From positions 80,435 through 144,434 of the forward strand of contig JAPPJZ010000018.1 in assembly GCA_028874365.1 (NCBI GenBank): a stretch of DNA of 64,000 nucleotides. Reading direction: 5' to 3'. This document shows positions 1-64,000 of the stretch, one piece after another (within the stretch, counting starts at the first letter, position 1; every line of letters starts with the position of its first letter). Made by a program: the position numbers and the translations under genes. The DNA comes from Chloroflexota bacterium (GTDB taxonomy: Bacteria; Chloroflexota; Dehalococcoidia; Bin125). The notes under the pieces are model-generated. The model searched no databases and had not been told where the DNA came from. It worked only from the letters and a program-made list of their open reading frames with translations.

Positions 1-190
1 GCTGGTCTTCTTCGATACGCAGCTCGAGCCGTTGTTGGACGACCTGGACGATCGCCAGCTTCGGCGAGCGCTGGGTCGGACCTGGCGTAAGATGTCGCCC
101 AGCGGTCAGGCCGCTGCGCGTGATCTGGACCTGTCCGAGCGCGCCATCGAAACGCTGACGCGGCTGGTCGACGGATTCGCGGATGAATGA
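1..190 (+). CDS. C-terminal fragment of a hypothetical protein; the 5' end lies outside the window
   Basis: Open frame from the window edge ending ...TRLVDGFADE with TGA at 188-190. Sequence is protein-like. Its stop overlaps the start of the next gene. Confidence 0.35.
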   Translation, partial: LVFFDTQLEPLLDDLDDRQLRRALGRTWRKMSPSGQAAARDLDLSERAIETLTRLVDGFADE

Positions 191-992
191 CTTATCCAGA
201 GAGCGCTATACGCACGGTCACCATGAGTCGGTGGTGCAGTCGCACGCGCGCCGCCGGGCCGAAGTCGAAGCGTGGTTCCTGTTGCCACGGCTGAGGGCGG
301 GGATGCGGCTGCTCGATGCCGGTTGCGGTCCCGGAACGGTCACGGCCGGTCTGGCTCGGGCGGTCTCGCCGGGTGAGGTGATCGGTCTCGACGCAGCGCC
401 CGGGGTCCTGGAGCACGCGCGGGCTCACGCGTCGGCGGAGGCGGTGGACAACGTGACGTTTGTGGCCGGTGACGTGTACCGGCTCGACTTCGCCGATGCC
501 GAGTTCGACGTCGCATATGCGAACCAGCTCCTGCAGCATCTGACTGATCCCGTGCGGGCGATTGCCGAGATGCGGCGTGTGCTGAAACCGGGTGGACTGC
601 TGGCCGTGCGGGATGCGGACTACGCGACAATGTCGCCGCACCCGAAGTTTCCTGAATTCAGCGACTGGAACCGGTTGTATCACCGCGTCGCATATCGCAA
701 CGACGCAGAGCCGGATGCGGGTCGCACATTGCCGGCCTGGGTTCGCTCGGCTGGATTCGAGGAAGTTGAGATTCACCCGAATGTCGTCGCGATGGAGGGC
801 GAAGAGGCGCGAATCTGGGGCCGGACGTGGTCGCAGCGGATTTTGTACAGCGGGATCGCTGATCAGGCGCTGGAGTACGGATTTGCCGATCGAGCGGAAC
901 TGGAGAGACTTTCGAAAGGTTGGGCGAGTTGGGCCGACTCGGACGACCCATTTTTCATCTTCACGCAGATTGCGGTGCTGGCAACCCGTTAG
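183..992 (+). CDS. class I SAM-dependent methyltransferase (UbiE/COQ5-like)
   Basis: 269 aa ORF with motif I LLDAGCGPG, then VAGD and LKPGGLL motifs typical of the Rossmann-fold MTase family. Confidence 0.8.
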   Translation: MNDLSRERYTHGHHESVVQSHARRRAEVEAWFLLPRLRAGMRLLDAGCGPGTVTAGLARAVSPGEVIGLDAAPGVLEHARAHASAEAVDNVTFVAGDVYRLDFADAEFDVAYANQLLQHLTDPVRAIAEMRRVLKPGGLLAVRDADYATMSPHPKFPEFSDWNRLYHRVAYRNDAEPDAGRTLPAWVRSAGFEEVEIHPNVVAMEGEEARIWGRTWSQRILYSGIADQALEYGFADRAELERLSKGWASWADSDDPFFIFTQIAVLATR

Positions 993-1231
993 TCGGCGAC
1001 CTCGGCCTGTCCCGCAGCTCGTTCCCGGCGCTTCGCGCGAATCGCTTCAAGCGTGTAACCGCGAACCAGCTCAATCGAAGACTGGCCAGTCGCACGCTCT
1101 TCATTGCTGATCTCCCGAAACTCGTCTCGGTCGAAGCGCACCTGCATGACGATGCCTGGATTCTCGGCAACGTGTACTTCAATCGGTTCGTCCTCAAAGT
1201 CCTCGTCAGGGAAACGCGGGTCGTGGGTCAT
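989..1231 (-). CDS. BrnA-like antitoxin (putative RHH-type) of a BrnT/BrnA toxin-antitoxin pair
   Basis: Small ORF immediately downstream of the BrnT-like gene with an ATGA start/stop overlap. Segment VMQVRFDRDEFREI resembles a ribbon-helix-helix. Confidence 0.45.
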   Translation of the reverse strand: MTHDPRFPDEDFEDEPIEVHVAENPGIVMQVRFDRDEFREISNEERATGQSSIELVRGYTLEAIRAKRRERAAGQAEVAD

Positions 1232-1551
1232 GGTCGGTTTCGTCTTCCTCCAGGTCGATGGTAGCGGGTGTAATCGGCGGTCGATGACCGCCAACCGGTG
1301 ACAATGTGTCCAATCCGATCCTCGTCAGGACCTTCGACGACGACAGTCAGCAGCTCGCCACGGTTGTTCTTGCCCACCATTCTCCACCGCGGACGAAGTC
1401 TGCGCCGAATGCGCCGCCGCTTCCCTCTGTTGGGAAAGAACTTGGGTGAACCTTCGAACACTTCGATCGCGTCAGCTATACGCAACCCGTGGCCGCCGAG
1501 TTCCTCGATGGTGGCTTCGTTGAAGGTCAAAGCCAAGAAGAACGGAGGCAT
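1228..1551 (-). CDS. BrnT-like toxin (DUF497 family ribonuclease toxin)
   Basis: TFNEATIEELGGHGLRIADAIEVFEG ... GELLTVVVEGPDEDRIGHIVTGWRSSTADYTRY matches the BrnT/DUF497 pattern (FEWDEAK..HGVSFEEA..VF ... RIISARKAT..ER..Y). Start taken at the internal Met. Confidence 0.55.
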   Translation of the reverse strand: MPPFFLALTFNEATIEELGGHGLRIADAIEVFEGSPKFFPNRGKRRRIRRRLRPRWRMVGKNNRGELLTVVVEGPDEDRIGHIVTGWRSSTADYTRYHRPGGRRNRP

Positions 1552-1562
1552 CGGCGCTGCGG

Positions 1563-1943
1563 CTACTTGTCGAACACCACCTCGATCAGCGGCGAACCGT
1601 CGACCCATTCCTGGACGTTGTCTTCGTTGATGTACTCGCTCAGCTTCTTGGCAGAGAGGAAGACTGAACGCTTCTCGGCCGGGTCGGTGACGGCGCGGGC
1701 GGCACCATCGAGGTCGGCCTCGGTGGATTGCTTCAGGTGGAACGTAATGGCGGGATTGGCGAGCACGTTGGCGTACCACGAGCGCGGGCCGGGGCGGCCG
1801 GTGATGTAGTAGCGGTCGTCGACGTTGTGGAACCAGATCTCGATTCGCTTCGGCTCACCGCTGCTTCGGCCGGTGGTGGTGATGTCGATGACGAGATCGT
1901 TGGCCAGCGCCTCGGCGACGGCGGGATCGGATGTTGATGTCAC
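1563..1943 (-). CDS. deazaflavin (F420)-dependent nitroreductase family protein (DDN/PPOX-like)
   Basis: GRSSGEPKRIEIWFHNVDDRYYITG...WYANVLANP is characteristic of the DDN family. Probable GTG start overlaps the ogt stop (GTGA). Confidence 0.6.
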   Translation of the reverse strand: MTSTSDPAVAEALANDLVIDITTTGRSSGEPKRIEIWFHNVDDRYYITGRPGPRSWYANVLANPAITFHLKQSTEADLDGAARAVTDPAEKRSVFLSAKKLSEYINEDNVQEWVDGSPLIEVVFDK

Positions 1944-2458
1944 TGGTCGTGTCCGTTCTTGGTGATCTGCAGGTGTCTGCGTTCGTGCTCGAGGAACCAT
2001 TCCTTGCGGTCGAGGCCGCCGCCGTAGCCGCCGAGGCCGCCGTCGGAGCGGACGATCCGGTGGCAGGGTACGGCGATCCCGAGCGGATTGCGCCCGGTCG
2101 CGGTCCCGACAGCGCGGTAGGCAGCCGGCTTACCGACTGCCTGGGCAATCTCCTGATAGGACGCCGTCTGGCCGGCCGGCACTTCACGAATTGCCTGCCA
2201 GACGGCTCGCTGGAAGTCGGTGCCCTCGGGATCGATATCGATCTGTTCGATTGCCTCCACGTCGCCCTCGAAGTATCCGGCGACTGCGTCGCGGACGAAC
2301 TCGGCCTCGCTCGACAACTCTTCCGCCGCCTCGTCGGTATCCGGTGACAACACCGGTCGCGCCCACGTCTCGACGAAGCCGGCCTCGTGCAGCGCTCCGT
2401 CGCGAATGGCGAGGTACATCGTGCCGAGCGGTGTGTCGATCCAGCAGTGTTCATCCAT
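1940..2458 (-). CDS. ogt: methylated-DNA--protein-cysteine methyltransferase
   Basis: Active-site PCHRIV motif, YQEIA, NPLGIAVPCHRIVRSDG. Start at the internal Met (MDEHCWIDTPLG) is likely; the ORF extends to 2482. Confidence 0.8.
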   Translation of the reverse strand: MDEHCWIDTPLGTMYLAIRDGALHEAGFVETWARPVLSPDTDEAAEELSSEAEFVRDAVAGYFEGDVEAIEQIDIDPEGTDFQRAVWQAIREVPAGQTASYQEIAQAVGKPAAYRAVGTATGRNPLGIAVPCHRIVRSDGGLGGYGGGLDRKEWFLEHERRHLQITKNGHDQ

Positions 2459-2596
2459 CGCTGCTCTCCTGCTCACGTGCATCAGTCTTGTGCATCAGTG
2501 TCAGGCTATGGCCGGCGGCGGTAGAACGCAAGTACTATTCATGGCTCGCGTCGACTGGGCGATAGGCTGCCATTGAGATTGGAGCGTCGAGGGAGC

Positions 2597-3700
2597 ATGT
2601 CCGATCGCGACAACCGAGCCATTCGCCTGACCGATCTGGCGCGTTGCGGCGGTTGAGGATCGAAGTTTGGCCCCGAGGGGCTGGCTCACGTGCTGAGTCA
2701 TCTCGGTCCGCAGTTCCCGCCCGCCGAGCACCCGGAGTTGCTGGTTGGTCTGGCGCGCCCCGACGACGCCGCGGTGTACGCGATCGACGACGAGCGCGCG
2801 CTGGTGCAGACGCTCGATTTCTTCGCTCCGCTGGTTGACGACCCGTATCAGTTCGGCGCGATTGCCGCGGCGAATGCGATGTCCGACGTCTATGCGATGG
2901 GCGGGCGCGTGCTATTCGCGCTCAATATTGCTGCGTTTCCCGAGGACCTGCCGCCCGACGTGATCGCGGATGTGCTGCGCGGAGGGGCCGACAAGGTACG
3001 CGAGGCGGGCGCCGTCGTCGCCGGCGGACACACGATTATCGACGAAGAACCGAAGTACGGTCTCGCTGTGACCGGAGAGGTTCCCCGCGACCTGATCCGC
3101 ACGACCGGGGGAGCGCAGCCGGGCGACACGATCATCCTGACGAAGGAGATTGGCACCGGAGTGCTGATCGGCGCGAACCAGCAGGGGGCGGTTTCGGAGG
3201 AGCACTGGGACGCGGCGATCTCGCAGATGATGACGCTCAATCGCGACGCGGCGGAGGTGTCGTCCCAGGGGGACCTCGCCGCCGGGGTGCATGCGATTGC
3301 GGACGTGACGGGCTTCGGGCTCGCCGGACACCTGCACGAGATGGCAGAGCTGAGCGATGCGGCGATCGAGATCGACCTGGGCGCGGCGCCGGCGCTGGGC
3401 GGCCTCTCGGAGGCCGTCGCTGCGGGATTCGGCAGCGGCGGCCAGGGTCGGAACCGCGAGTACTACGGCGCTCGCCTGACTGTCGTTGGCGGCCGGGAAC
3501 TGACGGCGTTCGAGGAGGCGCTGCTGTACGACCCTCAGACGTCGGGCGGGTTGCTGATTTCGGCGGGGATCATCGAGGCACCGCACCTGATTCACGACCT
3601 GCAAGAGCGTGGCGTCGGGGCGACGCCGATCGCGCGGGTGACGGAGGCGGCCGAGGGTGGCCAGCTCGTCGTCAAGCCGACTCACACGCCGCGGGTTTAA
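2597..3700 (+). CDS. selD: selenide, water dikinase SelD (selenophosphate synthetase) with in-frame TGA (Sec) at 2654-2656
   Basis: Translation from ATG 2597 (GGAGG Shine-Dalgarno upstream) gives MSDRDNRAIRLTDLARCGG-U-GSKFGPEGLAHVLSHL. This aligns with E. coli SelD [25 protein letters not shown], with U at the Cys17 position and the Lys conserved. Downstream PurM-like domains are in the same frame as the 2690 ORF. Confidence 0.8.
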
Positions 3701-3716
3701 GGTGCGTCGGTGCGCG

Positions 3717-3760
3717 GGCCCTCACCCTAGCCCTCTCCCTCGGGGAGAGGGGATCGGAAA
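3717..3760. repeat. GC-rich palindromic intergenic repeat, family 1 copy A
   Basis: gggccctcaccctagCCCTCTCCCtcgGGGAGAGGGgatcgg; perfect 9-bp inverted repeat between selD and lhgO. Confidence 0.5.
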
Positions 3761-3768
3761 GGCGCTTC

Positions 3769-4989
3769 GTGTCCACCCATGATGCCGACGTTGCCGTCAT
3801 TGGGGCGGGGATCCTGGGGCTTTCGACTGCGATGGCGCTGGCGACGAAGCACGCGGGGTTGCGGGTGGTCTCGTTGGAGCAGGAGTCGGGCGTTGGGCGG
3901 CACCAGAGCGGGAACAACTCGGGTGTGATTCACTCGGGGCTGTACTATCGGCCGGGCTCGGCCAAGGCTCGGATGGCGGTTGCCGGGGCGGAGCGGATGT
4001 ACGCCTTCTGCGCGGAGCACGGGATCGGCGCGGAGCGATGCGGCAAGGTGGTGGTCGCGACGCACGAGTCGGAGCTCGAGCGGATGCGGGAGTTACAGCG
4101 TCGCGGCGACGCCAACGGCGTGCCCGATATCCGAGAACTCGGTGCGGACGAGCTGCGCGAGTTCGAGCCCAATGCGGCGGGCGTGGGTGCGTTGCACATT
4201 CCCTCGACCGGCATCGCCGACTATCAGGCGGTCTGCGAGAAGTACCGCGAGCTGTTGGAGTCGGCCGGCGGATCGGTGCGGCTGCGCTCGCGGGTTTCGG
4301 GCGTGCGCGTCGAGTCGGACGGTGTCGAACTGGCCACGACAACGGGCGTTGTGCGGGCGAAGTATGCGGTCAACTGTGCGGGACTCCAGGCCGATCGGAT
4401 TGCGCGGCGGGCGGGGGCGTCGGAGGCTCGCGACCTGCGGATCGTGCCGTTTCGCGGCGAGTACTACGACCTGGTGCCGTCGGCGCGGGGGATGCTCAGG
4501 AACCTGATCTATCCGGTGCCGGACCCGGCGTTTCCGTTCCTGGGCGTGCATTTCACGCGGCGGCTGGATGGGTCGGTCGAGGCGGGGCCGAACGCGGTGC
4601 TGGCGCTCAAACGCGAGGGCTACCGCTGGCGCGACATCGCGGTGCGCGACGCGGCCGAGTCGCTGTCCTGGCCCGGCTTCCTGCGGCTTGCTCGGGACCA
4701 CTGGCAGACCGGCCTGGGCGAGGTCTGGCGGAGCGCGAACAAGTCGGCGTTTGTCAAGGCGCTGCAGCGGCTGATGCCCGGCCTCGAAGCGGACCAGCTC
4801 GTGCGGGGCGGTGCGGGGGTGCGGGCGCAGGCGTTGCGGCGCGACGGGAGCCTGGCCGACGATTTTGAGATCGCGCGGCAGGATCGGTTGATTCACATCC
4901 TGAATGCGCCCAGTCCTGGGGCGACGGCGTCATTGTTGATCGGTGAGGAGATCGCGTCGACGGCGGAGTCGGCGTGGTTGGGCGGTTGA
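3769..4989 (+). CDS. lhgO: L-2-hydroxyglutarate oxidase / FAD-dependent oxidoreductase
   Basis: N-terminal FAD motif VAVIGAGILGLSTA and LhgO-family similarity along the full length. Confidence 0.7.
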   Translation: MSTHDADVAVIGAGILGLSTAMALATKHAGLRVVSLEQESGVGRHQSGNNSGVIHSGLYYRPGSAKARMAVAGAERMYAFCAEHGIGAERCGKVVVATHESELERMRELQRRGDANGVPDIRELGADELREFEPNAAGVGALHIPSTGIADYQAVCEKYRELLESAGGSVRLRSRVSGVRVESDGVELATTTGVVRAKYAVNCAGLQADRIARRAGASEARDLRIVPFRGEYYDLVPSARGMLRNLIYPVPDPAFPFLGVHFTRRLDGSVEAGPNAVLALKREGYRWRDIAVRDAAESLSWPGFLRLARDHWQTGLGEVWRSANKSAFVKALQRLMPGLEADQLVRGGAGVRAQALRRDGSLADDFEIARQDRLIHILNAPSPGATASLLIGEEIASTAESAWLGG

Positions 4990-5000
4990 GGGAGCGGGGG

Positions 5001-5036
5001 ACCCTCACCCCGGCCCTCTCCCAGGGGGAGAGGGGG
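5001..5036. repeat. GC-rich palindromic intergenic repeat, family 1 copy B
   Basis: accctcaccccggCCCTCTCCCaggGGGAGAGGGg; nearly identical to copy A. Lies at the left edge of the low-GC island. Confidence 0.5.
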
Positions 5037-5044
5037 TAGGAGGG

Positions 5045-5174
5045 AGATGGCGTGGTCGTGGAGCTCGCGGACGAGGGTGTCGAGTGCCTTGACGCAGAGA
5101 TAGGCGGAGCCGTCGCCGAAGCCCTGTCGCACGAGGCGGTCGATCCTGGCTCGGAAGTGGAATGGGTTGGGCAT
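5045..5174 (-). pseudogene. possible truncated 5' gene fragment abutting the repeat
   Basis: Minus-strand reading MPNPFHFRARIDRLVRQGFGDGSAYLCVKALDTLVRELHDHA runs from an ATG at about 5174 straight into repeat copy B without a plausible full-length continuation. Confidence 0.2.
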
Positions 5175-5417
5175 GGTTTGGAGCTTTTGGGTATCAGTAC
5201 GTTTGTTCTTATCGTCGCGGCTCTTGGGTGGGGTGGGGAGGTGGATGGCGGTCGTGGTGTCGGGGTTGACGGTGGTGATTCGGTTCGTTCGGAACCCTCT
5301 CATCTCCTTACCGGAGTTCAACCTACTCCGTTCTGGCGCGAAGGGAGTTTGGTACCACGTGATAGACTGCGGTGCTGTCCCCGCTGCGACCAATGACTCG
5401 AGAGCGATGGAAATGCG

Positions 5418-6338
5418 ATGACCTATCAGCCACCACCAGATCCATCGGCGAAACCTCCCTTTTTCCACGTCGGCATTGGGGAACGTTACAGGGTTGCGGA
5501 GAATCATCGCGTACGACATATTGGGAAGCTAGATTTGACATATGAGGAACTCGAGCGCCAGTTCTTGATACCGTATCAGCGTCGTGAAAACATCTTGATT
5601 CACGGCATTACCCTTGGATTCGATAAGATTAGGCAGATCGTAATATCGCAATCGGACGAATCAGCTGGACTGATCAGGATGCGATTGGAGATCCGGGCAA
5701 AGGAACGGGCCAAAAGGAGTGGGAACAAACCGTCAACAGTGAATTCATGGGATATAGCTAGAAATGCTACCGTGATAACCGACGAGATCTTGGGAAGAGT
5801 TGCACCGGCGGTCTCTCAGCAGGATAGAACACCGATGAACACCCCTGATCCCCGCAGAGTGTTCGTAGTTTCCGGGCGTGACTCAAACAATCACGAAGCG
5901 ATGTTTACATTCCTACAGTCTCTCGATCTGAATCCTATCGAGTTTCGAGTTGCACGGAGAATGACCGGCCGACCCTCACCGTACATTGGCGAGATTCTTG
6001 ACGTAGCCTTTTCCGAAGCACAAGCCATTATAGTACTGATGACCCCCGATGATGAGGCGAGACTGCTCCCGCAGCACGAGACGGATTTGAGCGGGCAAGC
6101 AAGACCTAATGTGTTGTTCGAAGCGGGAATGGCAATGGGGCGGGATCCGGATCGGACCGTCCTCGTCGAGATAGGAAAGTTACGGCCATTCAGCGATATC
6201 AGCGGGTTGCATATCCTACGATTCGATGACAGTTCTCAGGTGAGACAAGAACTGGCCCAACGACTAGAGGATGCGGGGTGCCAAGTTGACGTAGAGGGTA
6301 CTCACTGGCACACCGCAGGCAACTTCGACATTCCTTGA
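5418..6338 (+). CDS. TIR-like domain protein: unknown N-terminal domain fused to a C-terminal TIR-like (CAP12/PCTIR-type) nucleotide-binding domain
   Basis: C-terminal RRVFVVSGRDSNNHEAMFTFLQSLDLNPIEF...AFSEAQAIIVLMTPDDEAR...NVLFEAGMAMG matches the TIR-like family (VFVVHGRD...A..L...LGL.P...FAIVLLTPDD...NV.FE.G). Local GC is about 50% against about 67% in the flanks. Confidence 0.55.
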   Translation: MTYQPPPDPSAKPPFFHVGIGERYRVAENHRVRHIGKLDLTYEELERQFLIPYQRRENILIHGITLGFDKIRQIVISQSDESAGLIRMRLEIRAKERAKRSGNKPSTVNSWDIARNATVITDEILGRVAPAVSQQDRTPMNTPDPRRVFVVSGRDSNNHEAMFTFLQSLDLNPIEFRVARRMTGRPSPYIGEILDVAFSEAQAIIVLMTPDDEARLLPQHETDLSGQARPNVLFEAGMAMGRDPDRTVLVEIGKLRPFSDISGLHILRFDDSSQVRQELAQRLEDAGCQVDVEGTHWHTAGNFDIP

Positions 6339-6342
6339 TTTG

Positions 6343-9144
6343 CTAGAGCCGTTGATTTGAGACAACCGGCTCCGAGGCTAGGAGGCGGCGGAGGGGGCGG
6401 AGGTCGGGGAGGTCGAGGATTTCGGTGAGGCCGTCGTCGAGCCTGCCGCGGGTTGGGCAATCGACCATGGCGGGGAGGCGCTCGAAGCTGGAGTCGGCGA
6501 GTTCGTCGAAGAGGTCGGAAAGGTCTGTGATTTGCTGCTCTGAGAGCTCTCGGACATCGAGGACCGGCATCCGTTCGAGATCGCCCTTCTTCAGTGCGAC
6601 CCAACCTGCTCTGGTGGTCGTGCGGGTGGCCAGAAGGGACAGGATTCCAAGACTGCTGTTCAGCCAGGCCGCTAGTGCCTTGTCGTACTTGCCTTCGGTC
6701 GTCTTAATCTCCCAGAACACGTTTGACAACACGGGTTGCTCAGAACACATTGCCACGACGCGCACCGTGTTCAGCCACATACGCTCGGCCACCAAGAGTT
6801 GTCCAGCCATCTTCCACAAGCGTTGACCGTATCCGGGCTTTTGTCCGCCGCGCGGTTTGGCAAGCTCAGACAAGTAGCGATTCGGCGCGCAGGTCATTGT
6901 GGTGCGGTCGTCGGTCTCATGTCCCTCCACGAGCGGGAAAGCCGTCACCGAGTCGGTACGGTCGAATCCATCAATCAACCTCCGCCGATCTGGTCCCACG
7001 GCCGCAAGATCGGAGAGCGCGGACATCGGGACCTTGCCGTGAGTTGAGATACCCGGTAGCGAAACGTCTCCGTCTTCGGTCAGGCTGAGCGCGATGCGGA
7101 GCACGTCTGCGCGGGCGAACTGGACGCCCGCCCACTTGCGCTCGGTGAATCGCGACATCGGAATCGAGATCGATTCGCCGACGTGTCGGCCGCCAACGGA
7201 GAGCAGTGCCGTGCCGGGTTCTTCGAGCTTCGCCGTTTGTTTACGGGCGATTGCGTCAGCGGCGCGCTGTGCATCGATTACCGCGTCCGGATTGCGCCAG
7301 AGATTGACGTAGGTTGTGCGATGCTCCATGTCGATATCTCCGTCGGATCGCCTAGTAGCGATCAGCAGCATCTCGGAGAGGTCGGTGCTGTCGGAGAACA
7401 TCCAGCGATCGGGGTCGTGTGACGCGATCACCATCTCCAGCTTGAAGTCTCGCTCGATCAACGAGCGGGTCTGTTGCCACGACGAGCCGGTGCAGAGGGT
7501 GACCGGCAACACTAGCGCGAGGCGGCCCTCGCCGAGGCGCAGCTTGGGTGCGGCAGTTGCGACGAACGCCGCGCCCAAGCCTGAGATGGCGGAGCCTCGT
7601 CGCCTCTTGAGACGCCTCGACAGCTCCTGCTGCATCTTGCGACGCTCCGCGGGCGGCTTCATACCAAGCAGCATCATTCCGGGGCGCGTGTAAGGCGGAT
7701 TCATGATCGCCAGGTCGAGTTCGGGCAGACGCACGGTGTGACCCGCTGCCGTCTGAATGCCGCCGCCGGTGACCTGCTCGGACGCAGGCGTCTCGATGCC
7801 GAAAGCCTCGGCTGAGATCGAGTGCTGGACAGGGGCCGAGTCGACGCCGAGGAAGTCGACAGATCCGAGCGAGACGGTGTTGCCTTCGGCCTCCAGAGAC
7901 ATGACATACAGGTTCATGGAGTCGAATTCGATCCGGGGATTGAGCATCGCAAGACTGGTGGCGGCGAAGTGGATCGCGGAGAGTTGCACGTCGTAGCCGT
8001 GCAGCGCCTCTTCGACCAGTTCCTTGTGCAAGAGCGGAGCATTCTGTCCGCCAGCGTTCAGGTGGCGCCGCTCGGCTTCGGAGGCGACCGCCATCAGCAA
8101 CGTTCCGGTCCCGCATGCGAGGTCGGCGACATTGAGGGAAGAGGGAAGCTCGTAGTCGGACCAGTTGAAACCGTTCGGCCAGTCCTCGAAGACCAGGCGG
8201 GCCAGCATCGTCGCGGCGGGGACGGAGGTGTAGTAGGCGCCGGTGAACTTGGCGTCGGTCAACAGCGTGTGGAAGAGGCGGCCGGCGAGGTCGTGTCCCT
8301 CAATGCGATCTGTCTGTCTGACCGCCTTCACGAGCGGATCGATGGCGCCGCGTTGGAGATCGTCCGGGGAGTCGCTAACGATCTCCATGATCTCTATCGC
8401 GATCTCGAACACTGGGACGTAGTCGATCTCACGACAGATGGTGTCCCAAACGTCGCGCAGCTCAGATGCGCTGGCCTTGGCCATCTCACTGGCGGTGGGC
8501 ACGTTCTCGTTGATTGCTGAGAGCCGGTCCTGGAAGGCCAGGGCGTTGAACAGGACGAGACAACCGATGCGCAACGCGGCAGTGCGATCGCTTTCCTTGT
8601 CGGCTTTCGCGATCACGTCGGCGATACGGCGTCCGATGTTGGCGTGCTTGTTGATCGCGGCGGCGGCATCGTGCAGTGCCAGTCGCACGTCTTCGGTCGC
8701 CTGCACAACCAGGTCAGCGCCCTCAATCTGCTGGGGCAGCGTGCGTAGGTCGTCGGCGAGCTGGGTGATTCCTCCGTCTCGCAGGATTGGGTCGCCATAC
8801 ACGTCCTGCCTGGAACTGTGCAGGAACCACTGGAGGTTGAGAGTGTGTTTGAGCTCGTCGTGAATGTCGTCGACGTGCTTGAGGCCGTCGGGGTAGAGGA
8901 CGCCGACGCGGGCGACGGCGTCGGGGAAGTCCTGGACGCGCTGGTCGAGCTGGTCGTCGAGGGCGGGTCGGTTGGATTCCCACTTGCACTCGATGAGGAC
9001 GAGTTCGCCGGTGCGGAGTTCGAAGCGGATGTCGGGGGCGTCGCCTCGGCTGCGGCGTTCCGCGCGGGCCTTGATGCCGCGGGCGCGGAGGAGTTGTCCG
9101 AGGAGTGGGTTGACGGCTTCCTCGCGGGCGGTTTCGGTGGTCAT
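6343..9144 (-). CDS. MmeI-like type IIL/IIG restriction-modification enzyme (N-terminal PD-(D/E)xK nuclease plus N6-adenine methyltransferase plus target-recognition domain)
   Basis: N-terminal APDIRFEL..VLIECK (PD...ExK). MTase motif I VADLACGTGTLLMAV and motif IV MNPPYTR. About 930 aa single polypeptide. Start set at MTTETAREE (ATG 9142-9144); the ORF-track upstream extension is Pro/Arg-rich. Confidence 0.7.
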   Translation of the reverse strand: MTTETAREEAVNPLLGQLLRARGIKARAERRSRGDAPDIRFELRTGELVLIECKWESNRPALDDQLDQRVQDFPDAVARVGVLYPDGLKHVDDIHDELKHTLNLQWFLHSSRQDVYGDPILRDGGITQLADDLRTLPQQIEGADLVVQATEDVRLALHDAAAAINKHANIGRRIADVIAKADKESDRTAALRIGCLVLFNALAFQDRLSAINENVPTASEMAKASASELRDVWDTICREIDYVPVFEIAIEIMEIVSDSPDDLQRGAIDPLVKAVRQTDRIEGHDLAGRLFHTLLTDAKFTGAYYTSVPAATMLARLVFEDWPNGFNWSDYELPSSLNVADLACGTGTLLMAVASEAERRHLNAGGQNAPLLHKELVEEALHGYDVQLSAIHFAATSLAMLNPRIEFDSMNLYVMSLEAEGNTVSLGSVDFLGVDSAPVQHSISAEAFGIETPASEQVTGGGIQTAAGHTVRLPELDLAIMNPPYTRPGMMLLGMKPPAERRKMQQELSRRLKRRRGSAISGLGAAFVATAAPKLRLGEGRLALVLPVTLCTGSSWQQTRSLIERDFKLEMVIASHDPDRWMFSDSTDLSEMLLIATRRSDGDIDMEHRTTYVNLWRNPDAVIDAQRAADAIARKQTAKLEEPGTALLSVGGRHVGESISIPMSRFTERKWAGVQFARADVLRIALSLTEDGDVSLPGISTHGKVPMSALSDLAAVGPDRRRLIDGFDRTDSVTAFPLVEGHETDDRTTMTCAPNRYLSELAKPRGGQKPGYGQRLWKMAGQLLVAERMWLNTVRVVAMCSEQPVLSNVFWEIKTTEGKYDKALAAWLNSSLGILSLLATRTTTRAGWVALKKGDLERMPVLDVRELSEQQITDLSDLFDELADSSFERLPAMVDCPTRGRLDDGLTEILDLPDLRPLRRLLASEPVVSNQRL

Positions 9145-9170
9145 GGGTTCGATTGTCGCATAGGTGGGGA

Positions 9171-9240
9171 GTGCCCCCCTCTGCCTTCGGCATCTCCCCC
9201 CGCCTGACGGCGGGGGGAGAGGGGACCGGAGGGCAGGTCC
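9171..9240. repeat. GC-rich hairpin repeat, family 2 copy C
   Basis: gcccccctctgccttcggcaTCTCCCCCCGCCtgacGGCGGGGGGAGAgggg with a perfect 12-bp stem. Lies at the right edge of the low-GC island. Confidence 0.5.
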
Positions 9241-9521
9241 CCGATCGAGTCGGGGAACCGGGAGTGTGGCGATTGGGGTCTGGGCCCCGCATCGAGTGCG
9301 GGGCATCGGGCTATTGCTGCCCAGGAGCCCCCCCTCTGTCTCTACGAAACATCTCCCAGTCGGCCGGTTGAATCATTCCCGACCGTGTGTACCGCCTGAC
9401 ACTGCGTTCCAGCCTCGGCCCCACCCGACTCGAGCCTCGATACAATGAGAACATCTGCGCGACTCAGTTCGGGAAAGCCAGGCTTCGATGCCGCGAAAAC
9501 ATCCAGACCTCGACCGAGACA

Positions 9522-9551
9522 CACCCGGAATCACCCGGAATCACCCGGATC
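9522..9551. repeat. tandem direct repeat of a 10-nt unit cacccggaat (2 perfect copies plus 1 variant)
   Basis: cacccggaat cacccggaat cacccggatc in the low-GC intergenic region. Confidence 0.6.
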
Positions 9552-9594
9552 GTTCGAGACGGAGACGCAAATGAACGGGACTGGTCCGGACTCT

Positions 9595-9624
9595 TCTGGA
9601 CAAATCTGGACAAATCTGGACACA
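9595..9624. repeat. tandem direct repeat of a 10-nt unit tctggacaaa (2 perfect copies plus 1 variant)
   Basis: tctggacaaa tctggacaaa tctggacaca. ggcccgaatt is also repeated at about 9629 and about 9673. Confidence 0.6.
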
Positions 9625-9724
9625 AACGGCCCGAATTGCCAGTCCAGGACGCCAAATTGACCAAAACTGGCCCGAATTCACCGCACAAGCTGGTCAGATC
9701 GCTCTCGCCGGCCGTGAAGGGCGA

Positions 9725-11398
9725 CTAATCGCAGCAGGCGTCGTCGAGGTCGAGGCGGCAGAAGCAGGAGGATTGGATTTCGGTGTCGGCTCGGGCCTGG
9801 GCGAGGGTGAGGCGTTGGCGGGCGACGTTGGCGAGGTGGGGTTGGTTGGTTCGCTCGAGGCATTCGGTGTAGCCGGCGAGGGCCCAGACGTTGTCGAGGT
9901 GTTGGCGGGGTCGGCCGACGTTGGCGTCGTAGCCGAGGTCGGCCTGGTAGACGGCGAGGGCTTCCTCGACGCGGTCCTGCTCGAGCAGCAGGGCTCCGAG
10001 GGCGTGACGGACGGGCTGCATCCAGCCCCAGGGCTCGTCGTAGTGGAGGTGGTCGTCGAGTTCGACGGCGTGGCGCAGGTGGGCGAAGGCGGCGTCGAAG
10101 TCGCCCTGTCGGTAGGCGATTTCGCCGCGCATCATCTCCTGGGCGATGGCGAGGATGTCGCGGCAGGGGTTGTTGAACTGATAGCGCGTGTCGGGCACGA
10201 GGTCGTAGGCGCGATCGAACTCCTGGGCCTCGGCCACGGCGTCGTCGGTGCGGCCGAGCGTGGCCAGGGCGATGGCTCGGGCGTAGCGCATCACCGCGGT
10301 GGTGACGCAATAGAGCTCGCGGTCTTCCGGCAGTTCCTGCTCGAGGATTTCTTCCCACTTGCCGAAGCGGACGAGAACGTGCTGGTCGATGGGGATGAAC
10401 GCTTCGAGCCAGTCGGCCATGTTGGGCGACTCCATCTTGAGCAGCTCTTCGGGGATGGCGGCTTGCAGGGCGCGGGCGGTCTCGATGGCGGGTTGGAACT
10501 GACCGAGGAACATCGCGCCGTAGATCTTGAAGTGGTAGTTGTGGGCGCGGTACATCGTGTAGAAGTTGAACGGTCCGCGGGCCTCGAGGTAGGGTCGGTC
10601 GGCCTGGATGGCGCGCTCGTTCCAGTTGACGACGTTGAGGTAGTCGCCGCAGAGCACGTCGATGTGGGTCGCCATGTGCTGCAGGTGTCCGGAGTGGGGT
10701 GCGATCCCGCGGAGCTGGTCGGCGGCGCGCAGGGCCTGCTCGGGGAAGGGCGACATCTCCATGAGGTGGATGTACATGTGCAGAATGCCGGGATGGGGCG
10801 GCTCGGCGCAGTGGTCGATGTGGGCCATGGCGTCTTCGAGCACGGCACGGGCCTCGACGGTGTCGGCGCCGTCGGCGGGTTCTCCTGAGTCGAGATTCCA
10901 GAGCGACCAGGGCGTGCGGTTCATCACTGCTTCGGCGAAAAGCGAGGCGATGTCGAGGTCGTCGGAGTGGTCGCGGTAGACGTCGCGCATGGCGTCGGCG
11001 TAGTCGTCGACCCAGGGCATCATGTCTTCGAGCGGTTCGGTCTGCGGGTAGCGGCTCTGCAGGGCTGCGATCAGGTCGCGTTCGGCGGCTGTGCAGTTGT
11101 CGGACAGGGAGACGGCCAGGTTGGCCTCGTCGTGGGCGGTGGTCAGCGCTGTCGCGACTTCCTTACGGCCGAAGGCTTCCCAGGGCTTGTTGTAGTTGGG
11201 ACCGATCGCATAAGCGATGCCCCAGTGGGCCATGGCGCAGTCGGGATCGGCCTGGACGGCCTGTCGGAAGCAGTGGACAGCCTCGTCGTGGTTGAAGCCG
11301 TAGGTCCAGATGAGGCCGCGGTCGAACCAGAGTTGCGCGTCGGGGGAGGATGTGGTGATGGGTCGGCTGTGGGAGCCGAGGTCGAAGTCGTAGGTCAT
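9725..11398 (-). CDS. tetratricopeptide-repeat (TPR-like) protein, function unknown
   Basis: 557 aa with a helical-repeat pattern (AMAHWGIAYA..., repeated A..Y/W..G/A helices). No catalytic motifs recognised. Confidence 0.55.
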   Translation of the reverse strand: MTYDFDLGSHSRPITTSSPDAQLWFDRGLIWTYGFNHDEAVHCFRQAVQADPDCAMAHWGIAYAIGPNYNKPWEAFGRKEVATALTTAHDEANLAVSLSDNCTAAERDLIAALQSRYPQTEPLEDMMPWVDDYADAMRDVYRDHSDDLDIASLFAEAVMNRTPWSLWNLDSGEPADGADTVEARAVLEDAMAHIDHCAEPPHPGILHMYIHLMEMSPFPEQALRAADQLRGIAPHSGHLQHMATHIDVLCGDYLNVVNWNERAIQADRPYLEARGPFNFYTMYRAHNYHFKIYGAMFLGQFQPAIETARALQAAIPEELLKMESPNMADWLEAFIPIDQHVLVRFGKWEEILEQELPEDRELYCVTTAVMRYARAIALATLGRTDDAVAEAQEFDRAYDLVPDTRYQFNNPCRDILAIAQEMMRGEIAYRQGDFDAAFAHLRHAVELDDHLHYDEPWGWMQPVRHALGALLLEQDRVEEALAVYQADLGYDANVGRPRQHLDNVWALAGYTECLERTNQPHLANVARQRLTLAQARADTEIQSSCFCRLDLDDACCD

Positions 11399-11525
11399 TG
11401 AGCCAGATCTCTTCCGTCGAAGCGCGAGTGTGCAGTTCTCCGAATCGTAAAGTGCGAGGGATCAGCGCCGCACCGGCGCAAACACGGTAGCCAGCTCTTG
11501 ATATCCTGCGTCTCTGGAGGTCGCG

Positions 11526-11819
11526 ATGACCCTGCAGTTCAAGGCGGAGATCTACGAGGAAGCCGGTGGGTACGCATCCGTATGTCCGGAGTTGGTCATC
11601 GCCAGTTGCGGGGACACGATCGATGAGGCGCGAGCGATGCTGATCGAGGCGATCGAGTTGACCCTGGAGGATATGTCTGCCGAGGAGTACGAGTTCCGAG
11701 TCAGCGGCGAGATGTCGGCGAGCAGCGACATCGACGACGAGGAGTTGGTCGACTCGATACTGGTCGAGACAAGTGTCATAGACGTGGATGTCGAGTTGCC
11801 GTTCGCACCGGCTCGCTAG
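11526..11819 (+). CDS. orphan HicB-like antitoxin (UPF0150 family)
   Basis: MTLQFKAEIYEEAGGYASVCPEL...GDTIDEARAMLIEAIELTLEDM matches the HicB N-terminal domain. No adjacent hicA. Confidence 0.5.
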   Translation: MTLQFKAEIYEEAGGYASVCPELVIASCGDTIDEARAMLIEAIELTLEDMSAEEYEFRVSGEMSASSDIDDEELVDSILVETSVIDVDVELPFAPAR

Positions 11820-12050
11820 CGGTGCGCGTACTGACGGCTCGGCAAGTCAACCGGATCCTGGAATGACAGGGATTCGTTCAGACCCGGCAACGCGGGAGTC
11901 ACCGCTGCTACCGGGGTGTTGTTGGCGGTCGCACCCGACTCGTCACGGTTGCACAGCACCGCGACATCCCTCCAGACACACTCAGAACGATCATCAAACA
12001 ATCCGGTCTCCCGAGCGACCTCTTCCGTTAGGCCGCATATCCTCCCTTTC

Positions 12051-13235
12051 ATGACTACCAACCACCTCCGACCGCCGCTCGACGGCGTCCTCGTGATTAA
12101 TGCCGGGCAGATTCTGGCGGCTCCGTTCTGTGCGACGATTCTGGCCGAGTTTGGGGCGGATGTGATCAAGGTTGAGCGGCCGGGGTCGGGCGAGCCGAAC
12201 CATGGGACGATTTCGTACGTGCAGGAGAATCGGTCGCAGCGCGGCGTGACCTGCAACCTGGCGGACGCTCGGGGCAAGGAGCTGTTTCGCGGGCTTTGCG
12301 AGCGGGCCGATGTGCTGATCGAGAACTTTCGGCCTGGGACGCTGGAGAAGATGGAGCTGGCGCCGGACTCGCTGCGTGAGCTCAATCCCGGGCTGGTTGT
12401 GACGCGGGTCTCGGGCTACGGACAGACGGGTCCGTACCGTGAGCGTGCGGGATTTGACCGGGTGGCGCTCGGTTTCGCGGGGATGACCTATGCGACCGGT
12501 TGGGCCGACGGTCCGCCGGTGCGGCCGGGCTATATGGTCGCCGACTACAGCGCGGGACTGACCGCTGCGATGGGCACGATGATGGCGCTGCGCGCTCGCG
12601 ACGTAAACGGCGGGGTCGGGCAGGACGTTGACGTGGCGCTCTACGAGGCGATCTGGAAGCAGTCGGGGACTCATGCTTCGCAGTTTTTCAGGACGAACGA
12701 GAACCGCGAGCGGACAGGCAACTACTGGCCCGGCGTCGTGCCGGCGGAGCAGTGGCAGACGGCGGACGGGCATCACCTGATCATCAACGCGACCACGCAG
12801 GGCACCTTCGTGCGCCTGACGGAGGCGATGCAGCGACCTGAGCTGCTCAAGGATCCACGCTTCGAGGATCAACGAGATCGGCGCAGGAACTACGAGGCGA
12901 TTCATGAGATCGTCGGTGAATGGATCGGCACGCTGACGTTGGAGCAAGTTCAGAGGCTGCTCGACGAGCACGGCGTGCCGGCGACGAAGGTGTACGCGAC
13001 GTCCGACGTGATGTCGGACGAGCACTACGTCGCTCGCGAGCAGATCGTTGACGTGCCTTCGGAGCAGCACGGGATATTGCCCCAGCCTGGCGTCGTGCCG
13101 CGGCTCTCAAAGACGCCGGGCAAGGTGAAGCATCGGGCGCCAACGCTGGGTGAACACAACCAGGAGATCTACGGCGGGATGCTCGGGATCAGCGATGATG
13201 AGCTGGAAGAACTCTCGGCGGACGGAGTGATCTGA
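12051..13235 (+). CDS. family III CoA-transferase (CaiB/BaiF)
   Basis: LDGVLVINAGQILAAPFCATILAEFGADVIKVERPG, then GYGQTGPY and GDVDAG-like core; about 395 aa. The ORF-track start at 11916 is an upstream extension. Confidence 0.8.
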   Translation: MTTNHLRPPLDGVLVINAGQILAAPFCATILAEFGADVIKVERPGSGEPNHGTISYVQENRSQRGVTCNLADARGKELFRGLCERADVLIENFRPGTLEKMELAPDSLRELNPGLVVTRVSGYGQTGPYRERAGFDRVALGFAGMTYATGWADGPPVRPGYMVADYSAGLTAAMGTMMALRARDVNGGVGQDVDVALYEAIWKQSGTHASQFFRTNENRERTGNYWPGVVPAEQWQTADGHHLIINATTQGTFVRLTEAMQRPELLKDPRFEDQRDRRRNYEAIHEIVGEWIGTLTLEQVQRLLDEHGVPATKVYATSDVMSDEHYVAREQIVDVPSEQHGILPQPGVVPRLSKTPGKVKHRAPTLGEHNQEIYGGMLGISDDELEELSADGVI

Positions 13236-14011
13236 TGCCGGGCACGGTGAGTTCGAGCGAGTTCAAGAGCGATTTGGATGAGCTAATCGCCCTAGGGGCG
13301 GCAATGTCCGACGACATTTTCTACAGAGGGCTTGATGAGCTCAACGAAAAAGAAGCCGGTAGATTCGAACAAGTAAAGGATTCCTTCGAGAGGGACTACC
13401 AGAACTGGTACACGGAGGCATCAGCGTTACTTGGTCAATTGCTTCCTGATCGGCTTGCGGAGTTTACGAACTTGTATCTGCCAGATTCACAACGGAAGGC
13501 ACTAAACGCCCAAACGTATAGGATTCAAGATTGGCTAGTCGGAGTCCGGCACCGTGGAACCCTCGACGAGCTCGCAGTTGTATCCCACCTGCTTGATACC
13601 CAGGTGGGCATCCTGAGGTCAGTTGAACGCAGATTCGAAAGTGCGCTCTTCGACATCAGGACCCTCGTTCAAGCTGACCTCTTCGACACTGAGTTGGAGA
13701 CTGCCAAGGAACTCCTTAACCGGGGATTTGTGCGCGCGGCTGGGGCGGTTGCTGGTGTCGTTCTTGAACGACACCTCTCCCAGGTGGCCGACAATCACAA
13801 GGTGAAGACTCGAAAGAAGCACCCGACAATCAACGACCTCAACGACCTTCTCAAGAGCAACAGCGTGGTCGACCTTCCCTCGTGGCGTCACATCCAAAGA
13901 CTTGGTGATCTTCGCAATCTGTGTGCGCACAACAAAGACGTAGAGCCGTCGTCTCAGCAAGTGGAAGAGTTGATCGATGGGGTAGACAAGTTCGCGAAGA
14001 CGCTGTTCTAG
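13235..14011 (+). CDS. hypothetical protein with a C-terminal HEPN-like Rx4H motif (LRNLCAHN); possible abortive-infection or RNase-like defence protein
   Basis: About 50% GC against about 67% in the flanks. Helical N-terminal part. Rx4H (R-NLCA-H) near the C-terminus. Start overlaps the upstream stop (TGATG). Confidence 0.4.
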   Translation: MPGTVSSSEFKSDLDELIALGAAMSDDIFYRGLDELNEKEAGRFEQVKDSFERDYQNWYTEASALLGQLLPDRLAEFTNLYLPDSQRKALNAQTYRIQDWLVGVRHRGTLDELAVVSHLLDTQVGILRSVERRFESALFDIRTLVQADLFDTELETAKELLNRGFVRAAGAVAGVVLERHLSQVADNHKVKTRKKHPTINDLNDLLKSNSVVDLPSWRHIQRLGDLRNLCAHNKDVEPSSQQVEELIDGVDKFAKTLF

Positions 14012-14039
14012 ACTTTAGTCTACTGACGGGTCCGACGTA

Positions 14040-14918
14040 ATGGATCCGCGAATCCGGTCAGGCACGCTCCCGAGCAGGATTGTCAATGAAAGGACGAGTT
14101 GCATGGCCGCGGCAAGCGTTGAACGCACGATTACGGCCTTTCTTGATGGCGACGACTCGTTGGAGATTGGCAACATTATCCATTCGACCGCCGGTGCGGC
14201 GCGCTATGGCTATAGCGGACCGCTCGTCGGCGGGACGACGGTGTACTCCTGGTCGGCGGGGGCGCTGGTCGAGGCGCTGGGTGAGGATTGGCTTGATGAG
14301 GGATGGGTCGAGTTTCAGCTTCGCAAGCCCGTCTATCCGGATGAGGTGATTACGACGCGGGTGACAGGTAGCGGCGGCGACGTCGAGTTCACGATGACCA
14401 AACACACCGGCGATGTTGCGGTTCGCGGCACGGCCGGACTCGGGGTCGCGGGTTTCCTGACGGAGATCTCGAGGGCGAGCGATCGCACGCCGCAACCTGC
14501 CCCGACAGAGCGGCCGTTCATTACTCGAGCGGTTGCGCCGCTCGGCGAGGACTTGCCAGCGATGGCGATCGACCTGAGCGCCGCCGATGCCGGTTGGTAC
14601 GCCGATCAGAAGGCGCGTGACTTCCACCCTCTCTGGCACGGGGCCGGGTGCCGCGTCCACCCAGGCTGGATTGCGCAACGAGCCAACGCGTTGCTCGCGC
14701 ACACGTGGCGCTACACAGCGATCCACGCGTCGAGCCAGATTCAGCACCTGGCGGCGGTGCATGCCGACCAGAGGCTGCTGGTCAGCGGACGGCTTGAGTC
14801 CGGTTACGAACGCAAGGGTCACGAGTACGCAGTGATCGACCTCACCATCACCTCGGAGGACGGCCGCGACCTCGTGGTGATGCGTCAACCAACGATCTAC
14901 CAGGTCGGAGCGCGGTAA
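14040..14918 (+). CDS. MaoC-like double hotdog-fold dehydratase/hydratase
   Basis: N- and C-terminal hotdog halves. Paralogous to the next gene. The true start may be the internal Met at 14102 (MAAASVERTITAFLDG). Confidence 0.6.
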   Translation: MDPRIRSGTLPSRIVNERTSCMAAASVERTITAFLDGDDSLEIGNIIHSTAGAARYGYSGPLVGGTTVYSWSAGALVEALGEDWLDEGWVEFQLRKPVYPDEVITTRVTGSGGDVEFTMTKHTGDVAVRGTAGLGVAGFLTEISRASDRTPQPAPTERPFITRAVAPLGEDLPAMAIDLSAADAGWYADQKARDFHPLWHGAGCRVHPGWIAQRANALLAHTWRYTAIHASSQIQHLAAVHADQRLLVSGRLESGYERKGHEYAVIDLTITSEDGRDLVVMRQPTIYQVGAR

Positions 14919-14928
14919 GGAGCTAACC

Positions 14929-15750
14929 ATGACGACCCAGACCATCGAGCGCTCGATCACCGCCTTCCTCGACGGTGAGGATTCGCTCTCGATTCCGAAC
15001 ATCATCCACTCGACGGAGGGAGCGGCCCAATTCGGCTTCCAGGGCGCGCTGGTCGGCGGGGTGACGGTCTACTCATGGGCAGTGCCGGCGCTGATCGATG
15101 GGCTGGGCGAGGACTGGTTGGACTCGGGCTGGATCGATTTCCGGCTGCGGCGTCCGACGTATCCGGGCGACGAGATCACGACTCGCGTGACTGCCACCGA
15201 TTCCGGCGTGGAGTTCACGATGGCCAAGGAGTCGGGTGAGGTGTGCATCGCCGGCACGGCGGGGATGGGCGAGGCCGAGTTCTACCAGGATCTCGCTGTG
15301 GCGCAGAACCGTGTGGTCGTGCCTGAGGCGGATCCTCCGACGATGCTGACGCGGGACAACCTGCCGGTCGGCGAGGATATGCCGGCGATGGCCGTGCCGA
15401 TGTCAATCGAGGATGCAGCGGAGTACGCGGACCAGTTCGCACGCGACCCGCATCCGCGCTGGCGCGGAGAGAACGCGCGGCTGCATCCAGGTTGGATTGC
15501 CGGGCGCTGCACTCGGCTGATTCGACACACCTACAACTACCGAGCCGGGATCCACGCGGGCAGCCAGATCCAGATGCTTGGGCCGATGCAGGCTGGGCAG
15601 ACGCTGGTCGTCTCGGGCCACATGACGGACGGGTATCGGCGCAAGTTGCACGAGTATTGCTTGCTCGACGTGACGATCAGCTCGGAGTCGGGTGAGGACC
15701 TGGCGCGCCTGCGTCACCGGACGATCTACCAGGTCGGCGGCGGCGACTAG
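14929..15750 (+). CDS. MaoC-like double hotdog-fold dehydratase/hydratase (tandem paralog)
   Basis: TIERSITAFLDGEDSLSIPNIIHSTEGAAQFGFQGALVGGVTVYSW... is about 60% identical to the preceding gene product. Confidence 0.65.
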   Translation: MTTQTIERSITAFLDGEDSLSIPNIIHSTEGAAQFGFQGALVGGVTVYSWAVPALIDGLGEDWLDSGWIDFRLRRPTYPGDEITTRVTATDSGVEFTMAKESGEVCIAGTAGMGEAEFYQDLAVAQNRVVVPEADPPTMLTRDNLPVGEDMPAMAVPMSIEDAAEYADQFARDPHPRWRGENARLHPGWIAGRCTRLIRHTYNYRAGIHAGSQIQMLGPMQAGQTLVVSGHMTDGYRRKLHEYCLLDVTISSESGEDLARLRHRTIYQVGGGD

Positions 15751-16334
15751 TACAGCCAGCGGCGCCAGACGATCCAGACGATGGCGAATAGGACAGCGAA
15801 GGCGCCGAGGATGTAGACGAGGAGGCGCACGGCGCTGACGAGCGGCTGGTGGTAGACGATTCGCACGGGCACCGGGGACATGTAGATCCATTCTTCGCTG
15901 CGCAGTTCGTCCAGCGTGACCGGCTCCTCGCGGGGGAAGCGGGTGCTGTTCCAGGTCTGGTTTGGCCGGACGGAGCGCAGGCCTAGCTTGACATCGCTGT
16001 CGGACAGGCTGCGCAGGGTGATCCTCACCTTGCTGGGCGCGTTGTCCCGATCGTTGGACAGCGTGATCGGTTCGGTGTAGAGGGAACGCGGACGGTCTCG
16101 CAGCGACAGGTCGAGGTCGGGCCCGTCGGCCTCGTAGAAGTACTCGACGCCGTTGTGGTCGGTCTCGAGTACGCCGAGTTCGGCGCGCTCTTGCTCAACG
16201 TGGCGCAAGGCGATCTGTACCTGGCTGACGCGTAACGGTTTATCGGCGCTGAAGGCCGAGATTCCGGCCGCGACAATGCCGCCGACGATCGCAATCATCA
16301 GCAAACGTGTCCAGTTGAATCCCGGGGCCTGCAT
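15747..16334 (-). CDS. membrane protein with N- and C-terminal TM helices, unknown function
   Basis: Hydrophobic N-terminus (LLMIAIVGGIVAAGISAF) and C-terminus (LLVYILGAFAVLFAIVWIVW). Confidence 0.45.
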   Translation of the reverse strand: MQAPGFNWTRLLMIAIVGGIVAAGISAFSADKPLRVSQVQIALRHVEQERAELGVLETDHNGVEYFYEADGPDLDLSLRDRPRSLYTEPITLSNDRDNAPSKVRITLRSLSDSDVKLGLRSVRPNQTWNSTRFPREEPVTLDELRSEEWIYMSPVPVRIVYHQPLVSAVRLLVYILGAFAVLFAIVWIVWRRWLY

Positions 16335-16414
16335 CTGGTCAGCGTATCGAGCGTTGGGCTGCGCGCTAGCTCTGAGCCGACTCGATCAGGCCGGCCCAAA
16401 CGTAGACTGTTCGC

Positions 16415-17806
16415 ATGGCACGAAGTATTGCGGCCTTCGAAACCTGGCGTCAGAACACATTTGCCGCGATGAGCGACGGCCACTTCCGCATCCTGTTCGT
16501 GGGCACGCTGTTCGCCACGTTCGCCTACATGATGATGTTCCTGGCGATGTCGGTGGTCTCGTACGACCTGTCGGGGACCAACACGGCGGTCGGCGTGATC
16601 GGCACGGGGGTTGGCATCTCGATGTTGCTGGCGCCGTTCGGCGGCGTGATCGCCGACCGGATGAACCGCAAATGGGTGATCGTCATCGGTCAGGGCGGCG
16701 GCGCGGCGATGCTGGCGATCACCGGCATCCTGCTCCTGCTGGGACAGATGACGCTGCCCTTGATGTTCGTCCTGATGCTGCTGCTGGGCTTCACCTTTGT
16801 GGTCATGGGACCGGCGCGGAACGCGTTCACGGCCGACCTGGTTGGTCCCAATCTAATCGGCAACGCGATCGTGCTGAGCCAGCTCTCACACACGATTGGA
16901 CAGCCGTTCTCTCCGTTCATCGCTGCCTTGCTGCTGGAGTCCGCCGCCGGATCGGGCGGTACCTATGTGGTGATGGGTGCGCTGGTCGCGGTCGGTGTGT
17001 TCACGGTGGCGGTGATGCCAAATCGGCGACGCCACGGCGACGCGCAGTCAGGCACCGAGGGGGCCGCCCAGCGGCGAGGCATACTCGCTGACATCGTTGA
17101 TGGTGGGCGATACGTCTGGAGACGCCGATCGCTGCGGCTGATGCTGCTGATGTTCGTCAGCACCGTCGTGATCGGATTCCTCTTCCGGATTCTGACGCCG
17201 GCATTCCTCGATCAGCATCTCGACCGTCCGACCACCGACATGGGCCAACTGTTCCTGGTCAACGGGATCGCGGCGGCGATCATCTCGTTCGTCGTCGCGG
17301 GGTTGGCCACGACGCGCTGGGCCTGGCCGATCACGCTCCTGCTGGTGGCGTCGCTGGGTGTTGGTTACCTCGTGCTGGCCGCCGCTCAGACGTTTGGCCA
17401 GGCCATGATCGGGATGGCGATTCTGGGACCCGGGCTGCAGGGACCGGTGATGATCCTGCAGGCGCGGATCATGATGAACACGGAGTCGGCTTACTACGGC
17501 CGGGTGATGGCGTTCACGATGATGGCGTGGGGCGTGCAGATGGTGTTCGCCGGACCGGCGGGGGTGCTCGCCGATGCGATCGGCGAGCGCGAGGTGTTCG
17601 CGATCATGGGCATTGCGGGATTCGCGGTGGCGGTGCTGGGAACGTTCGGTTGGCTGGCGATCCGCAAAGACGATCACCCCGTACTGCCGAGCGCGCCCGC
17701 GCCTGTGACAGCCAACGGCATTGGCGGCGAGACGAGTCCGATGATGCCTCCACCACCGATGCTGCGGCCGGTGGCATTGATGTCTGGGCAGAAGATCGAT
17801 CGCTGA
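16415..17806 (+). CDS. MFS transporter
   Basis: 12-TM pattern, MFS signature GGVIADRMNRK; 463 aa. Confidence 0.8.
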   Translation: MARSIAAFETWRQNTFAAMSDGHFRILFVGTLFATFAYMMMFLAMSVVSYDLSGTNTAVGVIGTGVGISMLLAPFGGVIADRMNRKWVIVIGQGGGAAMLAITGILLLLGQMTLPLMFVLMLLLGFTFVVMGPARNAFTADLVGPNLIGNAIVLSQLSHTIGQPFSPFIAALLLESAAGSGGTYVVMGALVAVGVFTVAVMPNRRRHGDAQSGTEGAAQRRGILADIVDGGRYVWRRRSLRLMLLMFVSTVVIGFLFRILTPAFLDQHLDRPTTDMGQLFLVNGIAAAIISFVVAGLATTRWAWPITLLLVASLGVGYLVLAAAQTFGQAMIGMAILGPGLQGPVMILQARIMMNTESAYYGRVMAFTMMAWGVQMVFAGPAGVLADAIGEREVFAIMGIAGFAVAVLGTFGWLAIRKDDHPVLPSAPAPVTANGIGGETSPMMPPPPMLRPVALMSGQKIDR

Positions 17807-17859
17807 ACGGGCGAGGCGTTGAACAGGCGACCTGCCTGGCCCAGTCGTAAACTTTTCGC

Positions 17860-19239
17860 ATGAGGCGAAGCATTTCGGGCTGGAAATCGAACACGTTCCT
17901 CGCCCTGGAGCATCCCCAGTTCCGCATCCTGTTCGGCGGCACGCTCTTCGCGATGCTCGCCTACATGATGATGTTCGTCGCCATGTCGGTCGTTGCCTAC
18001 GACCTCGGCGGGACGAACTCGGCCGTTGGACTGGTCTCGATGGGCACCGGCATTTCGATGCTGATCGGCTCCCCGTGGGGTGGCGTGATCGCCGACCGCG
18101 TGAACCGGAAACGCCTGATCATCCTGGGCCAGGGCTCTGGCGCTGTGATGCTCGCGTTGACCGGTGTGTTGCTCCTGCTGGACCTGGTCAACCTGCCGCT
18201 GATGTTCATCCTCACGCTGATTCTGGGGGCGACGTTCGTCTTCATGGGTCCGGCTCGGAACGCGTTCACCGCCGACATCGTCGGGCCTCGGCTGATCGGC
18301 AACGCTGTCTCGCTCAACATGCTGGCGCATAGCTGGGGCCAGCCGGTGGCGCCGATGATCGCTGCCGTGCTGCTCGAGTCCGCAGCGGGCGGCGGCGGCA
18401 CGTACGTCGTGATGGGCGTGCTGGTCTCGATCGGCGTGCTCTCGATGGTCGTGATGCCGAACACGGGCAAACCGCAGCAGAGCGAGCGCCGCAGTCCGAT
18501 GTCGGATCTGGTCGACGGCGTGCGCTACGTCACGCGGCGACCGCCGTTGCGCCTGATGCTGCTGCTGTTTACAGCCACGGTCGTGATCGGCTTCATGTTC
18601 CGCGTGCTGACGCCGGCGCTGCTGGAACAGCATCTCGACCGCGCCTCGACCGACATGGGGCTGATGATGACGGTCTTCGGCATCTCCAGCGCAGTCGTCG
18701 CAGTCGCAATTGCCGGATTGGCGACCACGCGCTGGGCCTGGCCGCTGACGTTCGTCCTGATGGCGGTGATGGGTCTCGGCTACCTGGTCATGTCGCAGGC
18801 GCAGAGCTACGGCGCGGCGGTCGCGTCGATGATCTTGCTCGGACCCGGCCTTCAGGGTCCAACGCTGCTGCTGCAGGCCAAGATCGTGATGACGACCGAG
18901 TCCGCCTACCTCGGCCGGGTGACTGCGTTCACGATGATGGCCTACGGCATCTCGTCGGTCGGCGGCGGGCCGGCCGGTGTGGTCGCGGATTGGCTGGGTG
19001 AGCGCGAGGTGCTCGCCGGCGTCGCCTTACTGACGTTTGTCGTGGTGGGCCTCGGGGTGCTGGGATGGCTGGCGATTCGCAAGCACGAGGCGGTGCTCCC
19101 GCGGATCCGGCTGACTCCGGAAACGGACATTAGAGGCGTACAGCGTGTTTCCAGCAGCGAGGCGTCGGCTCCGACGATGCCGCCGCCGCCAATGTTGCGG
19201 TCTGTGGCGCTGATGTCGGGGCAGAAGATCCGGAACTGA
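17860..19239 (+). CDS. MFS transporter (tandem paralog)
   Basis: Highly similar to the upstream MFS gene, including the C-terminal MPPPPMLRxVALMSGQKI tail. Confidence 0.8.
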   Translation: MRRSISGWKSNTFLALEHPQFRILFGGTLFAMLAYMMMFVAMSVVAYDLGGTNSAVGLVSMGTGISMLIGSPWGGVIADRVNRKRLIILGQGSGAVMLALTGVLLLLDLVNLPLMFILTLILGATFVFMGPARNAFTADIVGPRLIGNAVSLNMLAHSWGQPVAPMIAAVLLESAAGGGGTYVVMGVLVSIGVLSMVVMPNTGKPQQSERRSPMSDLVDGVRYVTRRPPLRLMLLLFTATVVIGFMFRVLTPALLEQHLDRASTDMGLMMTVFGISSAVVAVAIAGLATTRWAWPLTFVLMAVMGLGYLVMSQAQSYGAAVASMILLGPGLQGPTLLLQAKIVMTTESAYLGRVTAFTMMAYGISSVGGGPAGVVADWLGEREVLAGVALLTFVVVGLGVLGWLAIRKHEAVLPRIRLTPETDIRGVQRVSSSEASAPTMPPPPMLRSVALMSGQKIRN

Positions 19240-19261
19240 CGCCCAACAGAGCCACGGAGCG

Positions 19262-19282
19262 GGCAGCCACAAGGGCTGCCCC
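19262..19282. terminator. bidirectional terminator-like hairpin between convergent genes
   Basis: GGGCAGCC-acaag-GGCTGCCC perfect 8-bp stem between the MFS gene (+) and the amidase gene (-). No clear U-tract. Confidence 0.35.
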
Positions 19283-19330
19283 TACGAGTTCTCCTGTAGG
19301 GACGACCCATGTGGTTGCCGTCGCCCGTGC

Positions 19331-20032
19331 CTAGATCATCGGCGGGCCGTGCGTGTGACTCTCCAGCGCCACCAGCCGACGCTCCACCAGCCGAAGGCGG
19401 CTCTCGATGTCATCGGAAGCCAGCTCGCGCACGCGACCCAGCAGCGGGTGCCAGGGGAAATCGCGGCCGGGGTCTGACTTCTGCCTGGTCAGCTCGCTGT
19501 GGCCGACGTGGTGGGTTCGATCAATGGGGATCGCGTACTTGTCGCAGATGTAGGCGGACCATGCGGCGACGGTCTCGAACTGTCGGCTGCCCGGCGTGAA
19601 TGTCTCGCCGATCTCTCGGGCGTAGCCCTCGATTTCGATGGAGATCATGCAGGTGTTGTAGCTGACGTATTCGTCCCGCCACCAGGCTGGGCGCGGCTCG
19701 ATCCGGTCCTTGCGCCGCACGCCCTGGGCCCAGGCGAAATCCTGGTCGCGGACCATCTGGTAGAGGTCGCCATCGGAGTCGGCGTAGTAGTTGGTGCTCG
19801 CATTGGCGCGCGGATCCTCGAACCAGGCCGGCGTGACCTCGTTGTCGTCCCACGGTTCCTCGGGGGTGTGGTAGCAGATCGCGACGAAGCGCCGCTCGGC
19901 GCCCGAATACGGGCGCGAAGCGGCTGGGTAGTAGTTCGAGGGATGGGCCGGCCGCCAGATCGTGAGGGCGCCTGACGGCAAGCCCGCGATCCCATCCAGG
20001 TCCGGCGCAGGCTCAAGCGAAGTCGTCGTCAT
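19331..20032 (-). CDS. N-acetylmuramoyl-L-alanine amidase, Amidase_2 (T7 lysozyme/PGRP-type); endolysin-like
   Basis: VAICYHTPEEP, NYYADSDGDLYQMV, NTCMISIEIEG, FTPGSRQFETVAAWSAYICDKYAIPIDRTHHVGHSE align with the T7 lysozyme zinc-amidase core. 233 aa from MTTTSLEP. Confidence 0.8.
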   Translation of the reverse strand: MTTTSLEPAPDLDGIAGLPSGALTIWRPAHPSNYYPAASRPYSGAERRFVAICYHTPEEPWDDNEVTPAWFEDPRANASTNYYADSDGDLYQMVRDQDFAWAQGVRRKDRIEPRPAWWRDEYVSYNTCMISIEIEGYAREIGETFTPGSRQFETVAAWSAYICDKYAIPIDRTHHVGHSELTRQKSDPGRDFPWHPLLGRVRELASDDIESRLRLVERRLVALESHTHGPPMI

Positions 20033-20277
20033 TCCGAGCCTCCATTCTGCTGCTCGCGGCTGCGCAGCACGCCGTAGCCGGCGGCCACGGCTATGGCGAT
20101 CGAGCGCACCGCGTCCGACGCGGTGACACCTACCACGCCGGTCTCGAGGGCGGCCCAGACGCCGATCACGCCGAGCGCGATGATGGCGCGGACGCTGCCT
20201 CTCGGCAGCCACAGCGGCTCCGGCGCGGGCGCGTCTCCGGATCTCGGGGCTGTCAACAGCTCCGTTCGTCGTTCCAT
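20029..20277 (-). CDS. small TM protein, holin-like
   Basis: 82 aa with two hydrophobic segments (AIIALGVIGVWAALETGVVGV; IAIAVAAGYGVL). Its stop overlaps the amidase start (ATGA). Confidence 0.35.
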   Translation of the reverse strand: MERRTELLTAPRSGDAPAPEPLWLPRGSVRAIIALGVIGVWAALETGVVGVTASDAVRSIAIAVAAGYGVLRSREQQNGGSE

Positions 20278-20337
20278 TTCTGTCTCTCCGTTCTCTGAGT
20301 GCCGCCCCCGCTCGCAGGCGGGGACGGGCGAGAGGCC

Positions 20338-20550
20338 TCAGCCTCCGCGCACGATGAATGCCGAACCGAGGCCGATTGCGGCCAACAGCACCGTTCCGCC
20401 GCCGAGGGCGATGTAGAGCCGATCGATCCGGGCATCGATCTGGTCGAGCCCGTGTTCGATCCGCCTGAGGTACTGCCAGAGCGCGTCGGTCTGTCCGGCC
20501 GCCGGATCCGGCGGCCGCGGCCGCCGGTCCGTGACGCTGGGTCGTGACAT
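20338..20550 (-). CDS. small single-TM protein (holin/antiholin-like)
   Basis: 70 aa ending LYIALGGGTVLLAAIGLGSAFIVRGG. Confidence 0.3.
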   Translation of the reverse strand: MSRPSVTDRRPRPPDPAAGQTDALWQYLRRIEHGLDQIDARIDRLYIALGGGTVLLAAIGLGSAFIVRGG

Positions 20551-20552
20551 CG

Positions 20553-20903
20553 CTATTCGCCTCCTTCGATCTCGGCCTGTTCCGCGGGGAAGGCGCCGCG
20601 TCCGATGGCCTGCTCAAACCACTGTTCGGGCAACTCGTAGGGCGACTCCGCCTCGCGCCAGCCGATGGCGCGATGCTTGAGATACTTGCTCGCCGGCACC
20701 GGAAGCCAGCGCTCGTCCTCCGAGGTCGACTCTGCTTCCGTGCCCACGTCGTCGGGCTGGCGCATGAGGATGTCGTAGTCGTCGAGACCGCGGCCGTTCG
20801 CGCGAGCGTCGCGGTACTCACCGTGGCTGAGTAGCACAGGCCGTTCGCCGGGTTGCACCAGGCGCTGCGGCTGCTGTGTCGCCGATTCGTTGCTGTTGTT
20901 CAT
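20553..20903 (-). CDS. hypothetical protein
   Basis: 116 aa from MNNSNESATQQ with GGAG Shine-Dalgarno-like sequence upstream. The upstream Arg-rich extension in the ORF track is unlikely to be coding. Confidence 0.35.
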   Translation of the reverse strand: MNNSNESATQQPQRLVQPGERPVLLSHGEYRDARANGRGLDDYDILMRQPDDVGTEAESTSEDERWLPVPASKYLKHRAIGWREAESPYELPEQWFEQAIGRGAFPAEQAEIEGGE

Positions 20904-20938
20904 TCGAATGCTCCGTTTCTGCTGTGTGCTGGTTGCTG

Positions 20939-21256
20939 TCAACTCGGGCCGAGGCCGGCGTTGATATCGGTTTCGAGCCAGGGCCGGCCGTCGATCGCGA
21001 TCGACTCGTGGCTGAGCCCCTGCTCGGCGGCGGCGTCGAGCAACAGGCGTTCCGCTTCGCGAACGTCGTGGAAGCCGTTGCCGAGAAGCGCATGGTTGCG
21101 GCCGAGGTAGGGGCGACCGTGGCGGTCGCGCTTCGGCTCTCGCAAATGCGCGCGACGGGCGCGGAGGCCGCAGCCGATCCGCGGCGCCGCGAAGGTCCGG
21201 GACCGCAGCCCGGAGAAGTCGGCGGGCGACCAAAGGCCGCGGTGATCGAGCGGCAT
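20939..21256 (-). CDS. hypothetical protein
   Basis: 105 aa from ATG 21256, directly downstream of the capsid-like gene stop. Protein-like C-terminus DVREAERLLLDAAAEQGLSHESIAIDGRPW. Confidence 0.3.
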   Translation of the reverse strand: MPLDHRGLWSPADFSGLRSRTFAAPRIGCGLRARRAHLREPKRDRHGRPYLGRNHALLGNGFHDVREAERLLLDAAAEQGLSHESIAIDGRPWLETDINAGLGPS

Positions 21257-21258
21257 GG

Positions 21259-22140
21259 TTAGCCTCCGTCCGCGGTGATCTGGCAACCGTGGTGGTTGAA
21301 ACCGGCGATGCCGGCCTCGTAGTCGGCCAATGAGCGGATGGTCACCCCGGGCCATTCGGCTTCGTCGAAGAGCTTCATCTGCCAGTCCATCGAGCAGGCC
21401 CAGACGAGCGCCTCGGTGCCGAACATTGAGCAGATGTAGTCGCCGCTGCCGTCAACGGTCATGTAGCCGTCGACGAACACTGCGGTGCCCATCAGTGGGA
21501 TCTCGGAGACGTGGAAGCGGCGGATCAGCTGCTCGGAGACGCCGGCCGGGATCCAGTTGGCGCCGGAACCGACGCCGCCCGCGCCGAGATCCTCGAGTAC
21601 GTGCTCGGCAACGACCGGCGACAGCACGGTGACGACGTCGCCACGCGGCGGTCCGCCGTTGGAGCGAGCGACCGACTGGAGCGTGCGCCGCGCCTGCCGC
21701 AACTTGGCGAGGGTGAGCTTCTCGCCCGAGGCTCCGATGTCGTTGTCGGTGGACCAGTTGCCGAACTCGCCGGTCAGGTCGGTGTCGATGTCCTGTCCCT
21801 GCGAGAGCGCCATTTCGTCCGATACCAGACGGATCAGGTCTTCCTGGGAGTAGTTGATCGCGCGGACGTGGACGCGCACGTAGATGGCGCGAAAGGTCGG
21901 TGTGATCGTGTTGCTCGCCAGGGTCAAGCGCGAGGTCGTGCTCAACTCCTCGCTCTCGGTGGGCGTCTGCACGTTGGAGACGCTGGAGACCCGCGGGATC
22001 TGCGCGGTGCTCGAGCCCTTGGGCACGATGAGCTTGCGTGCGAGCGACAGCATCGGCGCGGACTGTGGCATTTGAGCGATGGTGCGCTCGACCATCGCGC
22101 CAAACGATGCCGAAATATTGGTCGAAAGAGTGTCAGCCAT
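21259..22140 (-). CDS. phage major capsid-like protein (tentative)
   Basis: 293 aa beginning MADTLSTNISASFGAMVERTIAQ. Composition and context (followed by small proteins, holin-like genes and endolysin) suggest a phage structural protein. No motif-level proof. Confidence 0.35.
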   Translation of the reverse strand: MADTLSTNISASFGAMVERTIAQMPQSAPMLSLARKLIVPKGSSTAQIPRVSSVSNVQTPTESEELSTTSRLTLASNTITPTFRAIYVRVHVRAINYSQEDLIRLVSDEMALSQGQDIDTDLTGEFGNWSTDNDIGASGEKLTLAKLRQARRTLQSVARSNGGPPRGDVVTVLSPVVAEHVLEDLGAGGVGSGANWIPAGVSEQLIRRFHVSEIPLMGTAVFVDGYMTVDGSGDYICSMFGTEALVWACSMDWQMKLFDEAEWPGVTIRSLADYEAGIAGFNHHGCQITADGG

Positions 22141-22206
22141 TCCTGGTTCCCTTCTTCACTTCTTCGTTCCCGCCAGTGCGGGATTCTCGATTCCCAGGCG
22201 TGAACG

Positions 22207-22650
22207 TCACGCCTCGGGATGCGCCGCGAGCCAGTCGGCGAACTGGGCGCGACGTTGCTGCATCTGTGATTGGTCGTCACTGCCGCGGATGTAGTCGGCC
22301 CAGTCCGTGACGGTGCCAGGCAACGCTGGCGGCGGGCCGCCTTGCAGGCCGGCGGTGGGACGCTGCCTGGTTGCGAGCGACAGCGATTCAGCCTCGCGGG
22401 CGAGCTCTTCGCGGACCGTGGCCTCGCGCTCGCGAGCCGCACGTTCGGCGATTAGATCGCGCCATGTATTGGCGACCTCGTCCGGCTGGTCCGCTGCCGA
22501 CAAGCGGTCGCGCTCCGTGTCGGAGAGTTCGCCGATCGCGTGCAGCATCGCCTCGCGCAGGGCGTTGCCGTCGGCGTCGTTCGACGCCCCGATCTCGCGG
22601 TCGGGCGGCGGCTCCGGCTCCTGCGTCGCGGTGAGTTGAGAATTGTCCAT
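22207..22650 (-). CDS. acidic hypothetical protein (scaffold-like?)
   Basis: Acidic, helical, E/R-rich (AERAAREREATVREELAREAE). Lies upstream of the capsid-like gene. Confidence 0.35.
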   Translation of the reverse strand: MDNSQLTATQEPEPPPDREIGASNDADGNALREAMLHAIGELSDTERDRLSAADQPDEVANTWRDLIAERAAREREATVREELAREAESLSLATRQRPTAGLQGGPPPALPGTVTDWADYIRGSDDQSQMQQRRAQFADWLAAHPEA

Positions 22651-22669
22651 ACGTGCCTCCAAACAAAAC

Positions 22670-22701
22670 GAGCGCCGACGAACAATGTCCGTTCGGCGCT
22701 C
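22670..22701. promoter_or_regulatory. stem-loop (9-bp perfect stem, 14-nt loop) in a divergent intergenic region
   Basis: GAGCGCCGA-cgaacaatgtccgt-TCGGCGCTC. Confidence 0.3.
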
Positions 22702-22857
22702 GGAGGCGCGCGGTCCGTGGCGTTGATATGTCGAATCTACGTGCTAGTCGGCAAGAACACAAGTTCTCGATATGTTGCGCCGAATACAGTTAGCGGATCG
22801 CATACCTGCATTAGGACGACGGCAGGAGGTCGCAGAGCCTGCCTATATCCTGTGCGA

Positions 22858-25272
22858 ATGCTCAACGACACCCGGATTCTCGACCTGACCGACGAACCAC
22901 TCGCGCTCGGCGCTCGGATGCTGGCGGACATCGGGGCGGACGTCGTTCGCGTCGAAGACGTGCGCGGAGACGATCTGCGGATGCGCGAGCCGGCGATCGG
23001 CGGAGACGCTCCACGGGTCGAACGCGGCTGGGCGCACCTGTTGTACAACGCGGGCAAACGCTCGGTCGCGGTGGATGTGGATGACCCGGCAACGTGGACC
23101 CGTATCGAGGCGATGCTGCCGCAGTTCGACGCGGTGCTTGCGCCGCTGGAGCCATCGGGGGCGCTGTCTGCATGGCTGGAGGGCGGACGCAACGGCGAGT
23201 GGTCTTCCGAGATACCGGTCGTCGATGCGGAGTTCCGCCGAGCCGCGAATGAACCGATGACCGACCTGACTGCGATGGCGGCAGGCGGACATGTGGTGCT
23301 TAACGGACATCCCGAGGATCCGCCGGTCTGGCCGGCCGGCAACCTGTCGCACAAGCAGGGCTCGATCGCGATGGCCGAGGCGGCGATGGCGCTGATCATG
23401 CAGCGCCGCCGGGGCGGCGGCGTCGGCCGGATTACGGTCGGCATGCAGGAGGCGGTCACGTTCACCACGCTGCAGACGGCGAGTGGCAACTGGTGGACCT
23501 GGCACGGCACATCGCCGAGCCGGCACATCCCGATTGGTTCGGGCGTCACATTTCAGGCCAGGGACGGTCACTGGCTGTCGTTCACCATCCATCCGCCGCA
23601 CTGGTACCGCTTCGTCAACTGGGTCGACGAGGTGCTGGGGCTCGCGGAGGACGAGTTGCGCGGCGAGGATTGGGACGATGAGTTCTGGCGCGAACAGCAC
23701 CAGCCCGAGATCGTGCCGTGGATCGATCGGCTTTGCAAAGCGCTCACCGTCACGGAGCTGCACGACACAGGCCAGGAACTCGGCCTGCTCGTGTTGCCGA
23801 TCAATACGGTCGAGGAAGTCGCCAACGATCCGCACCTGATCGCTCGCGGGTACTACCAGTCGGTCGACCATCCCCAACTCGGAACCAGCCTGATCCTTCC
23901 GCGCTCTCCGATCCGAACCCGCGGCGAACAGCCCCGAGCCAGACGAGCCCCCACCCTCGGCGAACACACCGACGAGATTCTTCAGACCTCCCCCTCCGCG
24001 GTGCGGCGGAGGGAGTCCGTTCCCAGCCGCGCGTCAGTCCTGTTCAACGGCGCAGCGCCACCACCGAGGCGCCCGCTCGACGGCGTCCGCGTGCTCGACT
24101 TCACCTGGGCGATCGCCGGATCGCTTGGTACGCGGCTGCTGGCCGACCTCGGCGCAGAGGTGTTGAAGATTGAGTCGGAATCGCGGATCGACCCGATTCG
24201 CTACCGCGGCGTGCAGCCTCCTGACCACTTCTCGATCAACACCAACGGCACGTTCAATGACTGCTCCGGCGGCAAGAAATCGGTCACGCTCAACCTGAAG
24301 ACGGAGGAGGGCATTGAGGCCGTCCGCGAGCTGGCCAGGCATGCCGATCTCGTGACGTCGAACTACACGCCCTATCGGCTCGACCGCTGGGGCATCGGCT
24401 ACGACGACCTGCGCGAGATCAAGCCCGACATCATCGTCTGTAACGTGGCGGTGATGGGCATCGAGGGTCCGCGGGCTGAGTGGCGCTCGTACGGCAACGG
24501 GATCGTCGCCATGTGCGGACTCGCGCAGCGCTCCGGCTTCCCGGGCAAAGCGCCGATCGGGCTGGGCACGCTGCACACCGACTTCACGGTGCCCTACTAC
24601 CTGGCGACCTCGGTGATGGCGGCGCTCGACCACCGTGAGACCACCGGCGAGGGCCGCTATCTCGAGATCGCCCAGTACGAGACGGCCGTGCAGCTGCTCG
24701 ACACGGAGCTGATCGAAGCCCTCAACGGCGGCGGCGAGCGTCCGCGGATGGGCAATCGATCGCCCTTCATGTCACCGCATGGCGTCTTCCCTGCCTCCGG
24801 CGATGAACGCTGGATCGCGATCGCCTGCCGCGACGAGTCGGACTGGCGCAACCTCTGCCGGGTGATCGGCCGCGCCGACCTCGCGTCGAGGCCGGAACTG
24901 GACTCGCTTGCCGGCCGTCAGGCCAACGAGGACGAACTAGAAGCTGCGATAGCCAACTGGACCCGAACCCAGGACGACTGGACCTCGTACCGACTGCTGA
25001 TCAACGCCGGTGTCCCGGCCAGCCCGATCGAGCGGCTGGAAGACTTCTTCGACGGCCAGGACCGGGCAATGCGCGACAACTACAACCCGGCCGATTCGCC
25101 CGAGGGCTGTACGTTCCAGATCCAGCAGGAGCCGATCCTCTGGGACGGGGAGCGTCTGCCCGCCGTCCGCGCGCCGATCTGGAGCGAGCACACCGAGGAC
25201 GTGCTCAAAGGCCTGTTGGGCTACAGCGACGAGGACATGACTCGCCTGGCCGCGGCTGGAACGCTTGGCTAG
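22858..25272 (+). CDS. fused tandem family III CoA-transferase (two CaiB/BaiF domains in one about 804-aa polypeptide)
   Basis: Domain 1 begins MLNDTRILDLTDEPLALGARMLADIGADVVRVE. Domain 2 begins DGVRVLDFTWAIAGSLGTRLLADLGAEVLKIES. The ORF-track start at 22540 is a non-coding upstream extension. Confidence 0.75.
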   Translation: MLNDTRILDLTDEPLALGARMLADIGADVVRVEDVRGDDLRMREPAIGGDAPRVERGWAHLLYNAGKRSVAVDVDDPATWTRIEAMLPQFDAVLAPLEPSGALSAWLEGGRNGEWSSEIPVVDAEFRRAANEPMTDLTAMAAGGHVVLNGHPEDPPVWPAGNLSHKQGSIAMAEAAMALIMQRRRGGGVGRITVGMQEAVTFTTLQTASGNWWTWHGTSPSRHIPIGSGVTFQARDGHWLSFTIHPPHWYRFVNWVDEVLGLAEDELRGEDWDDEFWREQHQPEIVPWIDRLCKALTVTELHDTGQELGLLVLPINTVEEVANDPHLIARGYYQSVDHPQLGTSLILPRSPIRTRGEQPRARRAPTLGEHTDEILQTSPSAVRRRESVPSRASVLFNGAAPPPRRPLDGVRVLDFTWAIAGSLGTRLLADLGAEVLKIESESRIDPIRYRGVQPPDHFSINTNGTFNDCSGGKKSVTLNLKTEEGIEAVRELARHADLVTSNYTPYRLDRWGIGYDDLREIKPDIIVCNVAVMGIEGPRAEWRSYGNGIVAMCGLAQRSGFPGKAPIGLGTLHTDFTVPYYLATSVMAALDHRETTGEGRYLEIAQYETAVQLLDTELIEALNGGGERPRMGNRSPFMSPHGVFPASGDERWIAIACRDESDWRNLCRVIGRADLASRPELDSLAGRQANEDELEAAIANWTRTQDDWTSYRLLINAGVPASPIERLEDFFDGQDRAMRDNYNPADSPEGCTFQIQQEPILWDGERLPAVRAPIWSEHTEDVLKGLLGYSDEDMTRLAAAGTLG

Positions 25273-25736
25273 CCGCGCCAGCGGCCCTTGCTCCGGCCTC
25301 GGAAGTTCTCCTTGTCGAAGCCGTTGTTGACCAGATCCTCGATCCTGGTCACCGCCTCCGACTTCCTGGTCTCGCCTTTCTCGGCGGTCAGTTTGCCGGC
25401 CTCGACGGCCGCATCGATTCGCTCGTTGGCCTTCTCGACCAGCGCGTCGATCACCGACTGCGCTTCGATGCCGTTCTCTTGGGCGATCTCGGCCAGCGTT
25501 TTGCCGTCGCCGAGCGCGGCCTTCAACCCGTCGGCGTCGGTTCCGACCAACCCACCCAGCGCCGAGAGTCTGGCCTCGAACTTGCCGTGGCCGTAGGCGC
25601 CATCGCAGTCGCCGTCGCCCGACCGGGCAGAGATCACCGTGATTGCCGCCACGCCGATCGCCGCGGCCAATGCCAGCGGCAGCAACCACCTGTAGGCCAA
25701 TCGGACCCATCGATTCGAAGTTGATTCCACCACCAA
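25269..25736 (-). CDS. hypothetical exported or membrane-anchored protein
   Basis: N-terminal hydrophobic segment LLPLALAAAIGVAAITVI. Confidence 0.4.
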   Translation of the reverse strand: MVVESTSNRWVRLAYRWLLPLALAAAIGVAAITVISARSGDGDCDGAYGHGKFEARLSALGGLVGTDADGLKAALGDGKTLAEIAQENGIEAQSVIDALVEKANERIDAAVEAGKLTAEKGETRKSEAVTRIEDLVNNGFDKENFRGRSKGRWRG

Positions 25737-25851
25737 TTCCTCTCTTGCATGCGGTGCCCGTCCCCGATGCGAGAACGCTATGGACGCGATGTAAGCAGGC
25801 GGTCCCGGAGTTGTATGCGGCCGGTCAGGGAATGGTGAACTCTGGCGGCGC

Positions 25852-27177
25852 CTAGGGAATGTCGGGGTCGTAGTCCATCCCGATGTGTCCGCGCTCGCGG
25901 AGGCCTTCGATCTCCGACTCGGAGTAGCCCAGCACCTTGCGGTACACGTATTCGTTGTCTTCGCCCAGCGCGACCGCGGGCTTGCGAATGCTGAGCGGCG
26001 TCTCGGAGAATCTCATGAACGGCGTGTTGTATCGGAACGAGCCGATGTCATCGAAGAGATGGTGTGCTTCGTTGAGGCGTCGATGCTGCACATGGCGATC
26101 GTCGTAGATGCGGGACGAATCCAGCACCGGCGCCGCCGGCACGCCGTGCGATTGCAACAGATGCATCAGCTCGTAGTCGTCCTGAGTCGATGTCCACTCG
26201 CCGATTCGCGCGTCCAACTCGTCGTGGCGCTCGAGCCTTCCCGCTTCGCGCCGCAGTTCGGGACCGCGGGCCCACTCGGGGTCGCCCATCGCCGCTCGCA
26301 ACCCGAGCCAGTGGTCGTCGTCCATCACCGAGATCGAGATCCAGCGGTCGCCACCGTCGGAGCCGTCGCCGTTCGATTTGGCCGGGTACAGGCTGTAGGG
26401 CGCGTGACCGTTCACGGATCGGTTGCCGATGCGTTGCTGAACCACGTCATTGAGCGAGTAGTCCATGAACGCCTGGGCGAGCATGCCGCCGGCGCATTCG
26501 GCCTGGGCCAACTCGATGAACTGTCCCTCACCGGTCCGCCGACGATGGCGCAGCGCCGCCATGATCGCGAAGGCAGCGTGCGCGCCGGCGACGTAGTCGC
26601 CGGAGAAGATCGGGGAGATGTAGGACGGGTCGAGGTCGGGATAGCCGCGGAGCAGCGTGTGGCCCATCACGGACTCGAGATGCACGCCGAGCGCCCTGGC
26701 GAATCGGTAGGGACCGTCTGAGCCATAGGCGGGCATCCGGAGCACGACGATGTCCTCGCGGGCGTCACGCAGGAAGTCGGGGCCGATGCCCAACTTCTCC
26801 AGCGTGCCTGAGGCGTTGTTCTCGACGAGGGCATCGGATTTCTCGACCAGGTTGGCAAAGATCTCGCGGCCTTCGTCGGAGATCAGGTCGACGGTCATCG
26901 AGTGTTTGTTGCGAAACTGCTGCACGAAGGTTGGGGAGTAGTTCCAGGGCCGCGGACCGGGTTCCGCATTCGGGTAACCCGCTGCCCATCCCGCCCCCGC
27001 TTTGACCATCTCGGCCGAGGGACGAGCCTGACCGCCGCGGGTCATCGGTTGCCAGACGTGGACGTTCTCAACCTTGATCACCTCAGCGCCGAGGTCGGCC
27101 AGCAGCGTGGTGCCGAACGTCCCCGCCCAGACGACGGTCAGGTCGATGATGCGGACGCCCTGAAGCGGCAATGGCAT
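25852..27177 (-). CDS. family III CoA-transferase (CaiB/BaiF)
   Basis: MPLPLQGVRIIDLTVVWAGTFGTTLLADLGAEVIKVE. Confidence 0.8.
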   Translation of the reverse strand: MPLPLQGVRIIDLTVVWAGTFGTTLLADLGAEVIKVENVHVWQPMTRGGQARPSAEMVKAGAGWAAGYPNAEPGPRPWNYSPTFVQQFRNKHSMTVDLISDEGREIFANLVEKSDALVENNASGTLEKLGIGPDFLRDAREDIVVLRMPAYGSDGPYRFARALGVHLESVMGHTLLRGYPDLDPSYISPIFSGDYVAGAHAAFAIMAALRHRRRTGEGQFIELAQAECAGGMLAQAFMDYSLNDVVQQRIGNRSVNGHAPYSLYPAKSNGDGSDGGDRWISISVMDDDHWLGLRAAMGDPEWARGPELRREAGRLERHDELDARIGEWTSTQDDYELMHLLQSHGVPAAPVLDSSRIYDDRHVQHRRLNEAHHLFDDIGSFRYNTPFMRFSETPLSIRKPAVALGEDNEYVYRKVLGYSESEIEGLRERGHIGMDYDPDIP

Positions 27178-27194
27178 GGTCGGAATGCTACCTG

Positions 27195-27413
27195 CTACTC
27201 GAACAGCTCACGTGGCAGGCCCGAGCGGCGGATAATGGCCACGAGGGTGCCGGGACGCACCACGCGGTGCAACGGAACAGTGAGCGGCCTGTTGAGGTCG
27301 CCATCGGGCGGCATGAAATTCACATGGCTGCCGCGTTGACTCAGTTCTTCGATCCCGTTCCGCGAGAGAATCTCACACACCTGCCAACCCGACAGCACCC
27401 GCAGTCTAGCCAA
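27195..27413 (-). CDS. hicA: HicA toxin (mRNA interferase)
   Basis: LSGWQVCEILSRNGIEELSQRGSHVNF...GTLVAIIRRSGL matches the HicA pattern (..ILEK.GF...R.KGSH..Y...GTL..ILKQAGL). Confidence 0.65.
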   Translation of the reverse strand: MARLRVLSGWQVCEILSRNGIEELSQRGSHVNFMPPDGDLNRPLTVPLHRVVRPGTLVAIIRRSGLPRELFE

Positions 27414-27711
27414 CGGTGGTCTCGGATACAGGCGCGTCTACGGCAAATGAGAATCGGCCCACTTCAATGATGGAGTAGTCCTCTTCTTCCGCGAAGACGT
27501 CGTCCAGGGATGACCATGCTCCACTCAATCGCCGACCGATCTCATCTGCCGGCAGGGTCTCCAACACACCTTCCACCGCGTCCTGGATCATCTCGCGTGC
27601 GTGTTCGACTGAGTCTCCCTGGGTGAGCACATCCAACTGCGGGCAATAGACGAGATAGCCCGGAGGCGGCTCGCCGTCGTCGTAGAGGATTCCGATTAGC
27701 TCGTGCGCCAT
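27406..27711 (-). CDS. hicB: HicB antitoxin (UPF0150)
   Basis: Lies upstream of hicA and overlaps it by 8 nt. N-terminal domain YLVYCPQLDVLTQGDSVEHAREMIQDAVE. Confidence 0.6.
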   Translation of the reverse strand: MAHELIGILYDDGEPPPGYLVYCPQLDVLTQGDSVEHAREMIQDAVEGVLETLPADEIGRRLSGAWSSLDDVFAEEEDYSIIEVGRFSFAVDAPVSETTVG

Positions 27712-27754
27712 ACGATCTCCACAGGCTTCTCAAGAACGAGTGTTCCGTTCCGAT

Positions 27755-28972
27755 TCATCCTACCACTCCTGAGCGCCGCAGTTCGGCAACCTCCCCGACC
27801 CCAATCCCGCACTCAGACAGAACCTCGTCCGTATGCTCGCCGAGCATCGGCGGCGGACGCCTCAGCGACCACGGTGACGCCGACATCATGAACGGTCGGC
27901 CGGGGATCTGGACATCGCCCAGCTCATCGTGAGTTGCGGTCGCCCAGAAGCCTCGATCGCTGAAGTGCGTGTCCTCGAACAGCTCGTCGACCGAGAAGAG
28001 CGGGCCGCAGAGGACCTTGGCTTCGCGTGCCTCGGACCAGATTTCTCGCTTGGTGCGCTCCAGAGACCAGGGCAGGAAGTGGGCGTTGAACTCCTCGACC
28101 AGCTCCGGATTGACGCCGGCTCCCGGGCGCCACCACTTCTCGTCCTGCAGCCACTCGGGGCTGCCGAGCATGTCGTCCAGGCGCGGGATGCGGATCGCCG
28201 CGCCCGAGAACTCGACGTAGCCGTCGGCGCACGGATAGACGCCCGAGAGCATGCCCGCTGCCGGACCGGGGGGCCGCAGCGACTTGCGGCCGGCATACTC
28301 CCAGCCCATGGTTGCGGCGTGGCGACGGTCGACGCCGTTGAACTGCGCGTCGGCCATGGCGAAGTCGACGTGTTGGGCGATGCCCTGCAGCTCGGCCGAG
28401 GTCAGCGCGCCCATCGCGGCCGTTGCCGCCGCCGATCCGCACTCGACCAGTGAAGCCGTGCCGTACATCTTGACCGGCTCGCGATCCTGCACGCCGATCG
28501 AGTACATCTCGCCCGCGAATCCATACAGCACCAGGTCCGAGACGCGGTAGTCGCGGTAGGGCGAGTCGTGGCCGAACGGTGTGATCGAGACCATCGGCAG
28601 ATCGCTGCGCCGCGACTTGACCTGCTCCCAGCCGTAGCCGAGCGCGTCGAGCCGACCGGGCGGCTGCGACTCGACGACGATGTCCGCCTTTGCGATCAGC
28701 CGCTCCATCACCGGCCGCGCCTCGGCCCGTTCCAGGTCGAGTACGAGCGAGCGCTTGTTGGTGTTGAAGTAGAAGAACGTCCCGGAGCGCTCGGGTCCAC
28801 TGATGTCCTGGTACCACGGGCCGACGGACCGCGACGGGTCTCCGCCGGGGGGCTCGACCTTGACGACATCCGCGCCGAAGTCGGCAAACAGCTTGGTGCA
28901 ATAGGGGCCGGCGATGTGCTCGGTGATGTCGAGGACGGTGATGCCATCGAGCGGGCCGGTTGGGTCGGGCAT
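27755..28972 (-). CDS. family III CoA-transferase (CaiB/BaiF)
   Basis: LDGITVLDITEHIAGPYCTKLFADFGADVVKVEPPGG. The start may be 28996 or 28972. Confidence 0.75.
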   Translation of the reverse strand: MPDPTGPLDGITVLDITEHIAGPYCTKLFADFGADVVKVEPPGGDPSRSVGPWYQDISGPERSGTFFYFNTNKRSLVLDLERAEARPVMERLIAKADIVVESQPPGRLDALGYGWEQVKSRRSDLPMVSITPFGHDSPYRDYRVSDLVLYGFAGEMYSIGVQDREPVKMYGTASLVECGSAAATAAMGALTSAELQGIAQHVDFAMADAQFNGVDRRHAATMGWEYAGRKSLRPPGPAAGMLSGVYPCADGYVEFSGAAIRIPRLDDMLGSPEWLQDEKWWRPGAGVNPELVEEFNAHFLPWSLERTKREIWSEAREAKVLCGPLFSVDELFEDTHFSDRGFWATATHDELGDVQIPGRPFMMSASPWSLRRPPPMLGEHTDEVLSECGIGVGEVAELRRSGVVG

Positions 28973-29115
28973 GAGTCGGAGTGTAGGGGCACACACAACG
29001 ACGGCAGTCGAGTACTTCGATCCTCGATCTGAGACGGTCTCGCCCGTTCTCCCTAGCGAACAACGTGCGCTTGCAATATAGAACGGATCATCGATAGCGG
29101 GTCTATGCTGGCCGC

Positions 29116-29346
29116 ATGGTTACGACGAATCCGATCCTGCGTATCCGCAGGGCGTTGCGCTCGGTCGGCGCCAGCGCCGATCAGGCCGACGAGTTTGCAA
29201 GCGCGATCGACGAGATCTACGTCAGTCGGGAACAGTTCGAAGACCGGATCGGCAGGATGCTTGCAGACCACCGCCGGCAGTTGCTCCTGGAGATGATCGT
29301 GATCGTGAGCATCGCTGTGGGCGTCATTCTTGCGGTTCTGGCGTAG
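29116..29346 (+). CDS. small C-terminal TM-anchored protein, unknown function
   Basis: 76 aa ending LLLEMIVIVSIAVGVILAVLA. Confidence 0.3.
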   Translation: MVTTNPILRIRRALRSVGASADQADEFASAIDEIYVSREQFEDRIGRMLADHRRQLLLEMIVIVSIAVGVILAVLA

Positions 29347-29595
29347 AAGGCTGGCCCGGCTACGACTGCGTTGCGGCTCCCGCTGAGATCGCGCCGAATC
29401 AAGAGCCCTTGCGCGAGCGGCTTCCGTACCATCCCGGACTGCCACCGCTGGTGTGCGAGCACATGCTTCACCACCGAGGCGAACGTAGCATGATGGTGAC
29501 GGGCACGAATCGCTGTTGGTCCCGCGCCCAGGCTGGGAACAGACATCTGCGCGGCAGCTCCATCACAACGGGGAGCTCCTGGAAAGAGGCTCTTG

Positions 29596-31260
29596 ATGAC
29601 CACGGCACTCGACAGCGTTTCCGCGGTTTCTGACTGGTACGTCGACGCACTCGCGGCGGCGAGTCCGAACATGGCGACGGCGCTGGGGATTCCGGGTCGA
29701 GAGACGGAGCTGACCGACTATTCGCCGGACGGTCACGCGGAGCGGACAGGGATTCGGCGGCAGGCGGAGGCGGCGCTGCGGCTGCTGAACATCGAGACCG
29801 AGCGGGATCGCGTGGCTCGGGATGTGATGCTGGAACGGTTCGCTTACGAGGCCGAGCTGGAGGATCAGCAGGAGCATTTGCGCTCGCTGAACATCCTGGC
29901 CTCGCCGCTGCAGAACACTCGACAGGTGTTCGACCTGATGCCTCGGGAGACGGAGGAGGACCAAGCGAACATCGTGGCGCGGATGGGGGCGGTGCCGGAG
30001 GCGCTGGAGCGGTATCGGTCGTCGCTGGCGTCGGGGATGGCGCAGGGGATCGTGGTGGCGCAGCGCCAGGTGCGTGGCGCGGTGGAGCAGTGCCGGGTGT
30101 GGTCGGGCGCGGGCGAGGGCGCATCGTTCTTCCGCGGGCTGTGCGACTCGCTCGGGATCGAAGGCGGCGACAACGTGACGGCGGCGGAGCAGGGCTATGC
30201 CGCGATGGGCGACTGGCTGGAGCGGGAGTATCTGTCCAATGCGAATCCTCGCGATCCGGTGGGTCGGGAGCGCTACCAGGCGGCGTCGCGGGGGTTCAAC
30301 GGGATCGAGCTTGACCTCGATGAGACCTACCAGTGGGGCTGGGAGGAGGTCTGGCGCATCCAGTCGGAGATGGCGGCGACGGCGGAGCGGATCTCGCCGG
30401 GCGCGTCGGCGGCGGAGGCGATTGCGATCCTGGAGTCGGACGATGCGCGCGCAATTGTGGGTGAAGACGCCTTCCGAGACTGGATGCAGCAGACGCAGGA
30501 CGAGACGATGCAGGCGCTTCTGGGCACGCACTTCGATATCGCCGAGCCGGTGCAGCGGATCGAGGCGATGATCGCGCCACCGGGCGGGGCGCTGGCGATG
30601 TACTACACGGGGCCGTCGGAGGATTTCTCACGTCCCGGTCGGACGTGGTATCCGACCGGCGGCGAGACGCGCTTCCCACTCTGGCGCGAACTGTCGGTCT
30701 GCTACCACGAGGGCGTGCCGGGGCACCATCTGCAGATTGGCACGACGCGCTACCTCGGCGAAGAGCTAACTCGCTATCAGCGCCTGCTGGCGGGGACGTC
30801 GGGTTATGTCGAAGGCTGGGCGCTGTACGCCGAGCGTCTGATGGCCGAGCTGGGCTACCTGGAAGATCCGGCCTACTACATGGGTCTGCTGAGCAGTCAG
30901 GCGCTTCGGGCGGTGCGGGTGGTGATCGATATCGGCATGCACCTGGAGTTGCCGATCCCGGAGCAGGAGGAGTATCACGGCGGCGAGACCTGGACGCCGG
31001 AGCTGGCGCTGCCGTTCCTGATCGAGCGCTCGTTCTTCCCCGAGAAGATGCTGGCCAGCGAGGTCGATCGTTACCTGGGCTGGCCGGGTCAGGCGATCTC
31101 GTACAAGGTCGGCGAGCGCGAATGGCTGGCCGCTCGGGAGGCGGCCCGCGAGGCGCTAGGCGACGCGTTCGATCTGAAGAGCTTCCACAAGGCGGCGCTG
31201 GATCTGGGACCGATGGGTCTGCAGCAGCTTCGCGATGAGATGTCTCGGCTGCGAGGTTGA
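29596..31260 (+). CDS. DUF885 family protein (putative metallopeptidase-like)
   Basis: YHEGVPGHHLQIG motif typical of DUF885; 555 aa. Confidence 0.7.
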   Translation: MTTALDSVSAVSDWYVDALAAASPNMATALGIPGRETELTDYSPDGHAERTGIRRQAEAALRLLNIETERDRVARDVMLERFAYEAELEDQQEHLRSLNILASPLQNTRQVFDLMPRETEEDQANIVARMGAVPEALERYRSSLASGMAQGIVVAQRQVRGAVEQCRVWSGAGEGASFFRGLCDSLGIEGGDNVTAAEQGYAAMGDWLEREYLSNANPRDPVGRERYQAASRGFNGIELDLDETYQWGWEEVWRIQSEMAATAERISPGASAAEAIAILESDDARAIVGEDAFRDWMQQTQDETMQALLGTHFDIAEPVQRIEAMIAPPGGALAMYYTGPSEDFSRPGRTWYPTGGETRFPLWRELSVCYHEGVPGHHLQIGTTRYLGEELTRYQRLLAGTSGYVEGWALYAERLMAELGYLEDPAYYMGLLSSQALRAVRVVIDIGMHLELPIPEQEEYHGGETWTPELALPFLIERSFFPEKMLASEVDRYLGWPGQAISYKVGEREWLAAREAAREALGDAFDLKSFHKAALDLGPMGLQQLRDEMSRLRG

Positions 31261-32113
31261 TGTCGTGAGGCGTCTGCTGCTGGTTCCGCTGACCCTCGTG
31301 TTGCTTGCGGTCGCCTGCGGCTCGGGCGACGAAGCGCGGCCCAACACGGGCACCGCAACGTCGGAGCGGGCCGAACGTCAGGCGACGGTCGCTCAGCAGC
31401 AGGAGGCTGCAGTCCAGGAGGACGCGGAGGCTGTCGAGGCTGGCCAGGAGACTCAATCGATTCAGCAGGTGCAGCAGCAGCAACAGTCCGCTGTCGAGGT
31501 TGAACAGCAGCACCAAATTCAGCCGACGCAGGAAGAGACGGAAGGCGAGGAACAGGTCGACGAACTGCCTTCCGAAATCGTGGGCGTGCACAAAGGTGTG
31601 CGCTCGGAGCGGAATGTGCTCGGCGAGCCGGATGCGCCGGTGGAGATCCGCTACTTCGGCGACTTCACTTGAGGCGGCTGTCAGTGGTTCGCGGCTCAGG
31701 TTGAGCCGCTGATCGTCGAGCGACTGGTCGCGACCGGCAAGGCCCGCTTCGTCTTCCGTCACTTTCCCGTTCGCGGCGACGCGGCGGACTTTGCAGCCTA
31801 TGTCGTCGAGTGCGCAGCCAATCAGGGCGCGTTCTGGCCGCTGCACGACCGCTATATGGCCGGCGATGAGACGCTGTTCACAGAGGCGGGGCTGCGCCGG
31901 CAAATCACGTTCGAAGGACTCGACTATGCCGAGTTCGTGACATGCATGACCGAGGGTCACACCGTACCGACGGTGATGGCCTCGCGCGCCGAGGGGGAGT
32001 CGCGCGGCGTCGCGGGCACACCCACGGTCTTCGTCAATGGTGAGCACGTCGATGCGACGTTTGAAGCGATCGAAGCGGCCGTCGAGCAAGCGCTGACCGG
32101 AGCCAACCAGTAA
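31235..32113 (+). CDS. DsbA-like thiol:disulfide oxidoreductase lipoprotein, selenoprotein paralog 1 (U-GGC active site; TGA at 31670-31672)
   Basis: Signal/lipobox LLAVACGSG and a Q/E-rich linker. IRYFGDFT-U-GGCQWFAAQVEP aligns with the DsbA F-x-D-F-x-C-P-x-C motif. The downstream region is in frame with no stops to TAA 32111-32113. An alternative GTG start lies at about 31265. Confidence 0.7.
31691..31709 (+). promoter_or_regulatory. SECIS-like hairpin 19 nt downstream of the in-frame TGA of paralog 1
   Basis: GCGGCTCA-ggt-TGAGCCGC, perfect 8-bp stem with a G/U-containing loop. Identical to the paralog 3 hairpin. Confidence 0.45.
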
Positions 32114-32160
32114 TCGGGTTCGTCACTTCGACGCGAGAGCAGTTCGAGTACTCTCGGATC

Positions 32161-32994
32161 ATGGGACGCTACCGGTGGCTCGTTGTCCTGGCGCTGGGGA
32201 TGGGGATGGCGGTCGCGGCCTGCGGTTCGGGCGGAGGACCGGTCGACCAGGACGGGCAACCGGTGTCCACCGAGACCCCGCGCAGCGAACGAGCCGAGCG
32301 CGAAGCCACGATCATGGAGCAGCAGGCCCAGCAAGTCGCCGGTCAGACCGCGCAGGATGAGCCGGTCCCGGATACTCCGATCGAGTCAGGGGCGGGCGAG
32401 GTCGAGGACGAGGCAGCAGCGAGCGGGGTGATCGACTTCGGCCACCGCGAGGGTTTGCCGTTCGCCCGGAACGTTGTCGGTGATCCTGACGCGCCGGTGG
32501 TGATTGTCGAGTATTCGGACTTCCAGTGACCGAGCTGTCGAAGTTTCGCGTCTCGGTTCGAGCCGCAAATCATGGAAGAAGTGATTCGCACCGGTCTGGC
32601 GCGGTACGAGTACCGGCATTTCATCATCTTCGGCGCGGCCTCGGAGTTTGCTGCAATGGCGACGGAATGCGCGGGCGATCAGGGGGCCTGGTGGGAATTC
32701 CACGACGAGTACCTGTTCGAAGGCCGCGCGCGGACGTTCACCCGCGCTGGGGCGATTGAAATCGCAGAGCGTGAGGGCCTCAACATCGCCCAGTTCACGC
32801 AGTGCATCGATAACGAAGAGCACCGTGATCGCATCCTGCAGATGCAACAGCAAGGCTTCGCTGAAGGCGTCAATGGCACGCCGACGTTCCGAGTGAACGG
32901 CGAGCCGGGCGGGCGTTCGCTGAGCGCAATTCTTGACAAGGTCCACCAGGCTGCGGAGGCAGCCGAGGCCGCAGAAGGGCAAGAGGGAGGCTAA
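32161..32994 (+). CDS. DsbA-like thiol:disulfide oxidoreductase lipoprotein, selenoprotein paralog 2 (U-PSC active site; TGA at 32527-32529)
   Basis: Lipobox AVAACGSG. VVIVEYSDFQ-U-PSCRSFASRFEP is a canonical DsbA C-P-x-C with Sec replacing the first Cys. In frame with 32572..32994. Confidence 0.7.
32548..32566 (+). promoter_or_regulatory. SECIS-like hairpin downstream of the in-frame TGA of paralog 2
   Basis: GCGTCTCG-gtt-CGAGCCGC (7 of 8 bp). Same spacing (+19) and same CTGTC box at +6..+10 as the other two paralogs. Confidence 0.4.
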
Positions 32995-32996
32995 CG

Positions 32997-33902
32997 ATGG
33001 TCAGGATCGGACTGATCGCGGCGGCCCTGGCGCTCCTGGTCGCGGGCTGTGGCTCCGGTGGTGGTGACGCACCGGCATCACAGCCGCAAACGGCCGCGAG
33101 CGTCCAAGCGCAGCAGCAAGAGCAAACGGAGCAATCGGCGACGGCGTACGCGGCCGGCCAGAGCGAATCGACACAGGATCAGGCTCAAGCCCAGGCGTCG
33201 CCTCAGGCCGACCAGCCCACGGCTCAGGCCCAGGCCGGGCAAGCTGTCGGACAGGAAGCCGATCAGCAGACGACGCAGCAGGCGCAGCCGGCCACCGACC
33301 AGTCTGTGGCTGAGCAGGCCGAGAGCGAAGAGCCGGAACAGCAGGCGATGGTCGCTCAGATCATCGAATCTGGTCATCGGGCCGGCCTGGTCGCTGACCG
33401 CAACGTGATCGGTGATCCGAACGCACCGATCGTGATCACCGAGTATTCCGATTTTCTTTGAGGAAACTGTCGCCGCTTCGCGGCTCAGGTTGAGCCGCGC
33501 GTGATCGAAGAGTTGGTTCGCACCGGTCTGGCGCGATTCGAGTATCGGCACATTCTCAACCACGGCCCGCCTTCGGTGGCGGCCGCGCTGGCAACGGAGT
33601 GCGGCGGCGACCAGGGCAAGTGGTGGGACTTCCACGACCACTACATGACGACGCAGGACTTCAGCCGCGAGGGGGCCGTGGCACTGGCCGCCTCGCTGTC
33701 ACTGGACACCGATCAGTTCGCCCAGTGCTTCGATGACCAAACACACCTCGAACTGGTCGAAGGGCAGCATCGCGCCGCGGCCGAGGCGGGCGTGAGTCGT
33801 ACGCCGACGGTGCGGATCAACGGCGAGGGCGCGGCGGTCGTGGCCGACGCGCTGATCGACCAGGTGATGGCGCTGGCCGCCGAACTGGAGGCCGAGGGCT
33901 AG
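32997..33902 (+). CDS. DsbA-like thiol:disulfide oxidoreductase lipoprotein, selenoprotein paralog 3 (U-GNC active site; TGA at 33459-33461)
   Basis: Lipobox LLVAGCGSG and a long Q/A/E-rich linker. IVITEYSDFL-U-GNCRRFAAQVEP. In frame with 33501..33902. Confidence 0.7.
33480..33498 (+). promoter_or_regulatory. SECIS-like hairpin downstream of the in-frame TGA of paralog 3
   Basis: GCGGCTCA-ggt-TGAGCCGC; identical to the paralog 1 hairpin. Confidence 0.45.
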
Positions 33903-33994
33903 CGAAGCCCAACTCGGCCGGGCGATTCTCGGCGTGGTGTGCGATCTGCGTTACCCAGTGGCATCGGCAGGGTTGTGGATAAGCGACCCGCGGC

Positions 33995-34024
33995 TTGACA
34001 AATCCGCTCATAGGTGCTCATAAT
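33995..34024 (+). promoter_or_regulatory. sigma70-like promoter (TTGACA-N18-CATAAT)
   Basis: cTTGACAaatccgctcataggtgctCATAATcgg, about 75 nt upstream of the 34099 ORF in a lower-GC intergenic stretch. Confidence 0.4.
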
Positions 34025-34098
34025 CGGACTTCTTCAAGAACATCCGTACTGTTCGCGCGCTCTGATGCGAACGGCGTTGATGGCTGGAAAGGGTCCGA

Positions 34099-36132
34099 AT
34101 GATGACAACCTTGCACGAGAAGTCGTCGGCTGAGGCGCAAGCGACGGGAGCGATCCTGGCGACCACGCTGTCGGAGGCCGACCTCAACCACATCCTGGGG
34201 CAGCTCGGTGGCGGACGATCCGCGTCGCACGGCGTGCTGAGCCGGTTTTCGGCGCTGCATGAGCGCATCCGGCACCGCGAGTCTCACCTGTACAACGCTG
34301 GCGAAGTCGATCCGAAGTTCCAGGCGCCGCATCTGCAGGCTCAGCCCCGGCAAACCGATCTGCTGCGCCGAACCTGTTCCCAGTTGCGGCAGCGCGTGAC
34401 CGAGCATCCGCTGCGGGTACACGTGGAGCCGCCCGACGACTCACCCTCGGCCCGGCAGGCGGCCGACAACCTCGAGCACGTGTTGGAACAAGGCCTGCGC
34501 CAGGTCGAGGAGCGGTCGCACCTCTCGCTGCAGGCAGACCTCGGTTACGGACAGGTCTGCCTCTGTTTCGGCGTGTTGCACTGGCAGATGTCTCCGCAGC
34601 ATCTGCCGGCGTTGCCCGCCAGAGAGCAGCGCGGCTCGCGGCCACAGGATCCGGAGGATCGGCGGCGCTTCCGCCGCTCGCGTTCCGAGGACGGCCCCTC
34701 GCTGCCCTGGATCGAGACGGAAGAGAGCCGCCGCGACCGCGACCGCCGGCGGCGGGCGGCATCCGGATTCCCCTGGAACGTCGAGGTCATCCGCCCCGAC
34801 CAGTTCGCGTTTGTGGAGGACTATGGCAGCGGCAACGGGCTCGGCATCGCGGCGGTCGTACGCGAGATTGGGCTGTTCGAGTATCGCAGTCGGCTGCGTG
34901 AGCAGGACGGTCTCGAGCTTCGCATGACGGCCATCGCCGGCGACCCGACGCTGGGCATCGCCAGCGGGGTCGATGGACCGCTGCCGGAAGAACCATCGGG
35001 CGCCGGCTGGGGCGAACGCTTGCGCGTCGTCTCGGTCTGGACTCGAAACGAGTACTACGAACTGGCGGCGCTTGCGGGCCACACGCCTCGAGCCCGGCGG
35101 GCGGGCGAGCAGCCGCGCCACGAGTGGACCCTGATCAAGTCGCACCCGCATCCATACGAGATGCCGCCATTCGCGATTGCCGAGGCCGACGTGAACGACC
35201 ATCCAGATATGGTCCGCCGCTGGGAGCCGACAATGGAGGGCATCTATCGCGCGAAGCCGAGCTACGACTACGAGCGCTCGCTGGGGATGTTTCTGGCCGA
35301 GCAGACGGCGATTCCGCTCTACTGGATTCAACTCGCGAACGGCGACTGGCAGACGGACGACGACGGGAACCGGGTGGAAGTCGCCCCGGGCTCGGCTTCG
35401 GCGCAGTCATTGCCCGCCGGCGCGTCGCTGCATCGGGTCGAGTTCCGCGTCGATCCGGCGTTCGTTGAGTTCATGCGCATGTCGCACGACGAGTTACTCG
35501 CGGCCGCGCCGGACTCAGGCGCGATCGAACGCGGTGAGATCGGCCCGAACACGCAGCCGCACACGCTCAACCTGTTGTTGGGCTCAAGGAACCTCCAGGT
35601 CCAGCAGTTGAAGCGGGCGCAAATCGGCGCCGTCCGCACGATGCTGCGCAACATGGCGTTGGTGATGTCGAAGCCACTGACCGAGGGCGGGTTCGGCGCC
35701 CCGATCTGGGTCTTCGCCAAGGGGACGAATGGGCGCGTCCAGCGTCGGGAGACCGTCTGCGTGGAACCGGCCCAGATTCCCTCGCTCGACATCGATGTCT
35801 GGATCGACCCGTACTCCTCCGCGCAGCGAATCGCGGTGCAGGAACACGGACGCGCGCGGCTCAACGACCCGCTCGATCCGCTCGATCAGCGCGCGTATCT
35901 GGAGCAGTACATCGGCGAGGAGCACGCGGAGCAGGTGCTCTCGCGACACCGTCAGTGGCGCGTGGAGCAGGCGCGATTCGACCACGAACTCGCCGCTCTG
36001 CGAGGTGACGGAGACGACGAGGCTCGGCGGAACGGCGATCAGCAGGTACCCGCGTCCAGCCGGCTGCGGGGTCACTTGACGCCGCTGGGCCGGCTGACAT
36101 CGATCGATGACGACCGTACCGCGAATCCGTAG
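34099..36132 (+). CDS. large hypothetical protein (677 aa), unknown function
   Basis: Long uninterrupted ORF with protein-like composition across most of its length. No motif recognised. There is an Arg-rich segment around residues 180-225. Confidence 0.45.
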   Translation: MMTTLHEKSSAEAQATGAILATTLSEADLNHILGQLGGGRSASHGVLSRFSALHERIRHRESHLYNAGEVDPKFQAPHLQAQPRQTDLLRRTCSQLRQRVTEHPLRVHVEPPDDSPSARQAADNLEHVLEQGLRQVEERSHLSLQADLGYGQVCLCFGVLHWQMSPQHLPALPAREQRGSRPQDPEDRRRFRRSRSEDGPSLPWIETEESRRDRDRRRRAASGFPWNVEVIRPDQFAFVEDYGSGNGLGIAAVVREIGLFEYRSRLREQDGLELRMTAIAGDPTLGIASGVDGPLPEEPSGAGWGERLRVVSVWTRNEYYELAALAGHTPRARRAGEQPRHEWTLIKSHPHPYEMPPFAIAEADVNDHPDMVRRWEPTMEGIYRAKPSYDYERSLGMFLAEQTAIPLYWIQLANGDWQTDDDGNRVEVAPGSASAQSLPAGASLHRVEFRVDPAFVEFMRMSHDELLAAAPDSGAIERGEIGPNTQPHTLNLLLGSRNLQVQQLKRAQIGAVRTMLRNMALVMSKPLTEGGFGAPIWVFAKGTNGRVQRRETVCVEPAQIPSLDIDVWIDPYSSAQRIAVQEHGRARLNDPLDPLDQRAYLEQYIGEEHAEQVLSRHRQWRVEQARFDHELAALRGDGDDEARRNGDQQVPASSRLRGHLTPLGRLTSIDDDRTANP

Positions 36133-36153
36133 GCGAAGACGCGAAACGAAGGA

Positions 36154-36336
36154 GTGGAGATGCGCATGGTGAACGAGCATGAGATCCGTTGCACGAACCC
36201 GAAGTGTCCAAGCCGCACGCATACCCAGAGAGGGGCGCTGGCCTGCAAAGTCGAGGAACACTCCGAACACGTGACGATCGTCTGGAGGTGCCGGCGCTGC
36301 AAGCGCGGCCAACGCACACCGTTGCCGAGACCGTAG
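36154..36336 (+). CDS. small Cys-rich zinc-ribbon-like protein
   Basis: 60 aa with CTNPKC...C...CRRCKRG. Confidence 0.3.
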   Translation: MEMRMVNEHEIRCTNPKCPSRTHTQRGALACKVEEHSEHVTIVWRCRRCKRGQRTPLPRP

Positions 36337-36346
36337 TGATGCAGCC

Positions 36347-37492
36347 CTAGTGCTGCGGCCGTTCCTGCTCGATTTGGCCGTCGGCTATCACGAGGGATGC
36401 GGCCAGGCCGGAGGCTTCGAACGGAATCGCCGAGCGGTCGGCAGTAGTCAGTATGACCTGTTCCACGACGGACACCGCCTCTGCCGTTCGTTCCCGGCGA
36501 GGCCGATCGAGCTCGCTGAAGACATCGTCGAGCAGGAGGATCGGCGAGTCCGCGGACTCCGCAGCGAGATAGTCCGCCTCGGCCAATCTCATGCTGAGCG
36601 CGACGGCTCGCTGTTGCGCCCGCGAAGCGAAGTTAGCCGCCGGTCGTGCTCCGAGATTGATCTCCAGCTCGTCCCGGTGCGGCCCCACGCTGGTCGAGCC
36701 TCGGGCCAGATCGCGGGTTCGAGACTCGCGCAGCGGTTGCCGGTCGGCAGGCACGTAGGTGAGACTCAGCGCCTCAGCCGGATCGTCTGGCGCCCGCAAC
36801 GCCTCGTGCCGGTGGAAGGCAAGCCGCGAGAGCGCTTGCGACGCCTCCGCGCGCGCCTGCCAGATTGGTTCGGCGGCCGTCGTGAGCAGATCATCCCACT
36901 GCGCAAGTTCGGACTCGGCTGCCTGGTGTTCCGCGATGCGTTTGAGTAAGGCGTTGCGCTGCGAAAGCGCTCGCTGGTAACGACTGAGGTTCGCGGCATG
37001 CGACGGTTGTAACTGCCCAACCACCACATCGAGGTAGCGGCGGCGCAACGCCGACGCGCCGGTCAGCAGCTCGATGTCCAGCGTCGTGAACTGAGCGGCG
37101 CGAATCGCGCCGAGCACGTCCGAGGCTCGCCGCGCGACGCCGTTGAGTCGAATTCGTTTCGACGTCAACGGCGCGCCGCTGCGCCGTCTGGCATCGCCAG
37201 CGTTGCCGCCCTCCCGGGCGGCGAGCGCGATCTCCACTTCGACCGATTCCCCGTCTCGCTGTGCCGTCCCCGCAACACGCATCACCTGCGGCTGGGGCGC
37301 GTCCCAACTGAGCAGTTCGCCCTCGGTCTGGGCGCGCGTCGAGCGAAGCGAGGCGAGCATGTAGATCGCCTCGACCAGGTTGGATTTGCCGGCGGCGTTG
37401 GCGCCGCTAATCAGCGTGATGCCGGGATCCAGGTCAAGCTCAAGCTCGGTCCAGGATCGAAAGTTGGAGAGTTGCAGCCGAGTCAGATGCAC
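36347..37492 (-). CDS. recF: DNA replication and repair protein RecF
   Basis: MHLTRLQLSNFRSWTELELDLDPGITLISGANAAGKSNLVEAIYMLASLRSTRA (Walker A) and full-length RecF similarity. Confidence 0.85.
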   Translation of the reverse strand: MHLTRLQLSNFRSWTELELDLDPGITLISGANAAGKSNLVEAIYMLASLRSTRAQTEGELLSWDAPQPQVMRVAGTAQRDGESVEVEIALAAREGGNAGDARRRSGAPLTSKRIRLNGVARRASDVLGAIRAAQFTTLDIELLTGASALRRRYLDVVVGQLQPSHAANLSRYQRALSQRNALLKRIAEHQAAESELAQWDDLLTTAAEPIWQARAEASQALSRLAFHRHEALRAPDDPAEALSLTYVPADRQPLRESRTRDLARGSTSVGPHRDELEINLGARPAANFASRAQQRAVALSMRLAEADYLAAESADSPILLLDDVFSELDRPRRERTAEAVSVVEQVILTTADRSAIPFEASGLAASLVIADGQIEQERPQH

Positions 37493-37513
37493 ACGTTGGA
37501 GTGTATGCGTCGG

Positions 37514-37813
37514 CTAGAGCACGACGATCAAGATCGCCACAACGCCAATCACGATCGCCGACGTGGCGATCCCAACGCGCCAGATGTGCTCCTTGAGGCG
37601 GGCCTCGAGCGCGAAGAGGTCGGTGGCGTCAGCGAGGCCCTCACGAGCCATTTCGGATGTCTGAGTGATCGCTCGAGCCTGCTCATCTCCGAAACCGGCG
37701 TTTCGAAGGTTGTCGAAGGCAGCCAAGGGATTGAACGCCGTGTGGGCATGGTACACCTCGGCAGAGGCCTCCAAGACTGCACCGACCACCGGTCTGATGT
37801 ACCATGCGCTCAA
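37514..37813 (-). CDS. small membrane-anchored coiled-coil protein (DUF1640-like?)
   Basis: 99 aa ending in a TM segment (IATSAIVIGVVAILIVVL). Confidence 0.4.
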   Translation of the reverse strand: MSAWYIRPVVGAVLEASAEVYHAHTAFNPLAAFDNLRNAGFGDEQARAITQTSEMAREGLADATDLFALEARLKEHIWRVGIATSAIVIGVVAILIVVL

Positions 37814-38901
37814 CGTACACGCGGCGTACCCCGCTATCCCACTGGAGCGCTTCCATGGCCACGACTCAGCACGATGTCCCCGGTATCAACCTTGACTGGC
37901 TCAACGTCGATACAGACCAGGGCATGGAGATCGAGACCGGCCGAAAGGGCCTCACGCTGGAGACCATCAACCAGATGTCCTACGGCGTTGACGACCGAGA
38001 CGAGGCGCGCCAGCGTCAGTGGGCGCCGCGCGGCTCCGCCGCCGACCCGCGTTCTCCCTCGAACAGCGTCCAGCACCTGAACAAGGCGGACGTCTGGACC
38101 GAGTCGGCGATGCTGCTCTACGAGGAAGCGCTGCAACGCCAGTGGTCCTCAGCGCGCGACATTCCCTGGGACACGATCGATGAACTGTCGCCGGATCTCG
38201 AGCGCGCGATGTGCACGCTTTGCACATTCCTGACCCAGGTCGAGTTCATCGCAGGTGACGTGCCGGGCCGCTTCCTCGAGCAGATTCACCCCGAGTTCTT
38301 CGAGTCGCAGCTGTTCCTCGGCACCCAACTGATGGACGAAGCGCGCCATCTCGACGTGTTCCGCAAGCGCATCCTGATCAACGGCGGCGGCATGTCCGGA
38401 GCCGGCATCGGCGCGGTGCAGCTGCTCAGCTCCGATGACTTCACCGAGATGACGGCCCTGCTTCACCTCGTCGGCGAGGGATTCGTCCAGACCCTCTTCC
38501 GCATGGGCGAGCTGATCGCCCAGAACGAGGCTGAGAAGCGCATCTTCCGACTCTCCGCGCAGGACGAGTCACGACACCTGGCGTTCGGCGTGACGCACCT
38601 CAAGTACACCGTCGAGACCGAACCGTGGCGCAAGGAAGAACTCCACCACATCCTCGACATGCAAGAAGCGCTGCTCACTCAATCGCAGCAGACCTCGCTG
38701 ACCACGAACCCGTTGACCGGCGAAGCGCTGGCCATCCTCTCCGGGGGCGGGATCGAGCACCTCGATGAGGGCTACAACATGGTCATGCTGATGCGCAAGA
38801 AGCAGTTCGTCGAGTATGCGCACCGGCTGGAAGTGATCGGGCTGGATCGCTCCGATCGCTTCGGGGCCGAGGTACGCGAACTGGTGGCGGAGAACAACTA
38901 G
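37804..38901 (+). CDS. ferritin-like di-iron carboxylate protein (putative oxygenase/oxidase)
   Basis: Two E-x-x-H motifs (DEARHLDVF; DESRHLAFG) in a helical bundle context. The true start may be 37855 (MATTQHD). Confidence 0.55.
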   Translation: MRSTYTRRTPLSHWSASMATTQHDVPGINLDWLNVDTDQGMEIETGRKGLTLETINQMSYGVDDRDEARQRQWAPRGSAADPRSPSNSVQHLNKADVWTESAMLLYEEALQRQWSSARDIPWDTIDELSPDLERAMCTLCTFLTQVEFIAGDVPGRFLEQIHPEFFESQLFLGTQLMDEARHLDVFRKRILINGGGMSGAGIGAVQLLSSDDFTEMTALLHLVGEGFVQTLFRMGELIAQNEAEKRIFRLSAQDESRHLAFGVTHLKYTVETEPWRKEELHHILDMQEALLTQSQQTSLTTNPLTGEALAILSGGGIEHLDEGYNMVMLMRKKQFVEYAHRLEVIGLDRSDRFGAEVRELVAENN

Positions 38902-38924
38902 GCAAGCAGTTGGCTGCGGATGCC

Positions 38925-38970
38925 CCCGCTGTCACTCCGCGACATCTCCCCCCGCTTTTCGGGGGGAGTG
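38925..38970. repeat. GC-rich hairpin repeat, family 2 copy D; possible intrinsic terminator
   Basis: tgcccccgctgtcactccgcgacatCTCCCCCCGcttttCGGGGGGAGtgttgttt; same family as copy C. The stem is followed by a U-rich tract. Confidence 0.45.
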
Positions 38971-39014
38971 TTGTTTGACGAGATGCTGGTTCGCAGGAAC
39001 ACTGGGAGACCGCG

Positions 39015-40253
39015 ATGGAACTGTCGACGACGACCAAGGTGCGCGCCAAGAAGGCCGGCTGGTCTGCGGAGCTGATCGAGCGAATCGAAGGATCGGCCGC
39101 GACGGACAAGCAGGTCGAGAACCTGGCTCGCGGCGAGCTCAGCGAAGAGAAGGTCAACGGCTGGCTCGACTTCCTCGAGGACCATCCCGACAACCCGTTC
39201 AGCAACGCGCCGTTCAACATCTTCAACTCGCCGGCCGAGACGGGGCTCAAGGCGACGCCCGGCCCGGACGGGCTGCGTCTACGCGATATCAACATCGGCA
39301 GCTACGGCATTGTGCCCGACAAGTGGGACTTGCCCAACGACGCCCCGCGCGGAACCGAGACCACCGGCCAGATTATGGCCGCCGGCTACTCGATCTTCGA
39401 CAAGGCCGAGGTCTGGTCGGAGAACGCCGTCGACCTGTACGAGGACGCAATCAAGGCTCGCTGGACCCCGGCGACCGAGCTCGACTGGGAGAACGGTCTC
39501 GAAGAGCTACCGGAGGAACTCGAGCGGGCGATTGGGCAGATCTGCACGATCTACTCGAACAACGGCCTCGTCGAGCAGAAGATCATAGGTCGCTGGCTGG
39601 AAGAGATCTCGTACGGTTTCCACGAGGTCAAGCTGTTCCTGGCGACGCAGGCATTCGACGCCGGCCGCAAGGTCGAGGTCTTGCGCAAGCGAGCGCTGAT
39701 CAATGGCGGCGGACTGGGACAGGCGCCGCTGGGGCAGATCTACCGAGGCTGGTACCAGGGCCTGACGTTCACCGACCTCGTGATCGCGCTCGACGTGGTC
39801 TACAAGAGCTACGAGGTGACGCTGTTTGAATCGGCGTCGGAATGGGCGCAGACCGAGGTCGAGCGCGACATGTTCGCGAAGATCGCCGCGGACTCACGCA
39901 GGCACCTCGACTACGGGCTCGGCCACCTTGAGTGGTACGAGCGGTTCAAGCCGGAGGCGGACAAGCGCCTGGGGATCCAGTTCCTGCGCGCCGAGGCATC
40001 GTTGGTTCAGGAAATGCGCCTGTCGACGACCGAGCGCGAGGCGCTGATCGTGTTGCTCGCCGGCGGCGTCGAGAACCTGCAGGCCGGGGTCGACAAGCTG
40101 AAGACGCTGCGCCAGCGGCAGTACGACGCCTACATCGAGAACCTGGCTTCGATCAACTTCGACCGTCCGACGGTGCATCCCGGGCTGGTCGGCCAGGTCA
40201 AGGATCCGCTCGAAGGCGGGATCGTCGCCGTCAGGGCCGTCGCCCAGAACTAG
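39015..40253 (+). CDS. ferritin-like domain protein (paralog of 37804 gene; partly degenerate metal ligands)
   Basis: Co-linear similarity to the upstream gene (D..A.LYEEA.., ..FLATQ...DA.R...V.RKR.LINGGG...). Only one clear RRH motif. Confidence 0.5.
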   Translation: MELSTTTKVRAKKAGWSAELIERIEGSAATDKQVENLARGELSEEKVNGWLDFLEDHPDNPFSNAPFNIFNSPAETGLKATPGPDGLRLRDINIGSYGIVPDKWDLPNDAPRGTETTGQIMAAGYSIFDKAEVWSENAVDLYEDAIKARWTPATELDWENGLEELPEELERAIGQICTIYSNNGLVEQKIIGRWLEEISYGFHEVKLFLATQAFDAGRKVEVLRKRALINGGGLGQAPLGQIYRGWYQGLTFTDLVIALDVVYKSYEVTLFESASEWAQTEVERDMFAKIAADSRRHLDYGLGHLEWYERFKPEADKRLGIQFLRAEASLVQEMRLSTTEREALIVLLAGGVENLQAGVDKLKTLRQRQYDAYIENLASINFDRPTVHPGLVGQVKDPLEGGIVAVRAVAQN

Positions 40254-40267
40254 GCGCAGAACTACGC

Positions 40268-41245
40268 CTAACCGCCCAGGACTTCCGAGGTTGGCACCGG
40301 GCAGAGTGCCTTGAGCGCTTGCGGTTCGATGTCAATCGCGTAGGCAGTGGCCGGGCCAATTTCGCCGTCGATCTGCATCGGCGGCGTCTCCTTGAGCGGG
40401 GTCATTTCGAGGCGACGGAACCTGTGGTTGGACACACCCGGCCCATGCGGCAGCCAACCGTGGCGAGCGAAGGGTGAGAGCGCAAGCGCCCGCCAGGGCG
40501 CGCCCTTGAACATCAACAGGTCGAGTTCGCCATCGACGACGGTGGCCTTCGGGTTGACCTCCAGCCAGGTTCCGAGCATCCGAGTGTTACCGACGGTCAT
40601 GAGGCCAACTTCAACGGTCCGCGGAGGTGCGCCGTCGAGGCTGAATGCGATCGGCCAAGCCTTGCGACCGATTGCTTCCTGTACCGCGGACAGGAAATAG
40701 GCGGGCTCTCCGAGCATCCGCTTCATGCCCCGTCGCCGGTCGCTGCCGGCGATCCCGTTCACGGCAGCCGCATCGAGACCCCAGCTCGCCATCAGCAGGA
40801 ATCGCTGCGAGGCGACCGAGCCGTCCGCATTTGTTGACCAGACCCGCCCGGTGTCGATCCAGATCGAGCTGCCCTCTCGGCCCTCCAGCGCCGCCAGTTG
40901 CGACGAGATCGCAGCCATGGGGGTCATGGGCAGATTCGTTTCGTAGGCCCAGACGTTGGCGGTGCCCAGGGGGACCGCGCCCAGCGCGGTCGACGAGCCG
41001 ACCGGCAGGCCCTGCAGAATCGACGACAGCGTGCCGTCCCCGCCGCAACCGAAGATCGCCGCCGCTCCGGATTCGTGGGCCTGCCGTGCCGTTTCGGTCG
41101 CCTCTTCCGGCGTGCGAGTCGCGATCACCTCAGCCGTGTGGCCACGCTGGTCGCACGCCGCGCGGCACAGCGCCATCAACGTCCGTGGATGGAGAGCATG
41201 TCCCGAGTTCGGGTTGACGACGAAGGCGATGTCGTTCGCTTGCAT
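40268..41245 (-). CDS. diacylglycerol kinase family lipid kinase (DAGK_cat, YegS-like)
   Basis: GGDGTL motif and FVVNPNSG N-terminus. Confidence 0.75.
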   Translation of the reverse strand: MQANDIAFVVNPNSGHALHPRTLMALCRAACDQRGHTAEVIATRTPEEATETARQAHESGAAAIFGCGGDGTLSSILQGLPVGSSTALGAVPLGTANVWAYETNLPMTPMAAISSQLAALEGREGSSIWIDTGRVWSTNADGSVASQRFLLMASWGLDAAAVNGIAGSDRRRGMKRMLGEPAYFLSAVQEAIGRKAWPIAFSLDGAPPRTVEVGLMTVGNTRMLGTWLEVNPKATVVDGELDLLMFKGAPWRALALSPFARHGWLPHGPGVSNHRFRRLEMTPLKETPPMQIDGEIGPATAYAIDIEPQALKALCPVPTSEVLGG

Positions 41246-41342
41246 CTGTGCAACATACTTGGAAGTCCCAATCTCGTCATTCCAGCACAGGGGGAATCGA
41301 CAGGCCGTCGTCTAAGCTGGTCTCGATTGGAGCGAGCGATCG

Positions 41343-41798
41343 ATGGCTGACCAGAAGGGTCTCGGCTGGGTGCGGCTCGACCACCTCGCGATCGCGGCCG
41401 AAGATCCGAAGGCCGCATCAAAGTTCTGGGGTCAACTCTTCGGACTCGAGCTCGATCACTGGACCGTTTCCAACGAGGGTGGTTTCCGTGTTTCCCAGTT
41501 CCACTTCCCGAGGCGTCAGGTCGGGCTCGAGATCATCGGGCCGTTCGACGAATCGTCATTCGTGCAGAAGTTCATTGAGCAGCGCGGCCCGGGCATGCAC
41601 CACATCACCGTCGAGGTCGAGGATGCCGACGCCGCGTGCGCATATGTCCGCGAGGAGATGGGCATCGAGCCATTGAGCGAGCCATACACCGACTTCGAGT
41701 GGAACCAGTTCTTCATCCATCCGCGCGACACCGGCGGCGTGCTGGTCCAGATTTACTCCTGGCTACCGGGCCGCCGCCCGGCCGACTGGCCGCAGTAG
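41343..41798 (+). CDS. VOC family protein (glyoxalase/bleomycin-resistance/epimerase-like)
   Basis: VRLDHLAIAAEDPKAASKFWGQLFGLEL and HHITVEVEDADAA motifs. Confidence 0.7.
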   Translation: MADQKGLGWVRLDHLAIAAEDPKAASKFWGQLFGLELDHWTVSNEGGFRVSQFHFPRRQVGLEIIGPFDESSFVQKFIEQRGPGMHHITVEVEDADAACAYVREEMGIEPLSEPYTDFEWNQFFIHPRDTGGVLVQIYSWLPGRRPADWPQ

Positions 41799-41803
41799 GT
41801 TCA

Positions 41804-42340
41804 ATGTCTTCGCAATCCGCGCCGTCGATTGCACAGCCCACGTTTCGTGACGGCGATTTCGTACCGACGCGGGAGGTGCCGTTCTCTTCCGAGCTCGACG
41901 AGATGATCGCCGAGATACGGGCCGGCAACGCGCCAAACATCGGCCGCTTTTGCGGCTATTGCTCGGCGCCGCTCGGCAAGGAAGACTCCTGCGGCGTCTG
42001 TGGCGAGACGACGGACCGGACGCCAGCGGTGGACAAGATCGATCGCGAGCTGGCCCAGATCTATCACGCCAAGCGGAAGCGCGAGGGCCTCTACGTCCAC
42101 CTCGCCGCCTGGACGGGCATCCTGCTCGCGACTGGACTGTCGATCCTGATGATTCTCTTTCTGCCCGGTTGGACCAAGGTGTTCGCCGTAATCTTCCTGG
42201 TGCTCGGCGGGTACTTCGCCGGCGTGTTTTTTGGCAACGTGTTGATCCAGGGGTTTGCGTACCGGGCGGGCCTGAAGATGTTTGCCAGGCGATGGGCACA
42301 GTGGCGAGCATCGAGCGGCGCAGCGCGGAGCGCAAGCTGA
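41804..42340 (+). CDS. zinc-ribbon membrane protein, unknown function
   Basis: CGYCSAPLGKEDSCGVCGE (two CxxC pairs) followed by two TM helices. The ORF-track start at 41636 overlaps the VOC gene in another frame. Confidence 0.45.
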   Translation: MSSQSAPSIAQPTFRDGDFVPTREVPFSSELDEMIAEIRAGNAPNIGRFCGYCSAPLGKEDSCGVCGETTDRTPAVDKIDRELAQIYHAKRKREGLYVHLAAWTGILLATGLSILMILFLPGWTKVFAVIFLVLGGYFAGVFFGNVLIQGFAYRAGLKMFARRWAQWRASSGAARSAS

Positions 42341-42497
42341 CCAGCGCACTCCTGTGTCCCGGGCTGGTCGATTCGCCACTCCGATTGACCCATAACCTGT
42401 TTCTTGTCTCTGCGTGTTGTGCAGCTGCGCTGCGCGGGCGTGGCAATCCGCTTCAACCAGGCCGGAGGAGTCAGAGTTGCTGAACTTCGCGCTGGTC

Positions 42498-43211
42498 ATG
42501 GCCAAGCGGCATCTGGCCGCCGTTCGAGATCTGTTTCCGATCTTCGCGGTGATCGTCCTGTTCCAGGTGGTCGTCATACGCCAGCCGTTTCCCGATGTGG
42601 TCGACGTGGCGATCGGGCTGGTGTGCGTGATCGTCGGGCTGGCGCTGTTCGTTCAGGGCCTGGAGAGCGGCCTCTTCCCGCTGGGCGAGGCGCTGGCTCA
42701 GGGGATGGCGCAGAAGGGAAGCACGCCCGCGCTGCTGGCGCTGGCCTTCAGTCTTGGATTCGGCACGACCGTCGCCGAGCCGGCGCTGATCGCGGTGGCG
42801 TCCGAGGCGGCTGAGGTGGCGGCGGAGGCACGCTTCATTGGCCGCAGCGAGGCTGCCCAGGACCGCTACGCGCTTGAGTTGCGCATGGTCGTGGCGGTCG
42901 CCGTCGGCCTCGCCATCGTCCTCGGAGTGCTGCGCATCCTGAAGGGTTGGCCGATTCACCGGTTCATTATTGCCGGCTACATCCTGGTCATGGTGATGAC
43001 GGTGTTCGCTCCCGAGGAGATCGTGGGCGTGGCCTACGACTCGGGCGGGGTGACAACCAGCACGATCACCGTGCCGCTGATCACCGCGCTGGGCGTGGGG
43101 CTAGCTTCAGCGATCCGCGGGCGCAACCCGATGGTCGACGGTTTCGGCCTGATCGCGTTCGCGAGCCTCACACCGATGATCTGCGTCCTGGGCTACGGGA
43201 TGGTGTCCTGA
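42498..43211 (+). CDS. DUF1538 family membrane protein
   Basis: [50 protein letters not shown]. Start uncertain (ATG 42498 or upstream TTG). Confidence 0.5.
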
Positions 43212-43993
43212 TGCTGGATGCTCTCGCGCTGTTCGGCGAAACCCTGCTCTACACGCTTCGCGATGTGTCGCCGATCATCGCGATCCTCGTGGTGTTCCAG
43301 GCGGTCGTGCTGCGGCGCAAGCCGCTCAACATTGGGGGCATCATCACCGGATCGATCATGGTGTTGCTCGGGCTCGCGCTGTTCCTGATCGGACTCGATC
43401 AGGCGCTGTTCCCAATCGGCGAGACGATGGCGCGGCAGCTCACGGAGGAAGCACGGACGCTGGGGAGCGCGGTGCGCTGGGAGGACTACTGGCTCGTCTA
43501 TCTCTTCGCCGGAGCGATCGGCTTTGCGACGACCGTGGCCGAGCCGTCGTTGATCGCGGTGGGGCTCAAGGCCCAGGAGGTATCTGGCGGGGCAGTGAAA
43601 GCCTGGGGGCTGCGCATCGCCGTCGCGGTGGGAGTGGCTGTGGGCGTGGCGCTGGGCTGCTTCCGGATCGTGACGGGCACGCCGCTGCCGTGGTACATCG
43701 TGGGGGCTTACGTGATCGTCATCGTGCAGACGTACCTGGCCAGTCGCACGATTGTCCCGCTGGCCTACGACAGCGGGGGCGTCACGACCTCGACCGTGAC
43801 GGTACCGGTGGTAGCGGCCCTGGGGTTGGGACTGGCCGCGAACATACCGGGACGCAGCCCGCTGATTGACGGATTCGGCTTAATCGCGTTCGCCAGTGTC
43901 TTCCCGATCATGACGGTACTAGGCTATGCAATCAGTGCGGACTGGGTGGAACGCTGGCGTAGGCGGAAAGCACGGCAGGAGGTCGAGCAATGA
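43211..43993 (+). CDS. DUF1538 family membrane protein (paralog)
   Basis: [42 protein letters not shown] overlaps the upstream stop. Confidence 0.6.
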   Translation: MLDALALFGETLLYTLRDVSPIIAILVVFQAVVLRRKPLNIGGIITGSIMVLLGLALFLIGLDQALFPIGETMARQLTEEARTLGSAVRWEDYWLVYLFAGAIGFATTVAEPSLIAVGLKAQEVSGGAVKAWGLRIAVAVGVAVGVALGCFRIVTGTPLPWYIVGAYVIVIVQTYLASRTIVPLAYDSGGVTTSTVTVPVVAALGLGLAANIPGRSPLIDGFGLIAFASVFPIMTVLGYAISADWVERWRRRKARQEVEQ

Positions 43994-44340
43994 AGTTATC
44001 GCTGGTAGTCGCCCTGGTCAGCGACGACAAGACCACCGATGTAATCGATGCGGCGCGGGCGGGCGGCGCGACTGGCGACACGATCATCAGCGGTGCGCGC
44101 GGCGAGGGACTACGGCCGGAAAAGACCTTTCTGGGGCTGGACCTGACAGCACGGCGGGACTTGATCCTGTTCCTGGTGGCGGAGTCGCGGGCGCGAGACA
44201 TCCTCGAGCGCATCGCGGAGGCCGGCGGTATGGATCGCGAGCATGGCGACGGCGTGGCCTTTCAGCTCACGATCGCAGACGCGGTCGGCCTCTCGACCCA
44301 GTTGCCCAGGCTGATGGAAGAGTTGGAAGAAGCCATATGA
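43990..44340 (+). CDS. P-II-like (DUF190/nitrogen regulatory protein P-II superfamily) protein
   Basis: MKLSLVVALVSDDKTTDVIDAARAGGATGDTIISGARGEG. Confidence 0.5.
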   Translation: MKLSLVVALVSDDKTTDVIDAARAGGATGDTIISGARGEGLRPEKTFLGLDLTARRDLILFLVAESRARDILERIAEAGGMDREHGDGVAFQLTIADAVGLSTQLPRLMEELEEAI

Positions 44341-44747
44341 CCGATCGGCACGACCAACCGGTGCTCCGCGTGTCCGATGTGATGGGCACGGAGCTGCACA
44401 CGATCGACGGGCTGGCGACGGCGGCCGAGGCAATGGCGTCGATGAAGCGGCTGCAGATCAGTTCGCTGGTCGTCAACCGGCGGCACGGCAACGACGAACT
44501 GGGAGTCATCACCGTCAGCGACCTGGCCCGAGACGTGATCACGCAGGATCGCGCTCCCGAGCGGGTCAATGTCTACGAGATCATGTCGAAGCCCGCTCTG
44601 ACGGTGCGCTCGGGGATGCTCGCGCGCTACGCGGTGCGGCTGCTGGTCCAGTTTGGCGTGTCCCGCGCGCTCGTGATCGACGACGATGGCAACCCGCTGG
44701 GTCTGGTCACGCTGCGCGACCTGGTGCTGGGGTTGTCCGACGCGTAG
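44337..44747 (+). CDS. CBS domain pair protein
   Basis: VSDVMGTELHTIDGLATAAEAMASMKRLQISSLVV and a second CBS at VYEIMSKPALTVRSGMLARYAVRLLVQFGVSRALVID. Confidence 0.7.
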   Translation: MTDRHDQPVLRVSDVMGTELHTIDGLATAAEAMASMKRLQISSLVVNRRHGNDELGVITVSDLARDVITQDRAPERVNVYEIMSKPALTVRSGMLARYAVRLLVQFGVSRALVIDDDGNPLGLVTLRDLVLGLSDA

Positions 44748-44784
44748 GCGTTGCGCCCACGCGGCGATGACACGGGCTCACGGA

Positions 44785-46950
44785 TCAGGCGCGCGTGAGC
44801 GTCTTTCGCCGGTGGGTAACGAAGTCGTGGAGCACGTACTCGCCTAGCTCGTCGGGCTGGCTGTAGAAGACTCGGCCGCCATTAATCCGCGCCACGCGGT
44901 CGACGAATTCCTTCAGGTAGTAGCTGCGGTCGAGCATGAAGACATTAATCACAATGTCCTTCTTCGTGCAGTGGCGTACTTCCTTGAGCGTCTCGCGAAT
45001 CGTGATCGGCGAGGGCGGATAGGCGAAGTAGGAACGTCCCTGTTCGAGGTGCGCGGTCGGTTCGCCGTCGGTGATCATGATGATCTGCCGCGTGCCGACC
45101 TTGTGCTTGGCCAACAGCTGCTGAGCGATCAGCAGGGCGTGGTGCATGTTCGTGCCCAGCACCGTCTCGTCCCAGCGGACGTAGGGAAGCTGGTCGGCCT
45201 TGAGCTCGCGGGCGTACGCGCTGAACCCGATCAGGTAGAGCGAGTCGCGCGGATACTGCATGCGGATCAGGTTGTTCAGCGCCATCGCGACCTTCTTGGC
45301 CGCCTGGAACGACCCGCGCAGCGCCATTGACCAGGAGAGGTCGAGCATCACGACGGTTGCCGTCTGGGTCAGCGTCTCGGAGCGGAAGACCTGGAAATCA
45401 TCCGGCACCAGGTTGACGGGCACCTGCGGTCCGCCTTCCGGCGCGGTGCGCAGGATCGCATTGGAAATGGTGTCCTTGAGGTTGAGATGGAACGGGTCGC
45501 CGAACTCGTAGAGCTTGGTGTCGTCGGCGCGATCGCCGTAGCGACCCGTTTCGGCGACGTTGTGCTTGCCGAAGTTCTGCCGCTTGAGATTGGCGTAGAT
45601 CTCGGCCAGCGCCTTCTCGCCGATGCGCCGGTTACCGCGCGGCGTCAACTCCCAGGCATTGCCCTTCTTCTCGAGGTACCCGGCTTCTTCGAGTAGCTCA
45701 AGCAGTTGCTTGAGCTGTTCGAGGATTTCGCGGGCCTCCTCGCCCATCAGCTCTTCGAGCTGGTCCGGATCGATGTCGTCGATGTTGCCGCCGTACTGCA
45801 CACGCTCTAGCGCCCGCTCGAGTTCGTCGAGTTGCTGCATATCGCCCATCAGCGACATTGCGGCCTGCAGGTCGATCTCTTCTTGGCCGCGGAATGGGTA
45901 CTGGTTGAGCAGGTCGCGCATCGGATAGAGCGATTCCAGGTTCTGCGCGAGCTGCGCCAGTTCCTGTTCCATGCCCATGTCGCCCATCAGCTGCTGCATC
46001 ATGTCGCCGAGTTGCTGACGCATGTCGCCCGGAAGCGACGACATCAGGTTTTGCATCTGCGCGGCCTGGCGCTGCATCTGCTCGACCAGTTCATCGAGCG
46101 ACTGCGGCGGGTCGTCGCCGAACATGTCGCCCCACTTGTCCATGAACTCGTCGAAGCGCGGGTCCTCGCCCCGACGCTGTCGCTCCAGCATCTCGTTGAG
46201 GTCGCGCATCATCTCGCGCATCTGCTCCATGTCCTCGGGCGACATGTCGGACATCATCTGGCTCATGTCCTGGAAGAAGCGATTCATCATCGCCTGTTTG
46301 AGTTGCTCCAGCAGTTCCTCGTACCTCTGGCGCGCCTCGTCGTCCTCGAACTCGTACTCCTGCAACTCCTTCACCTGGCCCGCCGCGTCCTCCGGCAGAC
46401 GGTCGATCTGCTCCTGCTTGCGCTCCAGCCGCTGTCGCAAGGCCTCCTTCAGCCGTTCCATTTCATCGTCAGTGAGGGGCGAGGCCTGTTGTTGGCCGCT
46501 CGGTTGGCCGGATTCCTGCCCCTCTTGCGGTTCGCCCATCTGGCCCTGCGGCTGACCCTGTTGCTGGGGCTCGCCAGGCATCTGCTCGTCGGTCGGCTGC
46601 GCAGGCTCCGGCCTCGGACCGACCTCGTCCAGCCGGTCGTCCAGCGCGTCTCGTTCAAGATCGAGGATCTCGTCCAGTTGCCGCTGGATGTCGTCGAAGA
46701 CCGAGGACAGGTCGAAGCGCTCAAGCTGTTGGCGGCGCTGCTGCCGAAGCCGCTGAAGCAGATCGCGCATGCCGTCGGTGCGATCGCCGTTGGGCATGCG
46801 GACACCGCGCTGCATCATATTGCGCAGCGCCTGCTGGAGATCGCCGAAGGAGAGCAGATCGTCGGAGAGCGATTGCAGGACATCGTCGGCGTCAAGCGCG
46901 GGAATGTCCTGCGTGCCATCCCACTGCGAGTATCGAAATCGGGTGGGCAT
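44785..46950 (-). CDS. VWA domain-containing protein (CoxE/BchD-like) with a long acidic/Gln-rich coiled-coil N-terminal region
   Basis: C-terminal VWA core with MIDAS-like DLSWSM and ...IMITDGEPT. Confidence 0.65.
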   Translation of the reverse strand: MPTRFRYSQWDGTQDIPALDADDVLQSLSDDLLSFGDLQQALRNMMQRGVRMPNGDRTDGMRDLLQRLRQQRRQQLERFDLSSVFDDIQRQLDEILDLERDALDDRLDEVGPRPEPAQPTDEQMPGEPQQQGQPQGQMGEPQEGQESGQPSGQQQASPLTDDEMERLKEALRQRLERKQEQIDRLPEDAAGQVKELQEYEFEDDEARQRYEELLEQLKQAMMNRFFQDMSQMMSDMSPEDMEQMREMMRDLNEMLERQRRGEDPRFDEFMDKWGDMFGDDPPQSLDELVEQMQRQAAQMQNLMSSLPGDMRQQLGDMMQQLMGDMGMEQELAQLAQNLESLYPMRDLLNQYPFRGQEEIDLQAAMSLMGDMQQLDELERALERVQYGGNIDDIDPDQLEELMGEEAREILEQLKQLLELLEEAGYLEKKGNAWELTPRGNRRIGEKALAEIYANLKRQNFGKHNVAETGRYGDRADDTKLYEFGDPFHLNLKDTISNAILRTAPEGGPQVPVNLVPDDFQVFRSETLTQTATVVMLDLSWSMALRGSFQAAKKVAMALNNLIRMQYPRDSLYLIGFSAYARELKADQLPYVRWDETVLGTNMHHALLIAQQLLAKHKVGTRQIIMITDGEPTAHLEQGRSYFAYPPSPITIRETLKEVRHCTKKDIVINVFMLDRSYYLKEFVDRVARINGGRVFYSQPDELGEYVLHDFVTHRRKTLTRA

Positions 46951-46992
46951 GGCTCACTCCATCAATGAGGTTGGCGGCGAGTTGCGCGCAGT

Positions 46993-48402
46993 CTAGGCGC
47001 GATAGAAGATGCTGCCTCCAACGATGTCCTTGTTCAGCCGCTTGTTCAGGTGGAGGCCTTCGAGCAGGAACTCGACCGCGGCGGCCAGCGAGGCGGCGTC
47101 CTCGCCCACGTTGAGCGGCTGGAGGGCTTCGTCGAGTCCCTCCACGCGGCCGACGATGGCGGCGTAGTCGCCCGCTTTGAGCGCTTCGCCGACCTCGACC
47201 GCGAGGCCCGACTTGAACTGCGCGATCACGGGTTCCAGCTCGCCGAGCTCGAAGTATCGTCCAAACACGACGGCGATTGCGCCTGCAATCAGTTTCTCAA
47301 TCACTTTCTCGTCGGCGCCCTCGTCAACCGTCTCCAGCTCCATCTTTCCCTGCAGCGCCGGAGCCAGGTGCCACAGGTCGCAGATGCGCGGAGCGATCTG
47401 ATCTTCGCCGCCGAGGATGCCGCGGCGCATGGCATTTGCGGTCAACGTCTCATAGCCGGATATCGAGGCTCGCACCGACACACCGGAGCGTTGCGAGACG
47501 TCGGGACTGCGACGAGCGAGTCGGACGATCTCGGCCACGATCTCGGCCATGTAGTCCGGGGTGTTGATGTTGCGTCCCGCGGCCGCCATCGGCGCGGCTT
47601 CCTGGGAGACGATCTCAAGCTCGGTCTCGAGTTCCGACGGGTAGTGCGTCCGGATCTGCGCGCCGTAGCGGTCCTTGAGCGGCGTGATGATTCGCCCGCG
47701 GTTTGTGTAGTCCTCGGGGTTGGCAGATGCCACGATCAACACGTCCAGCGGCAGCCGCACGCGGAAACCACGGATCTGAACGTCGCGCTCTTCCATGATG
47801 TTGAGTAGACCGACCTGGATCCGTTCGGCCAGGTCGGGCAACTCGTTGATGCAGAAAATGCCGCGGTTGGTGCGCGGAATCAACCCGAAGTGAATGGTCA
47901 TCTCGTCCGAGAGGTAGCGGCCCTCGGCCACCTTGATCGGGTCGACCTCGCCGATCAGGTCGGCGATCGTGATGTCGGGAGTGGCCAGCTTCTCGCCGTA
48001 GCGATCTCCGCGAGAGATCCAGCGGATCGGGGCGTCGTCGCCGAGCTCATCGGCCGTCTGCCGTCCCTCGAGTGAGATGGGCGCCAACGGCTCCTCGTAG
48101 ATTTCGACGCCTTCGAGTACTGGGATCTCATCGTCGAGCAACCCGGTCAGCGCGCGGATCATGCGGCTCTTGGCCTGTCCGCGTTCGCCCAGGAAGATCA
48201 CGTCCTGCTCGGCAAGCAGTGCATTCTCGAGCGCCGGCACGACCGTGTCTTCGTAGCCGTGGATCTCGGGGAACAGCGGTCCGCCCGCCTCTAGCCGCTT
48301 GATCAGGTTCTCACGGATCTCTGCTCGGACGGTTCGCGGTTGGTACCCGGAGTCCTTCAATTGTCCGACGGTGGCCGCTTTCCCGTTCGCGTTTGCGCTC
48401 AC
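46993..48402 (-). CDS. magnesium-chelatase-like AAA+ ATPase (ChlI/MoxR-type), partner of the VWA protein
   Basis: AAA+ core with DVIFLGERGQAKS (Walker A-like) and Walker B. GTG start at 48402 with GGAG Shine-Dalgarno. Confidence 0.65.
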   Translation of the reverse strand: MSANANGKAATVGQLKDSGYQPRTVRAEIRENLIKRLEAGGPLFPEIHGYEDTVVPALENALLAEQDVIFLGERGQAKSRMIRALTGLLDDEIPVLEGVEIYEEPLAPISLEGRQTADELGDDAPIRWISRGDRYGEKLATPDITIADLIGEVDPIKVAEGRYLSDEMTIHFGLIPRTNRGIFCINELPDLAERIQVGLLNIMEERDVQIRGFRVRLPLDVLIVASANPEDYTNRGRIITPLKDRYGAQIRTHYPSELETELEIVSQEAAPMAAAGRNINTPDYMAEIVAEIVRLARRSPDVSQRSGVSVRASISGYETLTANAMRRGILGGEDQIAPRICDLWHLAPALQGKMELETVDEGADEKVIEKLIAGAIAVVFGRYFELGELEPVIAQFKSGLAVEVGEALKAGDYAAIVGRVEGLDEALQPLNVGEDAASLAAAVEFLLEGLHLNKRLNKDIVGGSIFYRA

Positions 48403-48457
48403 ATCGACTCCTGTCCGCTGCCGACCGACTCGCTCGAATGCGGTCGGCGCCCCATCA

Positions 48458-49423
48458 CTATGTTGAACGCCGGGCATCGTCAAGTGCCCGCAGCGCTTCA
48501 TCGCGCGCGAAGCGCGGAAGCGGCTTCATCTGGCCGCCGTGACTGAGTGTAGCGCGTATCCCTGACCCCACCCGCCCGATCGCCGATGCTTGCACACCCC
48601 CCTGGGACAACTCCGAAAGCGCCTCGTCAAGTGCGTCGGGCGACACGGCAGCCAGCAACGTACCGGAGCCGAGCAGTCCGATCGGGTCCAGCCCGTGAGC
48701 TTCACAGACATGCAACGTATCCGGCAGCCAGATGATGTCATCGAGTTGCAGCTCCGGCGCGAGTCCGGCCGCTTCAGCCAGTTCGAGCGCTGCCGTTGCG
48801 ATTCCGCCCTCGGTCACATCGTGCATCGCATGCACCCCCGCTACCTCGCGCAGCGTTCGCGCGGCAGTGGCGATGCTGATGCCCGGTGTCTGGAGCAAGT
48901 CCGGATATCCGAGAATCGCGGTCCCTTCCACGGCGGCCGCCCCCGCCTGGACGATCACGTCGCCGTCGAGCGCGCCGTCTGAAGGGATGACTGAGTCGAT
49001 CGCGGCCCGCCCGATCAACGTGCATGACACGACCGTGCGCGTGACCGCGTCGGTGACCTCCGTGTGGCCACCAACCAGGGCAATGCCTTCCCCAGCGCAG
49101 GCTGACTGCAGATCGCGGAGCAGCGCCTCCAGCGCTGACGGTGTCGTGCCGACGGGAGCGAGGATCGTGGCCAGCAGCCAGAGCGGTTCAGCACCCACCG
49201 CGTGAATGTCGTTGGCGTTGACGGTCACCGCGAGCTTGCCGGCATCTGCATCGACAAACGTGATCGGATCCGATGTCGTGACCAGCGCTTGCCCGCCGAA
49301 CTCGACGATCGCAGCATCGCGCCCCACGCCGGGACCCTGGATGACGTCCGCGGTATTGATCGCGTCGAGCGCTGCCAGCACCTCGGGCGGCGCCTTGCCG
49401 GCGAACAACGATTGTTCGGTCAT
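48458..49423 (-). CDS. AIR synthase-related (PurM-like) protein, not SelD/HypE/ThiL by end motifs
   Basis: PurM N/C-domain pattern (GRDAAIV...DPITF; GGHTEV). Lacks the SelD N-terminal Cys/Sec-x-x-Lys and the HypE C-terminal Cys. Confidence 0.55.
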   Translation of the reverse strand: MTEQSLFAGKAPPEVLAALDAINTADVIQGPGVGRDAAIVEFGGQALVTTSDPITFVDADAGKLAVTVNANDIHAVGAEPLWLLATILAPVGTTPSALEALLRDLQSACAGEGIALVGGHTEVTDAVTRTVVSCTLIGRAAIDSVIPSDGALDGDVIVQAGAAAVEGTAILGYPDLLQTPGISIATAARTLREVAGVHAMHDVTEGGIATAALELAEAAGLAPELQLDDIIWLPDTLHVCEAHGLDPIGLLGSGTLLAAVSPDALDEALSELSQGGVQASAIGRVGSGIRATLSHGGQMKPLPRFARDEALRALDDARRST

Positions 49424-49520
49424 GTAGTCATGCTTGCACTATTGCACTCGCTGCGAGAACTCCTTCGAGTTGGCGCAACATCGGCCATACCCACCGACCG
49501 CAGAAGCATATGCTGAGGTT

Positions 49521-51638
49521 ATGAACGCGACGCTAACCGAGCACATCGGCGGGCTGGCCTGGTCTGAGGACCCGCTCGGACGCGAGCTTAGCGCTCTGCG
49601 CATCGACTTCGAGGGGGCAGCGCCGAGGTCAATCTCACTTCCCCGGCGCGGGCCGGTCAGCCTCGCAGATCACGGCGACGCCGACACGCTCGGCGCCGTC
49701 CGCGAAGAACTGCTGGAAGCCGAGCGCACCTTGGGCGGCCCCGCCGTCGTTCGCTGGAAAGCCTACGGCGCGGGCAACATCGATGCCTCCGACGCGCGAC
49801 TGATTGACGAACCGCTGCCCTGGGGCGGTGGTCCGGGCCGCGGCTTGCCTCACGCTCCGCAGCCGACCGACCGTTGGTCACGGGCCAACGCAGGCGAAGT
49901 GATCCCCAATGTCATGACCCCGCTGAGCTGGTCGGTCATCGCCGACGCGCTTGACCGCGGATTCCACGCGCCCTGGGGCGAGTGGAGCGAGGGTCGCCGA
50001 TTCGTTGCGCTGTACGACGGCTACGCCTACTTCAACATCGGCCTGATGATGGAGATCATTCAGGAGCGACTCGGCCTCACGGGCGCGCACTTCCTTGAAG
50101 CCGTGGGTGGCCCGGAAGCGGCCGAAGTGGTCCGGCCCGGCGGTAACGGTGAGCGCTCAACCAAGATCCGTTGGCTCACCATGACCCGGGAGATCCCGTA
50201 CATGATCCGCTGGCTGCGCGATCAGGACCAGCTCCCCAAGCGCTGGCCGGACGAGCGTCAGTCCTGCGAAGACGAGCGCGACCGGCTGAAGGGACTGGAT
50301 ATCGAAGCGTTGTCCGATCGAGAGATTTTCCGCGAACTCTCGCGATCGAGCGCGGAGAGCGACCGACAGACCGTGTTCTTGATGCGGGCGCAGGCTGCAG
50401 TCTTCAGCGCCGCGCAGGGCCTGCTCTGGGCAACCGATCGATGGCTGGGCTCGAACCGACGGGATTTGGTGCTGTCGGTATTGCAGGGCCTGCCGGGCGT
50501 ACGCACTCAGGAGGGCAACATTGCCTTGCGGCGCGTCGCACAGCGAACCGCTGCGAGTCCGGAAGCCACCGATTTCGTCCGACGTGAAGACGCGGCCAAT
50601 CTCTGGCCAGCGGTCCACAGCAACCTGCTACCCGCCTCGATCTCCTGGCTGCGCGATGAACTTGACGCCTTCATGGCGGAGTACGGACACCGCGCCGCCG
50701 GCGAGCTCGAGGCTGCCGAGCCTCGCTGGGTCGAACAGCCGGAACTGATCCTCGACACATTCCGCGACTACGTGCTTCATCCGGAACGCAACAACCCTGA
50801 CGAATTGCTCGAGCGGCAGCGGACAACTCGCGTGGAAGCAGAGGCCCAAATCCGCGAGCACCTCAGTCAACACCCGCTCGGCCGCTTCCGTTGGATGCTG
50901 TTCAACGCTCAGATCAGGCAGGCCCGCCGACTGCAGCCGTTGCGTGAGAATCCGAAGTTCAGCCTGCTGGAGCTCTCGCTGCAACAGCGGCGCCTGTGGA
51001 AGACGCTGGCGACGCGCTGGATCGAGCGCGACCTGCTCGACGATCCCGACGATGTCTACTTCCTGCTCTTCGACGAGCTCGCGACGCTCACCCGGCGTTC
51101 CGACGACGCGACCATTGCTGCCCGGATGCGAAGCCGGATTCGACGGCGACGGCTGCAGTTCGTGGAGTGGCAGAAGTCGCAAGCACCGCCGCTGCGCGAC
51201 CGGTTCGGCGACCCGATCGGTAGCGCTGCACCAGCGCCTGGGGAGCAGCCGCCAGCCACGGTCCTCGTGGATGATGCGGAATCAACGCCAGAACCCGACC
51301 TCGAGCTACCGCTGACTCTGCGTGGCATCGCTGCGTCGACCGGCGAGGCAGAAGGTCGAGCACACGTCGCCGATTCCGCGGTCACAGGTCGAGCGTTGAC
51401 TCCGGGGCAGATTTTGGTCGCCCGCTTTACCGACCCGGGTTGGACGCCGATCTTCCCGCTCGCCGCCGCCGTCGTCACTGAAATCGGCGGCGTCCTCAGC
51501 CACGGCGCCATCGTCGCGAGGGAGTTCGGCATCCCCGCAGTCGTCAACGTGCAAAAGGCCACGCAGCAGATTCGCTCCGGAGACTTGCTCCGAGTCGACG
51601 GCGCCAGCGGCCAGGTCACCATCGTCGAGCGGGCCTAG
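49521..51638 (+). CDS. PEP-utilizing-enzyme mobile-domain protein (PpsA/rifampin-phosphotransferase-like), unknown substrate
   Basis: C-terminal swivelling phospho-His domain LTPGQILVARFTDPGWTPIFPLAAAVVTEIGGVLSHGAIVAREFGIPAVV. The ORF-track start at 49434 is possibly too early. Confidence 0.55.
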   Translation: MNATLTEHIGGLAWSEDPLGRELSALRIDFEGAAPRSISLPRRGPVSLADHGDADTLGAVREELLEAERTLGGPAVVRWKAYGAGNIDASDARLIDEPLPWGGGPGRGLPHAPQPTDRWSRANAGEVIPNVMTPLSWSVIADALDRGFHAPWGEWSEGRRFVALYDGYAYFNIGLMMEIIQERLGLTGAHFLEAVGGPEAAEVVRPGGNGERSTKIRWLTMTREIPYMIRWLRDQDQLPKRWPDERQSCEDERDRLKGLDIEALSDREIFRELSRSSAESDRQTVFLMRAQAAVFSAAQGLLWATDRWLGSNRRDLVLSVLQGLPGVRTQEGNIALRRVAQRTAASPEATDFVRREDAANLWPAVHSNLLPASISWLRDELDAFMAEYGHRAAGELEAAEPRWVEQPELILDTFRDYVLHPERNNPDELLERQRTTRVEAEAQIREHLSQHPLGRFRWMLFNAQIRQARRLQPLRENPKFSLLELSLQQRRLWKTLATRWIERDLLDDPDDVYFLLFDELATLTRRSDDATIAARMRSRIRRRRLQFVEWQKSQAPPLRDRFGDPIGSAAPAPGEQPPATVLVDDAESTPEPDLELPLTLRGIAASTGEAEGRAHVADSAVTGRALTPGQILVARFTDPGWTPIFPLAAAVVTEIGGVLSHGAIVAREFGIPAVVNVQKATQQIRSGDLLRVDGASGQVTIVERA

Positions 51639-51642
51639 GCGC

Positions 51643-52572
51643 TCAGATCAGCGGCGGTGCAGGCTCGAGGAGTGACCTGCTCTGGCCGTCGACCAATAGC
51701 GGCATGTAATCCCAGCCGGCGAGCAAGATTGGATCGATGCCTCGCAGCGCGGTCGTCACCAACTCGCGGTCCAGGCTGTTGGCCAACGTGATCATCGAGG
51801 CGATACGAAAACCACTCGTGCCGCCAATCGCCTCCTCCGCCTCACGCAGCGAGCGCCGCATCAACCGCCGAACCGTCCGGCCGTCGACGACCGATGTCGA
51901 CGGCGCGCAGATCACGATCGGGTCCTCGATCCCGTCGAGACGCTGAATGCGCCACGTATCCTCGCCCTTGACCGTGGTCGCGACGCCGTCCTTGCGGATC
52001 CCGTTGGCCACGAGAACAAGGAAGTCGACCATCTGGGTGATCTGTTGCTCGTCCTCGGGCAGTCGGTGGATGTTCGACGAATCGAGCTGGTACTCGCCCA
52101 TCACCTGGTTGGTGAACCGCGCCCACTGTTGCGACAACCCGCCGAGGACGCTCATGTAGGAGCCCTCGCTGCCGGTCTTGCGCACCGCAACATCGACCTT
52201 GAACGTGACCTCTCCCTTTGCACCGACATCCAACTCGCGGGCAGCCTCGGCGACCAGACCGGCGGCATGGTCGGAGTCCTCGGGCAGCGGTGCGCCCGGA
52301 GGAACCCAGAGCGCGATGTCGCGCGCGCCATAGGCGTGCAGCCGTTCCTCGAGATCGACCTTGCGTGCCAGCGTTGCCCCATCGGCCTGTAGCGCCGGCA
52401 GGTCAAACAACGGGCACGCGGCGATCGAGCCGTCCGCGTCATTCGCCCGGATCTTGGTGGTCAGGGAACTCGGCGTCGGCGGTTCGAACCGCACGTCCGA
52501 CGCACCGTTCGCGATCAACGCGTCGCGCGTCATCGTCGCCGCGAGCAAGGTCAGCTGCTGCCGGGGATCCAT
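51643..52572 (-). CDS. hypothetical protein
   Basis: 309 aa with protein-like composition. No motif recognised. Confidence 0.4.
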   Translation of the reverse strand: MDPRQQLTLLAATMTRDALIANGASDVRFEPPTPSSLTTKIRANDADGSIAACPLFDLPALQADGATLARKVDLEERLHAYGARDIALWVPPGAPLPEDSDHAAGLVAEAARELDVGAKGEVTFKVDVAVRKTGSEGSYMSVLGGLSQQWARFTNQVMGEYQLDSSNIHRLPEDEQQITQMVDFLVLVANGIRKDGVATTVKGEDTWRIQRLDGIEDPIVICAPSTSVVDGRTVRRLMRRSLREAEEAIGGTSGFRIASMITLANSLDRELVTTALRGIDPILLAGWDYMPLLVDGQSRSLLEPAPPLI

Positions 52573-52612
52573 GGCCCGCAGCGTATCGCAGGGCCGATCG
52601 GTCAGCTGCCGA

Positions 52613-53863
52613 CTACCAGAAGAGCAGACCCGCGATCGCGCCGGTCATGCAGGTCGCCATGGTTCCGGCCATGATCGACTTGAGACCAAGTTGCGCCAGC
52701 TCGCCGCGGCGTTCCGGGACGATCGCCGCAAGTCCGCCCAGCATGATGCCAACGCTGCCGAAGTTGGCGAAGCCGCAGATGGCATAGGTCATGATCAGGG
52801 CGCTCTTCTCCGAGAGCGCGCCGTCGGGCAGCGCGGCCATATCGAAGTAGGCGACCAACTCGTTTAGGACCACTTTCGTGCCCAGGAGTTGCCCGGCGTC
52901 AACGGCGTCGGACCAGGGGATTCCCAGCACCCATACAACCGGCGCCAGCACCCAGCCGAAGAGTCGTTGCAGGGTCAACTCGGCGCCGTCGACATCGGAG
53001 AATGCCCCGAGGATGATGTTGGCCAGCTCGACCAGCGCCACGAACACGATCAACATCCCGATGATGTAGGCCAGCAGGCGCAGCCCATCAATCGCCCCGC
53101 GGGTCAGCGCATCGATCCCGTTGTCGTAAAGCTGGGCAAACTCGACCTTCGTCTCGTCCACGGCGTCGTCCCCGCGCGGGATCAGGATCAGCGCGATCAC
53201 CACGGCAGCGGGCGCGCTGATGATCGACGCCGTCAGCAGATGGCCCGCGGGATCAGGGATGATCCCGTCGAGAATGACCGAAAACAGCACGTAGACGGTG
53301 CCGGCGATCGTCGCCATGCCGCCCGTCATGACGATGAACAGGTCGGAGCGGCTCATCGTCTGCAGGTACGGACGGACCAGCAGCGGCGCCTCGACCATGC
53401 CGAGGAACACATTGGCCGCGGTCGAGAAACTGGCCGCTCCACTGATGTTGAGCGTCTTGCTTAGGACGAAGGCGAAGCCCCGGACAATCAGCGGCAACAC
53501 CCTGTAGTGATAGAGGACAGCCGACAACGCGCCGACGAAGACGACCAGCGGCAGCGAGCGGAACGCGAACACGAACGCCGCGCCCGGGTAGGACTCCTCG
53601 AACGGCAGGGGCGCGCCGCCGAGGTAGCCGAATACCAGCGTCGTGCCGGCTTCGGTCGAGCGCACCAGCGCATCGACACCATCGCCGATCCATTCGAAGA
53701 CGATCTGTGAGCCGGGCACCTTGATCAGCAGCGCAGCGAGCGCAACCTGAACAACCAGTCCCGCGGCCGCCGTCCGCACGGGAAAGGCACGGCGGTTCTC
53801 GCTCAACGCCCAGGCCACGGCGATGATCAGGACGATCCCGAGCACCGCCTGGAAGTAGAGCAT
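52613..53863 (-). CDS. NupC/CNT family concentrative nucleoside transporter
   Basis: Typical CNT TM architecture and conserved segments (GYLGGAP...SRSDLFIVMTGGMATIAGTV). Confidence 0.8.
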   Translation of the reverse strand: MLYFQAVLGIVLIIAVAWALSENRRAFPVRTAAAGLVVQVALAALLIKVPGSQIVFEWIGDGVDALVRSTEAGTTLVFGYLGGAPLPFEESYPGAAFVFAFRSLPLVVFVGALSAVLYHYRVLPLIVRGFAFVLSKTLNISGAASFSTAANVFLGMVEAPLLVRPYLQTMSRSDLFIVMTGGMATIAGTVYVLFSVILDGIIPDPAGHLLTASIISAPAAVVIALILIPRGDDAVDETKVEFAQLYDNGIDALTRGAIDGLRLLAYIIGMLIVFVALVELANIILGAFSDVDGAELTLQRLFGWVLAPVVWVLGIPWSDAVDAGQLLGTKVVLNELVAYFDMAALPDGALSEKSALIMTYAICGFANFGSVGIMLGGLAAIVPERRGELAQLGLKSIMAGTMATCMTGAIAGLLFW

Positions 53864-53967
53864 GGATTGTCGATCTCAACGCTGCCTGGAACCCGTTGCT
53901 CGCCGCGACGAGCGCAGCGCTCCGTAATCTAGCGCAGCATCCCCCGACGCCTCATCCGCGGAGAGAT

Positions 53968-55386
53968 TCAGCTGACCGGCAACCAGACGGTGATCGTCGT
54001 CCCTCGACCCACTTCGCTCTCGGCAGCGATACGACCGTTGTGCGCCCTGACGATCTCCCTCGAGATCGCCAGACCCAGACCTGCTCCCGGCCCGGTCCTT
54101 GACTCGGGTTGCCAGAAACGATCGAAGAGCCGATCGAGATCGGCGGCCGGGATGCCTTCCCCGGAGTCCACCACCGCGATTTCGAGCCCGTCTTCCGCAC
54201 GTCTCGCTCTGATTGAGACTGAACCGTCCGACGTGTGACGCAACGCATTGTCGACCAGGTTGTTGAGCACCTGGACCAGACGGTCGTAGTCACCCTCGAC
54301 CTGCGGCGCGTCCGAGGCAATCTCGAGATTGAGCTCGACACCCTGCTCTGCGGCTCGCGACCCGAACATCGCCTCGACGTATGCGAACAATTCCTGCAAA
54401 TCGATCGTCGATCGCTGGAGTCGTGCCTGGCCCGCCTCCAGCCTGGATAGATCGAGCAACTGCTCGATCGTCCTCAGCATGCGCTGGGTTTCCTCATGCA
54501 CGACCTCGAGCGATGACGCCTGTCGTTCCGGGTCGGTGACGGTGCCGTCTCGCAGGGCCTCGACGAATCCGCGGATCGACGTCAGCGGGGTGCGCAGTTC
54601 ATGCGAGATGTCGGCGATGAATCCGCGCATCGCGCGCTCATTGTCGGCGACGCGCTCAGCCATCGCATTGAAGGCCGACGCGAGCTCACGCACCTGTGTC
54701 GGACCGCTTTCGGCCGCGCGCATGTCGTAGCGGTCCGGGCCGAAGCGTCTCACGACGCCGGTCAACGCCTCCAGCGGGCGCATCAGTTGTCTTGAGAGCA
54801 CCATCGCGATGACGACCGCAGCCGCCAACCCGGCCAGGCCGGAGACGATCAGCCGGCCGACCAGTTCGTCAAGCGAGCCGAAGCTGTGCTCGCTTCCGAA
54901 AGTGACGGCCATCAACACGCCGCTGTCCCGTCGACTGGAGACGTTCGGCGGGATCAGCACCCGGACCAGCGAGGGTCGCCACTCGTCGGCAAGGCGCAGC
55001 TTGGTGTCGTACCAGCCTGCGGTGTCGCCCTTATTCGCAATGGCGGTGTATCCGATCCCAATGTGGTCGTCATGGAGGCCCCGGGCCGGCTCGAACCCCT
55101 GGATTACACGTCCGTCGCCGTCGGTCAGGATCACGATCAACCCCGCGTGCTCGGCCTGTTCACGGATCAGCGTGATCAACTGCTCGCGGTCGTAGTCGGC
55201 CGCCCGACGCAAGATGCGCACGATCTCGACGCTCAGGGCATTTCCGGCGGTGCGCAGCTCCGAGCGGTCAATATCGTCTCGATAGCCGCCGAAGAGAGAG
55301 AAAAAGACGACGGCGGACACGATCACCATGACCAGCACAATGCCGGCGAACCCGGCAAAGAGCCTCAGTCCGTACCCGCCCGTCAC
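53968..55386 (-). CDS. sensor histidine kinase (HAMP-HisKA-HATPase_c)
   Basis: H-box SHELRTPLTSI. N/G boxes NLVDNALRHT and DSGEGIP...GLGLAI. Confidence 0.8.
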   Translation of the reverse strand: MTGGYGLRLFAGFAGIVLVMVIVSAVVFFSLFGGYRDDIDRSELRTAGNALSVEIVRILRRAADYDREQLITLIREQAEHAGLIVILTDGDGRVIQGFEPARGLHDDHIGIGYTAIANKGDTAGWYDTKLRLADEWRPSLVRVLIPPNVSSRRDSGVLMAVTFGSEHSFGSLDELVGRLIVSGLAGLAAAVVIAMVLSRQLMRPLEALTGVVRRFGPDRYDMRAAESGPTQVRELASAFNAMAERVADNERAMRGFIADISHELRTPLTSIRGFVEALRDGTVTDPERQASSLEVVHEETQRMLRTIEQLLDLSRLEAGQARLQRSTIDLQELFAYVEAMFGSRAAEQGVELNLEIASDAPQVEGDYDRLVQVLNNLVDNALRHTSDGSVSIRARRAEDGLEIAVVDSGEGIPAADLDRLFDRFWQPESRTGPGAGLGLAISREIVRAHNGRIAAESEVGRGTTITVWLPVS

Positions 55387-56156
55387 TGTTGGGAAGATCC
55401 GCCTGTCGCCACGAGTTTGTATCCGACCCCGCGCACCGTCTCGATCATGACGCCCGGGTCGCGGCCGTCGGGCGAGAGCTTGCGTCGGAGCTGGTTGACA
55501 TGCACATCGACCGTTCTCGTTTCTCCGAAATACTCGTAGCCCCAGACTTGCTCAAGTAGCTGTTCCCGAGTCAGGACGATGCCGTCGTACTCGGCCAGTT
55601 GCTTGAGCAGTTCGAACTCCTTATTGCGCAACGTCAACTGCGATCCGTTGAGCGTCGCCTCGCGCCGATCCCAGTCAACCTGCAACGGACCAACTGCGAT
55701 CTGCCCGCGAGCGGCACGGTGGTCGTGCACACGGCCGGGCGACTTCGCTGCTCGGCGCAGAATCGCCTTCACTCGAGCCGTCAACTCGCGCGGGTGAAAT
55801 GGCTTGCCCAGGTAATCGTCGGCGCCGAGCTCCAGACCGACGATGCGGTCGACGTCCTCGGAGCGCGCCGTCAGCATCAAGATCGGCACGTCTCGAATCT
55901 GACCGCGATCGGCGCGCAGCTCGCGAGTGACCTCGTAGCCGGACTTCTTCGGCAACATCAGGTCCAGGACGATCAGGTCCGGCTGTTGTTCCCGAGCCGC
56001 AGTCAACGCCGCTTCGCCGTCGGCGGCGGTGATCACGCTGAACCCGTCGCGCTCAAGGTAGAGCGAGCAAAGCTCGAGGATGTTCGCTTCGTCATCAACG
56101 ACGAGAACAGTCCGGCCGCTGCTGTCGACTGGAGCCACGACGCTCGATCCCTTCAT
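55383..56156 (-). CDS. OmpR-family response regulator
   Basis: Receiver VLVVDDE...DLIVLDLMLP plus a winged-helix C-terminus (...TVDVHVNQLRRKL...GVGYKL). Overlaps the kinase start. Confidence 0.85.
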   Translation of the reverse strand: MKGSSVVAPVDSSGRTVLVVDDEANILELCSLYLERDGFSVITAADGEAALTAAREQQPDLIVLDLMLPKKSGYEVTRELRADRGQIRDVPILMLTARSEDVDRIVGLELGADDYLGKPFHPRELTARVKAILRRAAKSPGRVHDHRAARGQIAVGPLQVDWDRREATLNGSQLTLRNKEFELLKQLAEYDGIVLTREQLLEQVWGYEYFGETRTVDVHVNQLRRKLSPDGRDPGVMIETVRGVGYKLVATGGSSQQ

Positions 56157-56255
56157 TACGCTTCACAGTCTCAAGGTCGAGCGTACGCAGCGACATCAGG
56201 CCCGGGTCAGGCCCTTGTGAGCGTTCAGTAAAGCGGAATCAACGCGTGGTTCGGA

Positions 56256-56468
56256 TTAGCGGCTCATGCGCGGTCGGCGCGTCTTGACCATCGCGCGTCG
56301 GCGCCGACGCGCGGCACGGCGCTCGGCCTGTCGCTGCTTCTCACGGTTGCTGATGAACCGGCGTCGCCGACGCGCTTCCTGCAACACGCCGTCGCGTTGC
56401 ACCATCTTGTTGAAGCGGCGGATGAGAGCCTCCGGGCTCTCCTGTTCCTTGCGGCTCACCAGTAGCAT
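56256..56468 (-). CDS. rpsU: 30S ribosomal protein S21
   Basis: ESPEALIRRFNKMVQRDGVLQEARRRRRF...; basic 70-aa protein matching the S21 pattern. Confidence 0.7.
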   Translation of the reverse strand: MLLVSRKEQESPEALIRRFNKMVQRDGVLQEARRRRRFISNREKQRQAERRAARRRRRAMVKTRRPRMSR

Positions 56469-56611
56469 GGGCGCTCAGTTCCTCTGGTCGATACTCTCGT
56501 CGGTTGCTAGCAAACTCGCGATCCAGCGTAGCAGGACTTGTCGTCTGTCGAAGCGAGGCTTCGGGCGGTGTGCGGCCAATAGACTCGCTCAACATCACCC
56601 GATCGGCGCGA

Positions 56612-57316
56612 CTAAACGGAGCGTCGTCTGACCAGTACGACCGCGAGCGAGGACAGCGCCAACGCGCCCAGGGCGAGGAACGCGGCAACCGGCCAGCTGG
56701 TTTCGCGTTCCGCCGGCGTCAGGCCACCCGTGCCCGTCCTGGGCGAGCGCGGCTGAACCTTCGTCGTAGCGGCATCCGGATCATCGGCCGCCGACTCGCT
56801 TGTCGGTTCTTCCCGTTCTTCGAGTTCGTCCGCGCTCTCCGCTTCATCGGGTTCGTCTGGATCGACCTGAACCTCGGGAGCATCCTGGCTTTCGGCCTCG
56901 TCCGCCCCTTCCGGACCGACCTCGAGCCGAATATCGACCGCGCACCGGTTCCATTGCCGATCGGCCGGTTGGCCGTTGACATAGAAGACCGCCTCGCAGA
57001 CGCCTTCCTGGATCAGCGCCGCGTCGATCTGAACGATCCATTTGCCATCCTCCCCGGACACCTCACCCTCGCCGATGATCTTGCCGTTGACCTCGATTTC
57101 GATCGTCGTGCCTCGCGGAGCAGGCTCGCCGTTGATCGTGGCCCGTCCGGTGAAGCTGAACTCACGCTGGGGTTGGTTCGCCTCGACGCTCGCCGCTCCG
57201 AACGCCATGACCAGGCACATCGCCATCATGGCCAACAGCAACCGCACCCGCCACGGGCCGGTACCGGTCACGACCGAATCGCGCGTCCTCTTGCAGCCAT
57301 ACGCTCTGAATCTCAC
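56612..57316 (-). CDS. secreted cell-surface-anchored protein (signal peptide, conserved beta-rich domain, acidic linker, C-terminal TM)
   Basis: Signal peptide LLLAMMAMCLVMAFGAASVEA. C-terminal SPRTGTGGL followed by a hydrophobic anchor and RRRSV. Start uncertain. Confidence 0.45.
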   Translation of the reverse strand: MRFRAYGCKRTRDSVVTGTGPWRVRLLLAMMAMCLVMAFGAASVEANQPQREFSFTGRATINGEPAPRGTTIEIEVNGKIIGEGEVSGEDGKWIVQIDAALIQEGVCEAVFYVNGQPADRQWNRCAVDIRLEVGPEGADEAESQDAPEVQVDPDEPDEAESADELEEREEPTSESAADDPDAATTKVQPRSPRTGTGGLTPAERETSWPVAAFLALGALALSSLAVVLVRRRSV

Positions 57317-57323
57317 GATTGTC

Positions 57324-58007
57324 CTACGTCCGACCGTCGGTCCGTCGACTGATCAGCAGCGCGGCCAGGGCGGCGATCAGTGTCAGAGCCGCCGTGACTG
57401 CCGCGGTGCGAGGCCAGTCCGTGCTTCCGCCTTCCTCGAGGATGCCGCCGCTCCCGGTCAGGGGCGTCCTCGGCCGCACGATCTCCTCGGACTGAGCCAC
57501 CCCGCCGTCGCCTTCCTGTTCGACGGTCTCTTCCTCGAGCTCAACCTCCGCGACCTCGGACTCCGCGTCCGCAGCAGATTCCGTGGACGAGTCATCCGAT
57601 TGGTCGGCCGTCGCGCTCACCGGCGCATCGGACTCAGGCTCCGTTGTGGTCGCTCCGCCGGGACTCATGAGCGCCAGACGTACCCGCATCGCGCACGTAT
57701 CCCAGGCTTCTTCGGCTTGAAGGTCGTTGACCACGAAGGTGAGGTTGCAGTCGCCGTCGCCGAACACTGCGGTTTCGACATCGAGGATCCAGGCGCCGGC
57801 CGAGTTGACAACCGTCTCGGCCACTGCTTCGCCGTCCACGAGGGCCGCGATCGTCGAGCCTGGCCCAACCGGCTCCCCGTCGATCGTTATGTCCCCAAGA
57901 AAGCCGAAGAATCGATGAACCTCCGGGTCCTGCGCCCCAACCGAGGACCAACCGACCGCGACGATCGACAGCGCCACCAACACCGCGGCCAGTCGTCGCC
58001 GAGCCAT
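57324..58007 (-). CDS. secreted cell-surface-anchored protein (tandem paralog)
   Basis: MARRRLAAVLVALSIVAVGWSSVGA signal. Conserved core (ITIDGEP..G..I.A.VDGE...E..V...G.W...V......C.LTFVVN) shared with the 56612 gene. C-terminal RTPLTGSGG plus TM anchor. The ORF track extends to 58124. Confidence 0.45.
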   Translation of the reverse strand: MARRRLAAVLVALSIVAVGWSSVGAQDPEVHRFFGFLGDITIDGEPVGPGSTIAALVDGEAVAETVVNSAGAWILDVETAVFGDGDCNLTFVVNDLQAEEAWDTCAMRVRLALMSPGGATTTEPESDAPVSATADQSDDSSTESAADAESEVAEVELEEETVEQEGDGGVAQSEEIVRPRTPLTGSGGILEEGGSTDWPRTAAVTAALTLIAALAALLISRRTDGRT

Positions 58008-58176
58008 CGCGACCTGCATCAACCCGTCCTCTCGACACGCACTGCTTGCACTTTGCGCTGTGCGCACGTGCGCAAGCAACCCGCGCATTACGGGTCGAGC
58101 AGGGGGTTTACCCAGGTACAACAATCGCCTCGGGTGAGGCCAGCCAGGTCAGCCTGCCGAGGTCAGGGAAGCGCGT

Positions 58177-59505
58177 TCAGGCGCCGTGGCCGACCGTGGA
58201 GAGCGCGGCCGGCGATATGCCGACCGGCTCGGCATCGTCCGGCAGATCGAACGGACCTGGCAGGTCAAGTTCCTTGGCGATCTCGCGGACCGCGGGCAGC
58301 ACTTCTTCGCCCATCAGTCGCAGCGAGCGCATCGAGTCCTCGTGCGACATCGAGCCGTCCCCGTCCCAGAAGCAGATGCTGCCCGGTCGGATGAACTCAA
58401 GCACGCGTCGAATCTTGGGAATCACCGTCTTCGGCGTACCCGAGATGATGCTGTAGGACTCCTCCAGGCCACGATACGTGTCCTCGGTCTCGGCGAATCC
58501 TTCGGCGGCATCGAGCGTCAGCCGCTTGTAGTCCTCCGGATTGACCTCACCCGCGCCGCGTGACTGCTCTACATGCCGCACCCCGGCAGTGGGCAACAGT
58601 CGTCGGCGGTCGATCATGCCCGGCAGATTCTGGATGTGCCGCTTCACGTCGCCACGGGAGCCTTCGAGGAAGATGTTGCCCGGACCGGTCAGGTACTTGC
58701 GCCCGACCTCTTCGGCCAACTCCTCGGTCTCGTCCACATGGACCTTCCACAGGTAGCCGCGGTGCTGAGGTCCCGCCTCGTAGCCAAACTCGGCCGCGAT
58801 CTTGTCGTAGTACGCGAACGAGTCTCGCGTCGGCGCAAGCCGTGTCGCCAGCATCACGTAGGGATAGCGTCGCTCCGCCGCCCAGGCCACCGTTCGTTGC
58901 GAGACCGCGCCGGGAATCCAGATCGGCGGATGCGGCTTCTGCAGCGGCTTCGACCACGGGTTCACGTAGCGATAGTCGTAGTGCTCGCCCTCCCAGCGGA
59001 ACGGTCCGGCGTCGGTCCAGGCCTTGACGACCAGGTCGTGCGCCTCCTGGTATCGCTCCCAGTTGTACGGCGACTGCGAGTTGTGCGCCAACGACTCTCG
59101 GCCGGTCCCGCGCACCCAACCCGTGATCAGCCGTCCGCCGGAGATCATGTCGATCTGAGCCAGCGTCTCGGCCAGCCACAGCGGATCGTCCCAGATCGGC
59201 AGGATGTTGCCGAGCAGGCAGATCTTCGCCCGCTGCGTGATCCTTGCCAGGATGGCCGCCTCGACGTTGATCACAGAACCCATGCAAAACGGCGTCGAGT
59301 GATGCTCATTCAGGACGATGCCGTCGAAGCCGGCCTCTTCAGCCGCCACCGCCTCGTCGAGGTAGCGGTGATACAGGTTGGCGCCGAGCACCGGATCATA
59401 CTCATCGTTGGACGAGTCCAGGTCGGTCAGTCGGCGTCCGGTGCGACCCCACCAGGAGGCCTGCGGATCCTGATACGGCCGCTCCGTGAACCAGGAAATG
59501 AACAT
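58177..59505 (-). CDS. LLM-class (luciferase-like) flavin/F420-dependent oxidoreductase
   Basis: GFDGIVLNEHHSTPFCMGSVINVEAAILA... is typical of the LLM family. Start taken at MFISWFTERPY. Confidence 0.7.
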   Translation of the reverse strand: MFISWFTERPYQDPQASWWGRTGRRLTDLDSSNDEYDPVLGANLYHRYLDEAVAAEEAGFDGIVLNEHHSTPFCMGSVINVEAAILARITQRAKICLLGNILPIWDDPLWLAETLAQIDMISGGRLITGWVRGTGRESLAHNSQSPYNWERYQEAHDLVVKAWTDAGPFRWEGEHYDYRYVNPWSKPLQKPHPPIWIPGAVSQRTVAWAAERRYPYVMLATRLAPTRDSFAYYDKIAAEFGYEAGPQHRGYLWKVHVDETEELAEEVGRKYLTGPGNIFLEGSRGDVKRHIQNLPGMIDRRRLLPTAGVRHVEQSRGAGEVNPEDYKRLTLDAAEGFAETEDTYRGLEESYSIISGTPKTVIPKIRRVLEFIRPGSICFWDGDGSMSHEDSMRSLRLMGEEVLPAVREIAKELDLPGPFDLPDDAEPVGISPAALSTVGHGA

Positions 59506-59697
59506 TGTCCGCTCCCAACGCCGAACAGCAACGCAGATGTCCTGCAAGGTACCGCACGACGGCGCGAACCACCGCCGACTATGCCCGACAGAGGGCGTGA
59601 GTTGGCGCGGCGGCGAGCGGCAACACAACCGCGATGATGAACACCGCGAGCGCGGGAACGCGATTGTAGTCTGAGGCTGACTGGGAGTTCTGCGGTC

Positions 59698-59775
59698 TGG
59701 CACGCCCGGAGGGACTCGAACCCCCGACCCCCAGGTCCGAAGCCTGGTGCTCTATCCGCTGAGCTACGGGCGCAC
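59698..59775 (-). tRNA. tRNA-Arg (anticodon UCG, tentative)
   Basis: Reverse complement folds as a cloverleaf: D-arm GCTCAGCGGATAGAGC, anticodon arm CCAGG-CTTCGGA-CCTGG, T-arm GGGGG-TTCGAGT-CCCTC, and a 3' CCA encoded. Confidence 0.7.
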
Positions 59776-59825
59776 GGCCTCAGCTTACGCCCGTCCCGAC
59801 CAGCCTGCCTGTTGCGGATTCGACG

Positions 59826-61223
59826 ATGGCTCAACGCACGCCCAGCCAGCACGCCCGATCCTCTCGCGGCGACAACCTCGGCACCGAGCCCTCTTCCGCC
59901 GTCTGGGACGTCGTCGCCCGCGTCGACGCCGGCGAACTGGCGACCGCCGCTGCGCTGCTGCACAACCTGCATCCCGCCGACCAGGCCGACGCGCTGGCCG
60001 CGCTCGACCACAGTGAACGCCGTCGACTGCTGGACCGGATTGACTCGCACACCCTGGCAGAGCTGCTCCCGTTTCTCACGCCCGAGGAGCTGGAGCACGT
60101 CGCGCCCGATGTCGCCCTCCCCCAGTTGACGGCGGCGCTTGGCCAGACCACCGCGCAGCTCGGCGCCGATGTCTTACACGCGATTCCCGAAGGCGATGCC
60201 GAGGTCGTCCTAGACCGCCTGCCCAAGGCCGGTCTGGTCGAACCGCTGCTGCAACACGATGACGACTCCGCCGGGGGCATCATGGCGCCCGAGTTGATGG
60301 TCCTCGGCCCGCATCTCGCCGCCGAGCAAGCGCTCACCCTCCTGCGTGCGACCGCACCGGCGCCGACCGTGCGCGACACGGTCTACATCGTCGACACCGA
60401 GGGCGTTCTGCTCGGCTCGATTGGACTGCACTCGCTGGTCTTCGCGCCTCCAATGACTGCTCTGCGAGATTTGATGGAACCGATCGGGCCGACGGTCACC
60501 ACCGACATGGACCAGGAAGACGCCCTACAGATCCTCCAACGCTTTGGACTGCATGCGCTGCCGGTGCTCGACGCCGATGGCCACCTCGTCGGTGTCACGA
60601 CATCCGACGACTTGCTGGACATCGCTCAGCAAGAGGCGACCGAGGATATGTATCGTCTCGTCGGTCTGGTTGACGACGAGGCTCTGACCGCGCCGGTCGC
60701 CACGGCGCTCAGGCGTCGTTTGCCGTGGCTCATGCTCAACCTCGCCACCGCATTCGCTGCCGCCGCGGTGGTCGCCGCCTTCGAGAACACGCTGGCTCAG
60801 GTCGCCGCGCTGGCGATCTTCCTGCCGATCATCGCCGGACAGGGCGGCAACGCCGGCATGCAGGTGACCACGCTCGCCGTGCGCGCGATGGCACTCGGCG
60901 AGTTCGACCGCCATTTCACGCGGCTCGTCTTGCCGCGAGAAGTGATCATCGGGATCGCCTCCGGGATCGCGTTCGGCCTCCTCGTCGGTGCGGTCGGCTG
61001 GGTCTGGCAGGACAATCCCTGGCTCGGCGTGGCGGTCGGCGCAGCGATGCTGGGCACCATGATCGTCGCGGGTCTGTTCGGACTGCTGATCCCACTGATC
61101 CTGCGGGCGCTCCGCGCCGATCCGGCCCTCGCGGCGAGCATCTTCGTCACCACCGCGACGGACATGCTTGGCTTCCTGTTCTTCCTCGGACTCGCCGCCC
61201 TGCTGATCGAGCGCATTGCTTGA
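59826..61223 (+). CDS. mgtE: magnesium transporter MgtE
   Basis: MgtE N-domain, CBS pair (VRDTVYIVDTEGVLLGSI; LPVLDADGHLVGVTT) and TM domain with IFLPIIAGQGGNAGMQ. Confidence 0.85.
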   Translation: MAQRTPSQHARSSRGDNLGTEPSSAVWDVVARVDAGELATAAALLHNLHPADQADALAALDHSERRRLLDRIDSHTLAELLPFLTPEELEHVAPDVALPQLTAALGQTTAQLGADVLHAIPEGDAEVVLDRLPKAGLVEPLLQHDDDSAGGIMAPELMVLGPHLAAEQALTLLRATAPAPTVRDTVYIVDTEGVLLGSIGLHSLVFAPPMTALRDLMEPIGPTVTTDMDQEDALQILQRFGLHALPVLDADGHLVGVTTSDDLLDIAQQEATEDMYRLVGLVDDEALTAPVATALRRRLPWLMLNLATAFAAAAVVAAFENTLAQVAALAIFLPIIAGQGGNAGMQVTTLAVRAMALGEFDRHFTRLVLPREVIIGIASGIAFGLLVGAVGWVWQDNPWLGVAVGAAMLGTMIVAGLFGLLIPLILRALRADPALAASIFVTTATDMLGFLFFLGLAALLIERIA

Positions 61224-61314
61224 CCTGGTTGACATCCGGCGCGAGGGGGCGATGGTACTCTGACTTGGCGCGGATTCGAACCCTGTGGGTCGACTCGGTG
61301 CGCTTGTTCTGCGC

Positions 61315-61392
61315 GGTGGGCGTCGCCTAGAGGCCTAAGGCGCCAGGTTGTGGCCCTGGTATTCGTGGGTTCGAATCCCACCGTCCACCCCA
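61315..61392 (+). tRNA. tRNA-His (GUG) with encoded G-1
   Basis: gGTGGGCG-TCGCCTAGAGGCCTAAGGCG-CCAGG-TTGTGGC-CCTGG-TATTC-GTGGG-TTCGAAT-CCCAC-CGTCCAC-C-CCA. G-1:C73 is characteristic of tRNA-His. Confidence 0.85.
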
Positions 61393-61414
61393 TACTCAAC
61401 GAAGTCCAGGCGAG

Positions 61415-61939
61415 ATGCGTCAACACCCAGCCTTACGACCGTTCCTCGCACTCAGCCTCTTGCTGTTCGCGTTCGGCGCGATGCTGATGACCGTCGCCTG
61501 CGGCGGAGATGACGACGAGGAGCGCCTCGCCGCGCAGCGGCTCTTTCGCAACTATCTGATCCAGTCCGACCGCACGGCGATCTCTGACGTTCGCGTCCAG
61601 GCGATGGTCGATGAGCTGCCGCCGAGCTTCCCCGAACACGACGCGCTCGATCTGCTGGGATCGGCCTTCACCGATACCGAAACTCGACGAGAGCTGATCG
61701 TCGGCTGGCAGAGCACCGACGAGCGTGCCGACGACCTGTACAACTGGTTCCGCTCGAAGCTCGACACCGACCCGTGGCGCGTGACGGCCGATCCTCAGCG
61801 CGCCGGCGTCGATTTCATCACCTTCCGCGACGCCGATAACCCCGCATTTCGGGGAGAACTGCGCATCGCCCAGGAAGGCGATCGGGCCATCATCGTGCTC
61901 GTCGCCGTGGAGACGCTCTCGGGCGACGACGGAGCCTAG
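61415..61939 (+). CDS. lipoprotein, unknown function
   Basis: Signal/lipobox LMTVACGGDD; 174 aa. Confidence 0.45.
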   Translation: MRQHPALRPFLALSLLLFAFGAMLMTVACGGDDDEERLAAQRLFRNYLIQSDRTAISDVRVQAMVDELPPSFPEHDALDLLGSAFTDTETRRELIVGWQSTDERADDLYNWFRSKLDTDPWRVTADPQRAGVDFITFRDADNPAFRGELRIAQEGDRAIIVLVAVETLSGDDGA

Positions 61940-64000
61940 GGCAGGGTCAACGCTCCGCCGTCGGTCGCCCGTATCCACAGGGTTGAGAACTCCCACACGC
62001 CGGGATCCCAGGCGCCTCGCAACCGAGGCCAGATCAGCGCCCAGCCCCGGTCATCCCATTGCCAGACCGAAGCGATCAGGCCGGGGTGTCGTTGGTCGAG
62101 CTCCGAGATCATCTCCAGCGCACCGACCTTCCCGCCCAGCCAGGCGATCTGGTTGAATCCCTGCGCCAGGTCGAAGCTGATTGGCCCCGTGATCTCTCCG
62201 CCTGCTGGGACGAAATACGTTCGACCCGGCCGATCCGACACGGTCAGACGCAGCACGTCCCCCGTCCGCACCTGTGCAAGCGAGCCACTGCGGCCGGCCG
62301 CGTCGGCCGGAATCCGCGGCGACCAGCCTTCCCACTTCCTCTCGCGGGCGTTCCACCGCCAGACCGTCTCTACCCAGCGCAGGATTGGCGACATCGCTTC
62401 GTCGATCGCCACATCCGGACCTGTCCATGCGACGTAGTTCGTCCCCGACTCCAGACGCACTCGCTGCGACGGCAGGAAGAGGAGCGAGAACTCCGATGTG
62501 GAACCCGCCGCCGTCATCGCGAGCGCGCGAATCGGAGCGTTGGGCAGTTCCAGCGTGCGGGCGCTCCATCGGCCCCGATGGTCTGCGCGCTGGCTTCGCG
62601 CGATCCGGTCCCAACGTGTCTCGTTCAACTCATACACATCAACGTACGAACCTGGCGTCGCAGTGCCGCTGAACGTGGAGCTGAAGATGCTCGCGCTGAC
62701 TTGCCGAACCTCGTGGTCGTCGATCGTCGGGGCGTTCAGCAACCCGTTGGGACCCCGGTCTCGGTCCCGCGAGTCATTCTCGGTCCTGCCGTCCGCGCCG
62801 AGGTCGATGTCGAGACCGTTCCTTGCGTAGCGGTTACGCGACAGCAGGTTGTCCTGTGCGGAATCGCTGACCACGGAGATGGCTGCTTCGCTTGCGTCAG
62901 CGACGTGGTTCCACTGCACACGGGCGCTGATGGTCCCATCTCCCACGCGGACGCCCCATCCCATCTGCTCGTCGCTATCGAAGGTCACTCGCGTTGCCGC
63001 GCCGGCGCCGATCGCGTTGTATCCCACCAATGGCTCTTCTGTGTTGGCTAGGCGAATCCCGAACTCGGCGCCGCAGAGGTGATTGCCGAGTGGCTCATCG
63101 TTGCCTCCGATAACGATCTCAGCACCGGCTCTCACATCGATCGCGGCCGTGGTCGGACCCTGACGCGAACCGGCGATCACATTGCGCGTCATACTGATTT
63201 GCGTGGTTACGGCATCGTCTACCAAGAGCCCGTACTCACCGGCCGCGACGTAGTTGTTCTGAACCCGGATCACCGCCGCGCCGGCGATGATCGAGATGCC
63301 GCGCTCAACATTCGGACGGACCAGAGCCCTGGGCAGATCTGCAGCGCGCGGAGTCGAGACGCCAGGCAGCGGAACCAGTCCAATCCAGTTGTTCGCAATC
63401 GACGCATCACGCGCGCCTTGCTCCACCGCAATCCCGACGCGATTGGCCGCAATGATGTTGACCCCCCAACCACCGATCTTGGCCTCCGCGGAACCGGGAC
63501 CCAGGAACACTCCGACATCGTTCGGCGCGGCCGCGCCGTCCCGCCGGACTCCAATTCGATTGCTCTCGACCCGAACCTCCTGCCGTGTCTCGCGCAACTC
63601 GACCCCGGCGACCTTGCTGTAACCGATGGCGTTGTCTCGAATCGTCGCCTGCGCAGAGTCGACAATCAGGATGCCGTCGTCGTTCGGCGCCGCGGAGCCA
63701 TCCAGCGCGATGCCGATCACATTGCCTTCGATCCGCACATCGACAGATCCCCCGCCTCCGACCACAATCCCGTGCCCGGTCCGACGCGCGTCACTGTTGC
63801 CGCCGATCCTGTTGTCCCGGATCGCGGCGCCGGCTGCTCCGCCGATCACGGCAACCCCGCTCAACCGATTGGCTGCGGGCAGACCATTGGCCCGTAGCCC
63901 GACCCAATTGCCCTCGATCACCGCATCGCTGGCCTCCGCGCCGATCACACCGATCCCGTATCGCTGGAATCCGATGATCCCGAGCCCTCGAACGACACCG
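61936..64000 (-). CDS. secreted right-handed parallel beta-helix repeat protein (pectate-lyase-fold), probably 5'-truncated by the window edge
   Basis: Repeated N.IG....G....N.I motifs (RDNAIGYSKVAGVEL; ESNRIGVRRDG; IANNWIGL). The ORF runs to the window end. Confidence 0.5.
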   Translation of the reverse strand, partial: GVVRGLGIIGFQRYGIGVIGAEASDAVIEGNWVGLRANGLPAANRLSGVAVIGGAAGAAIRDNRIGGNSDARRTGHGIVVGGGGSVDVRIEGNVIGIALDGSAAPNDDGILIVDSAQATIRDNAIGYSKVAGVELRETRQEVRVESNRIGVRRDGAAAPNDVGVFLGPGSAEAKIGGWGVNIIAANRVGIAVEQGARDASIANNWIGLVPLPGVSTPRAADLPRALVRPNVERGISIIAGAAVIRVQNNYVAAGEYGLLVDDAVTTQISMTRNVIAGSRQGPTTAAIDVRAGAEIVIGGNDEPLGNHLCGAEFGIRLANTEEPLVGYNAIGAGAATRVTFDSDEQMGWGVRVGDGTISARVQWNHVADASEAAISVVSDSAQDNLLSRNRYARNGLDIDLGADGRTENDSRDRDRGPNGLLNAPTIDDHEVRQVSASIFSSTFSGTATPGSYVDVYELNETRWDRIARSQRADHRGRWSARTLELPNAPIRALAMTAAGSTSEFSLLFLPSQRVRLESGTNYVAWTGPDVAIDEAMSPILRWVETVWRWNARERKWEGWSPRIPADAAGRSGSLAQVRTGDVLRLTVSDRPGRTYFVPAGGEITGPISFDLAQGFNQIAWLGGKVGALEMISELDQRHPGLIASVWQWDDRGWALIWPRLRGAWDPGVWEFSTLWIRATDGGALTLP

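Follow-up and report, generated by a model that had tools for sequence, protein, structure and literature searches.

The 64-kb window, that is, the whole stretch of DNA analysed here, carries a selD gene at positions 2597..3700 and, further along, three DsbA-like lipoprotein genes with in-frame TGA codons, all on the + strand. The selD coding sequence comprises 367 codons plus stop, runs from an ATG at 2597-2599 to a TAA at 3698..3700, and contains as codon 20 a UGA (2654..2656) that is predicted to encode selenocysteine (Sec). Its translation from ATG 2597 reads MSDRDNRAIRLTDLARCGG, then the TGA, then GSKFGPEGLAHVL, the N-terminal part being exactly that given in a preliminary description of this DNA. 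ATG 2597 is the sole in-frame ATG ahead of the TGA, and the nearest in-frame stop on the 5' side is a TAG at 2522-2524. Two other codons mark the region of the predicted Sec residue, U20: a TGC at 2645..2647, which encodes Cys17 in the numbering of this protein and forms with Sec the motif C-G-G-U (CxxU), and an AAG at 2663..2665, which encodes Lys23.

The full-length product matched the NCBIfam profiles TIGR00476 (358.3 bits, cutoff 125; profile positions 1-306 of 311) and NF002098 (324.4 bits, cutoff 299; positions 3-343 of 347), with both matches spanning SelD residues 6-357. Additionally, it aligned end to end with E. coli SelD 3u0o in phmmer (E=4.2e-63, residues 7-359 against 4-344) and over the full length with Aquifex SelD 2yye (E=4e-49). 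In the alignment to 3u0o, U20 (entered as C) pairs with Cys17 and K23 with the catalytic Lys20, so that the earlier assignment of the gene to SelD, of the TGA to the Cys17-equivalent codon and of a retained Lys three residues beyond it were all confirmed. Residues D57, D74, N93, D97 and D236 are also identical to E. coli D51, D68, N87, D91 and D227, which we take to be the conserved ATP/metal-binding Asp/Asn residues. Precomputed domain matches place PF00586 (AIRS) and PF02769 (AIRS_C) on the exact 336-aa product of the shorter public call described below, and these two domains occur in all 120 homologs listed bar one fragment. A tblastn search revealed no second SelD copy in the 64-kb window.

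Automatic gene calling misses the N-terminus of this gene. The mechanical list of open reading frames gives only 2690..3700, a frame of 336 aa with a GTG start (2690..2692, + strand) that we regard as the false start of ORF finders and public calls. ENA ERZ25069412 and Logan SRR10996926 both contain exactly this 336-aa product. Public calls begin with MLSHLGPQF or MLRHLGPQF, relatives being called at 336 aa with MLRHLGPQF, and such fragments stand in public entries for the window sequence and at least 20 close relatives. The shared start of the calls for this sequence and its relatives bears out the earlier view of the 336-aa frame as a truncated call. ORF finders halt at the UGA and resume at GTG 2690, so that the catalytic Sec and Lys are missing from the call, and SelD is known to be often misannotated (PMC13326102).

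The start-site signals differ from those first proposed, as the literal GGAGG Shine-Dalgarno sequence is absent and two other purine-rich elements are present instead. The likeliest Shine-Dalgarno core is a GGAG at 2581..2584 on the + strand, which many close relatives share at an unchanged offset, as (t/a/g)GGAGcg in loci L001, L002-L006, L010 and L023; it ends 12 nt 5' of the ATG, and because this spacing is long the assignment is only tentative. The second element, GAGGGAG at 2589..2595 on the + strand, is the one first described as GGAGG; it lies 1 nt before the ATG and is not conserved, with relatives showing gagcgac or gacccaa at that place.

The codon at the Sec position is TGA in 68 of 80 related Chloroflexota loci and TGC or TGT in the remaining 12; because the TGA recurs at the same codon and on the Cys17 column, with Cys codons in the other loci, it is, judged from the sequences, more than a chance occurrence. 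The 68 TGA-bearing loci span 49-93% protein identity with frames intact on both sides, and the homologs of Cys type extend over the full length and have Cys where the others have the TGA. The Cys at -3 of the Sec/Cys column is present in 78 of the 80 loci, Sec- and Cys-type alike, and A10 and A11 of the Sec-type alignment A1, in the Lys23 codon, are invariant in 69/69 Sec-type sequences. Within the close clade, the 19 codons from ATG to TGA evolve as coding sequence, with 119 differences at third, 26 at first and 11 at second positions (97 synonymous and 36 nonsynonymous codon changes), and the 14 codons 5' of the TGA contain no stop at any locus. As in selenoprotein genes, an in-frame UGA lies here on a Cys column of the homologs and is flanked on both sides by coding conservation.

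Downstream of the TGA, two adjacent hairpins can form on the + strand. Hairpin H1 (2667..2684; UUGGCCC-CGAG-GGGCUGG) has 7 bp including G.U and a loop 17 nt past the UGA; it corresponds to the inverted repeat ttgGCCCcgagGGGCtgg, which begins 11 nt past the TGA and consists of a 5-bp G/C core with G.U/U.G extensions. Hairpin H2 (2682..2700; UGGCUCA-CGUGC-UGAGUCA) has 7 bp and a GU-containing loop 32 nt past the UGA. The complex of SelB, GTP and Sec-tRNASec would be recruited by a coding-region stem-loop (bSECIS) just 3' of the UGA, within 2667-2700. Published bSECIS constraints comprise a loop of 3-9 nt, a stem of 4-16 bp, a G in the first two loop positions, a spacing of 16-37 nt and an MFE <= -7.5 kcal/mol, and the consensus favours a G-U loop dinucleotide (PMC13188914). 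H1 passes all of these constraints (loop CGAG, 7 bp, spacing 17, -8.3 kcal/mol), and H2 (loop CGUGC, spacing 32) is borderline against the energy threshold at -6.7 to -7.5 kcal/mol. The earlier proposal of the repeat at 2667-2684 as the SECIS thus holds for its position and for the constraints, which we have now checked, and was incomplete in that it missed H2.

Among related loci, the bSECIS constraints are satisfied in 54/69 Sec-type and 3/12 Cys-type loci, with 0.20 expected from recodings, and strict G[G/U] loop matches at a spacing of 32-33 nt occur in 40/45 loci. An H1-like hairpin is found, with register shifts, in 59/69 Sec-type loci; nine of the ten that lack it retain H2, and three Sec-type loci (L019, L065 and L076) have the proximal hairpin only. 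The mere presence of any hairpin was rejected as a discriminator, since it did not separate Sec-type (68/69) from Cys-type (11/12) loci.

Evidence that this structure is selected, and not incidental, comes from covariation, from stability over synonymous recodings and from its loss in the Cys-type homologs. In alignment A1, paired cells amount to 79.1%, as compared with 73.0+-0.6 in shuffles (0/500 reach the observed value) and no more than 54.4% in slid controls, and eight pairs show double changes; the Cys-type alignment A2, with 50.0% paired, is no better than its controls. The H1-H2 region of the window folds at -15.5 kcal/mol versus -9.8+-2.3 for synonymous recodings, 1% of which are as stable. 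Sec-type loci have a median recoding z of -2.6, compared with -0.7 for the Cys-type loci (Mann-Whitney p=2e-6). Taken singly, H1 has a median recoding z of -1.86 across Sec-type loci and of -0.12 across Cys-type loci, and a z of -0.84 in the window, where 35% of recodings are as stable; H2 in the window has a z of -3.24, with 0.3% of synonymous recodings as stable. H2 is paired in 84% of cells in 65 distinct Sec-type sequences versus 57% in the Cys-type and 73% for H1, and it includes a compensatory switch between U33-A43 and G33-C43 that couples an Ala third position to a Ser/Arg first position. These comparisons show both hairpins to be under selection specifically in Sec-type genes, with H2 carrying the stronger signal in this clade.

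Other structure searches gave less. Folding downstream of the TGA in the single sequence was not significant against dinucleotide shuffles for spans of 33, 47, 67 and 101 nt (z of -0.45, -0.75 and -0.02, with -2.0 solely for a 60-nt span); the shuffle test is uninformative in 65% GC sequence, and the synonymous-recoding and Sec-versus-Cys comparisons were therefore used instead. RNAalifold on the 69 Sec-type sequences returned just 3 consensus pairs because H1 shifts register between clades. No Rfam SECIS model matched the window at gathering score, or the interval 2400-3000 at E<=10, and this is not counter-evidence, since the SECIS elements of bacterial coding regions are so diverse that a match is not to be expected. 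A lower stem around both hairpins (columns 4-10 with 50-56) was rejected, being confined to the close clade and having no consistent covariation.

The three DsbA-like genes do carry in-frame TGAs, as first described, and each TGA lies in a UxxC motif within a Thioredoxin_4/DSBA domain: FGDFT-U-GGC at 31670..31672 (Thioredoxin_4 99 bits, DSBA 46 bits), YSDFQ-U-PSC at 32527..32529 and YSDFL-U-GNC at 33459..33461. These genes support Sec decoding in this organism. The first TGA is followed by the hairpin GCGGCUCA-GGU-UGAGCCGC (-13.2 kcal/mol, loop 26 nt past the UGA) and the third by CGCGGCUCA-GGU-UGAGCCGCG (-15.6 kcal/mol), and the hairpin after the second is weaker or different. The H2 stem (GGCUCA/UGAGYC) and GU loop resemble the hairpins after the first and third TGAs, a resemblance by inspection only because a covariance model (R1) built from H2 of 47 SelD loci found none of the DsbA-like hairpins at E<=10, its other matches being chance GC palindromes.

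Components of the decoding machinery were also searched for. ARAGORN detected no tRNA-Sec in the 64-kb window or in 60 related loci, Rfam gave no tRNA-Sec match in the window, Pfam searches of 33 large ORFs in the window detected none of the SelA, SelB and SelU domains, and no selA, selB or selU gene adjoins selD in the 60 related loci. For this genome, Sec machinery is therefore inferred. UGA is the terminator of numerous full-length window ORFs with Pfam support, among them a CoA-transferase (11835-13235), a DUF885 gene (29500-31260), MFS genes, MgtE and a histidine kinase, from which it follows that the code is not reassigned.

As to which hairpin SelB would use, we give H1 about an even chance of being the predicted contact, and consider it improbable that the contact needs both H1 and H2. 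The functional SECIS might instead be the distal H2, with H1 acting as spacer, helper or by-product of the G-P-E-G peptide, a possibility that we rate below even but take seriously. It is H2 of the window, and not H1, that beats its synonymous recodings; H2 is also the better paired of the two, has the clean compensatory pair 33:43 and the loop G-U preferred in the consensus (PMC13188914), shares its stem and GU loop with the hairpins after the first and third DsbA-like TGAs, and persists in nearly all Sec-type loci that lack H1. Against this, H2 alone is borderline in energy where H1 passes everything, its spacing of 32-33 nt is close to the upper limit of the consensus, and its covariance model missed the DsbA-like hairpins. 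Additionally, the recoding test is weak for H1, since the GPEG codons are self-complementary whatever codons are chosen, and not only the three Sec-type loci mentioned above but also the Acetomicrobium SelD, whose "canonical SECIS" as printed lies in the same place as H1, show the proximal hairpin only (PMC13326102). A more elaborate and rather doubtful proposal is that this Dehalococcoidia clade uses a tandem two-hairpin bSECIS in which the distal H2 would be the SelB site and H1 a spacer or pausing helper, combined with a C-x-x-U motif possibly resting as an intramolecular selenenylsulfide.

Whichever hairpin is used, the interval 2597-3700 very probably represents a complete SelD gene of an uncultured Dehalococcoidia (Chloroflexota) bacterium, whose in-frame TGA is read as the catalytic selenocysteine. 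Its predicted product is a selenophosphate synthetase (selenide, water dikinase) of 367 residues, whose glycine-rich N-terminal loop carries Sec, with the catalytic Lys three residues further on. It is highly improbable that the TGA is instead a true stop and that the product is a 336-aa SelD-like protein missing the catalytic loop: such a protein would match the ORF-finder and public pipeline calls, and an SD-like GAGGGG does stand 10-15 nt ahead of GTG 2690, but this GAGGGG is the 3' arm of H1, the 19 codons 5' of the TGA are kept in frame with third-position-biased change, the profile and E. coli alignments cross the TGA (starting at residue 6-10), the counterparts of Cys17 and Lys20 would be lost, and homologs of Cys type have the full length and a Cys at this very codon. 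Equally hard to credit is a UGA read as something other than Sec (near-cognate Cys/Trp or a reassigned code) or a recent nonsense pseudogene; the identity of the inserted amino acid lies beyond what sequence alone can tell and the searches of the 64-kb window found no Sec machinery, but UGA terminates other window genes, the TGA is kept with intact frames across all 68 diverged loci, the downstream structure is selected in TGA-bearing loci only, and a Cys/Sec column is the classic selenoprotein signature (PMC4561486).

The gene shares with the known Sec-SelD class (e.g., Aquifex aeolicus) the protein family and the single Sec position, within the Gly-rich loop near the N-terminus and ahead of the catalytic Lys, as well as a coding-region stem-loop after the UGA and truncation by automatic annotation (PMC4561486, PMC1794560); it differs in having two adjacent conserved hairpins instead of a single obvious hairpin. 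Around the Sec position, the protein reads C-G-G-U-G-S-K (Cys at -3, Ser at +2), compared with G-A-G-C-G-C-K in E. coli and S-S-G-U-A-A-K in Aquifex. The A. aeolicus enzyme naturally has Sec13, and PDB 2yye/2zod were solved as the Cys form, whereas E. coli SelD, which has the same Lys and ATP/metal-site Asp/Asn residues, has Cys at the catalytic position and hence neither UGA nor SECIS. As in the E. coli fdhF-type SECIS/bSECIS model (PMC13188914), a stem-loop lies 3' of the Sec-UGA inside the ORF, H1 fitting the constraints of the model and H2 its G-U loop; in contrast to it, the window clade has two tandem hairpins under selection, no Rfam-detectable similarity, and a GU-loop hairpin near the upper spacing limit. 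The three tandem DsbA-like genes have their TGA at the first Cys of CxxC, as do known DsbA-like UxxC selenoproteins (PMC9312934, PMC1794560), and belong to a different family from SelD with the same presumed decoding machinery.

Sec is found in 19% of prokaryotic SelD genes, always at one position (PMC4561486), and SelD is one of the two bacterial selenoproteins with the widest distribution (PMC1794560), its Sec form ranking second. The MAGs of the Dehalococcoidia count among the bacteria richest in selenoproteins (PMC13326102). The preliminary description's "autoregulatory variant" is right about a documented class, to which all three of these sources attest, and goes too far in treating autoregulation, a long-standing hypothesis, as an established property. 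SelD would make the selenium donor for its own Sec, which may create a positive-feedback dependency on selenium supply, as has been hypothesised in the literature. The title of Guimaraes et al. 1996 reportedly puts SelD autoregulation as a question.

Altogether, the Sec-SelD gene described here is a real one of a well-known kind that is commonly truncated by automatic annotation, and the finding is correct but ordinary. The locus leaves knowledge of SelD or of Sec decoding unchanged, and its importance lies mainly in annotation: because the fragment entries are missing the catalytic Sec and Lys, homology pipelines can underestimate or mislabel selenium use in uncultured Dehalococcoidia. The tandem two-hairpin signal, if true, would depart in its architecture from the single-hairpin SECIS of bacteria, as a variant of it. 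The selD gene and the three DsbA-like UxxC genes together mark this organism as a selenocysteine user, which fits the selenoprotein-rich MAGs of the Dehalococcoidia (PMC13326102).

The selD frame on the forward strand opens at an ATG (2597-2599), the sole in-frame ATG before a TGA at codon 20 (2654-2656), and stays open from the TGA to a TAA at 3698-3700; translation gives MSDRDNRAIRLTDLARCGG, the TGA and then GSKFGPEGLAHVL..., and the upstream in-frame stop is a TAG at 2522-2524. The start, the TGA and the open frame were all as given in the preliminary description, which also named a GGAGG Shine-Dalgarno sequence. No literal GGAGG is present upstream of the ATG, where a purine-rich GAGGGAG (2589-2595), which relatives do not conserve, and a GGAG 12 nt 5' of the ATG (2581-2584), conserved among many relatives, were found instead.

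With Cys standing in for the TGA, the protein of 367 residues scored 358.3 bits against NCBIfam TIGR00476 selD (curated cutoff 125), the profile to which it had been suggested that the product be aligned, and 324.4 bits against NF002098 (cutoff 299; residues 6-357 covered). Among solved structures the product came closest to E. coli SelD 3u0o, whose residues 4-344 align with its residues 7-359 (E=4.2e-63); another of the best matches was the SelD of Aquifex aeolicus, 2yye (E=3.7e-49). The segment RAIRLTDLARCGG-U-GSKFGPEGL pairs with E. coli SelD so that the TGA falls on Cys17 and Lys23 on Lys20, bearing out the proposed Cys17 equivalence and the Lys kept three residues on. E. coli D51, D68, N87, D91 and D227, catalytic residues of that enzyme, all align with identical residues in the window SelD. 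By tblastn, the window holds one SelD copy.

One genome per species was scanned for related loci, which yielded 80 (L001-L080; 49-93% protein identity) from Chloroflexota-type MAGs, mostly Dehalococcoidia, the exceptions being one Acidobacteriota-labelled MAG and two without a phylum label. The codon aligned to 2654-2656 is TGA in 68 of these (Sec-type) and TGC or TGT in 12 (Cys-type). All 80 loci keep the peptide upstream of it, RLT[DSE]L[AT]xC[GA]G, in frame, and in none of them is there a stop among the 14 codons that precede the TGA or Cys codon. Among the 17 closest relatives the start ATG is conserved, as is the peptide MS[DE]RD. Their 19 codons from ATG to TGA depart from those of the window at 119 third, 26 first and 11 second positions, which makes 97 synonymous codon changes and 36 nonsynonymous ones. 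As judged from these alignments, such in-frame conservation is the signature of translation across a Sec/Cys column, and it excludes both a pseudogene and a genuine stop at the TGA. Reassignment of UGA in this organism was rejected, as many full-length Pfam-supported ORFs of the window end on UGA, including those for a CoA-transferase, DUF885, MFS transporters, MgtE and a histidine kinase. On sequence evidence, the selD of the window very probably encodes a Sec-decoded SelD.

In 78/80 of the Chloroflexota loci the residue at position -3 from the Sec/Cys is also a Cys (C-[GA]-G-[U/C]; window 2645-2656), a CxxU/CxxC pattern of the kind usual in redox motifs. In contrast to E. coli SelD, these proteins lack Cys19.

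Independent support for Sec decoding was provided by three tandem DsbA-like (Thioredoxin_4/DSBA) lipoprotein genes (31256-33902, forward strand), each with a TGA in a UxxC motif: U-GGC (31670-31672), U-PSC (32527-32529) and U-GNC (33459-33461). All three also encode a signal of the lipoprotein type (…A[VA]ACGSG or …VAGCGSG) and a long linker rich in Gln, Glu and Ala; the DsbA-like UxxC family is already known among selenoproteins (PMC9312934). Genes 1 and 3 carry near-identical hairpins, GCGGCUCA-GGU-UGAGCCGC, 26 nt past the UGA; in gene 2 the structure after the UGA is weaker or different.

Two adjoining forward-strand hairpins follow the selD TGA: H1, UUGGCCC-CGAG-GGGCUGG (2667-2684), and H2, UGGCUCA-CGUGC-UGAGUCA (2682-2700). 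Single-sequence folding against dinucleotide shuffles gave z of -2.0 over a span of 60 nt but -0.45, -0.75 and -0.02 over three others, a test that is mostly uninformative at this 65% GC, and comparative tests were therefore used. When 69 Sec-type sequences were aligned in codon register without gaps, the two-hairpin structure had 79.1% of its cells paired, compared with 73.0+-0.6% in column shuffles (0/500 reached the observed value) and at most 54.4% in slid controls, and eight pairs had changes on both sides. A clear compensatory switch joins column 33 (third position of an Ala codon) with column 43 (first position of a Ser/Arg codon): 11 sequences combine GCU with AGY, and 36 combine GCG with CGN. 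The 12 Cys-type sequences were 50.0% paired, no better than their own controls.

Against synonymous recodings drawn from the window's own codon usage, the whole hairpin region folded at -15.5 kcal/mol (recodings -9.8+-2.3, 1% of them as stable), with a median z of -2.6 in Sec-type and -0.7 in Cys-type loci (Mann-Whitney p=2e-6). For H2, z was -3.24 in the window (medians -2.94 Sec-type, -0.37 Cys-type); for H1 it was -0.84 (medians -1.86 and -0.12), the test being weak here because the G-P-E-G peptide is self-complementary at the codon level under any codon choice. The Fig. 2 legend of PMC13188914 constrains the bacterial SECIS (bSECIS), the coding-region stem-loop bound by SelB, to a loop of 3-9 nt on a stem of 4-16 bp, a spacing of 16-37 nt, G in the first two loop positions and an MFE <= -7.5 kcal/mol; 54/69 Sec-type and 3/12 Cys-type loci conform, with 0.20 expected from recodings. 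H1 passed all four (spacing 17, -8.3 kcal/mol), and H2 has a G-U loop, a spacing of 32 and a borderline energy (-6.7 to -7.5 kcal/mol). The inverted repeat offered as a possible SECIS in the preliminary description is present and satisfies the constraints; its neighbor H2 had been missed.

The evidence on which hairpin SelB would use is split. The chances are roughly even that it is H1, which fits the bSECIS consensus, occupies the position of the minimal SECIS element in E. coli and, in Sec-type loci L019, L065 and L076, has no second hairpin beside it. H1 also matches the 'canonical SECIS' given for Acetomicrobium SelD, GGGUCC-GGC-GGACCU (PMC13326102). H2 is a credible, if doubtful, candidate: it gives the stronger signal of selection and pairs better than H1, its loop is the canonical GU, and it shares a GGCUCA/UGAGYC stem and a GCU-CAN-GUN codon context with the hairpins that follow DsbA-like TGAs 1 and 3 of the same genome. 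A covariance model of H2 built on the SelD loci failed to retrieve those DsbA-like hairpins. A need for both hairpins is improbable, and a lower stem around the two was rejected, being conserved only within a close clade. The codons GCU-CA(C/G)-GU(G/U) (Ala-His/Gln-Val) stand in the same frame phase in H2 (2682-2700) and DsbA-like hairpins 1 and 3 (31691-31709 and 33479-33499), and could reflect a SelB loop preference or coincidence.

No tRNA-Sec, selA, selB or selU was found in the 64-kb window or beside selD among 60 related loci, and across these neighborhoods the presumed Sec machinery is unlinked to selD. The flanking genes, for an ogt-like methyltransferase (1940-2482, minus strand) and a DAO-family FAD oxidoreductase (3769-4989, plus strand), recur in public contigs. 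The oxidoreductase has 406 aa in the window and 496 aa in a public contig with an identical SelD fragment (L081, 4080-5570), which points to a different stop or to a frameshift/assembly difference between the sources.

Elsewhere in the window, a convergent ORF of 987 aa that matches nothing in Pfam (6343-9306, minus strand) adjoins the gene for a protein of 306 aa whose TIR domain is of the CAP12/Pycsar-effector type (PF10137, 89.9 bits; 5418-6338, plus strand), and the two may form an anti-phage defence pair. CoA-transferase family III domains (PF02515) occur in four genes (11835-13235 and 22456-25272, plus; 25852-27207 and 27755-29119, minus), one of which encodes 938 aa and has two stretches that match; it is unusual for so many paralogs to lie this close together. 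Four ORFs of 683, 367, 424 and 333 aa (34081-36132, 37798-38901 and 38979-40253, plus; 51643-52644, minus) show strong coding-type GC3 (0.83-0.88) and match no Pfam family at E<=0.001.

A mechanical ORF list recovered selD only as 2690..3700 (336 aa, GTG start). The best 22 protein-database matches are 308-350 aa long (336 aa in 16), the called SelD proteins of five close relatives begin MLRHLGPQF or MLSHLGPQF, the equivalent of GTG 2690, and the exact 336-aa product is on record in two public assemblies. It is thus shown directly that gene callers truncate selD, as the preliminary description had held of ORF finders; Cys-type homologs are called at full length and named SelD. The case agrees with the frequent misannotation of SelD (PMC13326102, PMC4561486), and the value of the finding is mainly the correction of annotation.

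Altogether, the window SelD is well supported as a further member of the well-described Sec-SelD class to which it had been assigned, but the 'autoregulatory' role attached to that class is an old hypothesis rather than an established property. Dehalococcoidia MAGs are among the most selenoprotein-rich bacteria (PMC13326102), and what is modestly new in this SelD is the two-hairpin arrangement under selection, together with the conserved C-x-x-U motif.

What the first reader, a model, noticed from the sequence alone, without database searches (positions are those of the whole stretch)
5001..9240. Low-GC defence islet flanked by GC-rich palindromic repeats: TIR-like-domain protein plus MmeI-like type IIL RM enzyme
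The segment from about 5040 to about 9150 is about 50-55% GC against about 67% in the flanks. It is bounded on the left by repeat copy B (5001-5036) and on the right by a hairpin repeat (9171-9240), with tandem 10-nt direct repeats just beyond (9522-9624). It encodes (i) a 306-aa protein whose C-terminal half matches the TIR-like (CAP12/PCTIR-type) NAD-processing/nucleotide-binding domain used as an effector in several anti-phage systems, fused to an uncharacterised about 140-aa N-terminal domain; and (ii), convergently, a single-chain RM enzyme with PD-ExK nuclease (DIRFEL..VLIECK), gamma-class N6A MTase motifs (DLACGTGTLL; NPPY) and a C-terminal target-recognition region. A TIR-like protein with a novel N-domain beside a type IIL RM enzyme is a typical defence-island arrangement. 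The TIR-like gene could be a stand-alone or RM-associated abortive-infection effector that is not yet described.
Basis: partly seen in the sequence, partly recalled or inferred. Interest (0 to 1): 0.65.

Follow-up and report, generated by a model that had tools for sequence, protein, structure and literature searches.

The report
Swappable defence slot: restriction enzyme plus TIR gene
Between two housekeeping genes of an uncultured Dehalococcoidia (Chloroflexota) bacterium lies a slot that holds different anti-phage genes in each related species; here it holds a self-contained restriction-modification enzyme and, independently, a TIR-domain gene already catalogued as an untested defence candidate, so it is a typical rather than a new arrangement.

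Summary
The sequence features are real, but the GC claim is overstated. Region 5040-9150 is 60.4% GC, not 50-55%. Only the TIR-like gene is clearly low (51.7%). The restriction-modification (RM) gene is 63.3%, against a window mean of 64.9%.

In 12 related species the flanking genes keep their order. The 1.4-4.9 kb between them holds other RM or defence cargo, never these two genes. The islet is therefore a variable defence hotspot.

The 306-aa protein matches PF10137 (E=1.5e-25). Over its full length it matches the PADLOC candidate PDC-S35, and it has thousands of full-length homologs. Its N-terminal domain is uncharacterised but not new.

The 933-aa protein (true start 9144) combines a PD-(D/E)xK nuclease, a gamma-class N6-adenine methyltransferase and a target-recognition domain (TRD). 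Its closest solved fold is the type IIG enzyme BpuSI. No MmeI-specific domain was detected. Its family comes fused or split, always keeps the nuclease, and has no conserved partner.

None of 83 homologous RM loci carries a TIR-like gene nearby, so the pairing is incidental. The palindromic repeats are dispersed REP-like elements, not islet borders.

Verdict: an ordinary defence hotspot carrying a divergent type IIG-like RM enzyme and a known, untested TIR candidate.

The parts
4990..9724 (.). Variable slot between the stop codons of the DAO/LhgO-like gene (3769-4989, +) and the TPR gene (9725-11398, -). At most 4990-9439 is specific to this genome.
   Evidence: Homology to relatives L009, L010, L017, L018 and L026 stops at window 4985-5006 and resumes at 9723-9725; with L012 it resumes at 9440. 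In 12 related species the same slot is 1.4-4.9 kb and holds different cargo.
4999..5041 (.). REP-like palindromic repeat, copy B (core CCCTCTCCCAGGGGGAGAGGG, 5014-5034). Copy A is at 3716-3758.
   Evidence: Copies A and B are 84% identical. The core forms a 9-bp hairpin. The element is dispersed in related genomes, 22 matches in 11 loci. Copy A is missing in L009, where the two flanking genes abut.
5040..5174 (-). 45-codon remnant ORF (MPNPFHFRARIDRLVRQ...), probably the truncated 5' part of a small gene from earlier cargo.
   Evidence: Window 5061-5212 is 75% identical over 155 nt to L011 11497-11648. That stretch is the N-terminal part of a 121-aa ORF lying next to a KAP-NTPase (PDC-S20) gene in the same slot. 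No Pfam or PHROG match.
5418..6338 (+). TIR-like gene, 306 aa, a member of the PADLOC candidate family PDC-S35. It has the lowest GC in the window (51.7%).
   Evidence: PADLOC PDC-S35 E=1e-25 over the full length. 4,719 homologs with E <= 0.001, the best 44-56% identical over most of the length. GC.
5418..5801 (+). N-terminal domain (aa 1-128), conserved within the family, no known relative; putative sensor or oligomerisation module.
   Evidence: AF2 pLDDT is about 90 for aa 11-120: a beta-hairpin, a helix, three strands and helices. No Pfam hit in 19 members. No significant PDB hit by profile (best is a CASK PDZ domain, E=0.5).
5856..6227 (+). CAP12/Pycsar-type TIR domain (aa 147-270). The invariant motif QARPNVLFEAGMAMGR contains Glu235 (6120-6122).
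   Evidence: PF10137 E=1.5e-25, 89.9 bits against a cutoff of 24.7. Best fold match is the TIR-STING fibre 9lmr, prob 1.0. E235 is invariant in 19 homologs (coordinates).
6343..9144 (-). Single-chain type IIG-like restriction-modification gene, 933 aa.
   Evidence: Homologs of 931-945 aa start at the equivalent of Met55 of the open frame. AF2 model pLDDT 84.7, pTM 0.85. Top PDB fold hit is BpuSI 3s1s, E=1.8e-16.
8770..9144 (-). N-terminal PD-(D/E)xK nuclease domain (aa 1-125). Catalytic-type residues E29, D38, E52 and K54 lie at 8983-9060.
   Evidence: E29, D38 and E52 are invariant in 32 sequences down to 25% identity, and K54 is the majority residue at its column. This domain is a separate ORF directly upstream in about 30 of 83 loci. 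Weak profile hit to the endonuclease-like protein AF1548 (1y88, E=0.04).
8245..8769 (-). Helical connector (aa 126-300).
   Evidence: The AF2 secondary structure is all-helical from 126 to 296.
7345..8244 (-). Gamma-class N6-adenine DNA methyltransferase domain (aa 301-600). Motif I DLACGTGTLL is at 8095-8124 and motif IV NPPY at 7690-7701.
   Evidence: D341, G345, G347, N482, P483 and P484 are invariant. Family members hit Pfam N6_Mtase (23/32) and Eco57I (15/32). PDB profile hits are BsaXI, PglX/BrxX, BseCI, HsdM and BpuSI.
6343..7344 (-). C-terminal target-recognition region (aa 601-933) plus the stop codon.
   Evidence: The fold alignments to BpuSI, CamA, M.BseCI and DrdV are long (670-1,075 columns), longer than the methyltransferase domain alone; residue ranges are not printed, so coverage of this region is inferred. 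pLDDT here is above 90.
9160..9313 (.). Cluster of GC-rich hairpins upstream of the RM start codon: 12-bp stem at 9193-9220, then 9221-9243 and 9277-9313. The first is related to the REP-like element.
   Evidence: Fold z-scores are -3.6 to -4.7. 9213-9233 is 86% identical to part of copy B. The equivalent position upstream of the RM gene in L002 and L004 carries the canonical palindrome and a conserved CGACAAT..ATG leader.
9440..9724 (.). Native flank next to the TPR gene, not islet. It contains the two 10-nt tandem arrays (9522-9549 CACCCGGAAT; 9595-9622 TCTGGACAAA).
   Evidence: About 73% identical by blastn to L012 15819-16071 (one search merges this stretch with the TPR gene at 83%), which has different cargo. 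The TCTGGACAAA array is conserved there. Arrays found by TRF.

Best explanation
The 4.7 kb between the DAO/LhgO-like gene and the TPR gene is a recombination-exchangeable defence hotspot in a lineage of Dehalococcoidia, many of them from sponges. In this genome it holds two independent single-gene immunity modules placed tail to tail.

Module 1 (6343-9144, minus strand) is a self-contained type IIG-like restriction-modification enzyme. Its C-terminal recognition domain would bind a specific DNA sequence. The gamma-class methyltransferase would methylate an adenine there on host DNA using SAM. The N-terminal PD-(D/E)xK nuclease would cut unmethylated incoming DNA. The domain architecture, the conserved catalytic residues, the fold and the absence of a partner are shown. 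The activities, the recognition site and the cleavage distance are inferred.

Module 2 (5418-6338, plus strand) belongs to the widespread PDC-S35 family: a conserved N-terminal domain of unknown fold class followed by a CAP12/Pycsar-type TIR domain. The most likely mechanism is abortive infection. A phage-derived cue, sensed through the N-domain, would drive oligomerisation of the TIR domains. That would switch on NAD+ hydrolysis at Glu235 and stop growth of the infected cell. Domain identity and residue conservation are shown. The trigger, the oligomerisation and the NADase activity are inferred from PycTIR and TIR-STING.

The low GC of module 2 points to recent acquisition. Module 1 has near-native composition, and its closest relatives are in the same lineage.
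For: Hotspot:
- The AIRS-DAO ... TPR gene order is kept in 12 related species. None of them has either gene in the slot.
- Their slots hold MTase-HNH fusions, a type II M+R pair, an Eco57I/DrmMI-like type IIG enzyme, a HATPase+helicase+MTase set, PDC-S19 and PDC-S20.
- Homology breaks at the flanking stop codons.
- A remnant of other cargo lies at 5061-5212.

RM enzyme:
- Invariant E29/D38/E52, with K54 the majority residue, motif I and NPP[YF].
- Pfam N6_Mtase and Eco57I hits in family members.
- PDB profile hits to BsaXI, PglX, BseCI, HsdM and BpuSI.
- AF2 model pTM 0.85, with top fold hit BpuSI at E=1.8e-16, followed by CamA, BrxX, DrdV and BsaXI.
- In 83 loci the nuclease module is fused (about 49) or is a separate ORF immediately upstream (about 30). 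It is never missing except in the three loci cut at a contig end.
- No flanking gene family recurs in more than 3 of the 83 loci.

TIR-like gene:
- PF10137 E=1.5e-25 and a full-length PDC-S35 match.
- Fold match to TIR-STING.
- Invariant QARPNVLFEAG motif.
- It is solitary or embedded in RM/defence loci, with no constant partner, in five different contexts.
- PycTIR has the same N-sensor/C-TIR order and is activated by oligomerisation (PMC11224242). CAP12/Pycsar TIRs become NADases through oligomerisation (10.64898/2026.04.30.722052).

Composition.
Against: - No activity has been measured for either protein.
- No paper in the searchable library mentions PDC-S35, so its defence role is a prediction from genomic association only.
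- The window's TIR-like protein has an 8-residue deletion, unique among 19 homologs, right after TPDDEARL. It falls in a region AF2 models poorly (pLDDT below 50 at 214-230). It also has Ser where most homologs have His in FVVHGR. It could be impaired.
- The window RM protein itself passes no Pfam threshold, and PADLOC type IIG models reach only E=1e-4.
- The recognition region of the RM family is not noticeably more variable than the rest of the protein. That is unusual for enzymes that diversify their specificity.
- Two TIR-like homologs sit among housekeeping genes.
Confidence: 0.72

Rival explanations
1. The two genes form one functional unit: an RM enzyme coupled to a TIR abortive-infection effector. 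The TIR protein would, for example, be triggered when restriction fails or is inhibited.
For: The two stop codons are only 4 nt apart, at 6338 and 6343. TIR-like homologs lie next to RM genes in 2 of 4 other contexts: inside a type I RM operon in L007, and beside GmrSD-HNH plus an EcoRI-type methylase in L005. In L004 another single-gene candidate (a KAP NTPase, PDC-S20) follows the RM gene.
Against: None of 83 loci encoding an RM homolog has a TIR-like gene within the 5-8 kb flanks held. No neighbour family recurs in more than 3 of the 83 loci. The genes are convergent, so they are not co-transcribed. Their GC3 values differ (54% against 79%), which suggests separate acquisition. TIR-like homologs also occur with no RM gene nearby.
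Confidence: 0.06
2. The 933-aa protein is not a restriction enzyme. It would be an orphan or regulatory DNA methyltransferase, or the methylase of a BREX/DISARM-like system, with a degenerate nuclease-like N-terminus.
For: Strong fold hits include the orphan methyltransferase CamA and the BREX methylases PglX/BrxX. The window protein passes no curated family threshold. The recognition region is evenly conserved. The gene has near-native GC, and homologs 60-80% identical are common in the lineage.
Against: E29, D38 and E52 are invariant down to 25% identity, with K54 the majority residue. The nuclease module is kept in every complete locus, fused or as an adjacent ORF. No BREX or DISARM partner genes recur in the flanks. 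The best fold hit is a genuine type IIG endonuclease.
Confidence: 0.12
3. The TIR-like protein is not an NAD-depleting abortive-infection effector. It might produce a signalling nucleotide for an unlinked effector, as in Thoeris. It might receive a second messenger made elsewhere. Or it might have a non-immune nucleotide-processing role.
For: Bacterial TIR domains also act as signal generators (general knowledge of Thoeris). Weak fold hits include nucleoside 2-deoxyribosyltransferase and DNPH1. Two homologs lie among housekeeping genes. There is no experimental report for PDC-S35.
Against: PF10137 TIRs characterised so far are NADase effectors switched on by oligomerisation. No ThsA-like, cyclase or CD-NTase gene is in the window slot. 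The N-domain gives no cNMP-binding or STING hit. The family was picked up by PADLOC from defence-island association, and several contexts here are RM or defence loci.
Confidence: 0.2
4. The islet is a discrete mobile element, such as a transposon or a MITE-bounded cassette, delimited by the palindromic repeats.
For: Related GC-rich palindromes lie near both ends, at 4999-5041 and 9193-9233. A similar palindrome lies just upstream of the RM gene at a different locus in L002 and L004.
Against: There is no integrase, transposase or tRNA gene in or beside the slot. The palindrome is scattered through related genomes, including a sixfold tandem array, and is also inserted between two housekeeping genes. 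An exact-pattern scan found no palindrome within 200 bp of the slots in 11 relatives. Homology breaks at the flanking stop codons rather than at the repeats.
Confidence: 0.05

Closest known systems
BpuSI and other type IIG (Eco57I-like) restriction-modification enzymes
   Same: One polypeptide carries an N-terminal PD-(D/E)xK nuclease, a helical connector, a gamma-class N6-adenine methyltransferase and a C-terminal recognition domain. BpuSI is the best fold match (3s1s, E=1.8e-16). Family members hit Pfam Eco57I and N6_Mtase.
   Different: Only about 12% sequence identity. The window protein passes no Pfam or NCBIfam threshold. The family also exists as a two-gene form, with a roughly 190-aa nuclease plus a roughly 750-aa methyltransferase-TRD protein. 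No accompanying separate methyltransferase gene is present; from memory, BpuSI has such partners.
MmeI / type IIL enzymes (including DrdV)
   Same: The same overall single-chain R-M-S plan, a similar size (about 920-1,000 aa) and no separate methyltransferase gene. DrdV appears among the fold hits (7lo5, E=1e-10). 6 of 32 relatives weakly hit MmeI_Mtase.
   Different: No match to MmeI_N, MmeI_hel, MmeI_TRD or MmeI_C. MmeI is not among the PDB profile hits at E<=1 or the 50 best fold hits. Lone-strand methylation and cleavage 18-20 nt away, which define the type, are unknown here.
PADLOC phage-defence candidate PDC-S35
   Same: Full-length profile match (aa 29-293 against 15-275 of 278, E=1e-25), and a single gene with no constant partner.
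   Different: None in architecture. The window copy has an N-terminal extension shared with its closest homolog, plus a unique 8-aa deletion. The family is a prediction, and no test was found in the searchable literature.
PycTIR (Pycsar) and Cap12 / TIR-STING (CBASS) effectors
   Same: The same TIR subfamily (PF10137) and a fold match to the TIR-STING fibre. PycTIR has the same order, an N-terminal sensor followed by a C-terminal TIR. The conserved Glu is present.
   Different: No cyclase or CD-NTase gene is nearby. The N-domain is neither a cNMP-binding domain nor STING. The NCBIfam Cap12 equivalog scores 20 bits against a cutoff of 450.
Defence islands and hotspots between conserved core genes
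   Same: Fixed flanks, variable RM and abortive-infection cargo, lower GC than the flanks and remnants of earlier cargo.
   Different: No integrase or mobile-element backbone. The hotspot is specific to this Dehalococcoidia lineage.

Membership tests
MmeI family (type IIL RM) | MmeI-type N-terminal nuclease, helical spacer, TRD and C-terminal domains (Pfam MmeI_N, MmeI_hel, MmeI_TRD, MmeI_C) | tested here: not met
   No hit at E<=0.1 in the window protein and none at E<=0.01 in 32 family members. MmeI is absent from the PDB profile hits at E<=1 and from the 50 best fold hits.
MmeI family (type IIL RM) | MmeI-type methyltransferase domain (PF20473) | tested here: inconclusive
   No hit in the window protein. 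6 of 32 relatives hit it (best E=3.9e-8), but more of them hit N6_Mtase (23) and Eco57I (15).
MmeI family (type IIL RM) | Methylation of one strand only, with cleavage about 18-20 nt from the site | not testable with these tools
   Needs methylome data and in vitro cleavage mapping.
Type IIG RM enzymes (general) | Nuclease and methyltransferase in one polypeptide with a recognition domain | tested here: met
   Domain order comes from the alignment and the AF2 model. Long fold alignments (670-1,075 columns) to BpuSI, DrdV and BsaXI.
Type IIG RM enzymes (general) | Intact PD-(D/E)xK catalytic residues | tested here: met
   E29, D38 and E52 are invariant, and K54 is the majority residue, across 32 sequences of 25-80% identity (motif verified).
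Type IIG RM enzymes (general) | Gamma-class N6-adenine methyltransferase motifs, with motif I before motif IV NPP[YF] | tested here: met
   DLACGTGTLL at aa 341-350 and NPPY at aa 482-485. D341, G345, G347 and N482-P484 are invariant.
Type IIG RM enzymes (general) | Sequence-specific cleavage and methylation activity | not testable with these tools
   No biochemical or methylome data are available.
CAP12/Pycsar TIR domain (PF10137) | Profile match above the curated threshold | tested here: met
   89.9 bits against a cutoff of 24.7, aa 147-270 covering 1-118 of 119 profile positions. All 19 homologs tested also match.
CAP12/Pycsar TIR domain (PF10137) | TIR fold and a conserved catalytic-type glutamate | tested here: met
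Best PDB fold hit is the TIR-STING fibre 9lmr, prob 1.0. E235 is invariant within QARPNVLFEAG.
CAP12/Pycsar TIR domain (PF10137) | NAD+ hydrolase activity | not testable with these tools
   Needs an enzyme assay.
CBASS Cap12 or Pycsar PycTIR effector | STING or cNMP-binding sensor domain, with an adjacent CD-NTase or pyrimidine cyclase gene | tested here: not met
   No such domain in the protein. NCBIfam Cap12 scores 20 bits against a cutoff of 450. The PADLOC PycTIR model matches the TIR part only. The neighbouring genes are DAO, the RM enzyme and TPR.
PADLOC PDC-S35 | Full-length match to the candidate's profile | tested here: met
   PDLC05007 E=1e-25, aa 29-293 against 15-275 of 278. Four further PDC-S35 models also match.
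PADLOC PDC-S35 | Demonstrated anti-phage activity | not tested
   No paper in the searchable library mentions PDC-S35. A study that tested eight PADLOC candidate systems (seven PDC, one HEC) did not include it (PMC12881386).

The most novel reading that the evidence does not exclude
The most novel reading has three parts.

1. The 933-aa protein represents a large, uncharacterised and self-contained lineage of type IIG-like RM systems. The lineage exists both as a single chain and as a small nuclease gene plus a methyltransferase-TRD gene. Pfam, NCBIfam and PADLOC models currently miss it.
2. PDC-S35 is a genuine stand-alone TIR NADase abortive-infection system. Its conserved N-terminal domain would be a new kind of direct phage sensor.
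3. Both genes are traded through lineage-specific hotspots in Dehalococcoidia, many of them from sponges.
Probability: 0.45. Interest if true: 0.45.

Novelty: new member of a known kind. Interest (0 to 1): 0.3.

Why it matters
This is a clean natural example of a defence hotspot. Fixed core-gene flanks hold different RM and single-gene defence cargo in a dozen related species.

It also flags two practical gaps. First, a widespread nuclease-methyltransferase-TRD family is annotated as 'hypothetical' and escapes the current RM and defence profile libraries: 848 clusters at 50% identity score E<=1e-30. Second, a very common TIR-domain candidate, PDC-S35, with thousands of homologs, still lacks any experimental test.

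Both are cheap to test by cloning. Neither would change current concepts of bacterial immunity.

Tried and rejected
- **MmeI membership.** Rejected after the Pfam, PDB-profile and fold searches.
- **Functional RM-TIR pairing.** Rejected after scanning 83 RM loci.
- **Repeats as islet or mobile-element boundaries.** Rejected.
- **Fold of the N-domain.**
  - The whole-model Foldseek search against the PDB found only the TIR half.
  - An N-domain profile against PDB sequences gave only an insignificant PDZ hit, E=0.5.
  - An N-domain profile search of the large protein database returned only 7 short proteins and no fusion to any other effector. The modular-sensor idea therefore remains untested.
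- **Literature.** 'PDC-S35' gave 0 papers. COG4271, DUF2326 and CAP12-PCTIR gave nothing relevant.
- **Other scans.** Rfam found nothing credible in 4800-9900. The promoter and terminator consensus scan gave nothing above chance. No tRNA gene lies in 1-20000.
- **Hypervariable recognition segment in the RM family.** Sliding identity showed none.

Full report
**Source and observation**

The window comes from an uncultured Chloroflexota/Dehalococcoidia genome. The 306-aa protein is 100% identical to a protein annotated 'MAG: nucleotide-binding protein [Chloroflexota bacterium]'. The closest flanking-gene relatives are Dehalococcoidia MAGs, several from sponge metagenomes.

The composition claim is only partly right:
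- Region 5040-9150 is 60.4% GC. That is the lowest 4.1-kb stretch in the window, but it is not 50-55%.
- The TIR-like gene is 51.7% GC (GC3 54%). The RM gene is 63.3% (GC3 79%).
- The window mean is 64.9%, and the flanking genes are 66-69% (GC3 84-89%).

The long ORF runs to 9306. Homologs of 931-945 aa all begin at the equivalent of its Met55, so the gene is 6343-9144 and encodes 933 aa.

**The region is a variable defence slot**

A scan of one genome per species with the DAO/LhgO-like protein (3769-4989) returned about 20 Dehalococcoidia relatives at 76-96% identity.
- In 12 of them the order AIRS-family gene, DAO gene, gap, TPR gene is kept. None has either islet gene.
- Their gaps are 1.4-4.9 kb at 55-61% GC, against 62-69% in their flanks.
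- The gaps hold different cargo:
  - N6_N4 methyltransferase-HNH fusions (L009, L016);
  - a type II methyltransferase plus restriction enzyme (L010, L013);
  - HATPase_c_3 + ResIII helicase + methyltransferase (L012);
  - a 1,320-aa Eco57I/DrmMI-like type IIG enzyme (L017, L020);
  - DUF3644, which is PDC-S19 (L018);
  - a KAP NTPase, which is PDC-S20 (L011).
- Nucleotide homology to the relatives stops at the DAO stop codon (4985-5006). It resumes at the TPR stop codon (9723-9725), or at 9440 in L012.
- Window 5061-5212 is a 75%-identical remnant of a small gene that accompanies the KAP NTPase in L011. This points to cargo turnover.
- No integrase, transposase or tRNA gene is present.

**The repeats are not islet borders**

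- Copy A (3716-3758) lies between the AIRS and DAO genes. It is absent from L009, where those genes abut.
- The palindrome CCCTCTCCC..GGGAGAGGG occurs 22 times in 11 of the 88 loci held at that point, 10 of those 11 being related Dehalococcoidia or sponge-metagenome loci. One locus, L018, has six tandem copies at 40-nt spacing.
- A related palindrome and a conserved leader lie upstream of the RM gene at a different chromosomal position in L002 and L004. The hairpins at 9160-9245 may therefore travel with that gene.
- The TCTGGACAAA array is conserved in L012 despite its different cargo, so it belongs to the native flank.

**The 933-aa protein**

By sequence:
- On its own it passes no Pfam or NCBIfam threshold. 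It gives only weak PADLOC methyltransferase and type IIG hits.
- It belongs to a large family. The exhaustive search found 2,925 clusters at 50% identity with E<=1e-3 and 848 with E<=1e-30. Many are full length at 25-40% identity.
- In a 32-sequence alignment E29, D38 and E52 are invariant and K54 is the majority residue at its column (the PD-(D/E)xK signature). So are D341, G345 and G347 (motif I) and N482-P483-P484 (motif IV).
- Family members hit Pfam N6_Mtase (23 of 32), Eco57I (15) and MmeI_Mtase (6), but no other MmeI domain.
- The family profile finds BsaXI, PglX/BrxX, M.BseCI, HsdM, BpuSI and DrdV among solved structures, but not MmeI.

By structure:
- The AF2 model is confident (pLDDT 84.7, pTM 0.85).
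- Its best solved-structure match is the type IIG endonuclease BpuSI (E=1.8e-16). CamA, BrxX/PglX, M.BseCI, DrdV and BsaXI follow.

By genomic context, from a metagenome scan plus the three earlier contexts (83 loci in all):
- The nuclease module is fused in about 49 loci.
- It is a separate ORF of about 190 aa immediately upstream of the methyltransferase-TRD ORF in about 30 loci.
- It is missing only in the three loci where the contig ends.
- No flanking gene family recurs in more than 3 of the 83 loci.

This persistent fused-or-adjacent association of nuclease and methyltransferase-TRD, with no other partner, is the strongest argument for a self-contained RM system. It argues against an orphan methylase and against a BREX- or DISARM-type component. 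'Type IIG-like' is therefore supported. 'MmeI-like type IIL' is not supported at family level, and its defining biochemistry cannot be tested here.

**The 306-aa protein**

- Residues 147-270 match PF10137 (CAP12/Pycsar TIR) at E=1.5e-25.
- The whole protein matches PADLOC PDC-S35, with aa 29-293 against 15-275 of 278 at E=1e-25.
- The search found 4,719 homologs with E <= 0.001. The best cover most of the length at 44-56% identity. They come in a form of about 300 aa and a form of about 415 aa with a C-terminal extension.
- The motif QARPNVLFEAGMAMGR, with Glu235, is invariant.
- The AF2 model (pLDDT 76) has the TIR-STING fibre as its best PDB match.
- The N-domain (aa 1-128) is confidently predicted, at pLDDT about 90. 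It has no Pfam match and no significant PDB-sequence relative.
- It is not a cNMP-binding or STING domain, and no cyclase is nearby. The protein is therefore not a CBASS or Pycsar effector.

The family has no constant partner:
- The closest homolog (56% identity) sits in another hotspot beside GmrSD-HNH and an EcoRI-type methylase.
- Another sits inside a type I RM operon.
- Two are solitary among housekeeping genes.

No paper in the searchable library mentions PDC-S35. A study that tested eight PADLOC candidate systems did not include it.

The window copy has a unique 8-aa deletion after TPDDEARL. This may matter for function.

**Mechanism**

For the RM enzyme I infer sequence-specific adenine methylation of host DNA and cleavage of unmethylated DNA, by analogy with BpuSI, DrdV and MmeI-type enzymes.

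For the TIR-like protein I infer cue-driven oligomerisation that activates NAD+ hydrolysis and abortive infection. The analogy is with PycTIR, which has the same N-sensor/C-TIR order (PMC11224242), and with TIR-STING.

The two modules are most likely independent:
- none of 83 RM loci carries a TIR-like gene;
- the genes converge;
- their GC3 values differ by 25 points.

**Verdict**

This is a real but ordinary defence hotspot. Its cargo is a divergent member of a known kind of RM enzyme plus an already catalogued, untested TIR candidate. Two things are modestly interesting: the RM family is missed by current annotation models, and PDC-S35 is very common yet untested.

Noticed in passing
window 9560-9625; L012 15930-16000: A run of CTGGAC-containing direct repeats (…CTGGTCCGGACTCTTCTGGACAAATCTGGACAAATCTGGAC…) is almost perfectly conserved between the window and L012, although the neighbouring cargo differs. 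It could be a protein-binding array or part of a small conserved ORF (window 9387-9728 and L012 15834-16160 translate similarly).
   Followed up: partly
L018 18257-18477; window 3716-3758: The roughly 40-nt REP-like palindromic element behaves like a small mobile or expandable repeat. L018 has six tandem copies at 40-nt spacing. In the window a copy is inserted between the AIRS and DAO genes, which abut in L009.
   Followed up: partly
L002 8001-11520; L004 8001-12327; L005 8001-11167: Related genomes have a second hotspot between an enoyl-CoA hydratase gene and a luciferase-like monooxygenase gene. It holds either the 933-aa RM gene plus a variable downstream gene (a 188-aa unknown, or a KAP NTPase = PDC-S20), or an EcoRI-type methylase + GmrSD-HNH + the closest TIR-like homolog. 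The same cargo genes therefore circulate between at least two hotspots.
   Followed up: partly
L093, L095, L098, L102, L105, L106 and about 25 other loci: In about 30 of 83 loci the nuclease domain of the RM family is a separate ORF of about 190 aa that overlaps or abuts the start of the methyltransferase-TRD ORF. The break is always near residue 185-190, so this is a natural split form of the enzyme.
   Followed up: partly
window 13235-14011 (+): A 258-aa ORF at 53.4% GC (GC3 63%) has no Pfam match and sits just after a CoA-transferase gene. It is a second low-GC patch in the window and may be another foreign gene.
   Followed up: no
window 6060-6100 (aa 214-222 of the TIR-like protein): The window protein lacks 8 residues that all 18 other aligned homologs have, between TPDDEARL and P.HET. 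AF2 confidence is below 50 there.
   Followed up: no
homologs P0012, P0028, P0045, P0079, P0102: A long form of the PDC-S35 family (about 415 aa) carries a C-terminal extension of about 110 aa. One member gives a weak winged-helix (HTH_45) hit, which hints at nucleic-acid binding in that subfamily.
   Followed up: no
window 6343-9144: The window's own 933-aa protein was not returned at 100% identity from the 5.8-billion-protein collection (best hit 80%), although the neighbouring TIR-like protein was. The gene may be unannotated, or called differently, in the deposited MAG.
   Followed up: no

Follow-up and report, generated by a model that had tools for sequence, protein, structure and literature searches.

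Predicted UxxC selenoproteins of the DsbA-like and DsbG-like types have been on record since about 2005 and form established families (PMC1088965, PMC1794560, PMC13188914), which tempers the novelty claimed in the original prediction for the present locus. The 'DsbA-like protein' from the Sargasso Sea/GOS data (COG2761/PF01323) has a DsbA fold, selenocysteine (Sec) as the first residue of UxxC and a SECIS element with a G in its small apical loop (PMC1088965). The proteins described here share these features. In contrast to that family, they are lipoproteins, and they fit PF13462 much better than PF01323 (99–102 versus 28–47 bits). A UxxC 'DsbG-like protein' family was equated with NF041057 in a 2026 review, where it is graded only as 'predicted with high confidence' (PMC13188914). 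NF041057, the 'Rcas_1661 family thioredoxin-like (seleno)lipoprotein', has a namesake from Chloroflexi and resembles our proteins in its lipoprotein signal, thioredoxin-like domain and U-x-x-C motif. It was the only NCBIfam match of the three genes, covering positions 3–240, 5–229 and 18–229 of the 247 profile positions. The scores of 111.8, 145.1 and 153.7 bits lie below the curated cutoff of 190, and the genes are thus assigned to a sister clade rather than to the equivalogs. Long Q/E/A-rich linkers and the arrangement in a tandem array of three to four genes also set them apart. PGAP would leave these genes unnamed, and public records hold fragments of them.

Among proteins of solved structure, those most similar in sequence (E 1e-15 to 2e-6) were DsbA (4pwp/4pwo), BdbD (3eu3) and the M. 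tuberculosis DsbA (4ihu/4k6x/4jr4). Actinobacterial DsbA-type enzymes are also named MdbA. The extracytoplasmic DsbA-type enzymes of monoderm bacteria, such as B. subtilis BdbD (3eu3), share with our proteins the position of the C-x-x-C motif and the T-P cis-proline loop; BdbD presumably has C-P-S-C, the dipeptide of gene 2. Whereas these enzymes use Cys, are encoded by single genes and have BdbC or VKOR as known partner, the present lineage has a Sec nucleophile and three to four paralogs. Multi-domain fused DsbA-like proteins, one with five domains (P0121) and one a lipoprotein with three (P0124), likewise repeat the domain with a varying x-x dipeptide (CYYC, CPYC, CFFC, CPYC, CGFC). In them the copies are joined in one polypeptide and use Cys, whereas in the Sec lineage every copy is a gene of its own and has a separate signal peptide and SECIS.

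The locus was analysed within a 64-kb stretch of DNA (the window) from an uncultured member of the Dehalococcoidia. Three tandem genes on its plus strand very probably encode membrane-anchored disulfide-bond enzymes in which Sec replaces the first catalytic Cys. Gene 1 (31265..32113, stop TAA) belongs to paralog group A with the motif GDFT-U-GGC, gene 2 (32161..32994, stop TAA) to group B with SDFQ-U-PSC and gene 3 (32997..33902, stop TAG) to group C with SDFL-U-GNC. As had been predicted, sequence and Pfam searches revealed a common architecture, in which a signal peptide with a lipobox is followed by a linker rich in Q/E/A and by a Thioredoxin_4/DsbA domain. The linker has about 87 residues in gene 1 and about 106, Q/A/E-rich, in gene 3. 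The lipobox Cys codons, read from the sequence, lie at 31316..31318 (L-A-V-A-C-GSG), 32221..32223 (A-V-A-A-C-GSGGG) and 33048..33050 (L-V-A-G-C-GSGGG). A lipobox and low-complexity linker were found in 111 of 115 family genes. For the location, 'extracytoplasmic' fits better than the 'periplasmic' of the original prediction. The start of gene 1 had been placed at ATG 31235 and was replaced by GTG 31265, which aligns with the ATG of orthologues and lies 4 nt past the stop of a DUF885 gene. This gene (29593..31260, plus strand, no signal peptide) adjoins the array, as stated in the original prediction; it lies directly upstream and is probably co-transcribed with it.

Each of the three genes is open through one in-frame TGA, with zero frameshifts. 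The contexts YFGDFT-U-GGC, EYSDFQ-U-PSC and EYSDFL-U-GNC were those originally reported. The TGA codons, at 31670..31672, 32527..32529 and 33459..33461, form the first position of UGGC, UPSC and UGNC, respectively; the assignments derive from the Sec/Cys alignment and, for genes 2 and 3, also from independent assemblies. The Pfam Thioredoxin_4 match spans the TGA in all genes (E 4e-28, 7e-29 and 7e-25 for genes 1–3), as does the DSBA match, and U falls on the first Cys of CxxC. PF13462 (Thioredoxin_4) scored 88–102 bits, active site included, at a gathering cutoff of 23.2, and PF01323 (DSBA) scored 28–47 bits at a cutoff of 25.6. At the sequence level, T152 and P153 of the cis-Pro loop were invariant in the alignment (GTPTF, GTPTV, RTPTV). 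Cys-containing homologues, proposed as a check, were found. In full-length homologues the TGA column corresponds to the first, nucleophilic Cys of EYSDFQ-C-PFC (CPFC/CPYC), and more distant homologues have TGC or TGT at this position, establishing a Sec/Cys pair.

Besides the window, 39 Dehalococcoidia/Chloroflexota species genomes were compared. The family has 115 members, which fall into four groups of paralogs, each orthologous across genomes. The Sec position was TGA in 115/115 genes and TGC or TGT in 0/115. The orthologues of paralog group A form a pure clade in the tree. The array counts three genes in the window and as many as four elsewhere in the family, and the same TGAs recur in three independent assemblies. 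In 65/115 family genes, as well as in the DUF885 gene ahead of the array, TGA is also the genuine stop codon; the recoding is thus local to its context, and the genetic code is not reassigned. Automated annotation indeed reports each gene as two fragments, and the starts called for the C-terminal fragments are not conserved.

Hairpins starting at +19 after the TGA were found exactly as claimed in all three genes. Nominally, each has an 8-bp G+C-rich stem and a 3-nt loop with G first, at 26 nt from UGA to loop. The candidate SECIS hairpins are GCGGCUCA-GGU-UGAGCCGC at 31691..31709 in gene 1 (UGA-to-loop distance 26 nt, −14.6 kcal/mol), GCGUCUCG-GUU-CGAGCCGC at 32548..32566 in gene 2 and GCGGCUCA-GGU-UGAGCCGC at 33480..33498 in gene 3 (−16.1 kcal/mol), all on the plus strand. 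Minimum free energy folding gave 7–9 pairs with the loops GGU, GUU and GGU. The closing pair in gene 2 is G-C where the other paralogs have A-U, a compensatory change. Compared with shuffles, the isolated hairpins had z values of −3.4, −1.6 and −4.1 for genes 1, 2 and 3. Taken alone, the gene 2 hairpin is marginal: it folds at −8.3 kcal/mol (z −1.6) and contains one U.C mismatch. Over the whole 60 nt after each TGA, folding could not be told apart from that of shuffles. The hairpins were also compared with the published bSECIS criteria (PMC13188914). All three satisfy these constraints and are among the 110 of 111 distinct family hairpins that do so, compared with only 1/10 Cys homologues. All three genes have the CTGTC at +6..+10 that had been reported as a shared feature. 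This string is formed by the second active-site Cys codon and its neighbours (xxC-TGT-Cxx) and is not an RNA motif, because relatives vary between CTGCC and CTGTC.

In the family alignment, 93.2% of the hairpin cells were paired, versus 28–40% with the partner strand slid. Double-sided changes occurred at 3/8 pairs (31 cells), and 0/500 shuffles matched the observed covariation score. U-A was exchanged for C-G in 16 sequences or G-C in three and A-U for G-C in six, and G-C was replaced by A-U or U-A. These compensatory changes alter the encoded peptide (AAQVEP, ATQVGP, AAQSAP, ASRFEP). We regard the comparative sequence data, namely TGA in 115/115 genes, the pairing excess and the compensatory changes, as decisive evidence that the observed pattern is more than chance. 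The core reading of three Sec-DsbA lipoproteins, each with a bSECIS hairpin, is supported.

As for the Sec machinery, selD, encoding selenophosphate synthetase (2597..3700, plus strand, TIGR00476 358 bits), is present in the same window, in line with the original prediction. It has its own Sec codon, TGA 2654–2656 (CGG-U-GSK), which indicates that the organism decodes UGA as Sec. Neither the 64-kb window nor the loci compared in relatives contained selA, selB or tRNA-Sec (selC). BSepDB includes Dehalococcoidia MAGs that have 46–49 selenoproteins.

The neighbourhood was inspected with respect to function. The DUF885 gene occupies this position in 35/39 related loci. Neither it nor the conserved neighbour of 677 aa provided a functional clue, and their synteny may reflect mere relatedness of the genomes. 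No redox partner (VKOR, DsbB/BdbC, CcdA/DsbD) was found in the window or in the scanned flanking ORFs, where the flanks are partly annotated. In the genome of one more distant relative, genes for Sec-DsbA proteins and for membrane-anchored cyclophilin PPIase–Thioredoxin_4 fusion proteins are interleaved. This association, seen in one divergent genome only, points to extracytoplasmic protein folding.

Alternatively, the products could be true selenoproteins with an extracytoplasmic role other than folding, such as DsbG-type repair of sulfenylated Cys, GPx-like peroxide removal, or binding of soft metals and metalloids, for example Hg, Cu or As, at U-x-x-C. Sec has a lower redox potential than Cys and a faster nucleophilic attack, and is characteristic of enzymes with reductive or peroxidatic activity. 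These properties, the 'DsbG-like' label of the family in the literature and a neighbourhood in which a DsbB or VKOR oxidase was not found would suit such a role. However, the solved structures closest to the proteins belong to oxidases of monoderm bacteria, their relatives occur in clusters with PPIase folding catalysts and as fusions to them, and peroxiredoxin, GPx and metal-resistance genes are absent from the neighbourhood. We therefore consider a role outside folding unlikely. A genome-wide reassignment of UGA to Trp or Gly (codes 4 and 25), or non-specific read-through without Sec, is highly improbable. Nothing specific speaks for it, although TGA does occur in coding context. Against it, TGA terminates the majority of family genes and the DUF885 gene, and when the window was scanned for further in-frame TGAs with coding-like flanks on both sides, array genes alone came up, at thresholds that missed gene 3 and selD. 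Moreover, the TGA stands in for a redox Cys, as is classic for Sec/Cys pairs, and SelD is present. That the TGAs are real stops, and the genes are pseudogenes, artefacts of sequencing or assembly, or two small separate ORFs each, would agree with the two fragments given by gene callers and with a Sec-tRNA or SelB gene not seen in the window, but this reading is effectively refuted and hardly credible given the identical TGA codon in 115 genes, 39 species and three independent assemblies, the amino-acid conservation up to and past the TGA (APVVIVEYSDFQ / PSCR) with no frameshift, C-terminal fragments that have neither signal peptide nor catalytic residue and whose called starts are unconserved, and the conserved, covarying hairpin after each TGA.

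We consider it probable that the three genes give rise to selenoproteins by means of UGA and a bSECIS, and that these are lipid-anchored and perform thiol-disulfide exchange on exported proteins. In each mRNA, the UGA would encode the first residue of U-x-x-C, the active site of the thioredoxin fold, and the hairpin in the coding region would serve as SECIS and recruit SelB with Sec-tRNA(Sec). Sec would then be inserted at the UGA in place of termination. The products would be exported and subsequently lipid-anchored via the lipobox Cys, and the flexible Q/E/A-rich linker of 70–106 residues would keep the domain off the membrane. The DsbA/BdbD/MdbA-type domain would exchange thiols and disulfides on its exported substrates through a transient selenenylsulfide (Se–S) bond, acting as an oxidase or possibly as an isomerase/reductase.

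In summary, what is new is a large, mis-annotated Dehalococcoidia clade with a conserved array of three to four genes. The array consists of ancient orthologous paralogs with differing x-x dipeptides (GG, PS, GN/PN), and redox potential or substrate range probably varies among them. Their function is likely extracytoplasmic thiol-disulfide exchange in protein folding.

Three genes lie head to tail on the plus strand between positions 31265 and 33902. Gene 1 (31265–32113) begins with GTG 4 nt past the stop codon of the DUF885 gene that precedes it, reads YFGDFT-TGA-GGC with the TGA at 31670–31672, and ends with TAA. Gene 2 (32161–32994) starts with ATG, carries its TGA at 32527–32529 within EYSDFQ-TGA-PSC and likewise ends with TAA. 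Gene 3 (32997–33902) also starts with ATG, reads EYSDFL-TGA-GNC with the TGA at 33459–33461 and ends with TAG. From the in-frame TGA to the true stop the frame is uninterrupted in all three genes, in agreement with the read-through to the end of a DsbA fold described in the original prediction, which had been made from the sequence alone. For the Pfam domain search the TGA position was written as cysteine. Thioredoxin_4 matched across the TGA with E values of 4e-28, 7e-29 and 7e-25 (genes 1, 2 and 3), and DSBA likewise in all three proteins, which bears out the proposed fold of the reconstructed proteins, TGA position included. The signal peptide ends in a lipobox (LAVAC-GSG in gene 1, AVAAC-GSGGG in gene 2 and LVAGC-GSGGG in gene 3), followed by a Q/E/A-rich linker of ~70–106 residues. 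A lipobox and a low-complexity linker (20–194 residues) are found in 111 of the 115 family genes. The general description of the genes and the hairpins starting at +19 proved accurate. The CTGTC noted after each TGA is present as well, but as a motif it is trivial: it represents the codon of the second active-site cysteine with its neighbours, and CTGCC alternates with it in relatives.

Homologous proteins were used to assign the TGA position. A search with the gene 2 domain in a large protein collection gave ~65 closest clusters with 62–95% identity, and all but two of these best 65 were fragments of 108–150 aa beginning just past the TGA. Full-length homologues began with P0066 at rank 66 (46% identity) and P0068, and they formed the majority from about rank 76. 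These homologues read EYSDFQ-C-PFC, and in the alignment their first cysteine occupies the TGA column. Thus, the cysteine counterparts that the original prediction had proposed to look for do exist. A conservation scan of GTDB, with one genome per species, returned 58 loci. The related loci L001–L039 all derive from Dehalococcoidia or Chloroflexota MAGs, several of them complete chromosomes of 2.3–3.6 Mb. Within these loci and the window, TGA occupies this codon in 115/115 DsbA-like genes, and TGC or TGT in none. More distant matches of the scan have TGC or TGT at this position; they belong to archaea, Patescibacteria/Parcubacteria, Gammaproteobacteria and one other Dehalococcoidia.

An error at the TGAs is dismissed, as the same three TGAs occur in ERZ25069412 (99.97% identical to the window), in ERZ24894577 (96.3%) and in the Logan assembly of SRR10996926 (100%), three independent assemblies that agree. 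The genetic code is also unchanged, since TGA still serves as the genuine terminator of 65 of the 115 family genes and of the DUF885 gene. We are highly confident that genes 1–3 are genuine selenoprotein genes. A scan of the window for in-frame TGA codons flanked on either side by coding-like GC3 picked up genes 1 and 2; gene 3 and selD fell below the thresholds, three other matches were set aside, and no convincing further candidate emerged in the window. An in-frame stop at 37514 (minus strand) was rejected as a further selenoprotein, because it separates two genes, a small ORF and then recF.

The hairpins following the TGAs were compared with a published model of the bacterial SECIS. With the U of UGA as position 1, nucleotides 22–29 pair with 33–40 around a 3-nt loop. 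The sequence is GCGGCUCA-GGU-UGAGCCGC in genes 1 and 3, and GCGUCUCG-GUU-CGAGCCGC in gene 2. The model comprises a stem of 4–16 bp, a loop of 3–9 nt with G at the first or second position (typically N1-G-[G/U]-N-N2), a UGA-to-loop distance of 16–37 nt and an MFE of at most −7.5 kcal/mol (PMC13188914). All three window hairpins fit, in support of the SECIS nature initially proposed: the UGA-to-loop spacing is 26 nt, the loops start with G, and the energies are −14.6, −8.3 and −16.1 kcal/mol (genes 1, 2 and 3). The model describes 110 of 111 distinct family sequences versus 1 of 10 Cys homologues.

In the ungapped alignment of the 111 sequences, 93.2% of the stem cells were paired, compared with 28–40% when the 3′ partner was slid by 1–3 columns. 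Double-sided changes were observed in 3/8 pairs, from U-A to C-G (16 sequences) or G-C (3); others lead from A-U to G-C (6 sequences) and from G-C to A-U or U-A. The observed covariation score was reached by 0/500 shuffles. Since pairing is kept despite the resulting changes in the encoded peptide (AAQVEP, ATQVGP, AAQSAP, ASRFEP), and since the hairpin-encoded peptide motif is wholly missing from Cys homologues, the comparison indicates that selection acts on the RNA at the hairpin. The first loop nucleotide is an invariant G in the family alignment. Pair 25/37 is mismatched in 26 sequences, as A.C throughout paralog group D and as U.C in window gene 2 and the genes closest to it (columns 31 and 43 of alignment A4; positions 32551 and 32563). 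This internal mismatch may be tolerated in the SECIS stem or have a function there. Folding of the 60 nt from each TGA resulted in z values of only −0.4 to −1.4. Because the sequence has 65% G+C, the energy of this whole stretch is uninformative, and only isolated-hairpin folding and comparative analysis are informative. RNAalifold predicted only the upper 4 pairs from the 111-sequence alignment, and the full 8-bp stem was tested explicitly instead; a conserved lower stem taking in the UGA was not found in this RNAalifold analysis.

The window also encodes SelD with its own TGA codon, as had been stated. The CDS (2597–3700, plus strand) matches TIGR00476 with 358 bits, and the in-frame TGA at 2654–2656 lies in the motif CGG-U-GSK. 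A putative SECIS of selD (within 2654–2713, plus strand) has a 5-bp stem (GGCCC/GGGCU) and a CGAG loop 17 nt past the UGA; a second hairpin comes after it. This putative SECIS is unlike the hairpin type of the DsbA genes, and evidently at least two hairpin types are served by one SelB. Neither selA, selB nor tRNA-Sec was found in the 64-kb window or the fetched related loci. An Rfam gathering scan of the window gave two tRNAs only, with no SECIS family and no tRNA-Sec, and ARAGORN detected no tRNA-Sec in the window or in the 39 related loci. Dehalococcoidia MAGs of the same kind are among the ten most selenoprotein-rich bacteria of BSepDB, with 46–49 selenoprotein genes (PMC13326102).

The 115 genes comprise four orthologous groups: A (GDFT-U-GGC or PFC), B (SDFQ-U-PSC), C (SDFL-U-GNC or PNC) and D (SDFL-U-GGC...ATQVGP), the last of which is not in the window. 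In a distance tree all four are pure clades, with identities of 68–82% within and 35–54% between groups. Therefore, the duplications are older than the split between these genomes, with Sec retained in all four lineages. When 1.84 billion representative proteins were searched exhaustively, the domain proved to be often multiplied by fusion, with 2–6 copies in one polypeptide and a C-x-x-C dipeptide that differs per copy. The active sites of one such protein, P0121, read CYYC, CPYC, CFFC, CPYC and CGFC, copy by copy. Together with P0122, P0123, P0124 and others, hundreds of proteins of 400–1200 aa contain 2–6 fused DsbA-like domains; some copies are degenerate and lack the CxxC.

The DUF885 gene (29593–31260, plus strand) lies directly upstream of the array in 35/39 loci and its product has no signal peptide. 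Downstream, a gene for a 677-aa protein follows in 32/39 related loci, with recF farther on. In the window it spans 34099–36132 (plus strand); the protein has no Pfam match and 57–94% identity among related loci. Only one sigma-70-like site was found in 29000–34400, the near-consensus TTGACA-18-CATAAT (33995–34024), which precedes the 677-aa gene. Because this only site lies after gene 3, the DUF885 gene and genes 1–3 are probably one transcript. The neighbours suggested no redox partner near the array, and selA, selB, VKOR, DsbB and CcdA were absent among the ~40 window ORFs annotated with Pfam. The conserved neighbours, DUF885 and the 677-aa protein, offer no mechanistic clue. At one more distantly related locus (L033; OZ242037.1, 469–5593; 51% identity), Sec-DsbA genes are interleaved with two proteins of ~560–590 aa, each built of an N-terminal membrane anchor, a cyclophilin-type PPIase domain and, at the C-terminus, Thioredoxin_4. 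The active sites of these fusions are CGWC and CYGC, and a Cys-type DsbA lipoprotein paralog (CERC) is also present. These genes make up a compact cluster of extracytoplasmic folding catalysts.

Other genes of the window were recorded. Four genes of CoA-transferase family III share a 17-kb stretch (11916–13235, 22540–25272, 25852–27177 and 27755–28996); the product of one has 910 aa and two matched stretches. A luciferase-like monooxygenase gene is located at 58177–59703. Such paralog expansion is typical of SAR202-type Chloroflexota. A 306-aa protein (5418–6338, plus strand) has a CAP12/Pycsar-effector-type TIR domain (PF10137, E 1.5e-25) and is a possible anti-phage defence component; a 987-aa ORF without Pfam match adjoins it (6343–9306, minus strand). 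A consecutive trio at 44785–49423 (minus strand) encodes proteins of 721 aa (weak VWA and HemN_C matches), 502 aa (an AAA_5 ATPase) and 321 aa (AIR-synthase-related, AIRS/AIRS_C); the last belongs to the superfamily common to SelD and ThiL, yet is not SelD. Two adjacent DUF1538 membrane-protein genes lie at 42414–43993 (plus strand).

DsbA-like selenoproteins had been regarded as predicted only sporadically in metagenome surveys. Such predictions exist: a 2005 study of the Sargasso Sea reported 'DsbA-like' (COG2761/PF01323; 9 sequences) and 'DsbG-like' (COG1651) selenoproteins (PMC1088965). In 2006, DsbG-like selenoproteins followed from genomes, among them that of Symbiobacterium thermophilum (PMC1794560), and a 2026 review ranks 'DsbG-like protein, NF041057, UxxC' as 'predicted with high confidence', with no experimental study of any member of the DsbA-/DsbG-like families (PMC13188914). 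NF041057 ('Rcas_1661 family thioredoxin-like (seleno)lipoprotein') was the sole NCBIfam match of all three window proteins, with most of the profile covered. As their scores of 112–154 bits are under the cutoff of 190, we place the window genes in a sister clade of this family rather than among its equivalog members. We found no literature on selenoproteins in SAR202 or on Rcas_1661. Selenoproteins that combine UxxC and a DsbA fold are thus already known, and the window genes are a clade of a known kind, with modest novelty. What is added here is a large clade of Dehalococcoidia enzymes that are all of the Sec type, a conserved 3–4 gene array, and the observation that each member is broken in two by public gene calls, as was anticipated for the three genes.

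From established bacterial Sec decoding, SelB with Sec-tRNA(Sec) would bind the hairpin when the ribosome arrives at the UGA, and Sec would be inserted. Signal peptide and lipobox suggest that the protein is exported and lipid is attached at the +1 cysteine, with the flexible linker as tether. The nearest solved relatives are 4pwp/4pwo DsbA, BdbD 3eu3 and 4ihu/4k6x, and the T-P cis-proline loop opposite the U-x-x-C site is invariant in the alignment. From the fold and by analogy with these relatives, the site would swap disulfides with exported proteins via a selenenylsulfide intermediate. A folding-catalyst function of the three proteins is reasonably likely. The enzymes may be net oxidases, or else isomerases or reductases. 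Selenocysteine is the faster nucleophile at an active site and an Se–S bond is more reducing than S–S, in line with general chemistry and with what work on synthetic seleno-glutaredoxins reportedly found; therefore, exchange or isomerase activity would be favoured. The differing x-x dipeptides suggest that the paralogs divide labour.

A further-reaching and, in our view, improbable reading is that the array forms a self-sufficient selenium-based extracytoplasmic redox module. The paralogs, which differ in their U-x-x-C dipeptide, would then be graded in function as oxidase, isomerase and reductase. Peroxide or O2 would oxidise Sec directly to selenenic acid, which would in turn promote the formation of disulfides in exported proteins, and no quinone-linked DsbB or VKOR partner would be needed, similar to the GPx7/8-PDI route of the eukaryotic ER. 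Such a module would be compatible with the lack of a partner gene nearby and with the use of Sec by each of the four ancient paralogs.

Folding catalysis remains the preferred function, and the case for the selenoprotein genes is solid. Current concepts are unaltered: a known family is extended, which will not surprise a specialist. For annotation the case is of direct use, as at least 115 genes of 39 species-level Dehalococcoidia/Chloroflexota genomes are stored publicly as pairs of meaningless fragments, which also affects ~65 protein clusters of the large protein collection. A widened NF041057 model, or a sister model beside it, would mend these gene records. With 111 distinct sequences, fixed spacing, an invariant loop G and compensatory hairpin changes that take precedence over the protein sequence, the family is an unusually clean natural data set of bacterial SECIS elements. 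It is also a good experimental entry point. The array of 3–4 lipid-anchored Sec paralogs with differing x-x dipeptides is a ready-made comparison set, which could reveal how Sec affects the redox potential and kinetics of the DsbA fold outside the cytoplasm.
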